Positions 1 through 59,254 of a stretch of 59,254 nt of DNA are shown here, one piece after another. The position numbers and the translations under genes are program-made. The notes under the pieces are model-generated. The model ran no database searches, was not told the origin of the DNA, and worked only from the letters and a program-made list of their open reading frames with translations. Positions within the stretch are counted from its first letter, which is position 1. Each line of letters opens with the position of its first letter. Source of the DNA: Planctomycetota bacterium (GTDB lineage Bacteria > Planctomycetota > Planctomycetia > Pirellulales > PNKZ01); assembly GCA_017303535.1 (NCBI GenBank), contig JAFLCO010000002.1, forward strand, positions 1 through 59,254, read 5' to 3'.

Positions 1-298
1 AGCGAATTCGGCAAGTGTGCGATCTACATTGCCCGTATCAAGCTTGGCGACACGCCCTGACGGATTGCTATGGAAGCGGTTAACTGGAATTACGTGACGC
101 GCCAATGAAAGCCCGCAGGCAGACGCACGCTCCCGACGTAAATTCCTCCGCGTCGGACGACCGGCTTGGGATGCCCGTCGCTGCTGCGTCTGCGAGCCGC
201 ATCACCCTCGGTCGGAGATAGACAAGCCGTTGACGGCTCGGGCAACGTAAGCACGCCTGAAAGCGACGCCCGCCACAAGAGCGTCGCTTGTCAAGAAT

Positions 299-349
299 CT
301 CCGCAGTCGCGCTTCATCGATCCGGATCGATTTAGCCCGACTGCGGGAG
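299..349 (-). terminator. Stem-loop just downstream of the 368..1096 gene; possible terminator or REP-like hairpin
   Basis: The outer arms CTCCGCAGTCG (299..309) and CGACTGCGGGAG (338..349) pair with one bulge. They enclose a perfect 16-bp palindrome ATCGATCCGGATCGAT (316..331). No clear U-tract follows on the minus strand. Confidence 0.35.
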
Positions 350-367
350 TTGTCATTAGGGTTTACC

Positions 368-1096
368 CTAGATAGCGTCTTGCTTCTCGTCGCGTTTGGC
401 GACTCCCTTTTGCTCGATCAGAATGCGATCTTTTTCGCCGTCGAGCAGATCACGGCGTTTTTCCGCCTCGGCGAAAACGCGATCGAGATATTCCTGCAAG
501 AGTTCGTTTTCGCCGGAAGAATCCTTGATGTTGAGTCCCTTGTAGGCCTCTTGGATTTCTACACACAAATCCATGAGCTTGCCGGACAACTGAATCGCCA
601 GATCGGCGTTCTTCGATGCCGCTTTGCGAACGAGCGTCAAGTAGTCATCGTTCGTCGCCTTGAGCCATTTCGCAATGGCGACGTCGACGTTCTTCGTCGA
701 CACCGTGGTCGACTTCAAGCTTGACCATTTGTTGAGAGCCTGCGTCGCGTTCCCCTTAACGTCGCTTTTGAGTTCGACCAAAATCGATTCGGCCTCTTTG
801 CCGATTTTCTTGAGCACGCCGTCGAGCTGTTCTTTACCTTCCTCAAGAGCCGAGGGCCAGTTCTTCGTCTGCTTGATGATTTCGCGGTAGGCCTTCGACG
901 TTTCGCCGGCGCGATACGCGGCCGCGTACTGATCGCAGCATGTCGAGCCGGTCTTGGTCTCCTTCAAATCTTTGGAAAGCCCTTGATCGAATTTCTCATA
1001 CACGGCGGCAAGGAACTTAGCCGCCTCTTTGTCCTTCTTGACGCTCGTTTCCACTTCGTCTTTGGCGCGCGACCAGTCTGCGGTGAAGTTCGGCAT
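368..1096 (-). CDS. Hypothetical Lys/Glu-rich, predicted all-helical protein (242 aa)
   Basis: ATG start at 1096 and a long uninterrupted ORF. There is no signal peptide or TM segment. Composition is rich in K/E/D/A with heptad-like stretches, and I recognise no family motif. Confidence 0.7.
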   Translation of the reverse strand: MPNFTADWSRAKDEVETSVKKDKEAAKFLAAVYEKFDQGLSKDLKETKTGSTCCDQYAAAYRAGETSKAYREIIKQTKNWPSALEEGKEQLDGVLKKIGKEAESILVELKSDVKGNATQALNKWSSLKSTTVSTKNVDVAIAKWLKATNDDYLTLVRKAASKNADLAIQLSGKLMDLCVEIQEAYKGLNIKDSSGENELLQEYLDRVFAEAEKRRDLLDGEKDRILIEQKGVAKRDEKQDAI

Positions 1097-1217
1097 GATT
1101 TTATCGTCGAAAATGAGGGGGCAGGATCAATCACAGTGAGACGGACGTCTTTGACGAACACGAGCCGCCGACCGTCGCCTTGCCGGCGTCTTCAGTCGTG
1201 GGCCGGCGCGCGGGGGG

Positions 1218-2525
1218 CTAACCCAGCGCATTCTCCACCAGCGGTACCAACTGTTCGTATACTTCCTGCTTCTTCTTGCTATCCTTCTTCAAGCCGTCGA
1301 CGTCGAGCGCCATCTTTTTCAGCGGCGTCCCGATCATCGGATTGTTCTGAAAGCGACCGCGAGTCAGACGGGCCGACGTCTTGAGAGCGCCCATGAGCGC
1401 GAAGAGCGAATTTTCGATTTTCACGATCGAATCGTCCGCCTTTTGGCGGAGGGCTCTCAACGCCTCCTTTTCCAGCGGTTGTTTCTTCAGCCCGGAGATG
1501 ATCTCTTTCGACTTCTCTCCGACGTCGTCAATCAACTCACGGGTCTTCGCGACGGAATTCGGGGAGGAGTTGTCGTAGAAAATATCAGCAAACTTCGCGA
1601 CCTCTTTGATCACGCCGTCTTCATCCTTTTCGCCGTTTTCGACCAGCGAAACGCTGATGGCGGCCTCGCCGATGATGCTCGAAGAAACCGTGTTCAGCTT
1701 CTCTCGCTGTTCGAGAAACTTGTTGGCCCGCGTTTCGAACGGATCGCCGGTTTCTTTGAAGAAGACCTTGTCGTTCTTGATCTTCTTGATGATGCCGCGC
1801 ACCTCTTTGATGACCTTCAGCGCGGCATAAGCCTTTTTGCCGAGCATGACGTCTTGCACCTTTTGCGCTTCGTCGCGAATTCGGACCAGCGGCTCCTTCA
1901 ATTCTTGGATCGGCGAGTCGCCTTTGCCCCCTAGGCGGTGATCGACTTCCTTGCCGAGCAGAGCGAGTTCCTTCTCCATCTCCTCGAGTTCTTTAAGCTC
2001 TCCGGCGTAGTGCTTATTCCAGTCGTCGATCAGGTTGTTAACCTCTTCGATCCGCTCCTTCGCCTTCACGGCGTTCTTGTCTTCGCTTAAGCCGTCCAGA
2101 ATCTCTTCAACCTCCTTGCGGGCCGTGTCGCAATGCTTCTTGACGTCGGCTCCGAGCTTGCGGCCGTCGCCTGCCATTTCCTCCAAGAAATCGCCGACGC
2201 CCTTCGGGATGAGCTTACTCTTGTGAAACTCCGCCGCCTTCGATTCGCAATGCTTGGCGAATTCGTCCATCGTTTTGACGAACGCGATGATGTTCTTCGC
2301 ATCGTCGAACATCGCTTTCGACGCCTTCTCGGCCTCTTCACGGGTGTCGACGTCGATGGCGCCACGAGCGTACAAAAAGGGCTTTAATTTCTTGAATGCC
2401 TGTTCGGCCTCGTTGATCTTCTCGCTGATGCCGGTTTTCTTTGCCGTGATGATCCCCTTCTTTTTCTGCCATACCCTTTCGTCGATATTCTTGGGGAAAG
2501 CCGGCCAGTAGCCGTCGAGACTCAT
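1218..2525 (-). CDS. Hypothetical Lys/Glu-rich, predicted all-helical/coiled-coil protein (435 aa)
   Basis: ATG start at 2525, a 435-codon ORF on the same strand as and upstream of 368..1096. No signal peptide, TM segment or recognisable catalytic motif. G+C is visibly lower than in neighbouring genes. Confidence 0.75.
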   Translation of the reverse strand: MSLDGYWPAFPKNIDERVWQKKKGIITAKKTGISEKINEAEQAFKKLKPFLYARGAIDVDTREEAEKASKAMFDDAKNIIAFVKTMDEFAKHCESKAAEFHKSKLIPKGVGDFLEEMAGDGRKLGADVKKHCDTARKEVEEILDGLSEDKNAVKAKERIEEVNNLIDDWNKHYAGELKELEEMEKELALLGKEVDHRLGGKGDSPIQELKEPLVRIRDEAQKVQDVMLGKKAYAALKVIKEVRGIIKKIKNDKVFFKETGDPFETRANKFLEQREKLNTVSSSIIGEAAISVSLVENGEKDEDGVIKEVAKFADIFYDNSSPNSVAKTRELIDDVGEKSKEIISGLKKQPLEKEALRALRQKADDSIVKIENSLFALMGALKTSARLTRGRFQNNPMIGTPLKKMALDVDGLKKDSKKKQEVYEQLVPLVENALG

Positions 2526-2758
2526 TGCGGGGGTTCCTCGGGCGAAAATTACGTCGCGGCACGAATCGAATGTCGAGTCGCTCCCTCTTCAGAAACCGAA
2601 ATTGCCGCGAACATCACGCGCTGATTGCGGAAGGAATCGCCGCCGCACGACAGATGCGCCAATTCGCTCGCGTAGGTGCGTTCGCCACGCCGACCGTCGC
2701 TATGGAAACGTGAGCGAAGCTTTATGGCAAAATGGGGCGACGACAAAGTCTGAGCCCG

Positions 2759-5700
2759 CTATCGAGCGGCCGCCTGCTTCGGCTCGTCGGCCTGCGTCAG
2801 CCAGCGCCGAGCCCAGCGAGAGTAATCGTCGGACTCCGTGCAGCCGCGCAGCCGGCGCTCCAACTCAAGAAAGCGATCGGGCGGAACCGATTCGGGACGT
2901 TCCGCATCGTCGGCGAAGCGTTGCCCGGCCACGGCTTCGAGCAGTTCCGGAAACCAAGACGGCGCCCCGGGATCAGGCGTCGTGAAGTGCCACAACTTGG
3001 CTTCCAAGCTGTCCGTCGCGACGAACGCGGCTTGGGCGTCGGTCGTAATCGAAGCCCGCATCGACGGCCCCTGAAACCCGGTACCGCCGATGAACATTTG
3101 CTCAAGATGCACCGAGAGCGGGTAGGAAGTTTCGACGTCCCAAATCCGCAGGCCGCGGAAGTCGAACGTAAAGAGCCGACGACCGTCGGCGCTAAACGTT
3201 ACATTCCGTACGCCCTGTGCATGAAACAGAGCGCGAGAATGGGGCAGGCCGGTCGCCGCATCCCAAATCATGGCCGTGCGATCGCGTGAGGCCGTCGCCA
3301 CGTAGCGGCCCGTCGGGTCGAACGCGACCTCCAGCACTTCGCCGCGGTGCGGCAACTCCGCCAGCACGCCGCCGGTCGCCGTATCCCAGATTCGTCCGCT
3401 GAAATCTTGCGAGGCCGTAGCGATCCGCTTGCCGTCCGGGCTGAATTTCACCGACATGATTTCGTTGCGATGCCCAATCAGTTCACGGACCGGCGCGCCG
3501 TCGGCCGAGCGCCAGATCCGCACGACGCGGTCTTCGCCGGCGCTCGCCAGCAGGCTGCCGTCGGGCGAATACGCGAGCGAGTTGATTTCCGACCCGTGGC
3601 GCATTTGGCGCAAGACACGCCCCGTTTCGGCGTCCCAGATTCGAACGAGGTGATCGGTCGAACCGGTTGCGAATTGCCGTTCATCAGGACCAAGCACGGC
3701 CGGTTGAATCGTCGTCGGGATCGTCTCGGGCGACGTCAACGGCGCTACTTCGGGGAGCGACCACATCGATACTTGTCCGCGCGACGACGTGACGATGAGC
3801 TTTCGATCGTCGCGGGTCAGCAGCAGTCCCCAGGCACCGCCGGCAATCTCAAGCGGCTGACAAATCGGACTCCCGGTCTCAAGTTCGTGGATGTGGACCT
3901 TGCCGTCGGTCGTGCCGTAAATGAGCCTGCGGTCGTCGTGAGTGAGTCTGCTGCCGTCATGACCGCGAGCGTCTCCCGCGCCAATAGTTCGATCGCGAGG
4001 ATTACGGCCGTCGTGAATGCGCCACAGGCAGGCCGCCCCCGTTTTGGACTGGTCGGTCCTCGACTTGAGATGCGACAACGTCGTCAAGCACATTTCCCCC
4101 GTCGTCGATCGGCCGAGTTCCGCGTGCACGACGCGGTTTTGATGTCGCATCGGCTCACAGTAGGCTTTGTCGGTCGAAAGGTCCCAAATCTGGGCCAGAG
4201 AGTCGTCGGCCCAAGAGAGCAGCCGGCGGCTGTCTTCCGTCAACGCCGCGCCGCGGACCAAGTAATAATGCGGCAGTTCGCCCGTGAATGGTTGCGCCGT
4301 TCGGGCATCCCACACTCGGGCCCATTGGTGTCGACCAATAACCGCGATGAGCGGACTCTTCGGACCAAACGACAAGTCGTCGAGCCGGCCGACGCTTCCT
4401 TCGAGCGCCTTCATGTTTTTGCCGGACGGAAAATCGCAAACATGCCCGACGCCTGACGCATCGATGACGGCGGCATACGACATATCATCGGCAACGTCGG
4501 CCTTGCTGATCGGGCCGAGATCGAGCCCTGCCGTTTCGTTGCCGGTCAGGACATTAAAAACGCCGATTCGTGATCGCTTGGCATCCAGTGTTGTGACAAA
4601 AAACGCATCGGCATCGTGGATAAAACGGGCGGCAAGCACCTTGCCGGAGAAACGTTTGGGGCCGACCAAGATACGTCCTTCGGCCCCGTCGACAATGCTC
4701 ACCGACTTCGATGTTTGTACGAGCAAATACTTGCCGTCGTCGCGAAATCTCAATCGTTCGACGGCTTCGTCTTGTCGCAGCGGAGCCCTCGCAGGTCGAC
4801 CTGCATCCGCATTCCAAAATCGTATCGAACGATCTTTTGAAACGGTCGCGATGGTTTCTCCGTTCGGGCTGAACTCGGCCCAGGTCACTTCGGCGTCGTG
4901 CTTCATCACCTCGCCCAAAGGTTCGGAGGTCGCCGCATCCCAGAGCCGTGCGGTACCGTCGAAAGAAGCCGTGACGATCCGGCGACCGTCGGGACTGAGG
5001 CGGGCTACCGATAGCTCCGCGCCGTCAGGATGCCGAATGACCGGCGCCGCGGGCAGCGGAAAGCGGCGTTGCTCCATGATCGAAATGGCCAAAGTCGCCG
5101 CCTTCCAATCACCGGGATCTCGTCGCAGGAGCGCGGCCAGCTTCGCCAGGGCCCTCGAGCTTTCGCCCTGAGCGAGCATCGTATCGATCGCGGCCCATTC
5201 CAAATTCGATACGTTTGCGGTCAACGCTTCGTTGGCCAGTTCCGCTCGTCCCCACTGCCAGAAGGCGACGACCGTGCCAACCACGATGGCCAGCGCCAAC
5301 GCCGCCGCCAGCGAAGCCGGCCCTTTGTTGCGCAGGCACCAACGCCAAACTTTTTCGACTCCGCCGACCGGTCGCGCAAGGATCGGCTCTCCGCGTCGAA
5401 ATCGATCTAACTCGTCCGCAACCGCCGCCGCCGAAGGGTACCGACGCTCCGGTGATTTCTCCAAGCAACGCATCGCGATCGTCTCAAGGTCGCGACTGAT
5501 CGCGGGATTAATCTGCCGCGGCGAAACAGGCGGACGCTCAACGGCCCAACGCATCGTCTCCCAAGCCGTCGCTCCTTGAAACGGCGGACGTCCGGTTAAG
5601 AGTTCGTAGAGAGTTGCTCCCAGGCCGTAAACGTCGGCCGAGGTCGTCACTTGTTCCGGCGAGCCGTCGACTTGCTCCGGAGCGAGATAGCCGGGAGTTC

Positions 5701-6436
5701 CCAGCACGGCGGCGGAAAGCGTCAGTCCGCCGGAGTCGTGCCCCGTAAGTTTCGCCAATCCAAAGTCCGTCAGATGCGATCGCCCTTGCTCGTCGAGCAA
5801 GATATTCGAAGGCTTCAGGTCGCGATGCAACACGCCGCGCTGATGCGCGTAGTCGAGCGCTCTTGCGACCCCGGCCACGAGTTCCGCAATGCAATCAAAC
5901 TGCTCTCGCCGCGATGAGGCGCCATCGTTGGGCGCCGGTCGAAAGGCGTCGATGCACTCGGCGAGACTGTGCCCTTCGATCAACTCCATGCTAAAGAAAT
6001 GCTGCGTCTCGACCTCGCCGACCTCGTAAATCTGCACGATTCCCGGATGCCGCAATCGGGCCGCCGCCTCGGCTTCCAGGCGAAAGCGCCTAACAGATTC
6101 CAAGCTGGCGAGCTGCCCGGCGAGGATCAACTTCACGGCGACCGTACGATTCAAACTGCGTTGGCGGGCTCGGTAGACGACTCCCATTCCGCCGCGCGCG
6201 ATCTCGGACAGGAGTTCGTAGTCGCCGAACTGAGACAATATCCCGCGGAAGGCCGGCTCCGTCGGGGCCGAAGCGAATTCGCCGGAGAACGTTCCGGAAT
6301 GCCGACCGGCGACAGTTAACCTGCTTTCGGCAGCCAAACCGAGCTTGAGCAAACAACAGGGGCAGCCGGAACTCACCGACTCGGGACGAATCGGTGAACC
6401 ACAAATCTTGCAGTGAGTATTGGACCCTGATGGCAT
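2759..6436 (-). CDS. Ser/Thr protein kinase with N-terminal Cys-rich ribbon, one TM helix and a long WD40 beta-propeller region (1225 aa)
   Basis: Hanks kinase motifs are present: HRDLKPSNILL, DFGLAK and GTPGYLAPEQ. The N-terminus carries CKICGS...CPCC. A TM segment reads ASLAAALALAIVVGTVVAFWQW. Many WD40-like repeats follow, for example ARLWDAAT, IRFWNADAG, VRIWDAETG, VRIWRSADG, GRIWDTATG, AMIWDAATG and LRIWDVETS. Confidence 0.95.
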   Translation of the reverse strand: MPSGSNTHCKICGSPIRPESVSSGCPCCLLKLGLAAESRLTVAGRHSGTFSGEFASAPTEPAFRGILSQFGDYELLSEIARGGMGVVYRARQRSLNRTVAVKLILAGQLASLESVRRFRLEAEAAARLRHPGIVQIYEVGEVETQHFFSMELIEGHSLAECIDAFRPAPNDGASSRREQFDCIAELVAGVARALDYAHQRGVLHRDLKPSNILLDEQGRSHLTDFGLAKLTGHDSGGLTLSAAVLGTPGYLAPEQVDGSPEQVTTSADVYGLGATLYELLTGRPPFQGATAWETMRWAVERPPVSPRQINPAISRDLETIAMRCLEKSPERRYPSAAAVADELDRFRRGEPILARPVGGVEKVWRWCLRNKGPASLAAALALAIVVGTVVAFWQWGRAELANEALTANVSNLEWAAIDTMLAQGESSRALAKLAALLRRDPGDWKAATLAISIMEQRRFPLPAAPVIRHPDGAELSVARLSPDGRRIVTASFDGTARLWDAATSEPLGEVMKHDAEVTWAEFSPNGETIATVSKDRSIRFWNADAGRPARAPLRQDEAVERLRFRDDGKYLLVQTSKSVSIVDGAEGRILVGPKRFSGKVLAARFIHDADAFFVTTLDAKRSRIGVFNVLTGNETAGLDLGPISKADVADDMSYAAVIDASGVGHVCDFPSGKNMKALEGSVGRLDDLSFGPKSPLIAVIGRHQWARVWDARTAQPFTGELPHYYLVRGAALTEDSRRLLSWADDSLAQIWDLSTDKAYCEPMRHQNRVVHAELGRSTTGEMCLTTLSHLKSRTDQSKTGAACLWRIHDGRNPRDRTIGAGDARGHDGSRLTHDDRRLIYGTTDGKVHIHELETGSPICQPLEIAGGAWGLLLTRDDRKLIVTSSRGQVSMWSLPEVAPLTSPETIPTTIQPAVLGPDERQFATGSTDHLVRIWDAETGRVLRQMRHGSEINSLAYSPDGSLLASAGEDRVVRIWRSADGAPVRELIGHRNEIMSVKFSPDGKRIATASQDFSGRIWDTATGGVLAELPHRGEVLEVAFDPTGRYVATASRDRTAMIWDAATGLPHSRALFHAQGVRNVTFSADGRRLFTFDFRGLRIWDVETSYPLSVHLEQMFIGGTGFQGPSMRASITTDAQAAFVATDSLEAKLWHFTTPDPGAPSWFPELLEAVAGQRFADDAERPESVPPDRFLELERRLRGCTESDDYSRWARRWLTQADEPKQAAAR

Positions 6437-6609
6437 CTTTCGGCGGGGTTCAATGGCCTTCGCGTTGTGGCATCGTCATGTGCACTGTCGTATACTGTGG
6501 TCGGTCGCTCCGGCAAGATGCGCGGCCCGCATTAACCCTACTAAACCGCTTCAGAAAGCTTTGTCACTCTACTTTGTCGGTTCCCGCATGCTTCGTGCTC
6601 GCTCGCATC

Positions 6610-7368
6610 ATGAATGACGCGGATCCCGTCCCGCAACCTCGAGCACGATTTGATACGACGCAGTGGAGCGTAATTCTGCGTGCGCGCGACGCTTCCGTCG
6701 ATGAGACTCGTGAAGCGGTGAGCCATTTGGCGCAGGCCTACTGGTATCCGCTGTACGTATTCTCCCGTCGGCAGGGGAATAACGAACACGACGCGATGGA
6801 TCTCACGCAGGGTTTCTTCGTGCATGTCCTGAACGGCCGAATTCTCGAAAACGTTTCCCCGGAAAAGGGGCGTTTTCGGTCGTTTCTCTTGGCGGCCTTT
6901 AGGAACTTCATGGCGAATCAACGCCGCGCGTCGGGCGCTGAGCGGCGCGGCGGCGGCACGACGATTTTATCGCTCGACGCCGAAGATGTCGCTTCGCGGT
7001 ATGCCCGCGAACCGTCGCACGACGAGACTCCCGAAGTCAGCTACCACCGAAACTGGGCGGAAGCATTGTTGGTGAATGTTCGTCGAAAACTGGCCGACGA
7101 CTATCACAAAGCCGGAAAGAGCGAACTTTTCGCTTTGTTGGAGCCGCATCTGACGGGGCAAGGCGACGCTGAGTCGCGCACCCGCATCGGCCGCAAATTT
7201 CAACTGAGCGTCGGGGCCGTGAACATGTCGATTCATCGCCTGCGCCGACGTTTCGGGGAACTTCTACGTCAAGAAGTGGCGGCAACCGTAGTCGACCCCG
7301 CCGATGTCGACGACGAACTCCTCTGGCTCATGAACGCCGTGGGCCGCGCCGCGAATCATCGCGCGTAG
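6610..7368 (+). CDS. ECF-type RNA polymerase sigma-70 factor (Planctomycetes/Verrucomicrobia type)
   Basis: I chose the ATG at 6610 (MNDADPVPQ...). The region 2-like segment is AQAYWYPLYVFSRRQGNNEHDAMDLTQGFF. The region 4 HTH-like segment is LSVGAVNMSIHRLRRRFGELL. The track ORF starting at 6394 would overlap the kinase start. Confidence 0.85.
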   Translation: MNDADPVPQPRARFDTTQWSVILRARDASVDETREAVSHLAQAYWYPLYVFSRRQGNNEHDAMDLTQGFFVHVLNGRILENVSPEKGRFRSFLLAAFRNFMANQRRASGAERRGGGTTILSLDAEDVASRYAREPSHDETPEVSYHRNWAEALLVNVRRKLADDYHKAGKSELFALLEPHLTGQGDAESRTRIGRKFQLSVGAVNMSIHRLRRRFGELLRQEVAATVVDPADVDDELLWLMNAVGRAANHRA

Positions 7369-7562
7369 CATTCTCGCCGACAGCCGCGCCGCCCTTGTGT
7401 ATGGCGCCATTCGCACGTGCGTTATCGCTCCCGCTACAGCGTCGTGCATGCACATCGACGGGCACTGATCGATTCAGAATTCTTGTGATGTTTTTCCACT
7501 CTCCGGTTTAGTAATGCCGTCGCCGCTACGGGCATAACCGAGAGTTGGAACGAATCTCAACG

Positions 7563-8297
7563 ATGATCGCTTTCAAAGACGCCAGACGAAACGCTCCGCA
7601 GCTTATCTCCCTGAGTGCCGAGCAGCGTCCTCAAGAGGCGTTGCATTTTGGGCCGTATCTGCCGCCGCAGGTCGCGGTCGGTGAAGTCGTCGACTGTGCG
7701 ATTCGCGGACAGGTCACCGTCGCCGGCGTCAGCCGCGGGCGAATTCCGTGGCCATTGGCGAAGTCACCCGGCGAAAGACGTTGTTCCCTCGTGGTTTTTG
7801 ACGACTTAGAAAAAGCCGTTCATCTGGAATCGGCCGCCGCCGTCAAGTACTGGTGGGGCGCTACCGAAAAGGTCGTTTCGGCCTGGCGCGCCGCGTTCGG
7901 CGTGCGATACAACTTCGGCGACTACCAGTTGCATAGCGCCCTTTCCCGCGCGAACTGGCCGAGAATTGCCGAGAAGCTGCACGCCGCCGCGCAGTTACCC
8001 GAGCGCGCCGCGAAGATCGCCGAGTCGCTCCGAGGTAAGAAACGTCCCAAGCGTGTTGTCGAAAAAGTTCGGCGCAGCAATCTGGGCAGAAAGCACACGC
8101 TTAAGGCGCGCGCCAACATGAGTGCCGCGCACCGGCGACGTGGAACCCGTCCGCCGTGGCTCAATGCGGCCTGGTCGGCCGAAGAAGACGACGTACTTCG
8201 GCAACATTCCGCGGCGGAGGCAATGCACATTCTCAATCGTTCCCGTGCGGCCGTCGCCTGCCGCCGTTCTCGCCTCGGCTTGTCGTCGAAACCATAA
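7563..8297 (+). CDS. Hypothetical protein with tandem NUMOD3-like motifs and a SANT/Myb-like C-terminus
   Basis: The ORF has an ATG at 7563, with an alternative TTG at 7545. LRGKKRPKRVVEKVRRSNLGRKHTLKARANMSAAHRRRG resembles two NUMOD3 DNA-binding repeats (G-K/R-x-H-x5-K-x-S). WSAEEDDVLRQH resembles a Myb/SANT helix. Confidence 0.65.
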   Translation: MIAFKDARRNAPQLISLSAEQRPQEALHFGPYLPPQVAVGEVVDCAIRGQVTVAGVSRGRIPWPLAKSPGERRCSLVVFDDLEKAVHLESAAAVKYWWGATEKVVSAWRAAFGVRYNFGDYQLHSALSRANWPRIAEKLHAAAQLPERAAKIAESLRGKKRPKRVVEKVRRSNLGRKHTLKARANMSAAHRRRGTRPPWLNAAWSAEEDDVLRQHSAAEAMHILNRSRAAVACRRSRLGLSSKP

Positions 8298-8333
8298 GCT
8301 CTAATTCACTAACGCCGCTTACTAGGGATTCGC

Positions 8334-8612
8334 ATGAGTGATCCAAGCCCTAACGAGGCCTTAGCGCGACGCTTCTTCGTGCTGCAATTGCAAGTTTCCG
8401 CGGCCGAGGGTCATGCCTGGGACAACGCCCTCGTCGCTTGCCTCTGCCGCGAAATCGGTCAGGCGCTCCAAACGGGCGACGACAAAGCCGCCGCGACGAA
8501 AATCGCGGAACTCGAACGCATCGTCGAAAAATTGAACACACCAGCCGCCGAGTCGAACACGACGATCTTAGACGGGGATCTCGTCAAGTCGCTGCTTAAT
8601 CGTGGACGTTGA
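8334..8612 (+). CDS. Small hypothetical protein (92 aa)
   Basis: An ATG ORF 37 nt after the preceding same-strand gene. No motif is recognised, and coding status rests only on ORF length and position. Confidence 0.4.
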   Translation: MSDPSPNEALARRFFVLQLQVSAAEGHAWDNALVACLCREIGQALQTGDDKAAATKIAELERIVEKLNTPAAESNTTILDGDLVKSLLNRGR

Positions 8613-8646
8613 AAGCCCTCGCAGGCGAGCATGGACGCGCCGCCGG

Positions 8647-9096
8647 CTAAAACGCCTTCTTGCTGTCGACCAGCATCGTCACCGGGCCGTCGTTCACGAG
8701 TTCGACGTGCATGTGTTCGCGGAACTTGCCCGTGGCCGTGGGGATGCCCATCGCCGCGGCTTTGGCGACAAACGACTCGTAGAGCGGCACGGCCTTCTCC
8801 GGCGGCGCGGCGTCGGTAAAGCTCGGACGTTTCCCTTTGCGACAATCGCCCCACAGCGTGAACTGGCTGACGACCAACAGCGCCCCGCCGACGTCGGCCA
8901 ATGCAAGGTTCATCTTCCCCGCGTCGTCTTCAAAGATTCGCAGGCCGACGATTTTCTCGACCAAGTAATCGACGTCGGCCGGGGTGTCGTCGTGCCCTAC
9001 GCCGAGCAACACCAAAAGCCCACGGTCGATCGCGCCGACGACGATGCCGTCGACCGTGACGGAGGCCCGAGAAACGCGTTGGACGACGGCTCGCAT
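8647..9096 (-). CDS. dtd: D-aminoacyl-tRNA deacylase
   Basis: The N-terminus [17 protein letters not shown] is canonical, [17 protein letters not shown] is present, and the length is 149 aa. The upstream extension to 9321 in the ORF track has no support. An alternative ATG lies at 9111. Confidence 0.9.
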
Positions 9097-9243
9097 AAGG
9101 TTTGTGAGCATAACGAAAACGACGGGCCGACGACAACTGCCGGCCGCTTGTGAACCTGCGGCACTCCGACGATACTGGTACGCCGTCGCGTTTCCGACAT
9201 TCACGTGTCCGACGTTCCTCTCTACTACCGGCCGCTCGCCTGC

Positions 9244-10209
9244 ATGAATCCCGCGTCGTTGCTTTTGATCTACTGTGCGCTGATCGTGGCGGCGTCGCTC
9301 TTGGGCGGGTTCATTCCGCATTGGATTCGGCTAACGCATACCCGCATGCAGACGGCCCTAAGTTTCGTGGCCGGGGCGATGCTGGGGGTCGGCGTGTTGC
9401 ACTTGGTGCCGCATGCCTTCGTGCTGCTCGGTTCGATCGATCGGACGATGTGGTGCCTGCTCGCCGGATTTCTGCTGATGTTCTTCATCGAGCGGGCATT
9501 TCACTTTCACCACCATGGTGCGCCGGACGGCGAAGAATCGGCCGATCCGACCGGGCCGGACCACGAATGCGCGCTGGGGCATCACGACCATTCGGCCCAT
9601 GAGCATGTCGGGCATTCGCACGAGCACGATCATTCGCATGTTCACGATCACGGGCCGGTCCACGGCCACGGAGGCGGGAATACCGGCTGGGCCGCAGCGC
9701 TCTTGGGCCTAGCCTTGCATAGCCTGCTTGACGGGATCGCACTGGCCGCGGCTGTCGGGGCCGAGGCGGCCGAGCACGGCACCGTGAAGTGGGCCGGGCT
9801 GGCCGTGTTCCTCGTCGTCGTGTTGCACAAGCCGTTCGATTCGCTGACGCTCGGCACGCTGATGGCCGTCGGCGGCCGCACCGCCAAGCATCGGCACTTG
9901 GTCAACGTCGGATACGCGCTGGCCGTGCCGACGGGTGCCCTGCTCTTTTACATCGGGGCCTTCGCGCTCGGCGGCGGGGCGACGCAATTCGTCGGCTATG
10001 CGCTGGCGGCGGCCGCGGGGACGTTTCTCTGTATCGCGACCAGCGACTTGCTGCCGGAGCTGCAGTTCCACACGCACGACCGTTTCCGACTTTCGGCCGC
10101 GCTCTTGGCCGGCCTTGGGCTTTCGGCCGCGATTATGTTCTTCGAAGATCGCGGGCACGATCACAATCGGCCGCAGGTTCCCGCAGCGACGTCGGCGGCG
10201 GCAAGCTGA
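9244..10209 (+). CDS. ZIP-family divalent metal transporter with a long His-rich loop
   Basis: Multiple TM helices. The His-rich loop reads [10 protein letters not shown]...[35 protein letters not shown]-like motifs [10 protein letters not shown] and [11 protein letters not shown] are present. Start is the ATG at 9244 (MNPASLLL). Confidence 0.85.
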
Positions 10210-10212
10210 AGG

Positions 10213-10785
10213 CTAGTCGAGTCCACGTTCTTTGCGGATGCGGCCGACTTCGGCCATCACTTCGGCAATGATCGCCTGATTGGCGTAAATGTACGTGGCC
10301 TGAAAGTAGAAGCCGGCGGCGATCAGCGCCATGCCGGCCAGCGCCGCACCGAGGTGAACATCGGCCCAAGCGAAATCGTCGCCGAAGCGGGCAATCAGAT
10401 CGCGCGAGAAGCTTGAGCCGGGATCAGCCGCGCCGCCAAGCGCCACGATGCCGACGACGATTAACATGCTCATTACCGAGATTGGAAACGCCCGCCGCTT
10501 CAGCTTGTTGGCCCGCAGTACGAACTCGGGCGGCAAACGATAGGTTTCGCTGACTTCTTTGTTCCAGCGACTGGTGCCGACGAAGTACGTTATGACGACG
10601 CTGTTGACCAGAAGCACGCACACGCCGGCCGCAATGCCGGAGAGGCGATGCACCGTCGCGAGGCGCTGGGCATCGGTATCGCGGGGATTGCGAATGTCTT
10701 TCGTGTGCAGATAGATGCCGAGCACGAGCACGGCCGTCATAGCGGCCAGGGCGAGGGCGGCCAACGGATAGAAGATGCGGTTCAC
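10213..10785 (-). CDS. Hypothetical integral membrane protein (190 aa)
   Basis: GTG start at 10785. About four hydrophobic helices, for example LAALALAAMTAVLVLGIYL, IAAGVCVLLVNSVVITYFV, ISVMSMLIVVGIVALGG and AALAGMALIAAGFYF. Confidence 0.7.
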   Translation of the reverse strand: MNRIFYPLAALALAAMTAVLVLGIYLHTKDIRNPRDTDAQRLATVHRLSGIAAGVCVLLVNSVVITYFVGTSRWNKEVSETYRLPPEFVLRANKLKRRAFPISVMSMLIVVGIVALGGAADPGSSFSRDLIARFGDDFAWADVHLGAALAGMALIAAGFYFQATYIYANQAIIAEVMAEVGRIRKERGLD

Positions 10786-10847
10786 GTCAAACTCGGAACG
10801 ATTCGGGGGCGGCGAAACGTTCTAGTCTAACTTCGACGTGTTTCGTT

Positions 10848-10882
10848 CTAAAGCCCAGAGACCTTTGGTCCCTGGGCTTTAG
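10848..10882. repeat. 16-bp-stem hairpin overlapping the stop codon of 10879..11886
   Basis: CTAAAGCCCAGAGACC-TTT-GGTCCCTGGGCTTTAG, with one mismatch. The right arm contains the TAA stop (10879..10881, minus strand). Confidence 0.6.
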
Positions 10883-11886
10883 GGAAGCGCCGTCATCTGC
10901 TGTAGATAGAGTTCGGTCACATCCGTGTAGGGGCGTGAGCCGGGGGCGAACTGAAAGAGTCGCTCTTCCAACGGCACGTTGATCTGCACTTCGTAGAGTT
11001 CTAAAGCAAGCAGCAGTCCGTTGGGGTCGGCGTTGACCGGCGGCGCGGCGCCCGCGTCGGCGGTCGCGACTCCGTGCTCCGCCCCCTCGGGCAGGCGGCG
11101 AAATTCGATGCGATACGGAAACAAGTCGTCGGTGCCGAGGAACAGCACGACCTGATCGGGCACGTGCGGCCGCAACACCAGTCCGCCGACGGTGCGACCG
11201 GCGTCTTTCTTCTTCGGCGCGGAGGCCGCGAAGCCGCTCAATGCTTCCGCTTTCCAAGAACCGGTGACGACATGCACCGGCAGGTCACCAAGCTTGGAAG
11301 CGGCCACGCTATGAAACTGAAAGTCTTTGCGCAACGAAGCCAACAGATGGCCAAGCCCGCCGACGGCGAGCGCTTGTTGCATGCGGCCGATGTCGCCCGG
11401 CGCAGGTTGGGCCGCGGCCTGGCGTTCGTAAGCCGCGAGAATGCGGTCGACCTCGACGCGCTGGATGATCGGTTCATCTTCAAGCTGGCGCGAGATCCAG
11501 AGGTAGCGGTCGTCGCAAACCTGCAGCGAATGCACGATTTGCGAGCCGACTTTCATCCGAATCTCGTAGCGCAGCAGCCGCGAGCGGTTGGGGCCTTGGG
11601 CATAGTCGCCGGAGCCGATGAGTTCGCGCCCGTAGAGGTTGCCGCGCTGCCGCACCTTAGCGACCACGGAAAGGTGCTGCGCCAATTCGGACGTGGCCCG
11701 TTCGACGATCGCGCCCGGCGACATGGTCTTAGCCGCCGGTTCTTCAAACTGTGGGCGATCGACCTCGGCGTTTGCTGCCGGCGGCGCAAGCACTTGGGCA
11801 CGCGTCGCCGGCAAATCGAACACAGCAGCCGCCAAGAAACAGCTTGCCGCAACGGCCGCCGGCAAACTGTGACTCCTATTCTTCAT
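10879..11886 (-). CDS. Exported hypothetical protein (335 aa)
   Basis: The N-terminal signal-like sequence is MKNRSHSLPAAVAASCFLAAAVFDLPATRAQ. The gene is divergent from the 12195..15456 operon. A LolA-like fold is only a guess. Confidence 0.75.
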   Translation of the reverse strand: MKNRSHSLPAAVAASCFLAAAVFDLPATRAQVLAPPAANAEVDRPQFEEPAAKTMSPGAIVERATSELAQHLSVVAKVRQRGNLYGRELIGSGDYAQGPNRSRLLRYEIRMKVGSQIVHSLQVCDDRYLWISRQLEDEPIIQRVEVDRILAAYERQAAAQPAPGDIGRMQQALAVGGLGHLLASLRKDFQFHSVAASKLGDLPVHVVTGSWKAEALSGFAASAPKKKDAGRTVGGLVLRPHVPDQVVLFLGTDDLFPYRIEFRRLPEGAEHGVATADAGAAPPVNADPNGLLLALELYEVQINVPLEERLFQFAPGSRPYTDVTELYLQQMTALP

Positions 11887-12194
11887 GGTCGGGCTGGTTC
11901 GGTTGGTCGGGTTCTAACGGATTTACCAAAGATTCCCGTTGTGACAGGCCGACGTTACCTACACGAGGCTTCGAAGCGGAAGGCGTGCGCAGGGAAGCGC
12001 CCGCGCCGCGTTCGACACTTCGGCCCGAATCGATTTCGGGCGGCATTGTAGGACTGCGGGCAACCAAGGTCCACGCCGAAAACAGGCCCGAAAAAGCCGC
12101 GAAATCACCAGCTCCGCAGCCCGACGCTCACACAAGCCGCACTCCGGGACGATTGGCCCGCCGTCGGCACAGGGATGGATCCAAGGGGGAACCG

Positions 12195-13178
12195 ATGAAG
12201 TACCGATTTGCCTTTTTGTGCGCGCTGGCCGCGATCTGCGGTTGCCGCGTACCGTTCGTGTCGCACACGATGCCGCCGGCGACGATGATGCAACATCCGG
12301 GCCCCGGCGTCGACGGCCCCGGTCCGGGCGTGATGACCATCGGCGATCCGGCCGCGGCGATGCCGTTGTCGAATTCGCAAGTGGCCTTCATCGGCCCCGA
12401 AGGCGCCGCCGTCGCATGGAGCGTCGGCCAAGCGGGCATGTTCGACAGCGAACCGCTCGTCGCTCCGGCTCGCAGCAATTTTCCGCAAGGCGCGCTCTAT
12501 CGTCTGAAGCTCACCGACCTGCCGGGCCGCCCGGGCGTCGAGCTTTACCCGACGATCGAAATCGCTCCGGCCGTACACCGCACGGAAGCCTATCTGTCGC
12601 ATAACGCGATTCCGGTGCAGTTCACCGAAGAAGATCTCGACCAAGTGCTCTCGGGCAACTTCGTCACCAAGGTCATCTTCTTGCCGGATCCTGAGTTCCA
12701 AGAACTCGCGGTCGCCGGCGTGCAAGAACTCGTCAGCACACGGCTCGATCCGGGCCAAGACCCGATCGTCGAAGCCGATCGCCAAGGCGCGATCATGGCG
12801 ATCATCCGCATCGGTAACAAGGACCTGGAAGTGCCGGGCCTCGAAGGTGACGTCGGCGGCTTCGCCGAAGGAAGCGAACTCTACCAGGGCGTGACGCAAG
12901 CTCAGTACGGAATTCCGATCACCGGAACGCCGATCGGCTTGCCTGGTCCTCCGCACATTCCGCTCGGCGGACCGGCGGGCCTGCAAAAGCACGTGATTCG
13001 CAACCACACGTTCCAGCACTATCCGCAGCCGACGAAGAAGCAGAGCATCCACGTGAAGCAAACGCCGGGCATGAGCTATCCGAAGCCCGCCAACAAGGCC
13101 TTCGTCCACGAGCATGCGAGCGTCGGCCTTGGTGCCCGCGGTGCGGGAGCCGGAGCCGGTGCGGCTTACTGCCCGTAG
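12195..13178 (+). CDS. Exported (possibly lipo-) protein, paralogue A of a YPTIEI-motif family
   Basis: Start is the ATG at 12195 (MKYRFAFLCALAAICGC...). It shares conserved blocks with 13336..14142. The Pro/Gly-rich C-terminal part has no counterpart in the paralogue. Confidence 0.8.
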   Translation: MKYRFAFLCALAAICGCRVPFVSHTMPPATMMQHPGPGVDGPGPGVMTIGDPAAAMPLSNSQVAFIGPEGAAVAWSVGQAGMFDSEPLVAPARSNFPQGALYRLKLTDLPGRPGVELYPTIEIAPAVHRTEAYLSHNAIPVQFTEEDLDQVLSGNFVTKVIFLPDPEFQELAVAGVQELVSTRLDPGQDPIVEADRQGAIMAIIRIGNKDLEVPGLEGDVGGFAEGSELYQGVTQAQYGIPITGTPIGLPGPPHIPLGGPAGLQKHVIRNHTFQHYPQPTKKQSIHVKQTPGMSYPKPANKAFVHEHASVGLGARGAGAGAGAAYCP

Positions 13179-13335
13179 AGTTTCCACCGAGCAGCCCAAC
13201 TGACTCGCAGTCGCCGCCGCAGCCCGAATCGCTGCGGCGGCGACGTAGTCGGACCCCTTAACCGAGCATGGCTCGATAGCGGTCCGACGCCTCACTTCTC
13301 TTCGCCCCACAATCGTCAGCGGCGGTCGACACCCC

Positions 13336-14142
13336 ATGTCGCACTCCTTCCGTCATTTCGCTGGTCGCCTGGCTCGGCTCGGCTTCGCCTTTGCGACCGT
13401 CTTGGCAAGCTTGGGCGTCTCAACGGCCGCGGCACAAAAGCCGAACGTGCATTACCGTTACCCGGCGCCGCAACAACCGACCGGCCTCGTCGGCGCCACG
13501 CGGTTGCAACAAGGCGGACCAGTGCAGGGCAACTTTCAACCTGTCGAACTCACCGGGCCCGACGGCGTTTGGATCAGCCTCGCCGATCAAGGGGGCTGGA
13601 CCGATCCCGTCGAAGGGGCCGTTCACGCAGGCATGCTCATCGGAGCGCCGTATCGCGTGAAGCTCGACAACCTGCCGGAAGAGTTCAACCTGCCGCAGTG
13701 CTACCCGACGATCGAAATCGTCGATCGCACGTATGCTCCGCAAGGGCTCGAACGGCGGTTTCCAATTCCCGTCGTGTTCAATGAAGACGACATCCGCCAA
13801 GCGACGCGCGGCATGCTCGTGACACGCGTTATCTACATCGAAGACCCGCAACAAGCCATTCCAGGCCGCCAACTGCCTGGCGACCAACTTTGGCACGACG
13901 CGGGATCGCAAGCCAATCCGCTAGAAGTGGCGGATCGACTGGGTCGGCCAGTGGCGATCGTTCGTCTCGGCGCGCGAATGCCCGACGAACGCTCGGGGCC
14001 GGACATGGAATTCACGTACGGTTGCCCACCCTGGCGACGATTGAGCGCTCCGGTGGCCGCGGAAGTCGCGCCAACGCCGGCGGAAGCACCCATGCAGCAG
14101 GCCCGCCGCTCGCAGGCCGCCGCCAAGAGCACCGTTCAGTAA
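13336..14142 (+). CDS. Exported protein, paralogue B of the YPTIEI-motif family
   Basis: The signal peptide is ...FAFATVLASLGVSTAAAQ. Blocks YRVKLDNLPEEFNLPQCYPTIEIVD, IPVVFNEDDIRQATRGMLVTRVIYIEDP and NPLEVADRLGRPVAIVRLGAR align with paralogue A. Confidence 0.8.
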   Translation: MSHSFRHFAGRLARLGFAFATVLASLGVSTAAAQKPNVHYRYPAPQQPTGLVGATRLQQGGPVQGNFQPVELTGPDGVWISLADQGGWTDPVEGAVHAGMLIGAPYRVKLDNLPEEFNLPQCYPTIEIVDRTYAPQGLERRFPIPVVFNEDDIRQATRGMLVTRVIYIEDPQQAIPGRQLPGDQLWHDAGSQANPLEVADRLGRPVAIVRLGARMPDERSGPDMEFTYGCPPWRRLSAPVAAEVAPTPAEAPMQQARRSQAAAKSTVQ

Positions 14143-14175
14143 CACACGAAACTCGTCGCCTCACTACGCCCAGCC

Positions 14176-15456
14176 ATGCGAACCACTTTGAACACGACGC
14201 TCGGCCGACGCCTCATCGCCCTGCTCTTGCCGGCGGCGCTGGTCGTTTTGCCCGCGTGCAAGTCGTTGCCCGATTCGTTTACGAATTTCGCGGCCTTTCG
14301 CAAACAGCCGGCTGCGGAAGGCGCTCCGGTAGACGCGGCTGCGGCTCCGGCCGTTGTGCCGCAGGCCCTCGCCGGTGACGCTCCGGGCCAATCGAAGCTC
14401 GAATCGCGCATACTCGGGCCAAAAGGCAAACCGCCCGTCGGCGAACAACTGCCCGCCATGCCGCGCGCCGGGTGCGAAGTGCAAGGAGGCGTGCCGATTC
14501 CGTTCGTCGCCCATAGCGCGTGGCAGCCGCCCGGCATCAAAGGCCCTTGGCCGCACGATGAGTTCCTCCACGACGGCGGCGATGCTTATGAACCGGTCGG
14601 TGTGAGCCCCGAGTGGCGCGTCGACGGCTTGAACGTCGAAGACACCGTCGCTCACTACGACACGCTCGACGGCCGAACGCTCGTCGAGCCGTCGAACTGC
14701 ACGTATCTCTACGCGCCGCGGTTCAGCTCCGTGCGAACCGTCATCAACGCGTCGTCGAGCGAATTTGTCGACGGCCCAACGCGGTTCAAACGCGGCGAGC
14801 GCGTCGTCAACATGGAAGAACGGGCTCGCATCGGCATCAACACCGAGAACCTGCAGCCGATCGGACAAACGGCCACGACGAAGCTCACCGTGTTTGCTCG
14901 CGATCAACGCGACGGCATCCTTTCCAAGGCCTTGCTGCCGTACGAATTCAAGCAGTCGTTTGCGGCGTTCGAAAACCTGACGGTCATCCGCACCGGCATC
15001 ATGCAAGGCTCCGAAAAGGCCCGGCTCGCCGAAGCCGTCGACAAGGCCATCATCTGGACCAAAGACGACGGTCTCAAGGTTGCGATCGACAAACAAGCGG
15101 CCAAGGTTGCCACTGGCGACCAGCGAGCGCAGGCGATCTACGTCGTCAACGAACCGACCTGTGCACGGCTGCGAATCTGCAAAATCGCCTCGACCGCCGC
15201 GGCCAACCCCGGCGACACCGTCGACTTCACGATTCGTTACGACAACGTCGGCGACGCGCCGGTCGGCAACATCGTGATCTTGGACAGCCTCACGACGCGG
15301 CTGGAATACGAGCCGGGCAGCGCTCAATCGAGCCGCAAGGCCCACTTCAGCACGACCGAAAACGCCGCCATCTCGCTCGAACTCCGCTGGGAGATCGAAG
15401 AGCCGCTCCAACCCGGCGACGGCGGACTCGTGCGATTCCGCTGTAAGGTGAGGTAG
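14176..15456 (+). CDS. Putative lipoprotein with a C-terminal DUF11/CARDB-like Ig-fold domain
   Basis: The signal plus lipobox-like sequence is LLLPAALVVLPAC. The C-terminal segment ANPGDTVDFTIRYDNVGDAPVGNIVILDSL...GGLVRFRCKV is typical of the DUF11 'conserved repeat domain'. The gene starts 33 nt after the previous gene. Confidence 0.8.
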   Translation: MRTTLNTTLGRRLIALLLPAALVVLPACKSLPDSFTNFAAFRKQPAAEGAPVDAAAAPAVVPQALAGDAPGQSKLESRILGPKGKPPVGEQLPAMPRAGCEVQGGVPIPFVAHSAWQPPGIKGPWPHDEFLHDGGDAYEPVGVSPEWRVDGLNVEDTVAHYDTLDGRTLVEPSNCTYLYAPRFSSVRTVINASSSEFVDGPTRFKRGERVVNMEERARIGINTENLQPIGQTATTKLTVFARDQRDGILSKALLPYEFKQSFAAFENLTVIRTGIMQGSEKARLAEAVDKAIIWTKDDGLKVAIDKQAAKVATGDQRAQAIYVVNEPTCARLRICKIASTAAANPGDTVDFTIRYDNVGDAPVGNIVILDSLTTRLEYEPGSAQSSRKAHFSTTENAAISLELRWEIEEPLQPGDGGLVRFRCKVR

Positions 15457-15463
15457 GCGGGGA

Positions 15464-15495
15464 CAGACGTCAGACTTCAGCGGTCAGACGTCAGC
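15464..15495. repeat. Short duplicated CAGACGTCAG motif after the operon stop
   Basis: CAGACGTCAGA (15464..15474) and TCAGACGTCAGC (15484..15495). A hairpin CCAGTGACC-TTC-GGTCGCTGG follows at 15501..15521. Confidence 0.5.
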
Positions 15496-15629
15496 AAAGC
15501 CCAGTGACCTTCGGTCGCTGGAATACGACCTGCCAATATCTCGTCCTTGCCTTGCGATAACGTGACGCAGAGAGTCGACCGGTCTAGGATGATGATGGAT
15601 TACCAACGAGTCATCACGTTGTCGCAGCC

Positions 15630-16127
15630 ATGTTGTGGAGCAGCAAAAAGTTCGTAACGTGGTTAGGCTGCTGTTTGATGCCCGCATTCGTCGGTGCAAA
15701 CACCGGTCATAAATTTGGCTGGACTTACTTCGACTACCTGTTTGCTGGCATCACGATTGTGGTCGCGGCCTCTTGCGTCGTGGCGATGCAGCGACAAGTA
15801 CGCAAGCCAGGATTGAGCGACAATCTCGAACGACTGTTTGCGGTTCGATCTCTGTATGGCGACGGCCTGCAATGTGCAGTGGCGGTCGTCCTCGTTTCAC
15901 TCACGCATTCCGGCGAAGTCGCGCCATTGCACCCGGCCAAACTGCCGATAGGTCTGCTTCGTTTGGGTCTACTTATATGGTGCGTCAACCTTACCTTTAG
16001 AACGGTCGGCAACAGTTGTAATTCGGGCGTACGACCATTCGATCGAGCACTGGCGCTAGTCAGCGTCGCGAACCTTGGTTTGGCGCTCGGCTATTGTCTA
16101 TTTAAGCCGATCATGTATTTCGACTGA
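15630..16127 (+). CDS. Hypothetical membrane protein in a visibly lower-G+C patch
   Basis: A 165-aa ORF with four to five hydrophobic segments. Third codon positions are not GC-enriched, unlike the neighbours. No motif is recognised. Confidence 0.5.
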   Translation: MLWSSKKFVTWLGCCLMPAFVGANTGHKFGWTYFDYLFAGITIVVAASCVVAMQRQVRKPGLSDNLERLFAVRSLYGDGLQCAVAVVLVSLTHSGEVAPLHPAKLPIGLLRLGLLIWCVNLTFRTVGNSCNSGVRPFDRALALVSVANLGLALGYCLFKPIMYFD

Positions 16128-16197
16128 TCGTCGCGGCACGCAGTGAGCCGGTGTACAGACTAGCTCCGCGCAAACTATACTGATTGGGCTTCGCACG

Positions 16198-16250
16198 CCC
16201 CTCCCCTTCCCTCTAGCGTCTAGCAGCTAACGCCTAGCGCCTCTCCGCCC
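16198..16250. repeat. C/T-rich low-complexity leader with CTAGCG repeats immediately upstream of the aminotransferase ATG
   Basis: CCCCTCCCCTTCCCTCTAGCGTCTAGCAGCTAACGCCTAGCGCCTCTCCGCCC abuts the ATG at 16251. Confidence 0.5.
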
Positions 16251-17360
16251 ATGCCTCATCCTTGGATCGCCGACCGCATGGCCCATTTCGACAGTTCGGG
16301 CATCCGCAAGGTGTTCGATCTGGCGGCCAAAATGAAGAGCCCGATCAATCTCTCGATCGGCCAGCCCGACTTCGACGTGCCGCAACCGGTCAAGCAAGCG
16401 GCGATCGACGCCCTGCAAAGCGGCAAAAACGGTTACTCGCAGACGCAAGGCATCGGCCCGCTGCGTGAGAAGCTGCTCGAGCGCACGAAGGCCGAGTTCG
16501 GCCACGCCGATCGCGATCTTTTCATCACCTCCGGCACCAGCGGCGGGCTGGTGTTGGCGATGCTGGCCTTGGCGAATCCGGGCGACGAGGTAATCGTCTT
16601 CGATCCGTACTTCGTGATGTACCCGTCGCTGGTGAAGCTGACCGGCGCGACGCTCAAGCCGATCGACACGTATCCCGACTTCCGTATCGACGTCAACAAA
16701 GTTCGCGACGCCATCACGCCGCGCACGAAGGCGATCCTGTTCAATAGCCCGGCCAACCCGACCGGCGTGAGTGCGAGCGTGGCCGAAGTACGCGACTTGG
16801 CGCAGCTCGCGGCGGAGAAGAACGTCGCTCTGGTGAGCGACGAAATCTATCGGGCCTTCCAATACGACGCCGAGTTCGTCTCGCCGGCGAAGTTCAATCC
16901 CGACACGATCGTCATCGACGGTTTCAGCAAAGGCTACGGCATGACCGGCTGGCGGCTCGGCTACGCCCACGGTCCGAAGGCCGTGATTCAAGAAATGGCC
17001 AAGCTGCAGCAATACACGTTCGTCTGCGCACCGCAGCCGTTTCAGTGGGGCGGCGTCGCGGCGCTCGACGTCGACATGACGCCGCATATCAACGATTACC
17101 GCCGCAAGCGCGATCGGCTGGTCAGAGGACTGGCCGACTTGTTTGAACTCGCCACGCCCGGCGGGGCCTTCTATGCGTTTCCCAAAGCCCCCTGGGGAAC
17201 CGGCACGGATTTCGTCGCCGCGGCCATCGAAAAGGAACTGCTCATTATTCCGGGCGGCATTTTCAGTGCTCGCGATACGCACTTCCGCATTTCGTACGCG
17301 GCGCCGGATGCCGTCATTGATCGCGGCATTGAAGTCCTGCGCAGCATCGCGCGGCGATAA
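16251..17360 (+). CDS. PLP-dependent aminotransferase, class I/II (AspC-like)
   Basis: The N-terminus reads SGIRKVFDLAAKMKSPINLSIGQPDF. The PLP-lysine context is FSKGYGMTGWRLGY, and NSPANPTG is present. Confidence 0.9.
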   Translation: MPHPWIADRMAHFDSSGIRKVFDLAAKMKSPINLSIGQPDFDVPQPVKQAAIDALQSGKNGYSQTQGIGPLREKLLERTKAEFGHADRDLFITSGTSGGLVLAMLALANPGDEVIVFDPYFVMYPSLVKLTGATLKPIDTYPDFRIDVNKVRDAITPRTKAILFNSPANPTGVSASVAEVRDLAQLAAEKNVALVSDEIYRAFQYDAEFVSPAKFNPDTIVIDGFSKGYGMTGWRLGYAHGPKAVIQEMAKLQQYTFVCAPQPFQWGGVAALDVDMTPHINDYRRKRDRLVRGLADLFELATPGGAFYAFPKAPWGTGTDFVAAAIEKELLIIPGGIFSARDTHFRISYAAPDAVIDRGIEVLRSIARR

Positions 17361-17371
17361 GTTCTGCGAGT

Positions 17372-18046
17372 TCAGGTGCCGACGCGTCGCGGGTCCGTCG
17401 GCATTTGCACGATCTCCCCTGCCCCGCCGACCACGAACACGCCGTCGCCCGCGCGTGGCCGAACCAGGGCCGTGCCGGTGAAGCGACCGAAAGCCGGCAG
17501 CACCGCGACTTCGCGGCCGAACCAGAAGCAGGCCGCTTTCATGCTGCCGCCCCCGGGCTCCAAAAGTTCGACGGCCGGATGGATATGGCCGGCGATCACA
17601 TAGCCGCTCGGGTCCGGCTCCGGATGATGGCGAAAGACCAGCGGCCCGATCTGCAGTCGCTCGCCGGCCGGCGCAATGCTCCAGATCGCCGGCAGTTGCC
17701 CGGCCTTCTTATCGTGATTGCCGGTGACGCAGAGCCAATCCAGCACACCGTGCCGGATGCGCCAGGCCGCGATTTGCGAGATCGTCTCCGGCGTCATGCC
17801 GGCCTTGTCGTGCACGAGGTCGCCGACGATCAAAAGTGTCGTCGCCTGCCATTGGTCCACGAGCGCGGTCAGCCGCTGCAAATCGGTTCGAGTCGTGCCG
17901 TGAGGAATCGGCACTCCGGCCTGGCGAAACGACGCCGCCTTGCCAAGATGCACGTCGGCGGCGATCAACTTACGGCGAGCAGGCCACCATAGAGCGCGCT
18001 CCGCCAGCGGAACAAGCGTTTCACCGGCCACTTCAAATTGCAGCAT
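17372..18046 (-). CDS. pdeM: Ligase-associated DNA damage response metallophosphoesterase
   Basis: Motifs ADVHLGK, GDLVHD, GNHD and GHIHP are present. It is the last gene of the exo-lig-lhr-pdeM cassette. Start is the ATG at 18046 (MLQFEV), overlapping the lhr 3' end. Confidence 0.85.
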   Translation of the reverse strand: MLQFEVAGETLVPLAERALWWPARRKLIAADVHLGKAASFRQAGVPIPHGTTRTDLQRLTALVDQWQATTLLIVGDLVHDKAGMTPETISQIAAWRIRHGVLDWLCVTGNHDKKAGQLPAIWSIAPAGERLQIGPLVFRHHPEPDPSGYVIAGHIHPAVELLEPGGGSMKAACFWFGREVAVLPAFGRFTGTALVRPRAGDGVFVVGGAGEIVQMPTDPRRVGT

Positions 18047-20708
18047 CCGAGCGCTCCGTCGCATTTGATGAAACTACTTCTCCCCTCTCCCCTTGCGGGA
18101 GAGGGGCCGGGGGTGAGGGGTCCGCGTTCTGCGACGTCTTGCCACGCCGCGTTTTCTTTTCATCGCGCTCGGCGGCCCGTTCGAGTTGCACGGCCATTCG
18201 CTCGACACGCTTCGTCCACTGCTCGCTCGACACCTGATTCTTCTGAATCCGCGCGGCCCACAAAGGAAACGCCAGCGGCGTCAATCGCGAGATTGGCTGC
18301 ACGACGATCTCGGCCGTCGTCGCGCGACGCAAGGCCGCGCTCATCCGCCGTGTTTCAAGTTGTTGCTCCAAAACTTCGCGCCGCGCTTGATCGACCAGCA
18401 GATTCTCCGGGTCGTACTCGCGGAAAACGTCGAAGATCAAACCGCTCGAGGCTTGCAGCTGCCGAGCGGCCGTCGGAGCGCCGGGATAGCCGGTGAAGAT
18501 CAAGCCGGCGACGCGGGCGATATCGCGAAATCGCCGCCGAGCCATCTCAGTGCCGTTGACGCAAGCCGCTAAGTCTTCAACCAACCCGTCGGTCGTCAGT
18601 AGCTCGCGCCACATTTCGGGCGACAAGTCAAATGGCTGGGGCGACAACAGCTCGAAGCCGTAATCGTTCGACGTGATCGTCAGCGATCGCGGCATCTTGA
18701 GCGACAACCGATGTGCGACGAGCGTCGCCAAGCCCTCGTTGACGAGCACTCCTTCAAACGGATAGACGAACGCTTGATAGCCGCGCTGCACGTGGGCCAT
18801 TTCGATCAGTAACTCACCGGACCGCGGCACGCGTGACCAATTCGCTTGAATCTCCAAGATGGCCCGGGCTCTCTGAGTTTCCGGCGTATCAAATCGGCCC
18901 GCCGCGACTTCGCCCAGTTTCGCACGGACGCCCGACGCCAACTCGGTCGACAGCGGCAGTCGGCCCCCTTCCCATCGCGGCACCGTGCCCGAGGGCTTCG
19001 TGGCTTTGCGGACGTAGGCTTTCAAATCGCGGAACCTTACGAACTCAAGCGTCTTACCGGCGAACAAGAATACGTCACCCGGCTTAAGTCTTGCGATGAA
19101 CGATTCTTCGATCGTGCCGAGCCGCGGGCCTTTGAGATACTGCACGGCCACGGCGGCGTCACTCGTGATCGTGCCGATCGTCATTCGGTGCAGACGGGCC
19201 GTTTGCGGCGATCGAATGACGTGCCGACCGCCATCTTGCACGAGCTTTGAATACATCGGATAAGCCCGTAGCGCCGGGCCGCCCCGTTCCACGAAGTCGA
19301 GCGTCCAGCGCCATTGCTCAGGCGTGAGATCACGGAAGGCGCGCGTCGTGCGAACTTCATGGTAGAGCGCATCCGCATCGACCCCTTCGCCCAGCGCCAT
19401 CGTCACGACGTGCTGAGCCAGCACATCGAGCGGGTTATCCAGAGGTTGCCGCCCTTCCAACCGTCGGGCCGCCGCCGCCTCGCGGGCCGCCGCATACTCG
19501 ACAAGTTCGAAAGCGTGCGTCGGCACGCAGAGAATCTTGCTCACCGCGCCGGGCCGATGTCCGCTCCGGCCGGCCCTTTGCAGCAGCCGCGCGATCCCCT
19601 TGGGGCTGCCGATCTGAATCACCTGATCGACGGGCGAGAAATCAACGCCCAGATCCAAGCTCGACGTGCAGACGACGCACTTTATCGTGCCGCCGCGCGT
19701 GCGACCTTCGACGTATTCGCGCAAGCCGCGATCGAGCGAACCGTGATGGAGCGCAATCTCTGCCGCCCACTTCGGTCGGGCATGCAGAATCTCGCGAAAC
19801 CAAATCTCGGCCTGACTCCGGGTGTTGGTAAATACGAGCGTGCTCTGCGCCTTATCAATCGCCTCGACCACTTGCGGGAGCATTCGCTTGCCGAGGTGGC
19901 CGGCCCACGGGAAGCGTTCCATCGTCGGCGGCAACAACGTTTCGACGGTCGTCGCCTTGGGCGCGGTGCCGTGAATCAACACGCCCGCACCCGACATATT
20001 TCCCAGCAACACGTCGCGAGCTTCTTCGAGATTGCCGAGCGTCGCCGAAAGACCCCACGTCCTTAAGTTCGGCACGTATTGTCGCAGCCGTGCCAGGCCG
20101 AGTTCCGTTTGCACGCCTCGCTTGTTGCCGATGAGTTCGTGCCATTCATCAACCACGACGCAGCGGAGCGATTGAAATCGCTCGCGGGCATCGCCGTAGG
20201 AAAGCAACAGTGACAAGCTCTCCGGCGTGGTGACCAGGGCCGTCGGCATCCGGGCCTTCTGCCGACGCCGCTCGGCCGCGGAAGCGTCGCCGGTGCGGAG
20301 GCCGACGGACCAGTTGAGCCCGAGTTCTTTGATGGGCCGCTCGAGATTGACGACGAGGTCATTCGCAAGGGCCCGCATCGGCGTGATCCAGAGCAAACGC
20401 AACGGATCAGCGACACGTTCATTCGATTTGCGCGAACGCCTCCCCTCTCCCCTTGCGGGAGAGGGGCCGGGGGTGAGGGGTTCCGCGTCGCCACGAACTT
20501 GTGCCTCACGTTCGCGGAGCCCCTCTTCCACTACACCGAGCCAAACGGAATATGATTTCCCCGTCCCGGTCGAAGCGTGCACCAATCCGCTACGGCCGGC
20601 TAAGTAAGCTCGCCAGGCGTCGCGTTGGAATTCAAACGCGTTCCACCCCTGGCTTGCGAACCAGCGGTCGATATGAAACTCGGCGTTGTCGGCCGTGCGA
20701 CGAATCAC
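18033..20708 (-). CDS. lhr: Ligase-associated Lhr-type DExH-box helicase
   Basis: Walker A is TGTGKS and the DExH motif is VVDEWHEL. Also present are SATLGN, helicase C motifs (VCTSSLDLGVDF, RAGRSGH) and an Lhr-like winged-helix/C-terminal region. The GTG start at 20708 overlaps the ligase stop. Confidence 0.9.
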   Translation of the reverse strand: MIRRTADNAEFHIDRWFASQGWNAFEFQRDAWRAYLAGRSGLVHASTGTGKSYSVWLGVVEEGLREREAQVRGDAEPLTPGPSPARGEGRRSRKSNERVADPLRLLWITPMRALANDLVVNLERPIKELGLNWSVGLRTGDASAAERRRQKARMPTALVTTPESLSLLLSYGDARERFQSLRCVVVDEWHELIGNKRGVQTELGLARLRQYVPNLRTWGLSATLGNLEEARDVLLGNMSGAGVLIHGTAPKATTVETLLPPTMERFPWAGHLGKRMLPQVVEAIDKAQSTLVFTNTRSQAEIWFREILHARPKWAAEIALHHGSLDRGLREYVEGRTRGGTIKCVVCTSSLDLGVDFSPVDQVIQIGSPKGIARLLQRAGRSGHRPGAVSKILCVPTHAFELVEYAAAREAAAARRLEGRQPLDNPLDVLAQHVVTMALGEGVDADALYHEVRTTRAFRDLTPEQWRWTLDFVERGGPALRAYPMYSKLVQDGGRHVIRSPQTARLHRMTIGTITSDAAVAVQYLKGPRLGTIEESFIARLKPGDVFLFAGKTLEFVRFRDLKAYVRKATKPSGTVPRWEGGRLPLSTELASGVRAKLGEVAAGRFDTPETQRARAILEIQANWSRVPRSGELLIEMAHVQRGYQAFVYPFEGVLVNEGLATLVAHRLSLKMPRSLTITSNDYGFELLSPQPFDLSPEMWRELLTTDGLVEDLAACVNGTEMARRRFRDIARVAGLIFTGYPGAPTAARQLQASSGLIFDVFREYDPENLLVDQARREVLEQQLETRRMSAALRRATTAEIVVQPISRLTPLAFPLWAARIQKNQVSSEQWTKRVERMAVQLERAAERDEKKTRRGKTSQNADPSPPAPLPQGERGEVVSSNATERSDAAI
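18080..18121. repeat. 42-nt palindromic element, copy A, inside the 3' tail of lhr
   Basis: CTCCCCTCTCCCCTTGCGGGAGAGGGGCCGGGGGTGAGGGGT is identical to 20440..20481. It forms a 10-bp stem CCCCTCTCCC/GGGAGAGGGG with a 5-nt loop. Confidence 0.9.
20440..20481. repeat. 42-nt palindromic element, copy B, inside the N-terminal helicase domain of lhr
   Basis: Identical 42-mer in the same orientation as copy A. With one indel, similarity continues into (T)CCGCGT. Confidence 0.9.
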
Positions 20709-22402
20709 GGTTGTCGCACCTCCGCGGTCGATGGGTCTTCCACGTCGTCGTCGAGATCAAATAGCGTCGACTGTCGCGACACGCGCGGGTGTAAATCCTC
20801 GCGCCCCATGCCCGCTAGTTGCACGAGCGTTTCCAGCGAATCGGCCTCGGCCGGCGGTTTGTCGTGACGCCAACGATGCATGCGAGGAAACCTCACGGCG
20901 ATGCCGGCCCGATGCCGCGAAGAAACTTGAATCCCTTCGAAGTGAAGTTCGAACACCAGCCGCGGTTCGACCTCGCGCACCGGGCCGAACTTGTCGATGG
21001 TGTGAGCCCGGATGAAAGCGTCGACTCGGCGAATCTCCTCGTCGGTCAACCCGCTGTAAGCTTTCGCAACCGGCACGAGGCGGCGCATGTCCCAGACGCC
21101 GAAGGTGTAGTCGGTGTAGAGGCCGGCCCGTTTGCCGTGGCCGGCCTGCGCGTACATCAGCACGGCATCGATCGAGTACGGCACCGCCTTCCACTTCCAC
21201 CACGGTCCGCGGCGGCGACCGACGCCGTACGGCGCGTCGAGCCGCTTGATCATCAGACCTTCGACCTGCTGGGCGCGGGCCCGCCCGTATTGACGTTCGA
21301 GTTCGTCCCAAGTTTGAAAATTGACGACAGGCGAGAGCTGCAAGCGAGGCTGCGAGACTTGACGGACGATTTGCTCCAGGCGTTCGCGGCGTTCGCTTAA
21401 CGGGCGTTCGCGAAAGTCAACGCCTTCGACTTCGAGCAGGTCATACGCGAGGAAGGCGACAGGCGCTTCTTTGAGAACTCGCGGCGTTATGCTCTTGCGG
21501 CCGATTCGCTTTTGTAGCGCGGCGAACGGCAGCGGACGGTCGTCGCGCCAGGCGAGGATCTCACCGTCGAGAACCGTACCGAGCGGCAAGGCGTCGAGCA
21601 GCGGATGTAGTTCGGGGAATCGCTCGGTGACGAGTTCTTCACCGCGCGACCAAAGCGCGGTGACCGAATTGCCGGAGGCGTCGGCTCGTCGCAAAGCTTG
21701 GCCGCGGATACCGTCCCACTTCCACTCGGCCTGCCACTCGTGCGGGTCGCCCAGGTCTTGCACCGGCTCATCAAGGGCATACGCCAAGAAGAACGGATAC
21801 GGCCGCGCCGGATCGTCGCCGAGATCGCCGGAGATAAACTTCTGGTACTGCTCCGGCGTCGGTTGCCAGTCGCCTGCCAGACGGTGGGCCATCAGCGGAG
21901 CGGAAACTTCCGCCGCCGCGGCCAGAGCGCGAACGACGAGCGTCTGAGCGACGCCGACGCGAAACTCTCCCGTAATCAGCTTGTGGTAGACCAAGCGTTC
22001 GTGATCGTCGAACAGCCGCCATGCTTCGCGCACCAGCCGACGTTGCACGGCCGGCTCAGCATCGACGAGCGGCAAAACCTGCTTCTCGACGACTTCGACA
22101 AGCGACTCGTCACGCGCCCCTTCCGGCGGCGGCAAGATCCAAGCCAGCGTTTCACCGAGATCACCGACGGCTTCGTAGCTACGTTCGACGAGCCAGAGCG
22201 GCAACGCGGCCGCTTCGGCGGCCCACTCGCGCAAAGCCCTAGTCTTGATAAGCCGCTTGAGCTTGCGACCGGTCAGAAAGTACAAGGCCCACGCGGCATC
22301 GGCGGCCGGCGCCGAGCGGAAGTAGTCGGTCAACAGCGACGTCTTCTCGCTGGTGCGGGTCGTACCGTCGAGCCGGCGAAAGAGTTCGGCGAATTGTTTC
22401 AC
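20705..22402 (-). CDS. ATP-dependent DNA ligase (ligase-associated damage-response type)
   Basis: The adenylation motif I is EWKWDGIRGQ. The N-terminal DNA-binding-like domain and an OB-fold C-terminus are present. The GTG start at 22402 overlaps the upstream stop (GTGA). Confidence 0.9.
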   Translation of the reverse strand: MKQFAELFRRLDGTTRTSEKTSLLTDYFRSAPAADAAWALYFLTGRKLKRLIKTRALREWAAEAAALPLWLVERSYEAVGDLGETLAWILPPPEGARDESLVEVVEKQVLPLVDAEPAVQRRLVREAWRLFDDHERLVYHKLITGEFRVGVAQTLVVRALAAAAEVSAPLMAHRLAGDWQPTPEQYQKFISGDLGDDPARPYPFFLAYALDEPVQDLGDPHEWQAEWKWDGIRGQALRRADASGNSVTALWSRGEELVTERFPELHPLLDALPLGTVLDGEILAWRDDRPLPFAALQKRIGRKSITPRVLKEAPVAFLAYDLLEVEGVDFRERPLSERRERLEQIVRQVSQPRLQLSPVVNFQTWDELERQYGRARAQQVEGLMIKRLDAPYGVGRRRGPWWKWKAVPYSIDAVLMYAQAGHGKRAGLYTDYTFGVWDMRRLVPVAKAYSGLTDEEIRRVDAFIRAHTIDKFGPVREVEPRLVFELHFEGIQVSSRHRAGIAVRFPRMHRWRHDKPPAEADSLETLVQLAGMGREDLHPRVSRQSTLFDLDDDVEDPSTAEVRQP

Positions 22403-23508
22403 GATGCCGCCTCCGCGCCGGCGGCGACGGCTTCCCGCGACGTCGTATCTTGAGCGGCGGCTTGTTGTTCGGCTGCGGCGTCTTCCGTTGTGGCCGCATC
22501 GGTCTCGGTCAGCGTTTCTTCGAGAGCTTCCCCTTTGAATCGCGTCTCAATCGGAATCGCGTACAGTTTCTTCTCTTCCGAGAGATAGCGGGCAAACGGC
22601 TCCGTGTAGCCGTGCGTGACCCACACTTCTTCGGCCCCGGTCGCCGCGATCGCCTCGCAAAGACCTGGCCAATCGGCGTGGTCGGAGAGTACGAAACCGC
22701 GATCGACACCCCGCCGACGCCGCGTGCCGCGCACGCGCATCCACCCGCTGCAGACGGCCGTCGACACGGGGCCGAACTTTCGCAACCACGGCCCGCCGAG
22801 AACCGACGGCGGTGCGACGACGAGCGCCTTGCCGCCGGCCGCGCGAACGCTCGTCGCCGAAGCATGGGCCGTCTCCGGCAGCGTGACGCCGGCCTCGCGA
22901 TAAATCGGCAGAAATCGTTGCAACGCGCCATGCACCAGCAACGGACCATGAAGTTGAAGTAGTTCGGCCAGCACACGTTGGGCTTTGCCCAGCGAGTACG
23001 CGCAGATCACGCTCGTGCGCCCTTCGGCGGCGTTGGCTTGCCACCAAGCGTCAACGTCGCGCATGACATCCGGCGTCGCTTGCCAGCGATAGATCGGCAG
23101 GGCGAACGTCGCTTCGGTTATGAAGTGTCGGCAGCGGACCGGTTCGAATGCCGCGCACGTTCGGTCGGGCTGAACTTTGTAATCGCCGCTCGCGACGCAG
23201 ACGTCGCCCTGGTATTCGATCCGCACTTGCGCCGAACCGAGCACATGGCCGGCCGGATAGAACGAAACCTTGACGCCGTTGACGACCACCGACTCGCCGT
23301 ACGGCAAGCCTTCGACATCTTGCGGGCCGACGCGGGCCGTGAGCACGGGGACGTTCGCCGCCGCCGTCAGATACTTCTTCGACCCCCAGCGCAGGTGATC
23401 GCTATGCGAGTGCGTGATGACGGCGCGGTCGACCGGCGACCAGGGATCGATGTAAAAATCCCCGGCTCGGCAATAGAGACCTCGTTCCGTGTTCTCCACG
23501 AGCGACAT
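22399..23508 (-). CDS. Ligase-associated DNA damage response exonuclease (metallo-beta-lactamase/beta-CASP-like)
   Basis: The MBL motif is ITHSHSDH. It is the first gene of the cassette. The C-terminus has an acidic/Ala-rich tail. Confidence 0.85.
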   Translation of the reverse strand: MSLVENTERGLYCRAGDFYIDPWSPVDRAVITHSHSDHLRWGSKKYLTAAANVPVLTARVGPQDVEGLPYGESVVVNGVKVSFYPAGHVLGSAQVRIEYQGDVCVASGDYKVQPDRTCAAFEPVRCRHFITEATFALPIYRWQATPDVMRDVDAWWQANAAEGRTSVICAYSLGKAQRVLAELLQLHGPLLVHGALQRFLPIYREAGVTLPETAHASATSVRAAGGKALVVAPPSVLGGPWLRKFGPVSTAVCSGWMRVRGTRRRRGVDRGFVLSDHADWPGLCEAIAATGAEEVWVTHGYTEPFARYLSEEKKLYAIPIETRFKGEALEETLTETDAATTEDAAAEQQAAAQDTTSREAVAAGAEAAS

Positions 23509-23726
23509 GCAGCAACTCTGTTGATTTCAATCGCCCCAGGTGAATGCCCAAGGCCGCGATGCCAAAGGTCATTTTAGCGCTCGTCCATGCAACGGCCGGC
23601 AAGCGTTTGGAACCGCATAATTGCGGCTCGCGACGATCATTGCGACGTTGGACTCTGCCGCAGTTTGCATGCCGACGGAAACCCGATGAGAATGCGACCG
23701 CTTGCTCCCCTCTTCGGAGACTTTTG

Positions 23727-25595
23727 ATGCGCTGCAAATCCTCACTTTCCGCCCTTGCAACGTGCTTGCTGGCAGTGAGCTTCGTTTCTTTCGCCCATGG
23801 GGCGGAGGCGAAGACGCAAGCGTCGGGCACGCCTGCGGCAACTCAAAGTGCAGCTAAGCCGGTCGCGCTGCTGCCTGACGACTCGCGGCGGTGGTCGCAG
23901 GTTGAACAGGCCGTGTTGCTGAGCGATCTATCAAAGGCCGAACCGGCGTCGGCCCACACTTCCGGGCGGCGTGAAAAAGGAAAATGGAAGACGATTCCGT
24001 ATGCCGTCGAGGGCTTTGAAGGAGTGGCGTTGTCAACGCTCCGCGACACGCAAGCCGCGCGGGTACGCCTGCCGCTGGGCGTGAAAGGCCCGCACGCCGT
24101 GTACGTCGGCGTCTGCACGACCTCGATGGGCTTGGACAATACCGACGAGAACTCGCTGCAGGTTAAGCTCAGCGGCGAGAACGTCTACAGCCGAGTCTCG
24201 TGCACGTTACCGCTGTTGAAGCCGCGCCGTGATCAGATTGAAGAAGTGTTCGTAACGGCCGCCGACCTCGCCGGGCAGGGCTTAGACATTTCTCCGCAAC
24301 CGCATCTGCCAAGCACGCTTTGCTACGTGAAGCTGGTGCCGCTGACCGACGCGGAGTTTGCCGAGTGGCGAGAGCCGGTGCCGAAAGAACTCCGCACGGC
24401 CGTGGCGACGTTCGACGGGCACAGTTGGATCTGGCCGTTTCAACCTCGTACCGCCGACGACCTGCGGATCACGTTCAAAGGGATGGAGCGGAGCGACGTC
24501 GGCAAATGGTGGTTCCAAGTGCTGGGTGCCGACATTGTTTGCTATCCGTCGAAGCTCGGCACGATCTCGGGCGAAGGGACGGAAGATTTCTGCCGCTGGG
24601 AATACAAGGAGTACACGGAGTCGCTCGAAGCGCTCTTCAAAGCCGGCGTGAACCCGTTGGCCGTGGCGCGCGAAGAGGCCCGTAAGCAAGGGACGGAGTT
24701 CCACGTGATGATCCGGCCGGCGGGCTGGGGCGCGTCGTACCCTTGGGATGAAATTTTTCGCAGCAAGTTCTTCGTCGAACACCCTGAGTGGCGCTGCGTC
24801 GACCGTGACGGGACGCCGACGCTCTTCATGAGCTACGCCTATCCTGAAGTGCGCAAGCGCGTGCTCGACATTTTGGCGGAGACGTTGGAACTGCAGCCGG
24901 ACGGCGTCGGGTTTCTGTTTCATCGCGGCATGCCGATGATGCTCTGGGAACAGCCGGTCTGCGATTTGTTTAAGTCGAAAAATGGCGAGGATGCCCGTAA
25001 GGTGGCCGAAGACGATCCGCGGCTCTTGGACCTCCGGGCCGAGATGATGACGACCGTCTTGCGCGAGGTGCGCACATTGCTCGACGAAACGGCGCGGCGG
25101 CAGGGTCGCACGACGCCGTACAAAGTCACGCTCGCCACATTCAGCAAAGAGGCGGACAACCGGAAGTTCGGCTTTGATATTCGCCGCTGGGCCCGCGAAG
25201 GTTTGGTCGACGACCTCGGCCCGGCGTTCTTCGCGCACCACACGTCGTTTCAGCAGCCGGACATGAAGTACTACACCGACGCGATCGCCGGCACGAAGGT
25301 GACGCTCCATCCGGTGGTAATCGCGTGGCACTCCGGCGCGCCGAAGCAACTTTGCACGCGAGTCACGGAGTTCTACAAGGCCGGCGCCGACGGCATCTGC
25401 TGCTGGGATCCCCAGGTCGAAAAGGGCTATCGCGACAAGTCGCCGGGGCACGTGTTCGATGTGGTGCGGATGTTCGGGCACCGCGATGTCATCGCACAGT
25501 GGGCAAAAGACGGCGTGCCGCTGCCGCTGATTACCCCGCTGAAGCGCATGGGCGACAACTATTACAGCCGGTGGTTTCCGAATACGGGATACTGA
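23727..25595 (+). CDS. Exported hypothetical protein, possible glycoside-hydrolase-like TIM barrel
   Basis: Start is the ATG at 23727 (MRCKSSLSALATCLLAVSFVSFAHGAEA), which gives a signal peptide. The central region (EHPEWRCVDRDG...YAYPEVRKRVLDILAE...DGVGFLFHRG) resembles GHL10/DUF187-like proteins. The functional call is weak. Confidence 0.7.
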   Translation: MRCKSSLSALATCLLAVSFVSFAHGAEAKTQASGTPAATQSAAKPVALLPDDSRRWSQVEQAVLLSDLSKAEPASAHTSGRREKGKWKTIPYAVEGFEGVALSTLRDTQAARVRLPLGVKGPHAVYVGVCTTSMGLDNTDENSLQVKLSGENVYSRVSCTLPLLKPRRDQIEEVFVTAADLAGQGLDISPQPHLPSTLCYVKLVPLTDAEFAEWREPVPKELRTAVATFDGHSWIWPFQPRTADDLRITFKGMERSDVGKWWFQVLGADIVCYPSKLGTISGEGTEDFCRWEYKEYTESLEALFKAGVNPLAVAREEARKQGTEFHVMIRPAGWGASYPWDEIFRSKFFVEHPEWRCVDRDGTPTLFMSYAYPEVRKRVLDILAETLELQPDGVGFLFHRGMPMMLWEQPVCDLFKSKNGEDARKVAEDDPRLLDLRAEMMTTVLREVRTLLDETARRQGRTTPYKVTLATFSKEADNRKFGFDIRRWAREGLVDDLGPAFFAHHTSFQQPDMKYYTDAIAGTKVTLHPVVIAWHSGAPKQLCTRVTEFYKAGADGICCWDPQVEKGYRDKSPGHVFDVVRMFGHRDVIAQWAKDGVPLPLITPLKRMGDNYYSRWFPNTGY

Positions 25596-25597
25596 GC

Positions 25598-25618
25598 GAG
25601 TGGGGAGTGGGGAATGAG
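25598..25618. repeat. GAGTGGGGAGTGGGGAATGAG motif spanning the 18-nt gap and the next start codon
   Basis: A member of the GTGGGGAGTGGGGA family also seen at 43073..43112, 43241..43277 (reverse) and 30521..30557 (reverse). It contains the ATG at 25614. Confidence 0.6.
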
Positions 25619-26867
25619 CACTGAGATGAAATCAAACGTGATGAGCGTCGTTTATTTCGCGCTCGTGTTCGCTTGCGGGGACGCAGGAGCTGTGGCGCAA
25701 GAGCCCGTTCCGCCGGCGCGATCGACGCTAGGGAAGCCAACGCCCGTCGCGACGAAGCCGGCCGTGCGGAAGTTCGTCGCTGAGGATCTACCAACGGCGA
25801 AGGTGCCGCACAAAATCACGATGCTGACGCTCGACGGCAAGCCGGCCGATTGGCGGACGCTCGACTTCGCGACGCTGCCGGTCGTCGGCGGGGAGCACGC
25901 CGTGGTGAGTGCGCCGGATGCCGAGTGGGGTTTCCGCTTGCACAACTATTTGATTCACCACGACGGCCGGTACTGGTGCATGTGGTCGCACGGACCGAAG
26001 GTCGAAGACTGGCCGACGCAGCATGTGCGGTACGCCGTGAGCGACGACGGACTCCAGTGGAGCGAAGCCCGGCCGATCATGCAGCCGCCGGCCGACCCGT
26101 ACGCATTCATTGCCCGAGGCTTCTGGCTCCGCGACGGCGAACTCTTGGCGCTGGCGGCCCGTTACAAAGGACACGGGGCGTTCGGAGTCGACAAAGAGCT
26201 AACGCTCGAGGCCTACGTGTGGGACAAAAGTGCGGACGCGTGGAAGCACAAAGGGCGCGTCTACGACAACGCGATCAACAACTTCGCGCCGCAGAAGCTT
26301 TCGAGCGGTCCGTGGATGACGACGCGCCGTGATGCGCGTTTCAACTGCACGATGCTCGTCGGCGGTGTGAAAGCCTTGGACGATTGGAAGGCATTTCCCG
26401 TTTCAGGCTACCGGAATCCGGAAACGAAGTTCGCGCCGGACGAGCCGATCTTTTGGGAACAGCCCGACGGCCGGCTCGTCGCCGCTTTTCGCGACAACGG
26501 CGGCTCGATGCGGCTGTTTCAAGCCACTTCGAATGATCAAGGCCGGACCTGGACGAAGCCGGAACTGACCAACTACCCTAACGCCACGAGCAAGGTTTAC
26601 TCGTTGCGACTTGCAGGCGACGGGCCGCTGGCGATGATCGGGAATGCGAATCCGAAAATCGGCCGGCGAGAAATGTACGTCGGGCTCTCCGATGACGGAC
26701 TCACCTTCACGCGGCTCGTGCGGCTCGACATTCCATCGCCGCGGGCCACGACGTTCCAGTACCCACACGCGATTGAGCACGACGGGCATTTGCTGATTGC
26801 GTTTTCGAACAAGAAGACGCAGATCGAAGTGCTGAAGGTGCCGGTGGACCGCTTAAAGGTCCAATGA
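25614..26867 (+). CDS. Exported BNR/Asp-box repeat protein (sialidase-like beta-propeller)
   Basis: A signal-like N-terminus is present. Asp-box motifs are SDDGLQWS and SNDQGRTWT. Confidence 0.8.
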   Translation: MSTEMKSNVMSVVYFALVFACGDAGAVAQEPVPPARSTLGKPTPVATKPAVRKFVAEDLPTAKVPHKITMLTLDGKPADWRTLDFATLPVVGGEHAVVSAPDAEWGFRLHNYLIHHDGRYWCMWSHGPKVEDWPTQHVRYAVSDDGLQWSEARPIMQPPADPYAFIARGFWLRDGELLALAARYKGHGAFGVDKELTLEAYVWDKSADAWKHKGRVYDNAINNFAPQKLSSGPWMTTRRDARFNCTMLVGGVKALDDWKAFPVSGYRNPETKFAPDEPIFWEQPDGRLVAAFRDNGGSMRLFQATSNDQGRTWTKPELTNYPNATSKVYSLRLAGDGPLAMIGNANPKIGRREMYVGLSDDGLTFTRLVRLDIPSPRATTFQYPHAIEHDGHLLIAFSNKKTQIEVLKVPVDRLKVQ

Positions 26868-26899
26868 CCAAGCACCAAACTCCAAACAAGCATTAAAGC
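26857..26899. repeat. Single copy of the ATGACCAAGCACCA...CCAAACAA repeat overlapping the stop codon of 25614..26867
   Basis: AAGGTCCAATGACCAAGCACCAAACTCCAAACAAGCATTAAAGC matches the left arm at 41187..41230 at most positions by eye. The TGA stop (26865..26867) lies inside it. Confidence 0.7.
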
Positions 26900-27020
26900 T
26901 TAATGACCGAATGCTCGCCGTAGCGCCGGCACGCGCTCGTGCGAACATTCGGCCATTTTGAATCTTGATCGCGATGTGCGGAATGCCACGGTGGGCGTTG
27001 CCTACAGTCGTGGATGACGC

Positions 27021-27386
27021 TTAGAACCGGTGGTGTCCGTGGCTCGGACGCGGGTAATGGCCGCTGGTGGGCGGGAACTGCGGATACTTCGGCTGCGGAT
27101 AGTAGTTGTATTGCGGCTGAGGAGCGGTCAGCCGGCCGGCCAAAAATCCTATACCGACGAGCGCACCGCCGATGAGCACCTTCTTCAAAATCGGATGCTC
27201 GTCTTGGCCGACGGGCTGCACAGGATAGCCGTAGCCGCCGACCGGTTGGTATTGGGCTTGGTAGCCGTATTGCGGCGTTCCGTAGCCGACTCGCCCCCAT
27301 TGCCCGGCTTGCGACGTCGCGGTGCTCCCGATTAACAGTCCCAGAATTGTTAGACCCGACACGGCAAACTTTGTAACTCGCAACAT
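27021..27386 (-). CDS. Small exported Tyr/Gln/Pro/Gly-rich protein with a Gly-zipper-like TM segment (121 aa)
   Basis: Start is the ATG at 27386 (MLRVTKFAVSGLTILGLLIGSTATSQA). The low-complexity region is GYGTPQYGYQAQYQPVGGYGYPVQPVG. The TM-like segment is VLIGGALVGIGFLAG. The tail is QPQYNYYPQPKYPQFPP...HGHHRF. Confidence 0.6.
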   Translation of the reverse strand: MLRVTKFAVSGLTILGLLIGSTATSQAGQWGRVGYGTPQYGYQAQYQPVGGYGYPVQPVGQDEHPILKKVLIGGALVGIGFLAGRLTAPQPQYNYYPQPKYPQFPPTSGHYPRPSHGHHRF

Positions 27387-27617
27387 GGCCCGTCTCCCGA
27401 TGGCGTCTCCCGCCGGCGGCCATGCCCTCGTGTTCGCTTCCCAGCGTCGAACCACGGCGGCCGCACGGACATTTGGGAAAAGCGAAGAGCGTGCCGAAGA
27501 CGAAAAACCGCACCGTTCCGCAGGTTATTGCTGAAGTTACGACCGGCGTCGCCGAGCGTGCGACGCCGCTTCGTATTCGTTTCGGCGACAGGCGCGATCG
27601 TTTCGACGACGCGCCGA

Positions 27618-28277
27618 TTACGCGTCGCGCTTCAGTTCCAACGTCGCCCACAAGCTAGGGTCTTCGTGGTACGGAAACTCCGGGCCGCAGCTAAAGGTCT
27701 GCGTGCCGATCTCGCGGTCGATCACGGCGTAGGTGAACCCGAGGCGCGGGTTTTCGACCGGGTCCCAGCCGGTCAGCGCCGCCGGCGTCACGAGACAATC
27801 GAGCAGGTAACCGTCCGGCCGTTTCTCGCGGCGGAACTTCAGCAAGTTCGACCGCACGGGCTTGGGGTTTTCGCGAGCCCGCGAGATGAAGAGTTGCTCG
27901 CCGTACGGTTCGTCGAGATTGCGCCCGGAGCCGGACGGCATAAAGATGAACTGGTGACAGAACCGACTCGCGCGATGGATGTTGTGCGTGTCGCGGGTAT
28001 CGATCCAGACGCGCAGGCCGTCGCTTTCGTCGGGCCGGCTGTCGCGGCACCAGGGCAACTGCTTCTTGCCGCCGACCAACACGCTGAACGCGACCCCTTC
28101 CTCGCTCCACGCCGTCCGCACTTCGGCGTACGCGGGCCCGCCTTCCAGATCGGCCAGCCGCGGGAGCTTGCAATCGTCGGGTAATGCGAGGCCGGAGTCT
28201 TTCCACAGCGGCTTGCGATACCGGCAATCGAAGCGATAGCGGAAGAGGAAACGGGCCGGAAGAAGAGGGGTCGACAT
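27618..28277 (-). CDS. Hypothetical protein, CBM9/DOMON-like beta-sandwich (guess)
   Basis: The ATG at 28277 lies 3 nt after the uvrA stop on the same strand. The patterns EVRTAWSEEGVAFSV, DGLRVWIDTRD, GFTYAVIDRE and PSLWATLEL resemble the CBM9-like family. Confidence 0.75.
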   Translation of the reverse strand: MSTPLLPARFLFRYRFDCRYRKPLWKDSGLALPDDCKLPRLADLEGGPAYAEVRTAWSEEGVAFSVLVGGKKQLPWCRDSRPDESDGLRVWIDTRDTHNIHRASRFCHQFIFMPSGSGRNLDEPYGEQLFISRARENPKPVRSNLLKFRREKRPDGYLLDCLVTPAALTGWDPVENPRLGFTYAVIDREIGTQTFSCGPEFPYHEDPSLWATLELKRDA

Positions 28278-28280
28278 GGC

Positions 28281-31200
28281 TTACTTCTCTGTTACCGCGT
28301 CCGCGTGTTCGTTGAGGAAGTCGTTCAGGGCTTCATCGGTCAATTGTTCGACGCTGTTGAACTGCAGCCGAACGACGTCTCGATCGGGCCTGTCTTTATC
28401 GAGCGACGGGGTTACGCCGAGCGTCGTCACGCGGCCGAGCGCGAACTTGTTCTTCGGGCCGTTGAGGTGTAGTTCCACGGCGTGCGGCTTCTTGGTGAAC
28501 ACCGTCGCCCACGGCTCGCTGCGACCTTTCAAGCAGTAGTGAATCAACTGCTGGTTGTTCCAGAGAAACTGCCCTTCGGCCGTATCGCTCAATAGCTCGC
28601 AGAGTTCTTCGAGCACTTCACTGTCCCAGGAAACCTTCTTACCCGGCGGGAAGCCTTTGCGGGCGAAGTGCCATTTTTGGCCGAGCACCTTCCACGGCAT
28701 GATGTTCTCTGGATTGATCGCGGCCTTGTCGGCAAACTTCTGAAAACCGCGAACGGAATCTTCGACGAACTTCCAGAAAGCCGGCGTATCGATTTCGTCC
28801 CAAGCGTGCACTTGCAGCTGCACTTCTTGCCACGGTCCGCGGAGGTTCTTGCATTTCACGCGCGGCTCGGTGCCGTAGACCGGCAGGTCGGGCATTTCGT
28901 TGAGCGGCTTCAGGTTCAACTGATGCACGATCTCGTCCCGCTTGAACGTGCTCTTGGCCGTGCGGAACTTGAGCTTGAGCAGCCATTCTTCGCCGGTCGA
29001 GGCGTGGAAGAACCAGCCGTCGCTTTTCTTTTCGCCGGTGATTTCGACGATCGTGCGGCTGTTGAAGTTTGTCGGCGCGAACTCACCCAGCTCTTGGATT
29101 TTGTCGATCACAGTCGCCAGGATGCGGCCGTCCCAACGGCACGGCTTGCCGTTGCGCGCGACGCGATCGGTGACGTGCCACCGCCGGCCGTCGACCTGCC
29201 ACGGCATCTGCGCCTCTTCGCCGACGGCGTCGAGATCGACGTCGTCCTCGCGCGGCTTCTCGGCCGCCGTCGGATCGAACGGCTTTCGCTCTTCGTGCGG
29301 CCCTGCGGCGAGAATCGGTTCCAGCATCTCGCCGGTGTAACTGCGGAGCAATTGCGGCGAGTCCTTTTCCGTCGCCTTAACGGCGGCCTTACGGCCCCCG
29401 CTCGCCTTCTGCTTACCGCCGACTGCCCCCTGCGCACTTTGATATTGCTTCGCGTGCTCCACCAATTGTTCCGGCGTGCCGGCGGCGACGACGTACCCGC
29501 CTCCTTCGCCCGCCTCGGGTCCCATGTCGATCAGCCAGTCGGCCGTTTTAATGACGTCGAGGTTGTGCTCGATGACGACGACGCTGTTGCCGAGATCCAC
29601 CAAGCGGTGCAGCACTTCGAGAAGTTTGGCCAGGTCGTCGAAATGCAAGCCGGTCGTCGGTTCGTCGAGCAGGTACAGCGTGCGACCAGTGTCGGGCCGA
29701 GCCAATTCGGCGGCCAGCTTCACGCGCTGAGCCTCACCGCCCGAAAGCGTCGGCGCCGGTTGGCCGAGCGTCACGTAATCGAGGCCGACGTCGCAGAGCG
29801 TCTGCAGAATCTTGCGGATCTGCGGGATGTTCTGGAAGACCTCGAGCGCCTTGCCGACAGGCATGTCGAGCACGTCGGCGATCGAGCAGCCGCGGAACTG
29901 CACGGCCAGCGTCTCGGGGTTATAGCGCTTGCCGCGGCATTCGTCGCACTCGACCCAAACGTCGGGCAGGAAGTGCATTTCGATCCGTAGCTGACCGTTC
30001 CCTTCGCACTTCTCGCAGCGACCGCCGGGCACGTTGAAGCTGAACCGCCGCGGCGTATAACCGCGCAGTTTCGATTCCGGCAGGTTCGCGAAGAGCGTCC
30101 GCACCTGATCGAACACGCCGGTGTACGTCGCCGGGTTCGACGTCGGCGTTTGGCCGAGCGGCAACTGATCGACGCGGATGACTTTGTTGATCTGGTCGAC
30201 GCCGCGGAGCGCATCGTGCTTGCCGGGGAAGGTACGCGCCCGGTGCAACGTGCGAGCCAGGCTGTTGTAGAGGACGTCTTCCACGAGCGAACTCTTGCCC
30301 GAACCGCTGACGCCGGTGACGACGGTGAACGTGCCGAGCGGAATCTGCACGTTCTGATGCCGCAAGTTGTTATGCGAAGCCCCGCGCACTTCGAGAATTG
30401 CGCCAGGGAACGTTACTCTCGGTTCTTCAACGGCAGTTTTCGTCGCGACGGCCTTATCCGCAACCTTCTTCTTCGCCTTCGAAGCGGCAACAGAAGTCTT
30501 CGAAGAAGCGGCCTTCTTCAATTCCCTATTCCCCACTCCCCCTTCCCCATTCGAACCAACGCACACGCGCCGATTTGTCGGCACCGCGATCCCCTTGGTA
30601 CCCGCGAGGTACGGCCCGGTGACCGACCGCTTCTGCTTGCCGACCTCTTCCGGCGTACCGCGCGCCACGACTTCGCCGCCGTGCACGCCCGCCTTCGGTC
30701 CAAAATCGAGCAGTTGATCGGCCCCGGCGATCACGTCTTTATCGTGCTCGACCATGAGCAGCGTGTTGCCGAGGTCGCGCAGCTTGAACAGCGCGTTGAG
30801 CAGCCGCAAATTATCGCGCGGGTGCAGACCGATCGTCGGTTCGTCGAGCACGTAGAGCACGCCCGTCAGACCGCTGCCGACTTGGCTCGCCAGTCGAATC
30901 CGCTGCGACTCGCCGCCGCTCAAAGTCGGCGCGCTGCGACCAAGCGTCAGATATTCCAGGCCGACGTCGACCAAAAACCGCAGCCGATTGTGAATCTCGC
31001 GCCACAATTCGCCGGCGATCTTCCGATCGCTACCGGTGAGCTTCAGGTCTTCGACCCACTGCAAGAGCGGCCCCAGCGGCGTGCGGCAGATTTCGTCGAT
31101 CGTTCGGTCGCGGAACCGCACGGCCGCCGCATCGTCGCGCAATCGGGCCCCGCCGCAAATCGAGCATTCGACCTCGTCGACCAAGTGATCGAGCTTGCCG

Positions 31201-34200
31201 CGCAACGCCGGCGACAAGCGGGCCGCTTCTTCCAGCGCAGGATAAAGACCTTTGTATTGGAAGCGAAACGCCGGAATGTTGTCGGTCGCCGCGACCTCCA
31301 CCCAATCTTCGCCACGACCATGAAAGATCGCTCGCCGCGCCTTCGCACCCAGTTGTTCAAACGGTACGTCGGTCGGCACGCCGAGATGCACGCCCAAGGC
31401 CTGCAACATCGGTTTGAAGAGCGGATGCTTGGCGTCGGGCCAAAGAGCGACCGCCCCTTGCGCGAGCGTGAGCTTCGGGTCGTTGAGCAGCGCCGCGGGG
31501 TTCGCGCCGGTTTGAATGCCCAGGCCCTCGCAGCTGCCGCACCAGCCCAAGGCGCTGTTGAACGAGAAGTTGTGCGGCGACAGCGGTTCAAAACTTCGTC
31601 CGCACTTATTGCACGACATGTGGCGACTGTGCACTTCGACGCGCCACTTCTCTTCCGGCATGTTGTCGTCGACGTAGGCCGCGTGAATCACGCCGCGGCC
31701 GAGATCGAGGGCGTTTTCGATGCTGTCCGCGATGCGCGACCGAGCGCCGCTGCGAACGACCGAACGATCGACGACGACCTCGACCACGTGCTTGCGGCGG
31801 CGATCGATCGTCGGCGGCTCGTCGACCGAGTACGTCTTGCCATCGACCCGGATGCGCTGATACCCGCGGGCCCGCATGTCTTCGAAGAGGGCTTCGTACT
31901 TCTCGCCGACCTGCACGTCTTGCGGCGCCATGAGGTAGAGCTTCGTCCCCTCCGGCTCTTCCATGATCTTGTCGACGATCTGGTCGACCGTTTGCGTGCC
32001 GATCGGAATATCGCAGGCCGGGCAGTAAGCCTTGCCGAGCCGTGCAAACAAGATGCGGAGATAATCGTAAATTTCCGTCACGGTGCCGACGGTACTGCGC
32101 GGCGTGTGGCCGAGATGTTTTTGCTCGATGGCGATCGCCGGCGAGAGCCCTTCGATGTGCTCGAGTTGCGGCTTCTGCATCTGGCCGACGAACTGCCGCG
32201 CGTAACTCGACAAGCTTTCGACGTACCGGCGTTGCCCTTCGGCGTAGACCGTATCCATCGCCAGCGAACTCTTGCCGGAGCCGCTGGGGCCGCAGCAAAC
32301 CGTGATCATGTCTCGTGGGATTTCGACGTCGACCGACTTTAGATTGTGCTGCCGTGCGCCTTGCACCTTGATCGAACGAGCTTCCTCGACGCGTGGCCGC
32401 TGCGGCCCCTTGGCCTTGGCCAGCGCCTGCTTATGACCTTCGCCGTAGAGGAACTTCTTCAAAGCCTGACCGGTGTGCGACTCTTTCACCGCGGCGACTT
32501 CCTCCGGCGTCCCTTGCGCGACGATCTGCCCGCCGCCGGCGCCGCCGTCGGGCCCGAGGTCGATGATCCAGTCGGCCGTTTTGATGACGTCGAGGTTGTG
32601 CTCGACGACCAGCACCGTGTTGCCGGCGTCGACGAAATCGTGCAGCACCTTGAGCAGCAAGCTAATGTCGGCGAAGTGCAGGCCGGTCGTCGGTTCGTCG
32701 AGCAAGTAAAGCGTCTTGCCGGTGCTTTTCTTTACAAGTTCGCGCGCGAGCTTCACGCGCTGCGCTTCGCCGCCGCTCAAGGTCGGCGACGGCTGACCGA
32801 GCTTCAAATAGTCGAGCCCGACGTCGTGCAGCGTTTGCAGCTTGTGCCGCACCGCCGGGATGTTTTCGAAATGCTCCAGCGCCTGCTGGATATCCATCTC
32901 CAACACTTCGGCGATGTTCTTACCCTTGAAGCGAATCTGCAGCGTCTCACGATTGAAGCGATGACCGTCGCACACCGGGCACTTCACCCACACGTCGGCC
33001 AAGAAATCCATCTCGAGCCGCGTACTGCCGTTCCCTTCGCAAGCTTCGCAGCGCCCCCCTTCGACGTTGAAGCTGAAGCGCCCTTCCTGATAGCCGCGCG
33101 CCTTCGCTTCCGGCAGCTGCGTGTAGAGCTTGCGAATGTCGTCGAACACCTTGATGTAGGTCGAGGGGTTCGAGCGCGGCGTGCGACCGATCGGCGACTG
33201 ATCGATCGAAATCAGCTTATCGAGATGGTTGAGCCCTTCGATCTTTTCGAACGCGCCCGGGTTGCCGAGGCCGCCGTTCAGATCGCGGTTGAGGGCTTCG
33301 ACGAGAATGTCGTTGACGAGCGAACTCTTGCCGGAGCCCGACGCCCCGGTGATGCAAACGAACATCCCCAGCGGCAATTCGACGTCGATATTTTTCAGGT
33401 TGTTCGCGGCCGCGCCAATGATCTTGAGCGCGTTCTCTTTGCGCCGGCGGCGGGTCTTGGGAACTTCGATCTTGCGCTCGCCCGAGAGAAACTGGCCGGT
33501 CAGGCTCCGCTTCTCTTTGCATACCTTTTCATAATCGCCGGCGACGACGACTTCGCCGCCGCGCACGCCCGGGCCGGGGCCGAAATCGATCAAGTAATCC
33601 GAAGCCCTCATCGTGTCTTCATCGTGCTCGACGACGACGACCGTGTTGCCCAAGTCGCGCAGCCGTTCGAGCGTGCCGAGCAGCCGATCGTTGTCTCGCG
33701 GGTGCAGACCGATCGAAGGTTCGTCGAGAATGTAAAGCACGCCGACGAGGCCGCAGCCGATTTGGCCGGCCAGCCGAATGCGCTGCGACTCGCCGCCGCT
33801 CAACGTCGGCGCCGTACGGTCGAGCGTCAGGTATTCCAGGCCGACGTTCGTGAGAAACCCAAGCCGGCCGCGGATCTCCTTGAGCACTTCGCCGGCGATC
33901 GCTTGGCGGACGGCGTCGAGATCAAGCTCGCGGAAGAAATCGACGCAGTCGGAAACGCTCAGTGCGCAGATTTCCGGCAGGCCGAGGGCCGGCTTCTTGG
34001 CAAACGTCTCATGCTTCGTCGTCAGCGTTACGGCCCGAGCTTGCGGATTGAGCCGAGCGCCATGGCACGCCGTGCAGCCTTGCGTGCGCATGTACTTTTC
34101 GAGAGCGCGCCGCTGCATGCCGCTTTGCGACTGTTTGTACTTCGACGTCAGCTCGGGAATGATCCCTTCGTACTTGCCGCCGTACTTGTGCCCCGACGGG

Positions 34201-35483
34201 CCTTGCCGCCAAGTGTAAGTAATGTGCAAGTCGCCGGTGCCGAAGAGCAGCTTGTTTTGCAAGTCGGGCGACAACTCTTCCCAGGCCGTTTCGAGCAGCG
34301 TGCCTTCTTCGAGCTTTTCCAGTCGCTCAAGCGTGTCGGCGACGCCTTGAAAGATATGACGGCGCCAGCGTCCCATGTCGGCCCACGGTCCGATCGTTTC
34401 GATCGCCCCTTGCTTGAAGCTCTTGGCCTTGTTCGGGACCATCAAGTCGACGTCGAAGCCGAATACCTCGCCGAGCCCGTCGCACTCGGGGCACATTCCT
34501 TGCGGGCTGTTAAAGCTGAAGAGCTGGGGCGTCGGCGGCTCGAAGCTCAGGCCGCAGGGCGTACAAGCATAGTGGGCCGAGAGATGAATGTCGTTAGGAT
34601 TGCGACCCGTGCGCGCGGCCCCTTTGGCTTTGCGCTTCGGAGCTTCTTCCTCGGCGACGACATCGCTCTCGTCGTCATCATCGTCGTTGTCTTGAGCCTC
34701 CTCACCGTCGGCCATTTCCAACAGCGGCGCATAACCGGCCGGGCGCTTGGCGTCTTTCGCCGCGGCCGTTTCCAGGGCGACGACGATGTTTCCCTTGCCG
34801 ATCTTCAAGGCCAGATCGACGGCTTCCGCCAACCGAGCCCGCAGGCCCGGGCCGGCGGTGAGCCGGTCGACCACGACTTCGATGTTGTGCCGCATCTGCC
34901 GGTCGAGCGACGGCGGCGAACTCAGCGAAATCACCTCTCCGTCGACCCGGGCCCGCACGAAACCCTGCTTGAGCAGGTCTTCGAACAAGTCGCGATGTTC
35001 GCCCTTTTGCGCGCGGATGATCGGCGCGAGGAGCGAGAACTTCACGCCGCTTTCGAGCACGCCGATCCGGTCGATGATTTGTTCGCGCGTTTGCGCAGTG
35101 ATCGGCTTGCCGCACTGCGGACAATGCCCTTGGCCGGTCCGTGCGAAGAGCACGCGGAGATAATCGTAAATCTCCGTGATCGTGCCGACCGTGCTCCGCG
35201 GGTTCTGGCCGCTGGTCTTTTGCGAAATCGAAATCGACGGGCTGAGGCCCGAGATCAGATCGACGTCGGGCTTGGGCATCTGCCCCAAAAACTGCCGGGC
35301 GAAGCTCGAAAGGCTCTCGACGTAGCGTCGTTGCCCTTCGGCATAAAGCGTATCGAACGCCAGCGAGCTCTTGCCGCTGCCGCTGACGCCCGTGAGACAG
35401 ATAAGTTTATTGCGCGGGAGCGTAAGGGAGACGTCGCGCAGGTTATGCTCGCGTGCCCCTTTGATGACGATATCGGCAGCCAC
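28281..35483 (-). CDS. uvrA: Tandem-duplicated excinuclease ABC subunit A (UvrA-UvrA fusion plus ~310-aa C-terminal extension), 2400 aa
   Basis: Four Walker A motifs are present: GVSGSGKSS at aa 32, GASGSGKSS at aa 713, GPSGSGKSS at aa 1065 and GVSGSGKSS at aa 1724. Four ABC signatures are present: LSGGESQR twice and LSGGEAQR twice. Each unit starts with the canonical (I/V)KGAR(E/Q)HNLK/R and holds Zn-module Cys pairs. The two units join through the linker [27 protein letters not shown]. Confidence 0.95.
30521..30557. repeat. GGGGAGTGGGGA-family repeat embedded in-frame in the uvrA unit-2 linker
   Basis: ATTCCCTATTCCCCACTCCCCCTTCCCCATTCGAACC on the plus strand. On the coding strand it encodes ...[12 protein letters not shown].... 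It resembles 43241..43277, ATTCCCCACTCAACACTCCCCACTCCCCACTTCCCCC. Confidence 0.55.
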
Positions 35484-35675
35484 TGGCGTTGTTTCAATCC
35501 GTTACGCGGTTGCGGCGAAAGAATCCTGAATTGTAGAAGGGGCCCCCAGCAAGCGGCAAGCCGGCCGCGAAAAAGAATCGATCTCCCGTAATTGGGGGAC
35601 GAACGCGAGCGAGCCGTTATGATGTTGTTTGCCGCATCGCTTGACAGCCTGTCCTCGCACCGCCTGATTCGTCGT

Positions 35676-36221
35676 ATGAGCGACTCTCCCGCGCCTTCTG
35701 ACGCCACATCTTCGAACGTTGTCACAACGCCGGCGGAACCACGCGCGTCGAGCGCGCCGAAGCGGTCGCCGCTGCTACCGTTCTTCTTCGCGAATCTAGT
35801 GGCCGTTTATCTACCAGGGGTCTTGCCGACGGCCATGAAAGCCCTCTCCGCGGAAGAGGGAGCACGGGCCGACTTCGAAGAGCTGCGCGTGCACCTCATC
35901 AACTTTCTTGACGCGCCCTATGCCTGGCTGGGCCTGCAGTTTCAACTCGGCGATTGGCAACTGCTCGGGCTGCAAAACGGCGTGTTCATGCTTGCCCCTT
36001 GGCTCGGCGAACTCGGCTCGTTTTACACGATGCTGTTCGGCCTCTGGTTCGTCGTGCTCGGGCTATCGATCGGCGTACGTAATGAACCACGCCGGCTATG
36101 GCTGACGTTTTTCTTGTTCGTGCTGTTTTCGTTGCAGGCGATTCTCGTCGCGCGCAAAACGGTGATCGACAAACAGATGCTGCCGGCTCCGGCGGCACAA
36201 GAAGAAGTGGACGACCTTTAG
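35676..36221 (+). CDS. Hypothetical membrane protein
   Basis: The ORF has hydrophobic helices LLPFFFANLVAVYLPGVL, FMLAPWLGELGSFYTMLFGLWFVVLGLSI and LWLTFFLFVLFSLQAILV. The start is uncertain: I chose the ATG at 35676, while the track starts at 35592. Confidence 0.6.
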   Translation: MSDSPAPSDATSSNVVTTPAEPRASSAPKRSPLLPFFFANLVAVYLPGVLPTAMKALSAEEGARADFEELRVHLINFLDAPYAWLGLQFQLGDWQLLGLQNGVFMLAPWLGELGSFYTMLFGLWFVVLGLSIGVRNEPRRLWLTFFLFVLFSLQAILVARKTVIDKQMLPAPAAQEEVDDL

Positions 36222-36649
36222 TCGAGCGGCGGGAAAACATCCGGCTCGATCTGATATCCCTCGGCCAGCGCGTTCGTCATGTTGAACAGCCCAGCGATCG
36301 CCAAAACTTCGGCGAGGGCTTCGGTCGAAAGCCCAAGTTTGCGCAGTGCCGCCGTGTGGGAATTGACGCAGTAGCGGCACCCGTTGGTCGCCGACACCGC
36401 CACGGCGATGATCTCCCGCGTCCGCGCATCGAGCAGCCCGGTGCGACCTTCGGCCTCGGGATGCATGAGCCGCTTGAGCGTGGTCCAAACCAGTTCCAAC
36501 TCGAGCGGATGCACGGCCAGCGTCCGCCAAAAGGCCGGGACGAAATCGATGTTCTTGGTCCGCTTGATGTCGGCAAAGATTTCGGCGACCTTGCCCGTCG
36601 CCGCGCTTTCTTCCACCTGCTTAACCGTGGCCGCTCGTGGTTCGCTCAT
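36218..36649 (-). CDS. Carboxymuconolactone decarboxylase / AhpD-like family protein
   Basis: The AhpD-type CxxC context is SATNGCRYCVNSHTAAL. Length is about 143 aa. Start is the ATG at 36649 (MSEPRAAT). Confidence 0.8.
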   Translation of the reverse strand: MSEPRAATVKQVEESAATGKVAEIFADIKRTKNIDFVPAFWRTLAVHPLELELVWTTLKRLMHPEAEGRTGLLDARTREIIAVAVSATNGCRYCVNSHTAALRKLGLSTEALAEVLAIAGLFNMTNALAEGYQIEPDVFPPLD

Positions 36650-36738
36650 GTTGTGCCCCTTTCGTATCGCCCCGTTTTTCATTGACTACGCCGTCGCGCG
36701 GCCGCATCCTAGTCGACGCCGCTCTGTTCTGACAAATC

Positions 36739-37800
36739 ATGAGGTTTGCCATGCGTTACGCATCCATACTTGCGACACTCTTCTGCGCCCTGGTTTACGG
36801 ATCGCCTGCAAGTTTCGCGCAGCAGCCTACTCAACCGTCGACGGCCTCGTCACCTTTTGACGTCATCTGCGGAGTCGGGCAGACGAAGCCGGCACGAATT
36901 CTGTTCCTCGGCGATAGTATTACTCACGCCGGAAAGTACGTAGCTTACGTCGAAACGCTCGCGCGGCTTGAATTTCGCGACGCCGTGCGCGGCATCGAGT
37001 TCATCAACTGCGGACTTTCCAGCGAGACCGTCTCCGGGCTCTCCGAAGAAGGCCACGCCGGCGGAAAGTTTCCGCGGCCGACGGTTCACGAACGTTTGGA
37101 CCGTGTGCTGGCCGAGGTGAAGCCGGAAGTCGTCGTCGCCTGCTACGGCATGAATTGCGGCATCTACAAGCCGCTCGCCGAAGAGCGCTTTGCCAAGTAT
37201 CGCGAGGGGATCGAGTCGCTCCGCAAGAAATGTTTCGCGGCCGGTGCGAAGCAGGTCGTGCATCTCACTCCGCCGGTTTTCGACGCGCTACCGATTAAAG
37301 ACCGGGTCGCTTCGGCAGGCAGCAACGACTACTCAAAGCCTTACGCAGGCTACGACGAAGTTCTCGAAGCCTACGGAAATTGGCTCCTTTCCAAGCGGGC
37401 CGATGGCTGGGAAGTGGTCGACGTCCACGGCCCGATGAAGGCGCTTATCCGGGAGCGCCGCCAGACCGAACCGGAGTTCACCGTCGCGAAAGACGGCGTC
37501 CATCCGAACAATCTCGGTCATTGGCTAATCGCCAAGGCGATCATGAACGAAGGCAAAAAAGTCGACGATTTCGCGAAGTATGCCGACGGCGAAGCGGCCG
37601 TCGCCGCGTTTCCGCACGGAGCGGAAGTCCTCAAACTCGTCGAACAGCGTCTCGCCCTGATGCACGACGCCTACCTTACGGCGACGAAACACAAACGCCC
37701 CGGGGTCAAAGAAGGGCTCCCGCTCCCGGAAGCGAAGCAGAAGTCGATGGAGATCGAGGCGAAGATTGTGGAGTTGCTAAAAACCCCCGGGAAAAGCTAA
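36739..37800 (+). CDS. Exported SGNH/GDSL-family hydrolase
   Basis: A signal peptide is present. Block I is ILFLGDSITHAG and block V is DGVHPNNLGHWLIA. Confidence 0.85.
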   Translation: MRFAMRYASILATLFCALVYGSPASFAQQPTQPSTASSPFDVICGVGQTKPARILFLGDSITHAGKYVAYVETLARLEFRDAVRGIEFINCGLSSETVSGLSEEGHAGGKFPRPTVHERLDRVLAEVKPEVVVACYGMNCGIYKPLAEERFAKYREGIESLRKKCFAAGAKQVVHLTPPVFDALPIKDRVASAGSNDYSKPYAGYDEVLEAYGNWLLSKRADGWEVVDVHGPMKALIRERRQTEPEFTVAKDGVHPNNLGHWLIAKAIMNEGKKVDDFAKYADGEAAVAAFPHGAEVLKLVEQRLALMHDAYLTATKHKRPGVKEGLPLPEAKQKSMEIEAKIVELLKTPGKS

Positions 37801-38423
37801 TCGTCGACTTTGCGCCTCGCTTGCGATTTCGCGGAAGCGCCGCTGCGTAGTCCCGGCATCCATCCATCGTACGCTTTGACAAACTCCCACGACTGCGCCG
37901 GCCGGCGCGCCTTAATCGGATTGTCTTCGACATACTTTATACAACGTCGGATATCCTCGGCCGTTTCGAGATACACCACCCAACCCTTGCCGCCCCAGAT
38001 CGGGTGATTCGCCGAAAATAAACCGGCGGAACGTAGAGCGTCGGCCGATGTCTCTTGAAACCGCTCGATCATCCGATCGCCGTTATCGCGATGCCTTCGG
38101 ATCACGAGATGCACATGATCCGGCATAATTGCGCAAGCGTAGCACGTGTAGCTTGCTTCGGTGATTGTTGCGTGGAATGACTTTGCGACGACGGCAATCT
38201 CCTCAACGCACAGCATCCGCAGTTCATGCTGTAATTGACCCGCGGCCAAATTGCGAAACGCCCCGATATCTTTGCCGGCCGGCTGAATGCGCTTTCGTCC
38301 GTAGTGAATCTCGCCGAGTGCTGCGATCTTCGGATTGCGAATCGATTTCGACATGCTTCCCCGCGGATCGTTGGGAAGCCAGTAGCCGTAGATCGTCCAG
38401 ATAAGGTGATGAGCGACGATCAT
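37797..38423 (-). CDS. IS200/IS605-type Y1 (HUH) transposase-like protein, RAYT-like, with no tnpB partner
   Basis: The HUH motif is MPDHVHLVIRR. The Tyr motif is CIKYVEDNPIKA, which follows the Y-x3-NP pattern of REP-associated tyrosine transposases. The gene stands alone, with a convergent 4-nt overlap with the SGNH gene. Confidence 0.75.
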   Translation of the reverse strand: MIVAHHLIWTIYGYWLPNDPRGSMSKSIRNPKIAALGEIHYGRKRIQPAGKDIGAFRNLAAGQLQHELRMLCVEEIAVVAKSFHATITEASYTCYACAIMPDHVHLVIRRHRDNGDRMIERFQETSADALRSAGLFSANHPIWGGKGWVVYLETAEDIRRCIKYVEDNPIKARRPAQSWEFVKAYDGWMPGLRSGASAKSQARRKVDD

Positions 38424-38478
38424 GATTAGTCAGTTCGCGAAATCACAAGCGTGAATCAACTTGGATATCAGCTACGCG

Positions 38479-39042
38479 CTAGTCGTTATGCAACTTTCGC
38501 AACCGTCCGCTCGTTCTGAGGATCCATTGCACGCGTTCAAATTCGTCGAGCCAGTCTTGCAGCACCGCGTCGTCGGCCGATTGACCGGGGAGCAGAATGC
38601 CCGTCGGACAAGAAGGGCCCGTGTCGATATCGGCGACGAGCCTGCGGTACTTCGCCAGCGTGCGATCGCCGTACATGCCGACTTGGAAGTTGTCTTCGCT
38701 GGCAAATAGCACGACCGGCACCCGCGCGCCGCCGCAGACGCTCAGCATCGCGCCGAGATCCGGATGCGCGTCGCGATCGAAAAACCGGAGCTTGATCACC
38801 GGCGCGGCCTGCGCGAAGTGGTCGAACATCGGGCACTGATTCACGCAATCGCCGCACCAGGCGCCGGCCAAGACCAGCACTTTCGTCTCGCGCTTCCACG
38901 ACTTCAGCAGTTCGATCTGCGCCGGCTTCAGCTTCACCGTGGCGTGGTACTGGGCCCACTTTCCTTGCTGCTCCGGCGTGCCGTACTTGGCGAGAAAATC
39001 GGCGTACGACAACCCTTCTTCGAACTTCGCTGCGAGATCCAC
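38479..39042 (-). CDS. Thioredoxin-fold protein
   Basis: The active-site-like motif is WCGDC in VLVLAGAWCGDCVNQCP. The start is GTG at 39042. Confidence 0.8.
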   Translation of the reverse strand: MDLAAKFEEGLSYADFLAKYGTPEQQGKWAQYHATVKLKPAQIELLKSWKRETKVLVLAGAWCGDCVNQCPMFDHFAQAAPVIKLRFFDRDAHPDLGAMLSVCGGARVPVVLFASEDNFQVGMYGDRTLAKYRRLVADIDTGPSCPTGILLPGQSADDAVLQDWLDEFERVQWILRTSGRLRKLHND

Positions 39043-39075
39043 GGCGACATTCCTTCACGATAATTGCAACGAAAG

Positions 39076-39729
39076 TTACTTCGGTTGCGGGTTCTTGTTT
39101 TTTCTGTGCAGTTCGACGGCCCGCCACATGTACCAACTGCCGACCGAGCGAAACGGCCGCCACTTCTCGGCGTGCCGCGCCAACTGGTCGGCCGTCGGCA
39201 TCGCGGCCAGTCCGTAGGTGTGCATGAAACCTTGCCGCACGCCGAGGTCGGCTATCGGCAACACGTCGGGCCTGCCAAGCGTGAACATCAGCAGCATTTC
39301 CACCGTCCACACGCCCACGCCGCGCACCTGCGTCAAGCGTTCGACGATCGTCTCGTCGTCCAACCCGCGCAGCACGCGCATGGTCGGCACCGTGCCGTCG
39401 AGCGTTTTCGTCGCCAAATCGCGCATCGCGGCCAGTTTGTTGCGAGACAACCCCGCCCCGCGCAACGCCTCGTCCGTCAGCGCGGCGAGGAGTTGCGGCG
39501 TCGGTCGCCTCGCCGGCGCATGCAAGGCCAGTACGCGCCCGTGAATCGTCGCGGCCGCCTTTCCCGAAAGCTGCTGCCCGACGATCGCTCGCAACAACGA
39601 TTCATACGGGCTCGTTCGCTTCGGCGGCAGCAGCGTAAACGGACCGGCCTGACGAATGACCCGCGCCAACACACGATCCCGCTTCGTCAAATGCTCGACG
39701 GCGGCGATCGGGTCGTACGAAAGTGTCAT
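39076..39729 (-). CDS. alkA: DNA-3-methyladenine glycosylase II-like (HhH-GPD superfamily)
   Basis: AIVGQQLSGKAAATI is present. The HhH-GPD segment is LTQVRGVGVWTVEMLLMFTLGRPDVLPIADLGV, with the Asp in ADLG. Start is the ATG at 39729. Confidence 0.8.
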   Translation of the reverse strand: MTLSYDPIAAVEHLTKRDRVLARVIRQAGPFTLLPPKRTSPYESLLRAIVGQQLSGKAAATIHGRVLALHAPARRPTPQLLAALTDEALRGAGLSRNKLAAMRDLATKTLDGTVPTMRVLRGLDDETIVERLTQVRGVGVWTVEMLLMFTLGRPDVLPIADLGVRQGFMHTYGLAAMPTADQLARHAEKWRPFRSVGSWYMWRAVELHRKNKNPQPK

Positions 39730-39805
39730 CGTTACACGGTCGGCGGGTTGCGATGGTCGGCCGCTACGGTATGTTACCGAAAACTCAGCAGGCCGAGGAA
39801 CCCCC

Positions 39806-40630
39806 ATGAAGTTCGCCATTTGCAACGAAACTTTCCAAGACTGGCCGTTTGAAAAGGCCTTCGCCTTCGCGCGCGAGTGCGGTTACACCGGCTTGGAAAT
39901 CGCGCCGTTTACCATCAACACGGATGCCCGCGAGATCAGCGCGGCCCGGCGTGCGGAAGTTCGTAAGCAAGCGGAAGCGGCCGACTTGCAGATCATCGGC
40001 TTGCATTGGCTGCTGGCGAAAACGACCGGCTTCTACCTCACGACGCCCGACGCCGACGTGCGCCGCAAGACTTCGGAATACCTGCAAGAGCTGGCCCGAC
40101 TCTGTCGCGATCTCGGCGGCTCGGTGATGGTGCTCGGCTCGCCGCTGCAGCGCAACTTGCTGCCGAACGTCACGATGGATCAAGCGATGGGCTTCGCGGC
40201 CGAAGTGCTCAGTTCGGCGATGCCCGTCATGGAACAGCTCGACGTGACGCTGGCCGTCGAACCGCTCGGGCCTGCCGACGGCAACTTTTTGAACACGGCC
40301 GCCGAAGGCGTGAAGCTGTGTGAGATGGTCGGCTCGTCGCATTGCCGGTTGCATCTCGACTGCAAAGCCATGTCGAGCGAACCGACGCCGATTCCGGACC
40401 TGCTTCGGCAGTTCCGCCGCGAGATGGTTCACTTCCACGCCAACGACCCGAACCTGCGCGGGCCGGGCATGGGCGAACTCGACTTCGTGCCGATCTTCCA
40501 AGCGCTCGGCGAAATCGATTACCGCGGCTGGGTCTCGGTCGAAGTGTTCGACTACACCCCGGGCGTCGAGCGGCTGGCGAAAGACAGCATCGACTACATG
40601 CTGGACGTTTGCGAGAAGGTCGGCGGCTAG
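39806..40630 (+). CDS. Sugar phosphate isomerase/epimerase (xylose isomerase-like TIM barrel)
   Basis: The N-terminus is MKFAICNETFQDWPFEKAFAFARECGYTGLEIAPFT. The family layout is typical, with LAVEPL and HFHANDPN. Confidence 0.85.
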   Translation: MKFAICNETFQDWPFEKAFAFARECGYTGLEIAPFTINTDAREISAARRAEVRKQAEAADLQIIGLHWLLAKTTGFYLTTPDADVRRKTSEYLQELARLCRDLGGSVMVLGSPLQRNLLPNVTMDQAMGFAAEVLSSAMPVMEQLDVTLAVEPLGPADGNFLNTAAEGVKLCEMVGSSHCRLHLDCKAMSSEPTPIPDLLRQFRREMVHFHANDPNLRGPGMGELDFVPIFQALGEIDYRGWVSVEVFDYTPGVERLAKDSIDYMLDVCEKVGG

Positions 40631-40640
40631 ACTGCCCGAA

Positions 40641-40720
40641 GCGAGCGGCGGGCTTTACGCCCGCCGTCTGGAAAACATCGTCTAAAAACGCAGACGGCGG
40701 GGATAAACCCCGCCGCTCGC
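40641..40720. repeat. REPIN-like inverted doublet of a 30-nt GC-rich palindromic element
   Basis: GCGAGCGGCGGGCTTTACGCCCGCCGTCTG (40641..40670) and CAGACGGCGGGGATAAACCCCGCCGCTCGC (40691..40720) are near-exact reverse complements separated by 20 nt. Each also folds on itself. Confidence 0.8.
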
Positions 40721-40747
40721 AAAAAACTCAATCAACTCAAGACAGTA

Positions 40748-41143
40748 TTAGCCGCTGGCCGCTTTCATTTCGGCCAGGTGTTGGGCCGTGCCGACGAGCC
40801 GATCCCAGTTGGCTTCCACATATTCCGGCGGGCCGCCCATCGCGGCCACGGCCAGGGCCACCTTCTCGGTCGGCACCATTTCAATCGCGTCCCACGGGCA
40901 GACCGTCAGTTCGTACGGGTTCGTCTTTTTCTGCGGGATATGGACGCAGACTTCGCAGCCCACGCAGCGCTCGATGTCGATCTGACACCAGCTTTGCAGG
41001 TTGTGAAATTGGTCGTACTGCTGAATCTTCACGATGCAATCGACCGGGCAGACCTCAAGGCACGACTCGCAGCCGGTGCAATTGTCGGCGTTGATGACGG
41101 CGAGTTCTTTCGGCAGCTTCTTACGAGGGGCCGTTTTGGCCAT
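40748..41143 (-). CDS. 4Fe-4S dicluster ferredoxin-domain protein
   Basis: Two Cys clusters are present: CTGCESCLEVCP and CVGCEVCVHIP...CP. Confidence 0.85.
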   Translation of the reverse strand: MAKTAPRKKLPKELAVINADNCTGCESCLEVCPVDCIVKIQQYDQFHNLQSWCQIDIERCVGCEVCVHIPQKKTNPYELTVCPWDAIEMVPTEKVALAVAAMGGPPEYVEANWDRLVGTAQHLAEMKAASG

Positions 41144-41186
41144 CGGACGGATCCCTAATCAAGCGGAACGTCATGAAACGAACTGC

Positions 41187-41321
41187 AATGACCAATGACC
41201 AAGCACCAGATTCCAAACAAACGACAAAGCAAAATGATCAAATCGCGAGGCGAGGCGACGCGGCTTAGATCATTCTGAGCTTGAGATTTGTTTGATGCTT
41301 GGTGCTTGGACCTTGGTCATT
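41187..41321. repeat. Long imperfect inverted repeat (about 44-nt arms) in a divergent promoter region
   Basis: The left arm is AATGACCAATGACCAAGCACCAGATTCCAAACAAACGACAAAGC (41187..41230). The right arm is GAGCTTGAGATTTGTTTGATGCTTGGTGCTTGGACCTTGGTCATT (41277..41321). An inner pair AATGATC/GATCATT is also present. Confidence 0.75.
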
Positions 41322-41505
41322 CCGCCGGCGGGCGGCAGCTACAAAATCATAGAAACAAATCGGCCGTAGTCCAATCGCGGGCCACAGCTAATTTCGGCAT
41401 TTTGGGATGAAAAACCGTTCAAGTTCGGGCAAAATGCGGTTCCTGCCTGCCGCCGAATTCGCCTTCGGCCTCCTCTCCCCGCCTACCATCCGAAGGGTTC
41501 TCCTG

Positions 41506-43068
41506 ATGCGCACCATCACGATTTGCGTTGTGGGTTCACTTTTCGCCGCGCCGATGTTTGCGTCGCCGGCACTCGTCACCGCCGCCGAACCGACCGCAGC
41601 CGCCGCAGCGCCCACTAAGCCGACCCTGCTCAAGGTTGGATTCGCCGAACGCGACATCACGCCGGAGCTTGGCATGGAGCAGCCCGGCGGCTACGGCAAG
41701 ACGTACCATCGCACGCTGCACGACCCCTGCAAGGTGCGGGCTTCGGTCTGGGACGACGGCAAGACGCGGGCCGCCGTCGTAGGGATCGATGCCTTGCTCA
41801 TCCGCCGTGAGACGGTCGACATCGTCCGCGCCGAAATCGAAAAGAGGTGCGGCATTCCGGGCACGTCGATTCTGATCGGCGCGTCGCACTCGCATAGTTC
41901 GGGTCCCATCGGCATGGCGTATCCCGGCGAGTTCGACCATGCCTCGGCCGAAGTGCAGGACCTGGCCTACAACAAAACGTCGTGCGCCGATCCGAAGTAT
42001 TTGAAAGTTATTGAAAAGCAATTGGTCGACGCCGTCGTCGCCGCCGACGCCGGTCGCGTACCGGCGCTCGTCGGAGTCGGCAAAGGAATCGAAGACAAGG
42101 TCGCGTTCAACCGCCGGTTCCGCATGAAGAACGGGCTGACGATGACGCACCCTCGGCAGGGGAACCCCGACATTGTCGAAGTCGCCGGGCCGACCGATCC
42201 GGAAGTCGGCGTGATCGGCGCGTGGGACGAGAAAGGCAAGCTCCTCGGCTGCGTCGTCAACTTCGCGTGCCACGCGACGACGAATCCCGGAGGCATTTCG
42301 GCCAACTACGTTTGCTACTTAGAGCAGGCCGTGCAAGGGTTCTTCGGCAAAGACGCCGTCGTCGTGTTCGCGGCCGGCTGCTCGGGCGACGTCACGCAAG
42401 TCGACAACCTGACGAAGCACGCCAATCCGAAGCCGGAGCAATGGGCCAAAATGGTCGGTGGCCGCGTCGGCGCGGAAGCGGTGAAGGTGTTGCTCACCGT
42501 CGAGCCGGGGCCGGTCGGGCCGGTCGCCGTCGAACTGAAGACGATCAACGTCGGCCGGCGCGTGCCGCGGCCCGAGCGCGTGAAGGCGTGCTGGGACATC
42601 GTTCGTCGCGGGCCCGACAAGCAAGACGCCACCGAATGGACGTTCGCGAAAGAGATCGTGCTTCTGGACTCCATCATCCAGAAGCAGCCGCGGGTCGACG
42701 TCGAAGTGCAGGCCGTGCAGATCGGGCCGGCCGTGTTTGTGTCGAACCCGGCGGAGTACTTCGTCGAGTACGGACTGGGGATCAAGAAGGGAAGCCCGTT
42801 CGAGTTCACGTTCCCGGTCGAGCTGGCGAACGGCATCGTCGGGTACGTGCCGACCGAAGAAGCCCTCGGCCCTCACGGCGGCGGCTACGAAACGCGACTC
42901 ACGTACTACAGCAACCTGGAACCGACGGCCGGCACGCAGATCATGAATGCGGGCATCGAACTGACCCGCCGGCTGACGCCGGGAGCGACACCTTCGCGCG
43001 GCCCGGCCCCGCCGTTCCGCGCCGGCAGCGGCTGGAGCTATGGAAATCTGCCGCCGGAGTTGAACTAG
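41506..43068 (+). CDS. Exported protein with a neutral/alkaline ceramidase-like N-terminal domain
   Basis: Start is the ATG at 41506, giving the signal peptide MRTITICVVGSLFAAPMFASPA. KVGFAERDITPELGMEQPGGYG and GASHSHSSGP resemble the ceramidase N-terminal family. Confidence 0.7.
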   Translation: MRTITICVVGSLFAAPMFASPALVTAAEPTAAAAAPTKPTLLKVGFAERDITPELGMEQPGGYGKTYHRTLHDPCKVRASVWDDGKTRAAVVGIDALLIRRETVDIVRAEIEKRCGIPGTSILIGASHSHSSGPIGMAYPGEFDHASAEVQDLAYNKTSCADPKYLKVIEKQLVDAVVAADAGRVPALVGVGKGIEDKVAFNRRFRMKNGLTMTHPRQGNPDIVEVAGPTDPEVGVIGAWDEKGKLLGCVVNFACHATTNPGGISANYVCYLEQAVQGFFGKDAVVVFAAGCSGDVTQVDNLTKHANPKPEQWAKMVGGRVGAEAVKVLLTVEPGPVGPVAVELKTINVGRRVPRPERVKACWDIVRRGPDKQDATEWTFAKEIVLLDSIIQKQPRVDVEVQAVQIGPAVFVSNPAEYFVEYGLGIKKGSPFEFTFPVELANGIVGYVPTEEALGPHGGGYETRLTYYSNLEPTAGTQIMNAGIELTRRLTPGATPSRGPAPPFRAGSGWSYGNLPPELN

Positions 43069-43086
43069 CAGTAGTGGGGAGTGATG

Positions 43087-43271
43087 AGTGGGGAGTGGGG
43101 AGTGTTGAAACGATCTTCAGGACGCTTTGAATAGTTTTTCGCTATTGATATCTTGCGTAGAGTAGCTTTTATCGATCATAGAAACGCGGAGACGAGCTCC
43201 GCGGCTAAATGAACGACAGAAAGTCTGCTCAGTGTCCGACATTCCCCACTCAACACTCCCCACTCCCCACT
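43087..43271. repeat. Perfect 22-nt inverted repeat pair bracketing the oxyR-like promoter region
   Basis: AGTGGGGAGTGGGGAGTGTTGA at 43087..43108 and its exact reverse complement at 43250..43271, 141 nt apart. Confidence 0.9.
43131..43145 (+). promoter_or_regulatory. Candidate LysR/OxyR-type operator half-site ATAG-N7-CTAT
   Basis: ATAGTTTTTCGCTAT sits in the only AT-rich stretch upstream of the LysR gene. It matches the T-N11-A LTTR box and one ATAG-N7-CTAT OxyR dyad. The adjacent second dyad is poor. Confidence 0.4.
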
Positions 43272-44171
43272 TCCCCCGTGGAACTCGACCAACTTCGCTA
43301 CTTCACCGCCACGGCGGAGATGTTGAACTTCACGCGGGCCGCCGAGCGATGCTTGGTGTCGCAGCCGTCGTTGAGTCAGGCGATTATCAAGCTGGAGCAT
43401 GAACTCGGCGCGGCGCTCTTCGAACGGCTCGGGCGCAACGTTCGGCTGACGCCAGCAGGACGGACCTTTTACGAACATGCGATGCGCGTGCTCGGTGCGG
43501 CCAATGCGGCCCGCGACTCGCTGCGGGCCGCCGACCAATGGCAACGCGGCCCGGCGAGCATCGGGGCAATTCTCACAGTCGCCCCTTATCTGCTGCCGCC
43601 GATCTTGCGAACGTTCACGCGCAAGTTTCCCGAGGCCAAGCTCACGGTCCGCGAAGATTTCACGGCCGGCATCGTGCAGGCCGTCGTCGCCGGCGAGTTG
43701 GACCTTGGCATCGCCGCGCTGCCGATCGACGAACCAAGACTCGTCGTCGAACCGCTCTTCACGGAAGAGCTGTTTGTGGCGCTGCCGGCCCGGCATCCGC
43801 TGGCGACGAAGCGTCGCAAACTTTCGACGGCCGACATCATCGACGAGTCGTTCGTGCTGCTCGACGAAACACATTGCCTCGGCGAGCAGGTCGTGAGCTT
43901 CTGCCGCGATCGCAAGTTTCAACCGACGGTCACCTGCCGCACCGCCCAACTGCTGACCGTGCAATCGATGGTCGCCCTCGGCCAGGGCCTGTCGCTCGTG
44001 CCGAAGATGGCGACGGCCGGGTCTGCGGCGAATAAGGGGATCGTCTACAAAAGCCTCGGCGACGATGCTCCCAAGCGCACGCTCTGCCTCCTGCGTCACC
44101 GCGACCGCTCACCGGGACGGCTCGTCGAAGAGTTGGCGGCATTGGTGACCGACGGAAGCGAATCGGCCTGA
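43209..44171 (+). CDS. oxyR: LysR-family transcriptional regulator, OxyR-like
   Basis: The HTH segment is LDQLRYFTATAEMLNFTRAAERCLVSQPSLSQAIIKLE. The Cys pair spacing is the same as in E. coli OxyR C199/C208: LLDETHCLGEQVVSFC here versus LEDGHCLRDQAMGFC. The true start may be the GTG at 43278, because 43241..43277 is a repeat element. Confidence 0.75.
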   Translation: MNDRKSAQCPTFPTQHSPLPTSPVELDQLRYFTATAEMLNFTRAAERCLVSQPSLSQAIIKLEHELGAALFERLGRNVRLTPAGRTFYEHAMRVLGAANAARDSLRAADQWQRGPASIGAILTVAPYLLPPILRTFTRKFPEAKLTVREDFTAGIVQAVVAGELDLGIAALPIDEPRLVVEPLFTEELFVALPARHPLATKRRKLSTADIIDESFVLLDETHCLGEQVVSFCRDRKFQPTVTCRTAQLLTVQSMVALGQGLSLVPKMATAGSAANKGIVYKSLGDDAPKRTLCLLRHRDRSPGRLVEELAALVTDGSESA

Positions 44172-44416
44172 GCGAGGGTTGCGAAAACGCCGCAAATCAC
44201 ACGATTTTCGTGGCTTGAGGAATTCGAGCGGCCGGCCAAAAACGCCCTGGAATCGACGCCGTAAAAGTGGAAAATACGGGGTTGGTTCTTTGACAATTCG
44301 GCAGAATTCATAGGCGCGGACAGCGAGCCGGGAGCGTTAGCGACCGGAGTCTTTATGCTGTCTGGAGTTGCGGCGTTTGGTGGAGGGTCTGCTCCCTCAT
44401 CCGCCGCTTTGCGGCA

Positions 44417-44440
44417 CCTTCTCCCTCAAGAGGGAGAAGG
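44417..44440. repeat. 10-bp-stem hairpin CCTTCTCCCT-CAAG-AGGGAGAAGG
   Basis: A perfect stem. It is related to the hairpin at 48551..48571 and, more loosely, to the 42-nt element in lhr. Confidence 0.7.
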
Positions 44441-44461
44441 GACGTTTCGACGCCCTCTAAG

Positions 44462-44504
44462 AATCGACGTAAGTCGCGCAAGCAATCTGACACTTACGTC
44501 GATT
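44462..44504. repeat. 43-nt hairpin element, copy 1
   Basis: AATCGACGTAAGT-(17 nt CGCGCAAGCAATCTGAC)-ACTTACGTCGATT, a perfect 13-bp stem. Confidence 0.8.
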
Positions 44505-44637
44505 ATTCGATGTGCGCACTCGGGCCAAAGTGCGCACTATCTCGACCCCTTTGTGCGCGTCGGAGCGCTTACCAACAAGGGGTGCGCACTCACTTCGACG
44601 ATGAGTGCGCAGTGCGCGGCGAATCTTCGGATTCGGC

Positions 44638-44679
44638 GTCGTCGTAAGTCGCGCAAGCGTTTCGGCACTTACGTCGATT
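44638..44679. repeat. 43-nt hairpin element, copy 2 (degenerate)
   Basis: GTCGTCGTAAGT-CGCGCAAGCGTTTCGGC-ACTTACGTCGATT. It is a direct repeat of copy 1 with a few substitutions. Confidence 0.75.
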
Positions 44680-44707
44680 TTGAAGCGTTGGAATTTGACG
44701 CAGTCGC

Positions 44708-46420
44708 CTAAAAATCGACTTGTACCCGGCTCACGAACAGGTTCGCCGCGCTGTCGCCGGTCGTCGTGTTGTCGAGCATGGCGTGGATCCAATTGAATTG
44801 CACCTTGGCGTGCACATTCCAGAACCACGTGAGCCCCAGCGTGACGTCTTGCAGCATGCCGTTGCCCTGGTTGCTGGTGCCGGTGAAAGTGTTCGTCGCG
44901 GGCACATAATAGTTGCCGTTGAGCGAGGCCGGGTTCCTTAGGTCGACGTACGAATAGCGGGCCGCCACTTCCCACGCGCCCCAGCCGCAGATGCCGTTCT
45001 TTAAGGAGAAGAATTCCGTGAACGGATTGATCTTCGTGAGCACGGCTTGCTTCTTATCGTACGAACGGTGCTCGCCCGTCAGGCGGTAGGCGAGCTGCCC
45101 ATAGGCGCCGTGATAGAGAATCGGGCCGACGGCGCTTTCGACGACCGTCGCCATGAACTCGGCTTGTGCGCCCCAAGGGCCGTGCTGCCAGACGGTTTCC
45201 AAGCCGAACAGGTTGAAGTAGTCGGCCAGGTATCGGCCCGAGTCGACGAACGAAGGCGTGCCGTTCGCGGCGCCGCCGGGTCCGAAGGTCGAAGGAAACT
45301 CCGGATAGCCGAGCGAACCGAACTCGGGATTCGTGCGAGCTTGATAAAACGGCCTAGGGCTGCCGGTGTTCCCTGGCGTGCCGCTGCCGATGGCGTCGTT
45401 CGCGCCGAGCAGGCCGAAGTTGTAACCGCCGCCGACGTGCCACAGGTAGCGATCGTCGGCCTGATCGTCGTATTGCAGCAGGTGCGTGGCCCGAGCCGAG
45501 AACGACACGCCGCCGACGTCGCCAATGTCGGTGGCGAAGCGATCATCGCCGATCGGCGCGTTCGAGAAACCGCCGGTGCGGAAGATCGAGTACGTCCACT
45601 GCGTCATCTCGTCTTCGGAGATGTTGGCCGACTGAACGCCGACGCGGCGGAACGGCACCATCGCCAAAAACGGCAACGACCGTTCGAGAAACGTCAGGTT
45701 GCGAAAGCCGGTCAGCGAGTCGACGCTGAACGGCTGACAGAACTGGCCGATCTTCACCGCGCCGAGCCGCGGCAAGTTGCTCTGCTCGACCCAGACGTCG
45801 AAGAAGCTCGGCCGGCCGGCCGTGGCGAAGTCGACTTCGATTTGATAGGCGGTGAACTCGCGCACCTTGCCGTTGACGGCCAGCCGAGCCCGACGAAAGC
45901 CGGTTCCGTTCTGCATGTCGCCGACCGTGGCGCGGTTGACGGGATCCTGATCGAAGAAGCCGGTGTCGAGCTGCGTGAAGCCGGTGATCTTGTGCGACGG
46001 GAATTCTTCGGCCGCTTTTTTCGCGGCGGCTTTCTTGTCGGCTTCGTCGCGCTTCTTGAGCTGCCCTTCGACGTCGGCGAGCCGGTTCTGCAAATCGGCA
46101 ATTGCCGGATCGCTCGACGGCGGGGCGACGAAGGCTTTCGTATCGGCGTAGCTGGTTTGCAGCCCGGCGAACGGCGGATGGTCCGGCGCGAAATACTCCG
46201 GCGGCGCGACCGTCGGCGAGGCAACCGCAGGTGCGGGCGTTTCAAAAGTCTGCGGATCGAAGAGCGGCGGTTGCTGCGTGAGGCCCGGCTCGGCGTGTGC
46301 CGTCGCCAGACAAAGAAGGAGAAGTATCAAACCTCGGCGGGAAGGCCGTCGGCGGATGACCGATCGTCCCGCGGTTGTCGCCATAGCGACAAGCGGGCAA
46401 ATCAGGCGACTCCGCAACAT
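44708..46420 (-). CDS. Outer-membrane porin, phosphate-selective porin O/P-like, with an N-terminal coiled coil
   Basis: A signal peptide is present. The coiled-coil segment is LQNRLADVEGQLKKRDEADKK. The barrel begins KITGFTQLDTGFF...GFRRARLAVNGKV. The C-terminal residue is Phe (RVQVDF). Confidence 0.8.
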   Translation of the reverse strand: MLRSRLICPLVAMATTAGRSVIRRRPSRRGLILLLLCLATAHAEPGLTQQPPLFDPQTFETPAPAVASPTVAPPEYFAPDHPPFAGLQTSYADTKAFVAPPSSDPAIADLQNRLADVEGQLKKRDEADKKAAAKKAAEEFPSHKITGFTQLDTGFFDQDPVNRATVGDMQNGTGFRRARLAVNGKVREFTAYQIEVDFATAGRPSFFDVWVEQSNLPRLGAVKIGQFCQPFSVDSLTGFRNLTFLERSLPFLAMVPFRRVGVQSANISEDEMTQWTYSIFRTGGFSNAPIGDDRFATDIGDVGGVSFSARATHLLQYDDQADDRYLWHVGGGYNFGLLGANDAIGSGTPGNTGSPRPFYQARTNPEFGSLGYPEFPSTFGPGGAANGTPSFVDSGRYLADYFNLFGLETVWQHGPWGAQAEFMATVVESAVGPILYHGAYGQLAYRLTGEHRSYDKKQAVLTKINPFTEFFSLKNGICGWGAWEVAARYSYVDLRNPASLNGNYYVPATNTFTGTSNQGNGMLQDVTLGLTWFWNVHAKVQFNWIHAMLDNTTTGDSAANLFVSRVQVDF

Positions 46421-46656
46421 GTGGGGCTCCGAGACGAAAATGAAGCTCAGTGGGTAAAGGTCGGCGCATGGCGACGCTTCGGTCGCCGGCGATATGACCT
46501 CTGGTTCATCGTCGAACGGACGCCCCTACAATCGGCATTTCCGGCAAAGTCACAGGGGGTAATGTGAATAAACTCCGCTGCTGGACATGCATATATACTT
46601 TTGTACACTTCTGCCATGTGCGGAATTGACCGGATGCAACTGCTAGGATCGCCGGC

Positions 46657-47931
46657 ATGACCCCCGACACCGACGCCGCAAACGCAAACGCCGCGGCCGC
46701 GAACATTGATAAGTTCGTGGCGGAGTTGTATGCCCGCGAATCGCGGCGTGTGTTCTCGTCGCTCGTGCGGTTACTGCGCGATTTCGACTTGGCCGAAGAA
46801 GCGCTCGGCGAGGCGTTCGCGGCGGCCGTCGACCAGTGGCGCAAGAGCGGGGTGCCGGACAATCCGCGGGCTTGGCTCGTCTCGACCGGCCGCTTCAAGG
46901 CCATCGATGCGCTGCGGCGGCGCGTGCACTCGCAGGATGTTCGCGAGCAGGTGGCGCAGCGAATCGCCGAGATCGAAAAGGTCAACGCCGTTCGGGCCTC
47001 GCGGGAAATCGAAGACGATCGGCTGCGGCTGGTGTTCACGTGTTGCCACCCCGCCCTCTCGACCGACGCTCAAGTGGCGATGACGCTCCGCGAGGTTTGC
47101 GGGCTCACGACCGAGCAGATCGCGGCCGCGTTTTTGACGTCGCCCACGACGATGGCCCAACGCATCGTGCGAGCCAAGACGAAGATTCGCGACGCAGGCA
47201 TTCCGTTCGTGGTGCCGGAGGCGCAGCAGTTTGCGGAGCGGCTGAGCTCGGGGCTGGCGGTGATTTACCTGGTGTTCAACGAAGGTTATTCCGCGTCGTC
47301 GGGCGATGAGCACACGCGGCCGGATCTCTCGGCGGAAGCGATTCGGCTGGGTCGGTTGGTCGCCGAGTTGTTGCCGGAGCCGGAGGTGCTGGGGCTCTTG
47401 GCCTTGATGCTGCTGCACGAATCGCGTCGAGCGGCCCGCACGACCGCCGAGGGGGATATCGTGCTGTTGGAAGATCAGGATCGCGGGCTTTGGAACCGGG
47501 AGCACATCGCAGAAGGGCGAGCACTGATCGAACGGTCGCTGGAGTCGCGGGCGTTCGGGCCTTACACGGTGCAGGCCGCGATCTCGGCCGTGCATGCCGA
47601 CGCCGCGACGCCGCACGAGACGGACTGGAGCCAGATCGTGGCGTTGTACGATGTGCTGCTTGGCGGCGGAACATCACCGGTCGTAGAGCTCAATCGCGCG
47701 GTGGCCGTGGCGATGCGCGACGGGCCGGCCGCCGGGCTGGAATTGATCGACGGCATCCTCCATCGCGGGGATTTGGCCAACTATCACTTGGCTCACGCCG
47801 CTAGGGCCGACATGTGCCGCAGACTCGGCCGAACTCGAGAAGCCACGGTGGCTTACGAGCAGGCTTTGTCGCTGGCCCAGCAAGAACCGGAACGCCGGTA
47901 TTTGCGGCGGCGGCTGGCGGAATTGGCCTAA
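46657..47931 (+). CDS. ECF sigma factor with a long C-terminal extension (ECF42-like)
   Basis: The region 2 segment is NPRAWLVSTGRFKAIDALRR. The region 4 segment is LTTEQIAAAFLTSPTTMAQRIVRAKTKIR. A C-terminal extension of about 200 aa follows (...YTVQAAISAVHA...NRAVAVAM...). The neighbouring DGPF/YCII genes match the known ECF42 context. Confidence 0.85.
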   Translation: MTPDTDAANANAAAANIDKFVAELYARESRRVFSSLVRLLRDFDLAEEALGEAFAAAVDQWRKSGVPDNPRAWLVSTGRFKAIDALRRRVHSQDVREQVAQRIAEIEKVNAVRASREIEDDRLRLVFTCCHPALSTDAQVAMTLREVCGLTTEQIAAAFLTSPTTMAQRIVRAKTKIRDAGIPFVVPEAQQFAERLSSGLAVIYLVFNEGYSASSGDEHTRPDLSAEAIRLGRLVAELLPEPEVLGLLALMLLHESRRAARTTAEGDIVLLEDQDRGLWNREHIAEGRALIERSLESRAFGPYTVQAAISAVHADAATPHETDWSQIVALYDVLLGGGTSPVVELNRAVAVAMRDGPAAGLELIDGILHRGDLANYHLAHAARADMCRRLGRTREATVAYEQALSLAQQEPERRYLRRRLAELA

Positions 47932-47972
47932 AACTTGCCGCCGCAGACGTTTTGCGAAGTTTTTGAGATCGA

Positions 47973-47999
47973 TGTCGATCGACTGCCTGCCCGCTCGAC
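47973..47999 (+). promoter_or_regulatory. Candidate ECF42-type promoter TGTCGA-N16-TCGAC
   Basis: It lies 67 nt upstream of the DUF1579 ATG. As I recall, TGTCGA is the conserved -35 element reported for ECF42 targets. The -10 assignment is tentative. Confidence 0.35.
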
Positions 48000-48065
48000 T
48001 AATGAATGTTGAAACCAAACGAAAGTCGAAACAAAGCCGTTAACGGGCAAATCGGAGCAAGCCTC

Positions 48066-48545
48066 ATGTTCAGCCAGCCGCAAGAAGAACACAAGATTCT
48101 CGATCAACTCGTCGGCGAATGGGTCATGGAGCAGGAATGCAAAATGGGCCCGGATCAGCCGCCGATGAAATCGGAATCGACCATTAGCACGCGGTCGCTC
48201 GGCGGGTTGTGGATCGTCAGCGAAATGGTCGGCCCCGGCCCCGACGGCACCGAGCATCGCAGCATTATGTCGGTCGGCTACGACCCCAAGCTCGGCAAGT
48301 ATCCGGGCACGTTCATCGCCTCGATGATGTCGCACATGTGGGTCTATAGCGGCACCCTCAGCGCCGATAAGAAGCGGCTCGTGCTGGCCGCCACCGGTCC
48401 GAAGTGGGACGGCGAAGGAAATGCCGAATACGAAGACATCATCGAATTCGTCGACAAGGACAACTGGAACTTCCTTTCGCAAATCAAAGGCGACGACGGG
48501 AAGTGGACGCAATTTATGACCAGCAAGGTGCGGCGGAAGAAATGA
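48066..48545 (+). CDS. DUF1579-family protein
   Basis: Start is the ATG at 48066 (MFSQPQEEHKILDQLVGEW). The layout, GLWIVSE...MSVGYDP....GTFIASMM...W.Y.G, is typical of DUF1579. Confidence 0.75.
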   Translation: MFSQPQEEHKILDQLVGEWVMEQECKMGPDQPPMKSESTISTRSLGGLWIVSEMVGPGPDGTEHRSIMSVGYDPKLGKYPGTFIASMMSHMWVYSGTLSADKKRLVLAATGPKWDGEGNAEYEDIIEFVDKDNWNFLSQIKGDDGKWTQFMTSKVRRKK

Positions 48546-48550
48546 CGAAA

Positions 48551-48571
48551 CCTTCTCCCTCCGGGAGAAGG
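48551..48571. repeat. Hairpin CCTTCTCCC-TCC-GGGAGAAGG between the DUF1579 and YCII genes
   Basis: A perfect 9-bp stem with the same arm sequence as 44417..44440. Confidence 0.7.
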
Positions 48572-48605
48572 GATTTACGCAGCCCTCAATCAAGGAAACA
48601 CGACC

Positions 48606-48992
48606 ATGAAATACATGCTCCTCGTTTACTCGACCGAAGATGCCTATGCTCCCGACGAGCGGGCCGAATGCATCGCGGAGTCGATTGAACTGTGCCACGA
48701 ACTTGCGGCTCAGGGCAAATATCTGGCCGCGTCGCCGTTGCATCCGGTGTCGACCGCGACGAGCGTGAAGATTCGCAGCGGCAAGCCGCTGGTGACCGAC
48801 GGACCGTTTGCAGAAACCACGGAAGCGCTCGGCGGCTACTTTTTGATCGACGTCGCCGACTTGGACGAGGCGTTGGCCGTGGCGAAGCGCATCCCCGGCG
48901 CACGGAAGGGAACCGTTGAAGTGCGTCCCGTCGTCGAACTCACAGGACTTCCGCAACCGCCTGCGCAAGCGACGACTTCGGCCGCCGATTAG
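48606..48992 (+). CDS. YCII-related (DGPF) domain protein
   Basis: MKYMLLVY... at the N-terminus, then TDGPFAETTEALGGYFLIDV, then the tail GTVEVRPV. Confidence 0.85.
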   Translation: MKYMLLVYSTEDAYAPDERAECIAESIELCHELAAQGKYLAASPLHPVSTATSVKIRSGKPLVTDGPFAETTEALGGYFLIDVADLDEALAVAKRIPGARKGTVEVRPVVELTGLPQPPAQATTSAAD

Positions 48993-49051
48993 TCAGTCGC
49001 CCAACAGCTCAGTGGCCTGACGTAGATAGTCAACTTGGAGAGGTCCGCAGC

Positions 49052-49930
49052 ATGAAGGTCATGGTCATCGTCAAAGCGAGCACGGCTTCCGAAGCCGGCG
49101 AGATGCCGAGCGAGCAGTTGCTCCGCGAGATGGGGGCTTATAACGAGGAACTGGTCAAGGCCGGCATCATGCTCGCCGGCGACGGGCTGCATCCGAGCAG
49201 CAAGGGTGCGAGGGTCGCCTTTAACGGCAAAGAGCGTACCGTGATCGACGGCCCTTTCGCCGAAACCAAGGAACTCATCGCGGGCTACTGGATCTGGCAG
49301 GTGAAGTCGCTGCAGGAGGCGATCGACTGGCTTAAGCGCTGCCCGAACCCGCATGAAGAGCCATGCGAAGTGGAGATTCGCCCGATCTTTACGGCCGACG
49401 ATTTCGGCGCGGAGTTCACGCCGGAGCTGCGCGAGCAGGAGGCAAGCATCCGCGCTCAGTCGCTGGGGCTCGGCGCGCTACGTTTTGAAGAGCAGCCGGC
49501 GCGAACCCTTGCCGGCGTGCAAAAGCGTTACTCACGGGCCACGGCCGAGAAAGAGATCCCCGGACAGTGGGCACAGTTTATGACTCAAGAAGACGGTGTA
49601 CCGGGCCGAGTCGGCAAAATCAGCTATGGCGTTTCGCTCGAGCAGGATCAGGACTGCAACTTCACCTACATGACCGCGGTCGAAGTGAAGCCGGAGACTG
49701 CGCCGCCGGCAGGCCTGCGGATGTTGTCTCTCCCGCCGAGCCGCTACGCCGTGCTTACGATCGCCGGCGACGTCACGACGCTGCCGCCGACGCTCGAAAA
49801 GATTTGCACGCAATGGATGCCGGATTGCGGGTTGAAGCTCGCGCACGCTCCCTGGATCGAGCGCTACGCCGAAGATTTTACGATGGAGTCGAAAGGAAAA
49901 GTTGAAGTCTGGCTTCCTTTAGACGCTTAA
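49052..49930 (+). CDS. YCII-related (DGPF) domain fused to a GyrI-like small-molecule-binding domain
   Basis: The N-terminal half reads MKVMVIVKA...IDGPFAETKELIAGYWIWQV...EVEIRPIF. The C-terminal half (RFEEQPARTLAGVQKRY...YAVLTIAGD...PWIERY) resembles the GyrI-like/AraC effector-binding fold. A GGAGAGG Shine-Dalgarno sequence lies upstream. Confidence 0.8.
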   Translation: MKVMVIVKASTASEAGEMPSEQLLREMGAYNEELVKAGIMLAGDGLHPSSKGARVAFNGKERTVIDGPFAETKELIAGYWIWQVKSLQEAIDWLKRCPNPHEEPCEVEIRPIFTADDFGAEFTPELREQEASIRAQSLGLGALRFEEQPARTLAGVQKRYSRATAEKEIPGQWAQFMTQEDGVPGRVGKISYGVSLEQDQDCNFTYMTAVEVKPETAPPAGLRMLSLPPSRYAVLTIAGDVTTLPPTLEKICTQWMPDCGLKLAHAPWIERYAEDFTMESKGKVEVWLPLDA

Positions 49931-50012
49931 ATCTCGCGCCGCGGCCGCGGCTCTACGGTTTGATCAACCTTTCATTTCCCAGCTCAAGCATTCTTGTTAT
50001 CGGAAGCCAACG

Positions 50013-50426
50013 ATGCCGCGCAAGATTTTCGTCAACCTGCCAATACGCGACCTGAAGAAATCAATGGAGTTCTTCGGCAAGCTCGGGTTCAAATTCAATC
50101 CGCAATTCACGGACGAGACGGCCACGAGCATGATCATCAGCGACGACATTTACGTGATGTTGCTCACTCACGAGAAGTTCCGCACGTTCATCGCGAACAA
50201 AGAAATCGCGGATTCAACCAAAACGACGGAAGCGCTCATTGCCCTAAGCTTCGATAGCCGGGAAGAAGTCGACAAGCTGGTCGATGCGGCGATCGCGGCC
50301 GGCGGCAAACCGTTTCGTGAACCGGCGGACCACGGTTTCATGTACGAGCGCAGCTTCGAAGACCTCGATGGGCACGTCTGGGAGCCGTTTTGGATGGACT
50401 CGAGCTTCGTGCAGCCGCAGGCCTAA
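50013..50426 (+). CDS. VOC (glyoxalase/bleomycin-resistance) family protein
   Basis: IFVNLPIRDLKKSMEFFGKLGFKF, then the C-terminal FEDLDGHVWEPFWMD. Length is 137 aa. Confidence 0.8.
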   Translation: MPRKIFVNLPIRDLKKSMEFFGKLGFKFNPQFTDETATSMIISDDIYVMLLTHEKFRTFIANKEIADSTKTTEALIALSFDSREEVDKLVDAAIAAGGKPFREPADHGFMYERSFEDLDGHVWEPFWMDSSFVQPQA

Positions 50427-50726
50427 CGGCTCTATAAACCGAATGCATGGGCGATGAGGAGTGCCGTCGCCGCGATCATACAAGGGATCGACCGATCGCA
50501 AAGCAAGCTGTTTCCGAAGCGGCGGGCGGCAAAATCGGCGAGCATAGCGGTGAACTCGGAGCGAAGGAGATTTGTGAACGGATGCGTCTATACGTCCTGA
50601 GCGCGGACCACGAGCGATTGTTACACCGACGCTGCCCTTAACCCGTCCGGCCACTTTCGCCGGGCATTCCGCGGGGTTACGATTTGCGGAACTTTCCCGC
50701 CCCGTCGTCACTCCCGGAGTTCCCCC

Positions 50727-51668
50727 ATGTCGCTGCGTTTTTCGGTTCCCGCCTGTTTGGCATTGCTACTCTGCACCACGGCGGCCTTTGCACAAGCACC
50801 AGCCGCCGGCAACGGCAACTTTAAGGCAGGCGACCCGCTGGGCGCTGTCAATGAGGCCGGCAAGTTCGTCCCGATCTCGTCCAACGTCAAGGTGTTCGGC
50901 AGCTTTCGTTTTGCCGAAAGCGTCACCTACGACGCCGAGCGGAATCTGATCGTCGTCATGAACGCCGGCGTCACCGAAGACATTCAAAAGAACGACGGCT
51001 TCGTCTCGCTCCTCAATCCCGACGGCACGGTTCACACCACGAAATGGATCGGTGCCACGCGCGACGGCCTAACGCTCAACCATCCGCTAGGCAGCTGCAT
51101 TCAAAACGGCGTGCTCTACACGGCCGACATCGATCACGTGCGGACGTTCGACATGAAAACCGGCCAACCGGGCCGGGCCTATCCCGTGGAAGGGGCCACG
51201 TTTCTCAACGGCATCGGCGTCGCGAAAGACGGTACGATGTACGTCTCCAACACGCGGCCGCCGGAACGCATTTTCAAGATCACACCGAGCGGCGAAGCGA
51301 CGGTGTTCGTCGAAGGGGCCCCGCTTAAGCTGCCCAACGGCGTGGCGATCGACAACGACGGCAACATCGTCTCCGTGAACGTCGGCGACAACGCGGTGCT
51401 GACCTTTAGCCCTGACGGCAAGCTTGTGAAAACCGAGCACGCCGCGGAAGGGGGCAACGACGGCATCGTCATCCTGGCCGACGGTACCAAATACGTCAGC
51501 AGCGTGAAGTTCGGCAGCGTGTCGAAAATCGCTCCCGGCCAAAAGGCGGAAGTCATCGCCTCGGGTATCCCGAGCGCCGCTTCGATGGGCTACGACTCGA
51601 AGCAACACCAGCTTTTGATTCCGATGAACCCGCACAACGCCGTGGCGTTCATCAAGCTCGAAAAGTAG
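50727..51668 (+). CDS. Exported SMP-30/gluconolactonase/NHL-like beta-propeller protein
   Basis: A signal peptide is present. Propeller blade patterns repeat: NGIGVAKDGTMYVSN, PNGVAIDNDGNIVSVN and NDGIVILADGTKYVSS. Confidence 0.75.
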   Translation: MSLRFSVPACLALLLCTTAAFAQAPAAGNGNFKAGDPLGAVNEAGKFVPISSNVKVFGSFRFAESVTYDAERNLIVVMNAGVTEDIQKNDGFVSLLNPDGTVHTTKWIGATRDGLTLNHPLGSCIQNGVLYTADIDHVRTFDMKTGQPGRAYPVEGATFLNGIGVAKDGTMYVSNTRPPERIFKITPSGEATVFVEGAPLKLPNGVAIDNDGNIVSVNVGDNAVLTFSPDGKLVKTEHAAEGGNDGIVILADGTKYVSSVKFGSVSKIAPGQKAEVIASGIPSAASMGYDSKQHQLLIPMNPHNAVAFIKLEK

Positions 51669-51695
51669 TCCCTCTTCGAAGCAACACCAAACGAG

Positions 51696-51737
51696 AAACG
51701 CCGCGGAGTTCACTTACGGACTCCGCGGCGTTTTCCT
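51696..51737. terminator. Bidirectional Rho-independent-type terminator between convergent genes
   Basis: AAACGCCGCGGAGT-(10-nt loop)-ACTCCGCGGCGTTT, a 14-bp stem flanked by an A-run on one side and a T-run on the other. Confidence 0.75.
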
Positions 51738-51746
51738 TCTCGTTTC

Positions 51747-53309
51747 CTACTTGTTCGCGGCCTTTCGCTTCTTCGCTTTTGCTTTCGGCTTAGTGCCGGC
51801 TTCTCCATCTTCGCCGACCTTCTCGCGTTTTCCGGCCCGGCGAGCCGCCGCTTCGCTTTCGACTTGGGCCATGTACGCCTCGCGCAGCCCGGCGTCGCCG
51901 CGGCCTTGGAACACTTTCAGCATCGGATCGTTGGTGCGTTTCATCCAATCTTCCAGCGCCGAAGTAAGCTTCTTGTAGGCGGCGGCGTGTTGCGAATCGT
52001 TCGCGAGATTGTTGCGAGCGTCCGGATCTGTTGCGTAGTTGTAAAGCTCTTCCGGCACACGATGTTCGAAGAGGTCAAGCCGCGCCGCAATCTCCTTATT
52101 CTGCGGCGCGAGAGCTTTCATCCGGCGATAAGTGATCGTCCCTTTCGTGGCCGTCGACATGACGCGCCGGCCGTTCGACCAAGGGTTGAAGATGTACCCG
52201 TAGTCGCGCGTGACGACGGCCCGCATCGGATGTCGAAAGCCGCCGGCATTTTCGTTGTACTCGGTCACGATCATGTCGCGGCCGTCTTGCGTTTCGCCCT
52301 TTAGCAGCGGCGCGAAGCTGCGACCGTCGATCCCCTCGGGCGAAGCGATACCGAGCAGTTCGAGCAACGTCGGCATCAAGTCGACCGCTGACACCAGATG
52401 TTTGTCGTCGATGGCGCCGGCTTTCGTTATGCCCGGCCAGCGCACGCAGAGCGGCGTGTGCGTGCTGTGGTAATACAGTTGCGTTTTGGCAAACGGCAGC
52501 GGCATGCCGTGATCGCTCAGAAACACGACGACTGTCCGCTCCTTAAGGCCGGCGTCGTCGAGCGCCTTCAGCACCTGCCCGACGCAGTCGTCGCCGCGAC
52601 GGACGGACGAATAGTACTGAGCCAGTTCCTCGCGCACTTCCGGATCGTCAAACAGAAAGCCCGGCACCGGCACTTCCGCCGCCGTGAACACGCGGCTCGG
52701 CTGATGAGGGTCAGGCCTCTTCCCTTCGTTGAAGAACGGCTTGTGCGGGTCCGAGACGTTGACGTTCAAGTAAAACGGCTTGCCGGCCTTTCTTGCCGCG
52801 TCGATTCCTTGCTTGGTCGAGGCGTAGTACGACGGCGCATCCTTAACGTGCGGCGCCTTGCCGTCGGGCGTGAAGTCGAGCACGCCGCTCCAAGCCGGAT
52901 AACGCGTGTAAGGCGTGCTGTGCGAAGTCTTGCCGCGGATCGCCGTGTAGTAACCTGCGTCTTTCAAGTAGTCGATCAGCACGCGATATCCGGGCTCGCG
53001 CACCATGTAGAAACCTTCCACATGGTTGTTGTGCGGGTACCGGCCGGAGAACATCACGTTGCGCGACGGCATACAGTTGCCGACCTGCACGTGCGCATGT
53101 GCGAAGCGGAGGCTTTCGGCCGCCAGCCGATCGATGTTGGGCGTGGTGTCCGGTAGTTTGCAGCCGAACGCGCCGACCGAGTCGCAGCTCATGTCGTCGA
53201 CCGTGATGACCAGCAGGTTGAGCGGTTCCGCTCCGTGCGACGGTGACGATATGCCGCCGAGCGCGGCCAAAGAACCGAAGACGAGCGACGCGATGAGCAG
53301 GCAACGCAT
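51747..53309 (-). CDS. Exported sulfatase (formylglycine-dependent)
   Basis: A signal peptide is present. The C-x-P-x-R motif is in VGNCMPSRNVMFSGRY. LSDHGMP is present, and the C-terminal tail is Lys-rich. Confidence 0.9.
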   Translation of the reverse strand: MRCLLIASLVFGSLAALGGISSPSHGAEPLNLLVITVDDMSCDSVGAFGCKLPDTTPNIDRLAAESLRFAHAHVQVGNCMPSRNVMFSGRYPHNNHVEGFYMVREPGYRVLIDYLKDAGYYTAIRGKTSHSTPYTRYPAWSGVLDFTPDGKAPHVKDAPSYYASTKQGIDAARKAGKPFYLNVNVSDPHKPFFNEGKRPDPHQPSRVFTAAEVPVPGFLFDDPEVREELAQYYSSVRRGDDCVGQVLKALDDAGLKERTVVVFLSDHGMPLPFAKTQLYYHSTHTPLCVRWPGITKAGAIDDKHLVSAVDLMPTLLELLGIASPEGIDGRSFAPLLKGETQDGRDMIVTEYNENAGGFRHPMRAVVTRDYGYIFNPWSNGRRVMSTATKGTITYRRMKALAPQNKEIAARLDLFEHRVPEELYNYATDPDARNNLANDSQHAAAYKKLTSALEDWMKRTNDPMLKVFQGRGDAGLREAYMAQVESEAAARRAGKREKVGEDGEAGTKPKAKAKKRKAANK

Positions 53310-53540
53310 AAGCGGGGTCTTTCGCGAAGTGAGTAGAACGTCCGGCTCGGTAACGACGCGCAGCCGCGGCCTTTTTATTCAGGTCGGTCGATGTTTCTTT
53401 CTGAATTCACGGCCCGCCCCGTAACCGAAAGAGCACTGGCGCCGCCCTAGTGAAAACCGGGCATCGCTAGGCTATCTTAAAGGTCTCTCCGGCGCATTCT
53501 TCCCGCCGTCCGTAACCTCACGCCCCGCGGTCTTACGCTT

Positions 53541-56500
53541 ATGTTGCGATCTCTGTTCGGCTCATTCGTTTGTTCTCTTGTCGCAGCTTCGTCGCTCATG
53601 CTCCTTGGTGCGGCACAAGCTGACGACGGTTTTACGCCGCTTTTCAACGGCAAGGACCTCTCCGGCTGGGACGGCAATCCCGAACTCTGGTCGGTCGAAG
53701 ATGGCTGCATCACCGGCAAGACCACCGGGCCTGATCAGCTCAGCTACAACCAGTTTCTCATTTGGCGCGGCGGAACGCTTAAGAACTTCGAACTCCGTGC
53801 GACGGCCCGCGTCACCGGCAACAACTCGGGCTTTCAATACCGCAGCAAGGAATTGCCCGAGGTCGGCAAGTGGTCGGTCGGCGGTTATCAGTGTGATATG
53901 CACCCGACGCCTGCCAACAACGCGATGCTCTACCACGAGCGCGGCCGGGGCATCGTCGGCCACAACGGCCAGACCGTCGTCGTCGATCCGCAGGCCGACA
54001 AGTATCTGACCGCCGAGCGCGAGACTGTGGCCGTCAATACGGAAGAATTCCACGAGTACGCGGTCATCGCCGTCGGCAATCATCTCGTTCACAAAATCGA
54101 CGGCCGCACGACGGTCGAAATCTTCGACTACGATCCGGCAGGCCAAAGCTTCGAAGGTCTGCTGGCGATTCAAGTTCATCGCGGCCCGGCAATGCGGGTG
54201 CAGGTGAAAGACATTCGCTTGAAAGTATTGCCGGACGAGCCGGTTGCGAAGTTCGATGCTGCGACGTTGCCCGCGGGTGCGAAGAAGATCGAGAAGCCGG
54301 CGCCGCGGAAAGCTCCTGCAAAGAAGAAGAATGCGAATAGTGCGGCCACGAAAACGCGAGCGATCTTCGTTGCGGCTCCGAAACCGAACGCCGCGAAGAA
54401 CAACGCGGCTCGGCCTGCGAAAGCTCAAGGAAAGCCGGCGGCGAAGCCGGGGCCGAAGCAGAAGCCTAATCGTCCGGCCGAAGTCGGGCCGGCCGTGAAA
54501 GGCAACAAGGCGACGCCGATCGACAAGATCGTCGCCCCCAAAGGCTTCAAAGTCGAGTTGCTCTACTCGGTCCCCGGCATCGAGCAAGGCTCATGGGTCA
54601 ACCTCTGCACCGACGACAAAGGTCGCATCCTCGTGAGCGATCAATACGGCGGGCTCTATCGATTCGCTGCACCCGCGGCCGGCAAAGTGATCGACCCGGC
54701 AAGCGTCGAAAAGGTCCCCGCTCCGATCCGAGCCGTCAACGGCATGCTGTGGCATGAAGGTGCGTTGTACGTCGGCGTAAACGACTACGAACAGAAAATC
54801 CCCAGCGGTTTTTATCGCATTACCGATAGCGACGGCGACGACATGCTCGACAAGGTCGAGATGTTGCGGCGGCTCGACTCGAAGGGAGATCACGGCGTGC
54901 ATGCCGTGCTGCTCGCGCCGGACAAGAAGTCGTTTTATTTGATCACCGGCAACAACACCGAGCCGACCGAGATGGAAAAAACGTCGCCGGTGCCGCAGGT
55001 CTGGGGCGAAGATCATCTGCTCGAACGGATGCCCGACGGTCGCGGGCACAACGTCGGCCGCTGGGCGCCCGGCGGCATCATCTGGCGGATCTCTCTCGAC
55101 GGCAAGAAATTCGAGAACTTCGCCACCGGCTTCCGCAACATATTCGACGCCGCGTTCGATCGCGACGGCGAACTGTTCACTTACGACGCCGACATGGAAT
55201 ACGACTTCAATACGTCGTGGTACCGACCGACGCGAATCAACCACGTCGTCAGCGGCGGCGAGTACGGCTGGCGCAACGGCGCGGGCAAGCGACCTGAGTT
55301 CTACGCCGACAACCTGCCGGCGACGGTGAACATCGGGCCCGGCTCGCCGACGGGCGTCACCTTCGGGTACGGCGCGAAGTTTCCGGCCAAGTATCAAAAT
55401 GCATTGTTCGCGCTCGATTGGAGCTGGGGCCGGCTGTACGCCGTGCACTTGGAACCGGACGGGTCGACGTACAAGGGAACCAAGGAAGAGTTCATCACCG
55501 GCGCTCCGCTGCCGATCACCGATGCGATCATTCATCCGGCCGACGGCGCGATGTACTTCACGATCGGTGGACGTCGCGTGCAGTCGGGCGTGTACCGCGT
55601 GACATACGAAGGCGATGAATCGACAGCCCCGGCCGAGCACAAGCCGAACAATTCCGAACTCCGTGCCCTGCGGCAGCGGCTCGAGGCCTTCCACGGCAAG
55701 CAAGACTCCACGGCCGTCGAAGCCGTATGGCCGCACCTCGGGCACCCGGACCGCTGGATACGCTGGGCGGCTCGCACGGCGCTGGAACATCAACCGCTCG
55801 AGCAATGGCGGGGGAAGGCGGTTACGGAGAAGGATCCGGCGATCGCCGTCGAAGCTTTGCTGGCCGCAGCCCGCGTCGGCGGAATTTGCCCGATTCACCG
55901 CAAGGACGGCGATCCGGCGATCAACGTAAAACTGCGAGACGAACTGCTGTCGGCCTTAGCGGCGATCGACCCTGCGGCACTCGACAACCAACGGCAGTGC
56001 GACGTTGTGCGCACGATCGAGGTGGTGCTGAACCGTTTCGGTCGACCGAACGACGCGCTGGTAACGAAGCTCGTCGCTCGACTCGATCCGCAGTTTCCGG
56101 CCAAGTCGTTCGATCTGAACTGGGTGCTCTGCGAAACGCTCGCCTACTTGCAAGCTCCGAACACCGCGGCCAAGGGAATGGCGCTCATCGCCGCCGCCCC
56201 GACCCCGGAAGAGCAAATCGAATATGCCCGCTCGCTGCGATTCTTGAAAGCCGGCTGGACGCCCGAACTCCACAAGGCCTACTTCGAGTGGTTCCTCAAA
56301 GCGGCCAGCTACACCGGCGGCGCGAGCTTTGAAAAGTTCATGGAGTTCATCCGCAACGACGCCGTCGCCTCGCTCACCGAAGCCGAGCGTACGGAAATGG
56401 CCGAATTTCTGGCTCGCAAGCCGGAGAAGAAGCCGCTGCTGGAGAACTTGGCCGAGGTTTTCAAGGGCCGCACCTCGCGGACTTGGACGCTCGACGAACT

Positions 56501-56987
56501 TTCGGCGATCGCGAAGGCGGAACTGCATGACCGCGACTTCGCCAACGGCCGCAAGATGATGGCGGCCGTCGGCTGTTTCGCCTGCCACCGCTTCGGCAAC
56601 GAAGGAGGCATGACGGCGCCCGACATTACGGCGGCCGGTCGCCGCTATTCGCCGCACGACCTGCTCGATCAGATCATCAACCCGAGTAAGGAAATCAACG
56701 AGCAGTTCTCGACCATCGTCGTGACCACGGACTTCGGCAAAGAATACACCGGTGTGGTCGTGAACCTCGGCGGGGATTCCATCACGCTGAACACGGATCT
56801 TACCGATCCGAACCAGCGCGTGGGGATCGATCGCAAGACGATCGAGTCGATCGAAAAATCAAAAGTCTCGGCGATGCCGACGACGCTCTTGAATCTACTG
56901 ACGAAAGACGAAGTTCTCGACTTGTTGGCCTACGTCCTCAGCGGCGGCGACCCGAAAAACGCGATGTTTCGCAAGGGTGCGGAGTAA
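53541..56987 (+). CDS. Multidomain exported protein: DUF1080 (3-keto-disaccharide hydrolase-like), a Lys/Ala/Pro linker, a dehydrogenase-like beta-propeller, HEAT-like repeats and a C-terminal cytochrome c
   Basis: The DUF1080 segment is FTPLFNGKDLSGWDG...WSVEDGCITGK...IQVHRG. The propeller region is of the Pirellula/Verrucomicrobium 'membrane-bound dehydrogenase' type. The haem motif is CFACHRFG. Confidence 0.9.
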   Translation: MLRSLFGSFVCSLVAASSLMLLGAAQADDGFTPLFNGKDLSGWDGNPELWSVEDGCITGKTTGPDQLSYNQFLIWRGGTLKNFELRATARVTGNNSGFQYRSKELPEVGKWSVGGYQCDMHPTPANNAMLYHERGRGIVGHNGQTVVVDPQADKYLTAERETVAVNTEEFHEYAVIAVGNHLVHKIDGRTTVEIFDYDPAGQSFEGLLAIQVHRGPAMRVQVKDIRLKVLPDEPVAKFDAATLPAGAKKIEKPAPRKAPAKKKNANSAATKTRAIFVAAPKPNAAKNNAARPAKAQGKPAAKPGPKQKPNRPAEVGPAVKGNKATPIDKIVAPKGFKVELLYSVPGIEQGSWVNLCTDDKGRILVSDQYGGLYRFAAPAAGKVIDPASVEKVPAPIRAVNGMLWHEGALYVGVNDYEQKIPSGFYRITDSDGDDMLDKVEMLRRLDSKGDHGVHAVLLAPDKKSFYLITGNNTEPTEMEKTSPVPQVWGEDHLLERMPDGRGHNVGRWAPGGIIWRISLDGKKFENFATGFRNIFDAAFDRDGELFTYDADMEYDFNTSWYRPTRINHVVSGGEYGWRNGAGKRPEFYADNLPATVNIGPGSPTGVTFGYGAKFPAKYQNALFALDWSWGRLYAVHLEPDGSTYKGTKEEFITGAPLPITDAIIHPADGAMYFTIGGRRVQSGVYRVTYEGDESTAPAEHKPNNSELRALRQRLEAFHGKQDSTAVEAVWPHLGHPDRWIRWAARTALEHQPLEQWRGKAVTEKDPAIAVEALLAAARVGGICPIHRKDGDPAINVKLRDELLSALAAIDPAALDNQRQCDVVRTIEVVLNRFGRPNDALVTKLVARLDPQFPAKSFDLNWVLCETLAYLQAPNTAAKGMALIAAAPTPEEQIEYARSLRFLKAGWTPELHKAYFEWFLKAASYTGGASFEKFMEFIRNDAVASLTEAERTEMAEFLARKPEKKPLLENLAEVFKGRTSRTWTLDELSAIAKAELHDRDFANGRKMMAAVGCFACHRFGNEGGMTAPDITAAGRRYSPHDLLDQIINPSKEINEQFSTIVVTTDFGKEYTGVVVNLGGDSITLNTDLTDPNQRVGIDRKTIESIEKSKVSAMPTTLLNLLTKDEVLDLLAYVLSGGDPKNAMFRKGAE

Positions 56988-57003
56988 GGCAAGGGATATC
57001 TTG

Positions 57004-57100
57004 TCTTAGCCCCGGGCGAATCGCCCGGGGTTAGCGTCGATCAATGAGCGACGTCGCGGATCTTTTAACGCTGCCCCCGGCGACTCGCCGGGGGCTAAGA
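57004..57100. repeat. REPIN-like inverted doublet of a GC-rich hairpin element between convergent genes
   Basis: TCTTAGCCCCGGGCGAATCGCCCGGGGTTAG (57004..57034) and GCCCCCGGCGACTCGCCGGGGGCTAAGA (57073..57100) are approximate reverse complements. Each is itself a 9-10-bp hairpin. Confidence 0.7.
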
Positions 57101-57110
57101 CTTTAGGATT

Positions 57111-59254
57111 CTAACTCAACAGCATCCGCAAATCCTCGGCCGTGAGGTCGGCGACGAGGCTGTTGTCTTCCGTGATGATGGCGTCGGCCAAGCGGCGTTT
57201 GTCGGCCTGCAGCGCGAGAATCTTTTCCTCGACGGTGCCGGCCGCAATGAGCCGGTAGGCGAACACCTTGCGCTGTTGCCCCATGCGATGAGCCCGATCG
57301 ACGGCCTGCGCCTCGACCGCCGGGTTCCACCAAGGGTCGAGGATGAAAACGTAATCGGCCGCCGTGAGGTTGAGGCCCGTACCGCCGGCCTTGAGGCTGA
57401 TGAGAAACGCGCCGACGGTCGGATCGTTCTGAAACCGGTCGATCGGCGCTTGCCGATTGCGCGTCTTTCCGTCGAGGTATTCGTACTTGAGCCCTAATTC
57501 GTCGAGCCGGCTCTTCACGATCGCCAGGAGCGACGTGAATTGCGAGAACACCAGCGCCTTATGCCCTTCGGCGACGACTTCCTCCAATTGCTCCAGAAGG
57601 CAATCAAGCTTGGCCGACGGTTCGCTGACCTTCTTATTGTCGAGCAAGCCCGGATGACAGGCGGCCTGCCGCAATCGCAGGAGCGCTTCGAGCGCCACGA
57701 TCTTACTCTTGCCGAGGCCGTCGGCGGCGATCTTCTTTTCCAACAGTCCGCGGTAGTGATCGCGCAGCTCGTCGTAAAGTTTGCGCTGCGGCGCCTCGAG
57801 GTCGCACCGCAACGTTTGCTCCACTTTCTCGGGCAGTTCCGGCAGCACCTGCTCCTTCGAGCGTCGCAAGATCAGTGGTCGCAAGGCTCGCGCGACGGCG
57901 GTCGACATCTCCGAGATGGCCTCGGCCGTCGCCGGTCCGACGGCGCGCAACTTCGGCAACCTGCCGACGAGGCCCGGGTTGATGAAGTCCATCAGCGACC
58001 ACAGTTCGGCGATTCGATTTTCGACCGGCGTGCCGGAAAGCGCCAGCCGATGTCGGGCCTTGAGCAACCGCACGGCTTTTGAGGCCAGCGAGTCGACGTT
58101 CTTGATCGCCTGCGCCTCGTCCAGCACGGCGTAGTCGAACTCAAACTTGCGGAACACGTCGATGCTCTGCCGAATCATGCCGTACGTGGTGATGACGACG
58201 TCGGCGTCGGGCAGCGTCTTGCCTCGGCCGGAACCGTAGAACGACGCCACCTTGAGTTGCGGCGTAAAACGGGCGGCTTCATCGAGCCAGTTGTGCACGA
58301 GCGAACGCGGGACGACGATGACGGACGTCGTCGGGCCCTTATCGCTCTTCTTACGCGCTATGCGGCGGCGTTCCAGCATGGCCAGGAGTTGTACCGTTTT
58401 GCCGAGCCCCATATCGTCGGCCAAGCAACCGCCGAAGCCGAACTCGCGCAAGAATTCGAACCAGCCGACGCCGTATTGCTGGTACGGCCGTAGCGAACCT
58501 TGAAACGTCGGCGGCGCGTCGGCCGGCGTAATGCCGGTGAAGTCGTGCAGCTTGGCGCGATAGTCGGCGAAAGCCCGATCAGAGCGGATTTCGTCTTGCT
58601 CGGCCAGCAGCACATCGAGCAACATCCCTTGATCGCGGCGAAAGCGAAGCGCATCGGCCTCGTCTTCTCCGAGCGAGGCGAGAGTTTCCAAACGCCGCAG
58701 CATCGCGGCCGGCAACGTGCCTTGCGAGCCGTCGGCCAATACGATCCAGGACTTGCCGCCGCGGACCGCCTTGAGCAACTCCGGCAGATCTACGACTTGA
58801 TCGTCGAACTGCACGCCGCCGCTGACGTCGAACCAGTCGATGCCCGAGCTGACGCGCCATTGAAACTTCGCGGCCCTCACCGGCTTGCCGTCGATTTCGA
58901 TGCGCCAGCCTGCAGCGCACAACGTTTCGGCGGCGACGGTCAGCCCGGTGGTGGGGAGCGTTCCGGCGCCGTCTTCAAAGTACTTCGGCGGGCGGACGTT
59001 GAGGGGCGGCAATTGCGCGAGAAAGGCCTGTTCGGCGTCGACGTCGCGGCGCACGAGCCGCTTGGCTTCCTCGTCGACGATGCACGCGTCCGGCGCACGG
59101 GCGTCGACCGAGAAGTCGCCGTAAAGAAAGCTGACCATCGCGGCGTGCCGCTTCTCGTCGTAATGTCGCCGCACGAAACGCACCATCGGCCGCGGCTCGC
59201 CCGCTTCGACCGACCAACCGCAGGCCGGCGGCAATTCGAGCCGCGGCAAGCCGG
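57111..59254 (-). CDS. SNF2-family helicase with a bacterial SNF2-associated N-terminal region (5' end likely runs off the window)
   Basis: LRPYQQYGVGWF is present. Motif I is LADDMGLGKTVQ and motif II is LDEAQAIKN. Motifs V-VI read LKAGGTGLNLTAADYVFILDPWWNPAVEAQAVDRAHRMGQ. Confidence 0.9.
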   Translation of the reverse strand, partial: GLPRLELPPACGWSVEAGEPRPMVRFVRRHYDEKRHAAMVSFLYGDFSVDARAPDACIVDEEAKRLVRRDVDAEQAFLAQLPPLNVRPPKYFEDGAGTLPTTGLTVAAETLCAAGWRIEIDGKPVRAAKFQWRVSSGIDWFDVSGGVQFDDQVVDLPELLKAVRGGKSWIVLADGSQGTLPAAMLRRLETLASLGEDEADALRFRRDQGMLLDVLLAEQDEIRSDRAFADYRAKLHDFTGITPADAPPTFQGSLRPYQQYGVGWFEFLREFGFGGCLADDMGLGKTVQLLAMLERRRIARKKSDKGPTTSVIVVPRSLVHNWLDEAARFTPQLKVASFYGSGRGKTLPDADVVITTYGMIRQSIDVFRKFEFDYAVLDEAQAIKNVDSLASKAVRLLKARHRLALSGTPVENRIAELWSLMDFINPGLVGRLPKLRAVGPATAEAISEMSTAVARALRPLILRRSKEQVLPELPEKVEQTLRCDLEAPQRKLYDELRDHYRGLLEKKIAADGLGKSKIVALEALLRLRQAACHPGLLDNKKVSEPSAKLDCLLEQLEEVVAEGHKALVFSQFTSLLAIVKSRLDELGLKYEYLDGKTRNRQAPIDRFQNDPTVGAFLISLKAGGTGLNLTAADYVFILDPWWNPAVEAQAVDRAHRMGQQRKVFAYRLIAAGTVEEKILALQADKRRLADAIITEDNSLVADLTAEDLRMLLS

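Follow-up and report, generated by a model that had tools for sequence, protein, structure and literature searches.

Canonical UvrA acts as a dimer (PMC3167621), and the locus described here raises the question whether a single polypeptide could take the place of such a dimer. On the minus strand of the window, i.e., the whole 59-kb stretch of DNA that was analysed, one uninterrupted ORF had been predicted to encode two UvrA units in a row, and this ORF is present, running from a GTG start at 35483 to a stop codon at 28281-28283. Relatives of the protein begin at the same N-terminal position, and the codon-position GC content of the ORF (0.65/0.42/0.80) is typical for coding sequence in the window. 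The following features were assigned to the ORF and its downstream neighbour:

28281..35483, minus strand: whole uninterrupted ORF of 2400 aa, tandem UvrA-UvrA plus C-terminal domain
32439..35483, minus strand: UvrA unit 1, aa 1-1015 (NF001503 score and motifs)
34776..35105, minus strand: UvrB-binding domain of unit 1, aa ~127-236 (PDB chain 4dfc_B and Pfam UvrA_inter)
34584..34772, minus strand: variable disordered insert, acidic in most relatives, that follows the UvrB-binding domain in unit 1, aa ~238-300
32376..32438, minus strand: inter-unit linker, aa ~1016-1036
29298..32375, minus strand: UvrA unit 2, aa 1037-~2062 (NF001503 score and motifs)
31671..31994, minus strand: UvrB-binding domain of unit 2, aa 1164-1271 (best UvrA_inter stretch, profile positions 1-108 of 109)
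30399..30572, minus strand: basic insert of variable length in unit 2, within the linker joining NBD-I and NBD-II, aa ~1638-1695
28698..29216, minus strand: repeat A of the C-terminal domain, aa 2090-2262
28284..28697, minus strand: repeat B of the C-terminal domain, aa 2263-2400
27618..28277, minus strand: gene for a 219-aa protein downstream of uvrA, beginning 4 bp past the uvrA stop

A gene of this kind could be an artefact, produced by a chimeric assembly, by the collapse of a tandem duplication or by a sequencing error joining two adjacent genes, and broken ORFs are in fact found at 11 of 44 related loci in species genomes for which the upstream DNA is complete. These broken cases are, however, mostly long-read MAGs in which the fragments sum to the same length, and 33 of the 44 loci, among them those of the cultured Aeoliella straminimaris and of a MAG labelled Blastopirellula marina, have one ORF of 2343 codons or more. 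Neither the window sequence nor these 33 loci contain a stop or frameshift at the junction between the units. Moreover, the uninterrupted architecture recurs in independent projects, with full-coverage relatives (100% of the query, 2305-2470 aa) in at least 120 protein clusters. The two units share 44% protein identity across ~1000 aa and, on the DNA level, ~71% identity in conserved patches only, which is incompatible with a collapsed or duplicated assembly repeat. The original prediction had named a collapsed tandem duplication as a possible source of error; this divergence, together with the recurrence across assemblies, rules it out. An artefactual origin of the fusion is thus effectively refuted and retains practically no probability.

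The window protein is a single-chain tandem of two complete class-I UvrA units followed by an extra C-terminal domain. Against the UvrA equivalog model NF001503/TIGR00630 (curated NCBI cut-off of 1147 bits), the whole protein scored 2652.7 bits, unit 1 alone 1376.8 bits, with aa 3-1012 aligned to profile positions 4-941 of 943, and unit 2 alone 1282.7 bits, so that each half passes on its own. The Pfam scan returned two copies of UvrA_inter, the UvrB-binding domain (PF17760, 233.7 bits in sum), and two of UvrA_DNA-bind, in line with the UvrB-binding segment anticipated in each unit. In unit 1, this domain is matched at aa 127-236 by PDB chain 4dfc_B ("UvrABC system protein A", a solved UvrB-binding domain) and can be aligned gap-free with E. 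coli and Bacillus; unit 2 ends in a SYTGE..L.P.L tail resembling the canonical UvrA C-terminus. The best matches in the PDB sequence search were solved class-I UvrA chains (~1150 bits).

All four predicted Walker A motifs (aa 32 and 713 in unit 1, aa 1065 and 1724 in unit 2) and all four LSGGE(S/A)QR signatures (aa 561 and 902, aa 1521 and 1913) were located, along with four Walker B motifs and E-H-[DN] H-loops at aa 619, 961, 1579 and 1972, and neither half has defective ATPase motifs. The zinc-module cysteines had also been recognised correctly, as each unit contains six CxxC pairs forming three modules (12 pairs and 24 cysteines in total). Conservation among 121 full-length relatives is 99-100% for the key catalytic residues of every Walker A, Walker B, signature and H-loop motif as well as for each of the 24 zinc cysteines, and variation is restricted to a few non-catalytic motif positions. 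With a mean identity to the window protein of 0.74 for unit 1 and 0.73 for unit 2, both units are under equal constraint; the ABC modules, zinc modules, UvrB-binding domains and insertion (DNA-binding) domains of both are under strong purifying selection. The idea that the halves of the fusion are free to diverge applies only to a limited extent: they differ in sequence (44-50% identity between halves), and no motif has been lost by either half.

Outside these domains, the protein carries variable segments in which charge is conserved. The acidic insert predicted in unit 1 was found at aa ~262-281, within a region that varies from 9 to 102 aa, is net negative in 74% of the 121 relatives and shows a sequence identity of ~0.10. 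The Lys/Ala-rich insert of unit 2 (aa ~1656-1682) likewise proved to be present, in a region of 15-77 aa that is net positive in 100% of the 121 relatives. A slightly wider linker region between the units (aa 1012-1038) is always present, measures 23-52 aa in relatives and is net positive in 95% of them. These charge-conserved disordered inserts of the planctomycete UvrA are apparently undescribed.

In a tree with class-I and class-II references, as had been proposed for the two halves, unit 1 and unit 2 form separate clades, both nearer to class I than to class II. Unit 1 groups with the canonical class-I UvrAs at 100% bootstrap support, with unit 2 outside, and the unit 2 sequences form a clade of their own (99%). 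Both units share 50-55% identity with the UvrAs of E. coli, Bacillus and Nonomuraea; with E. coli UvrA alone, the values are 55% for unit 1 and 50% for unit 2. The larger distance of unit 2 from canonical UvrA leaves room for its specialisation.

The named relatives all belong to the Planctomycetota, mostly to the Pirellulales, and include Thermoguttaceae, Aeoliella and Blastopirellula; the C-terminal domain was found in at least 535 species genomes, all of those listed being labelled Planctomycetota. The fusion is older than the divergence of the sampled Pirellulales. NCBI annotates the tandem relatives plainly as UvrA, and a study of the subcellular proteome of Tuwongella immobilis (Front Microbiol 2021) states, in one sentence and a Pfam-based figure (Fig. 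13), that two uvrA genes are fused in one ORF in Planctomycetes, with about twice the length of the E. coli gene, and detected the fused UvrA along with UvrB, UvrC and UvrD (PMC8567305). The tandem is hence the standard UvrA of a whole planctomycete clade, and the gene is its ordinary housekeeping UvrA; the earlier statement that duplicated UvrAs had been noted in the literature was correct, and the novelty implied for the architecture falls with this clade-wide distribution, the NCBI naming and the sentence in the Tuwongella study. A lineage that encodes unit 1 in two separate genes (loci L093 and L083) is apparently undescribed.

Taken together, we consider it probable that the window protein is the planctomycete UvrA, i.e., the damage sensor of ordinary nucleotide excision repair (NER), and functions as an intramolecular pseudo-dimer. 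Units 1 and 2 would pack against each other like the protomers in canonical UvrA2, so that one chain would correspond to one UvrA dimer, with four ATPase sites and two docking sites for UvrB. Such a tandem UvrA would scan DNA and recruit two UvrB, passing the lesion on in the same way as in other bacteria, with the basic inter-unit linker and the always basic insert of unit 2 probably providing extra non-specific DNA contacts.

Alternatively, the units could pair between chains, yielding a domain-swapped dimer or a higher oligomer, in which case the functional particle would contain four UvrA units, with a maximum of four sites for UvrB. No sequence feature forces intramolecular pairing, and in the L093 and L083 lineage unit 1 is separately encoded as two halves, which shows that these modules can assemble non-covalently. 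The linker is, however, short and conserved in length (23-52 aa), favouring local pairing via a high effective concentration, and the canonical protein already works as a dimer (PMC3167621); we therefore regard pairing between chains as distinctly unlikely. An even less likely reading is a sub-functionalised protein, with unit 1 retaining canonical NER sensing and unit 2 together with the C-terminal domain serving another job, like class-II UvrAs, or, in an extended form, the whole protein might be a paralogue beside an ordinary UvrA. Class-II UvrAs act outside UvrBC-dependent repair. The 100% bootstrap clustering of unit 1 with canonical class-I UvrAs to the exclusion of unit 2 would fit such a division of labour, as would the basic insert of unit 2 and the domain that follows it, whereas the UvrB-binding domain of unit 2 is full-length (profile positions 1-108 of 109), its ATPase and zinc motifs are all kept and unit 2 alone exceeds the UvrA equivalog cut-off. 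Class-II UvrAs, in contrast, have no UvrB-binding domain (PMC3167621), and the Tuwongella study, in its statement on the fusion, takes the fused protein to be the planctomycete UvrA (PMC8567305).

Apart from the two units, the predicted C-terminal addition turned out to be a conserved domain of ~310 aa after unit 2, composed of two alpha/beta repeats that are homologous to each other by hhalign (probability 94%, E 1e-7) and have a PW..G..WH motif in common. Repeat A contains 49 invariant columns in 14 sequences, and its AF2 model (pLDDT 77, pTM 0.79) consists of a helix, beta-strands, a helix, two strands and a long helix; the two-repeat model reached a pLDDT of 80. Neither the whole domain nor either repeat had a Pfam match at E<=10, and searches of the domain against NCBIfam and PDB sequences returned none. 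Foldseek lists for the models were dominated by YbjN and type III secretion chaperone-like folds, with a resemblance below significance; for the whole domain, these chaperone-like matches had E>=0.018 and TM-scores of 0.3-0.53 (normalised to target length), only the match ranked first, a large unrelated glutamate dehydrogenase, reaching E<=0.001, and for a single repeat the best E was 0.03 with TM-scores of 0.3-0.4. On the sequence-profile level, the comparison with E. coli YbjN was negative, with an hhalign probability of 0.08%.

So far, the domain was found on tandem UvrA only, and only in Planctomycetota. Short "hypothetical" matches on long contigs had suggested free-standing copies, and neither of the two cases checked in their context held, one being a fragment of a frameshift-split gene (543+1251+617 aa; L001) and the other being truncated by the contig end (L002). 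The domain thus appears to be undescribed, is invisible to Pfam and has no family assignment, and it is most likely an accessory module for protein-protein or nucleic-acid interaction. More tentatively, and on balance rather doubtfully, it could be a planctomycete-specific module of the NER sensor that, perhaps with the 219-aa neighbour, tethers or recruits UvrA to a structure or partner. Candidate targets might be the condensed nucleoid, an internal membrane or another repair factor. Tethering would fit the fractionation reported in the Tuwongella proteome, where all UvrABCD proteins were assigned to the SDS-soluble and not to the soluble fraction (PMC8567305).

Homologues of the gene for the 219-aa protein lie directly downstream of uvrA on the same strand at 38-47 of the 75 loci with room for it, and one is also present at the deeply divergent split-gene locus L093 (36% identity). 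Some relatives of the protein match the CBM9-like family PF06452 or are named "sugar-binding protein"; the window copy itself had no match in Pfam or NCBIfam. This frequent conserved neighbour is a possible operon partner of uvrA, and its frequent adjacency to the tandem gene is apparently undescribed. A conserved repair gene cluster was also considered and rejected, as the nearby ligase-associated DNA-damage-response operon is shared only with the closest relatives (L004 and L005). The 59-kb window contains no uvrB, uvrC or second uvrA.

A single-chain UvrA represents a natural asymmetric dimer whose two "protomers" differ in sequence, so that mutations can be placed in any one of the four ATPase sites, or in either UvrB dock, without altering the others. 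What proximal and distal sites contribute, and what asymmetry contributes within the UvrA dimer, is a matter of continuing debate, for which the tandem and its natural split variant offer a ready-made system. The C-terminal domain additionally marks an annotation gap, with ~310 conserved residues in at least 535 species genomes lacking a family assignment, and if the tethering idea were true, it would constitute a new domain family and a new regulatory layer on bacterial NER.

Among the known UvrA types, class-II proteins such as Deinococcus UvrA2, Ecm16 and DrrC have the same ABC and zinc core as the window protein and lack the UvrB-binding domain (PMC3167621). The class-II references accordingly show an alignment gap at this position and branch separately in the tree, and membership of the window protein was rejected, since both of its units carry the domain and cluster away from class II. 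The phrase "class III UvrA" was not found in a literature search. The UvrA of a Ralstonia solanacearum megaplasmid (QKZ30465.1, 1945 aa) is likewise a tandem with four Walker A motifs and four signatures; UvrA_inter is, however, found in it once only, in unit 2, and its unit 1 is missing both the first zinc module and the UvrB-binding segment, which the window protein keeps in both units. Unlike the window protein, it has no C-terminal domain, and its units fall outside the clade formed by class I and both planctomycete units.

Chlamydiae and Planctomycetes belong to the same PVC superphylum, and the long Chlamydia-type UvrA (NF001885/PRK00635), with a profile length of 1809, about twice the canonical one, is consistent with a tandem. 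The window protein reached only 1352.6 bits against the NF001885 cut-off of 3054 (halves 696.6 and 650.9 bits), and for each of its halves the best alignment is with the first half of the profile; it is therefore not a member of this type, and a shared fusion event is unsupported. Among the closest counterparts is the fused UvrA of the Tuwongella study, which the window protein resembles in the fusion of two genes, the approximately twofold E. coli length and the planctomycete origin; the statements of that study on the fused UvrA of Gemmatales do not mention a C-terminal domain (PMC8567305). With canonical class-I UvrA (E. coli, Geobacillus 2r6f, M. tuberculosis 3zqj), each half of the window protein has the full set of domains and motifs in common. 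The canonical protein is, however, a homodimer of ~940-aa chains, whereas the window protein is one chain of 2400 aa, which in addition carries three charge-biased disordered inserts or linkers and the C-terminal domain of ~310 aa.

The tandem uvrA gene predicted from the sequence is real and had been read correctly, including its acidic and Lys/Ala-rich inserts, both of which were found in the translation.

28281..35483, (-) strand: tandem uvrA, unbroken 2400-codon ORF starting with GTG

The GC content of this ORF at codon positions 1, 2 and 3 (0.65, 0.42 and 0.80) matches the coding signature of the window (62% GC). Its translation contains four Walker A motifs (aa 32, 713, 1065, and 1724), four LSGGE(S/A)QR signatures (aa 561, 902, 1521, and 1913), four Walker B motifs, four ATPase H-loops (aa 619, 961, 1579, and 1972) and 12 CxxC pairs, and Pfam detected both UvrA_inter, the UvrB-binding domain, and UvrA_DNA-bind twice. 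Taken alone, unit 1 (aa 1–1030) and unit 2 (aa 1031–2016) reached 1376.8 and 1282.7 bits against the NCBI UvrA equivalog NF001503, which has a curated cut-off of 1147 bits. The top solved relatives were class-I UvrA chains (9gxk, 3zqj, and 2r6f; about 1150 bits), and PDB chain 4dfc_B, an isolated UvrB-binding domain of UvrA, matched aa 127–236. Across 121 aligned full-length relatives, the key catalytic residues of Walker A, Walker B, signature and H-loop as well as all 24 zinc cysteines were 99–100% conserved, the few variable motif positions were all non-catalytic, and no degenerate site was found in either unit; mean identity of the relatives to the window protein was the same for both (0.74 for unit 1, 0.73 for unit 2). 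By these sequence criteria, both units are complete class-I UvrAs.

The tandem cannot be an assembly artefact (a repeat that was collapsed or spuriously duplicated), since the two units, which align end to end, share just 44% protein identity and about 71% DNA identity restricted to conserved patches. Among 5.8 billion proteins, at least 120 clusters of relatives were found (66–99% identity, 2305–2470 aa), covering 100% of the query in 118 cases and 88% in two; those carrying a name are listed as “excinuclease ABC subunit UvrA” from Pirellulales, Planctomycetia or Thermoguttaceae. With the C-terminal domain (CTD) as query and a single genome searched for each GTDB species, matches came from at least 535 species genomes, and each of the 80 listed loci bears the label Planctomycetota; among them are the cultured Aeoliella straminimaris and MAGs carrying the names Blastopirellula marina and Anatilimnocola. 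Where the upstream DNA was complete (44 loci), the ORF is unbroken in 33, spanning no fewer than 2343 codons and matching Walker A four or five times. The other 11, mostly long-read (nanopore-type) MAGs, have broken ORFs, which are probably frameshift errors and give rise to spurious “hypothetical protein” entries mimicking stand-alone CTDs. Loci with the ORF in two or three pieces are L001, L005, L008, L031, L034, L041, L050, L053, L056, L079, and L081; in L001, the pieces (543, 1251, and 617 aa) sum to the same protein.

Cleanly separated forms were found in two metagenomic lineages, L093 and L083, in which unit 1 is split at the NBD-I/NBD-II linker, and Planctomyces sp. SH-PL14 (complete genome) has a shortened copy.

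L093, 1636–3771 and 6001–11457: split uvrA, 711-aa gene and 1818-aa gene
L083, 5465–7423 and 8001–13304: split uvrA, arrangement similar to L093
L084 (SH-PL14, CP011270.1), 8001–11291: 1096 aa, annotated “UvrA”

The 711-aa gene of L093 (NBD-I) ends with IEVPKKRRPVS and is followed by three unrelated genes and then by the 1818-aa gene, which comprises the unit-1 NBD-II (second ATPase module), unit 2 and the CTD. The SH-PL14 copy extends from the second zinc module of unit 2 through the CTD, with trpA and trpB but no UvrA coding sequence upstream, and is either a paralogue that was truncated or the remnant of a rearrangement.

For the history of the two halves, a neighbor-joining tree (931 trimmed columns, 100 bootstraps) was calculated from the units of six tandem proteins, class-I UvrAs of E. 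coli, Bacillus thuringiensis and Nonomuraea, two class-II UvrAs and a long UvrA of Ralstonia. Unit-2 sequences formed one clade (99%), while unit-1 sequences grouped with weak support (55%) and were joined with the canonical class-I sequences at 100%; unit 2 was sister to this assemblage (75%), and the class-II and Ralstonia units fell outside. Over the tree columns, unit 1 shares 55% identity with E. coli UvrA but only 50% with unit 2. Accordingly, the fusion is older than the radiation of the sampled Pirellulales, and unit 2 is the more derived half. This small distance-based tree would fit either an old internal duplication followed by faster evolution of unit 2 or the joining of two genes that were already distinct.

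Comparison of the relatives further revealed four poorly conserved, length-variable segments interrupting the conserved cores.

aa 238–300: insert after the unit-1 UvrB-binding domain, 9–102 aa in relatives, net negative in 74%
aa 1012–1038: inter-unit linker, 23–52 aa in relatives, net positive in 95%
aa 1638–1695: insert in the unit-2 NBD-I/NBD-II linker, 15–77 aa in relatives, net positive in 100%
aa 2008–2045: basic stretch preceding the CTD, 9–74 aa in relatives, net positive in 91%

Conservation of charge without conservation of sequence suggests that these are functional disordered regions, and the basic segments could plausibly provide extra DNA contacts.

The CTD (aa ~2090–2400) is conserved like the UvrA accessory domains (mean identity 0.64), has Trp, His and Gly at numerous invariant positions, and had no match in Pfam (E ≤ 10), NCBIfam or PDB sequences. 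It consists of two homologous repeats (hhalign probability 94%, E 1e-7), both starting with PW..G..WH. AlphaFold predicted both the repeat pair (pLDDT 80) and repeat A (pLDDT 77, pTM 0.79) confidently, each repeat being an alpha/beta unit ordered as helix, three to four strands, helix, two strands and long helix. Foldseek listed mostly type III secretion chaperones, YbjN proteins and Deinococcus DR_1245, with no match among these reaching significance (chaperone-like matches to the whole CTD: E ≥ 0.018, TM 0.3–0.53; one repeat: best E 0.03, TM 0.3–0.4). Comparison of the CTD profile with E. coli YbjN was negative, and the CTD was consequently not assigned to a YbjN or type III secretion chaperone-like fold. 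When 1.84 billion representatives were searched exhaustively with the profile, 645 proteins were obtained, and all those inspected were fragments or forms of this long UvrA; the two apparently free-standing CTDs examined in their genome context turned out to be split or truncated genes.

Within the window, neither uvrB, uvrC nor a second uvrA is present. Two features lie near uvrA.

27618..28277, (-) strand: 219-aa gene, beginning 4 bp past the uvrA stop
17372..23508, (-) strand: complete ligase-associated DNA damage response operon, at a distance of 5 kb from uvrA

The window copy of the 219-aa gene has no Pfam or NCBIfam match and no obvious signal peptide; some relatives carry a precomputed match to PF06452 (CBM9-like) or the name “sugar-binding protein.” In about 38–47 of 75 related loci, uvrA is immediately followed by a homologue of this gene, and the pairing is kept in the deeply divergent L093 (36% identity). 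The gene may be an operon partner of uvrA. The operon encodes the PdeM phosphoesterase (TIGR04123), a DEXH helicase (TIGR04121, 1073 bits), an ATP-dependent DNA ligase and an exonuclease (TIGR04122); its proximity to uvrA is, like that of other neighbors, common to the closest relatives only (L004 and L005). Elsewhere, a 208-aa ORF (37797–38423, (-) strand) weakly matches IS200-like Y1 transposases (PF01797, E 3e-4, below cut-off), and a 1225-aa Ser/Thr protein kinase fused with WD40 beta-propellers (2759–6436, (-) strand) and a SNF2-family helicase continuing past the window end (57111–59249, (-) strand) represent usual planctomycete gene content.

Probably, the protein acts as an intramolecular pseudo-dimer, which would behave like UvrA2 with two UvrB docked. 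The suspected novelty of the fused architecture did not hold: a published study already describes two uvrA genes joined into one in Planctomycetes and reports the protein from the Tuwongella proteome, in the SDS fraction alongside UvrB, UvrC and UvrD (PMC8567305), and the window gene encodes the UvrA usual for its clade. We found no literature on the CTD, the charge-biased inserts, the neighbor gene or the split form, which is weak evidence given that most subscription journals were outside the scope of the search. What is left as new is the CTD without family assignment and its possible partner, and the chief value, a moderate one, lies in a natural tool for the asymmetric dissection of the UvrA dimer. 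Other long UvrAs differ from this form. The Chlamydia-type protein has a separate NCBIfam model (1809 positions), which the window protein fails with 1352.6 vs. 3054 bits. A further example is named plain UvrA at NCBI.

L092 (Ralstonia solanacearum megaplasmid CP056084.1, QKZ30465.1), 1–5838: 1945-aa tandem UvrA-like protein

This protein has four ATPase sites, yet only one UvrB-binding domain, and its unit 1 lacks both this domain and the first zinc module.
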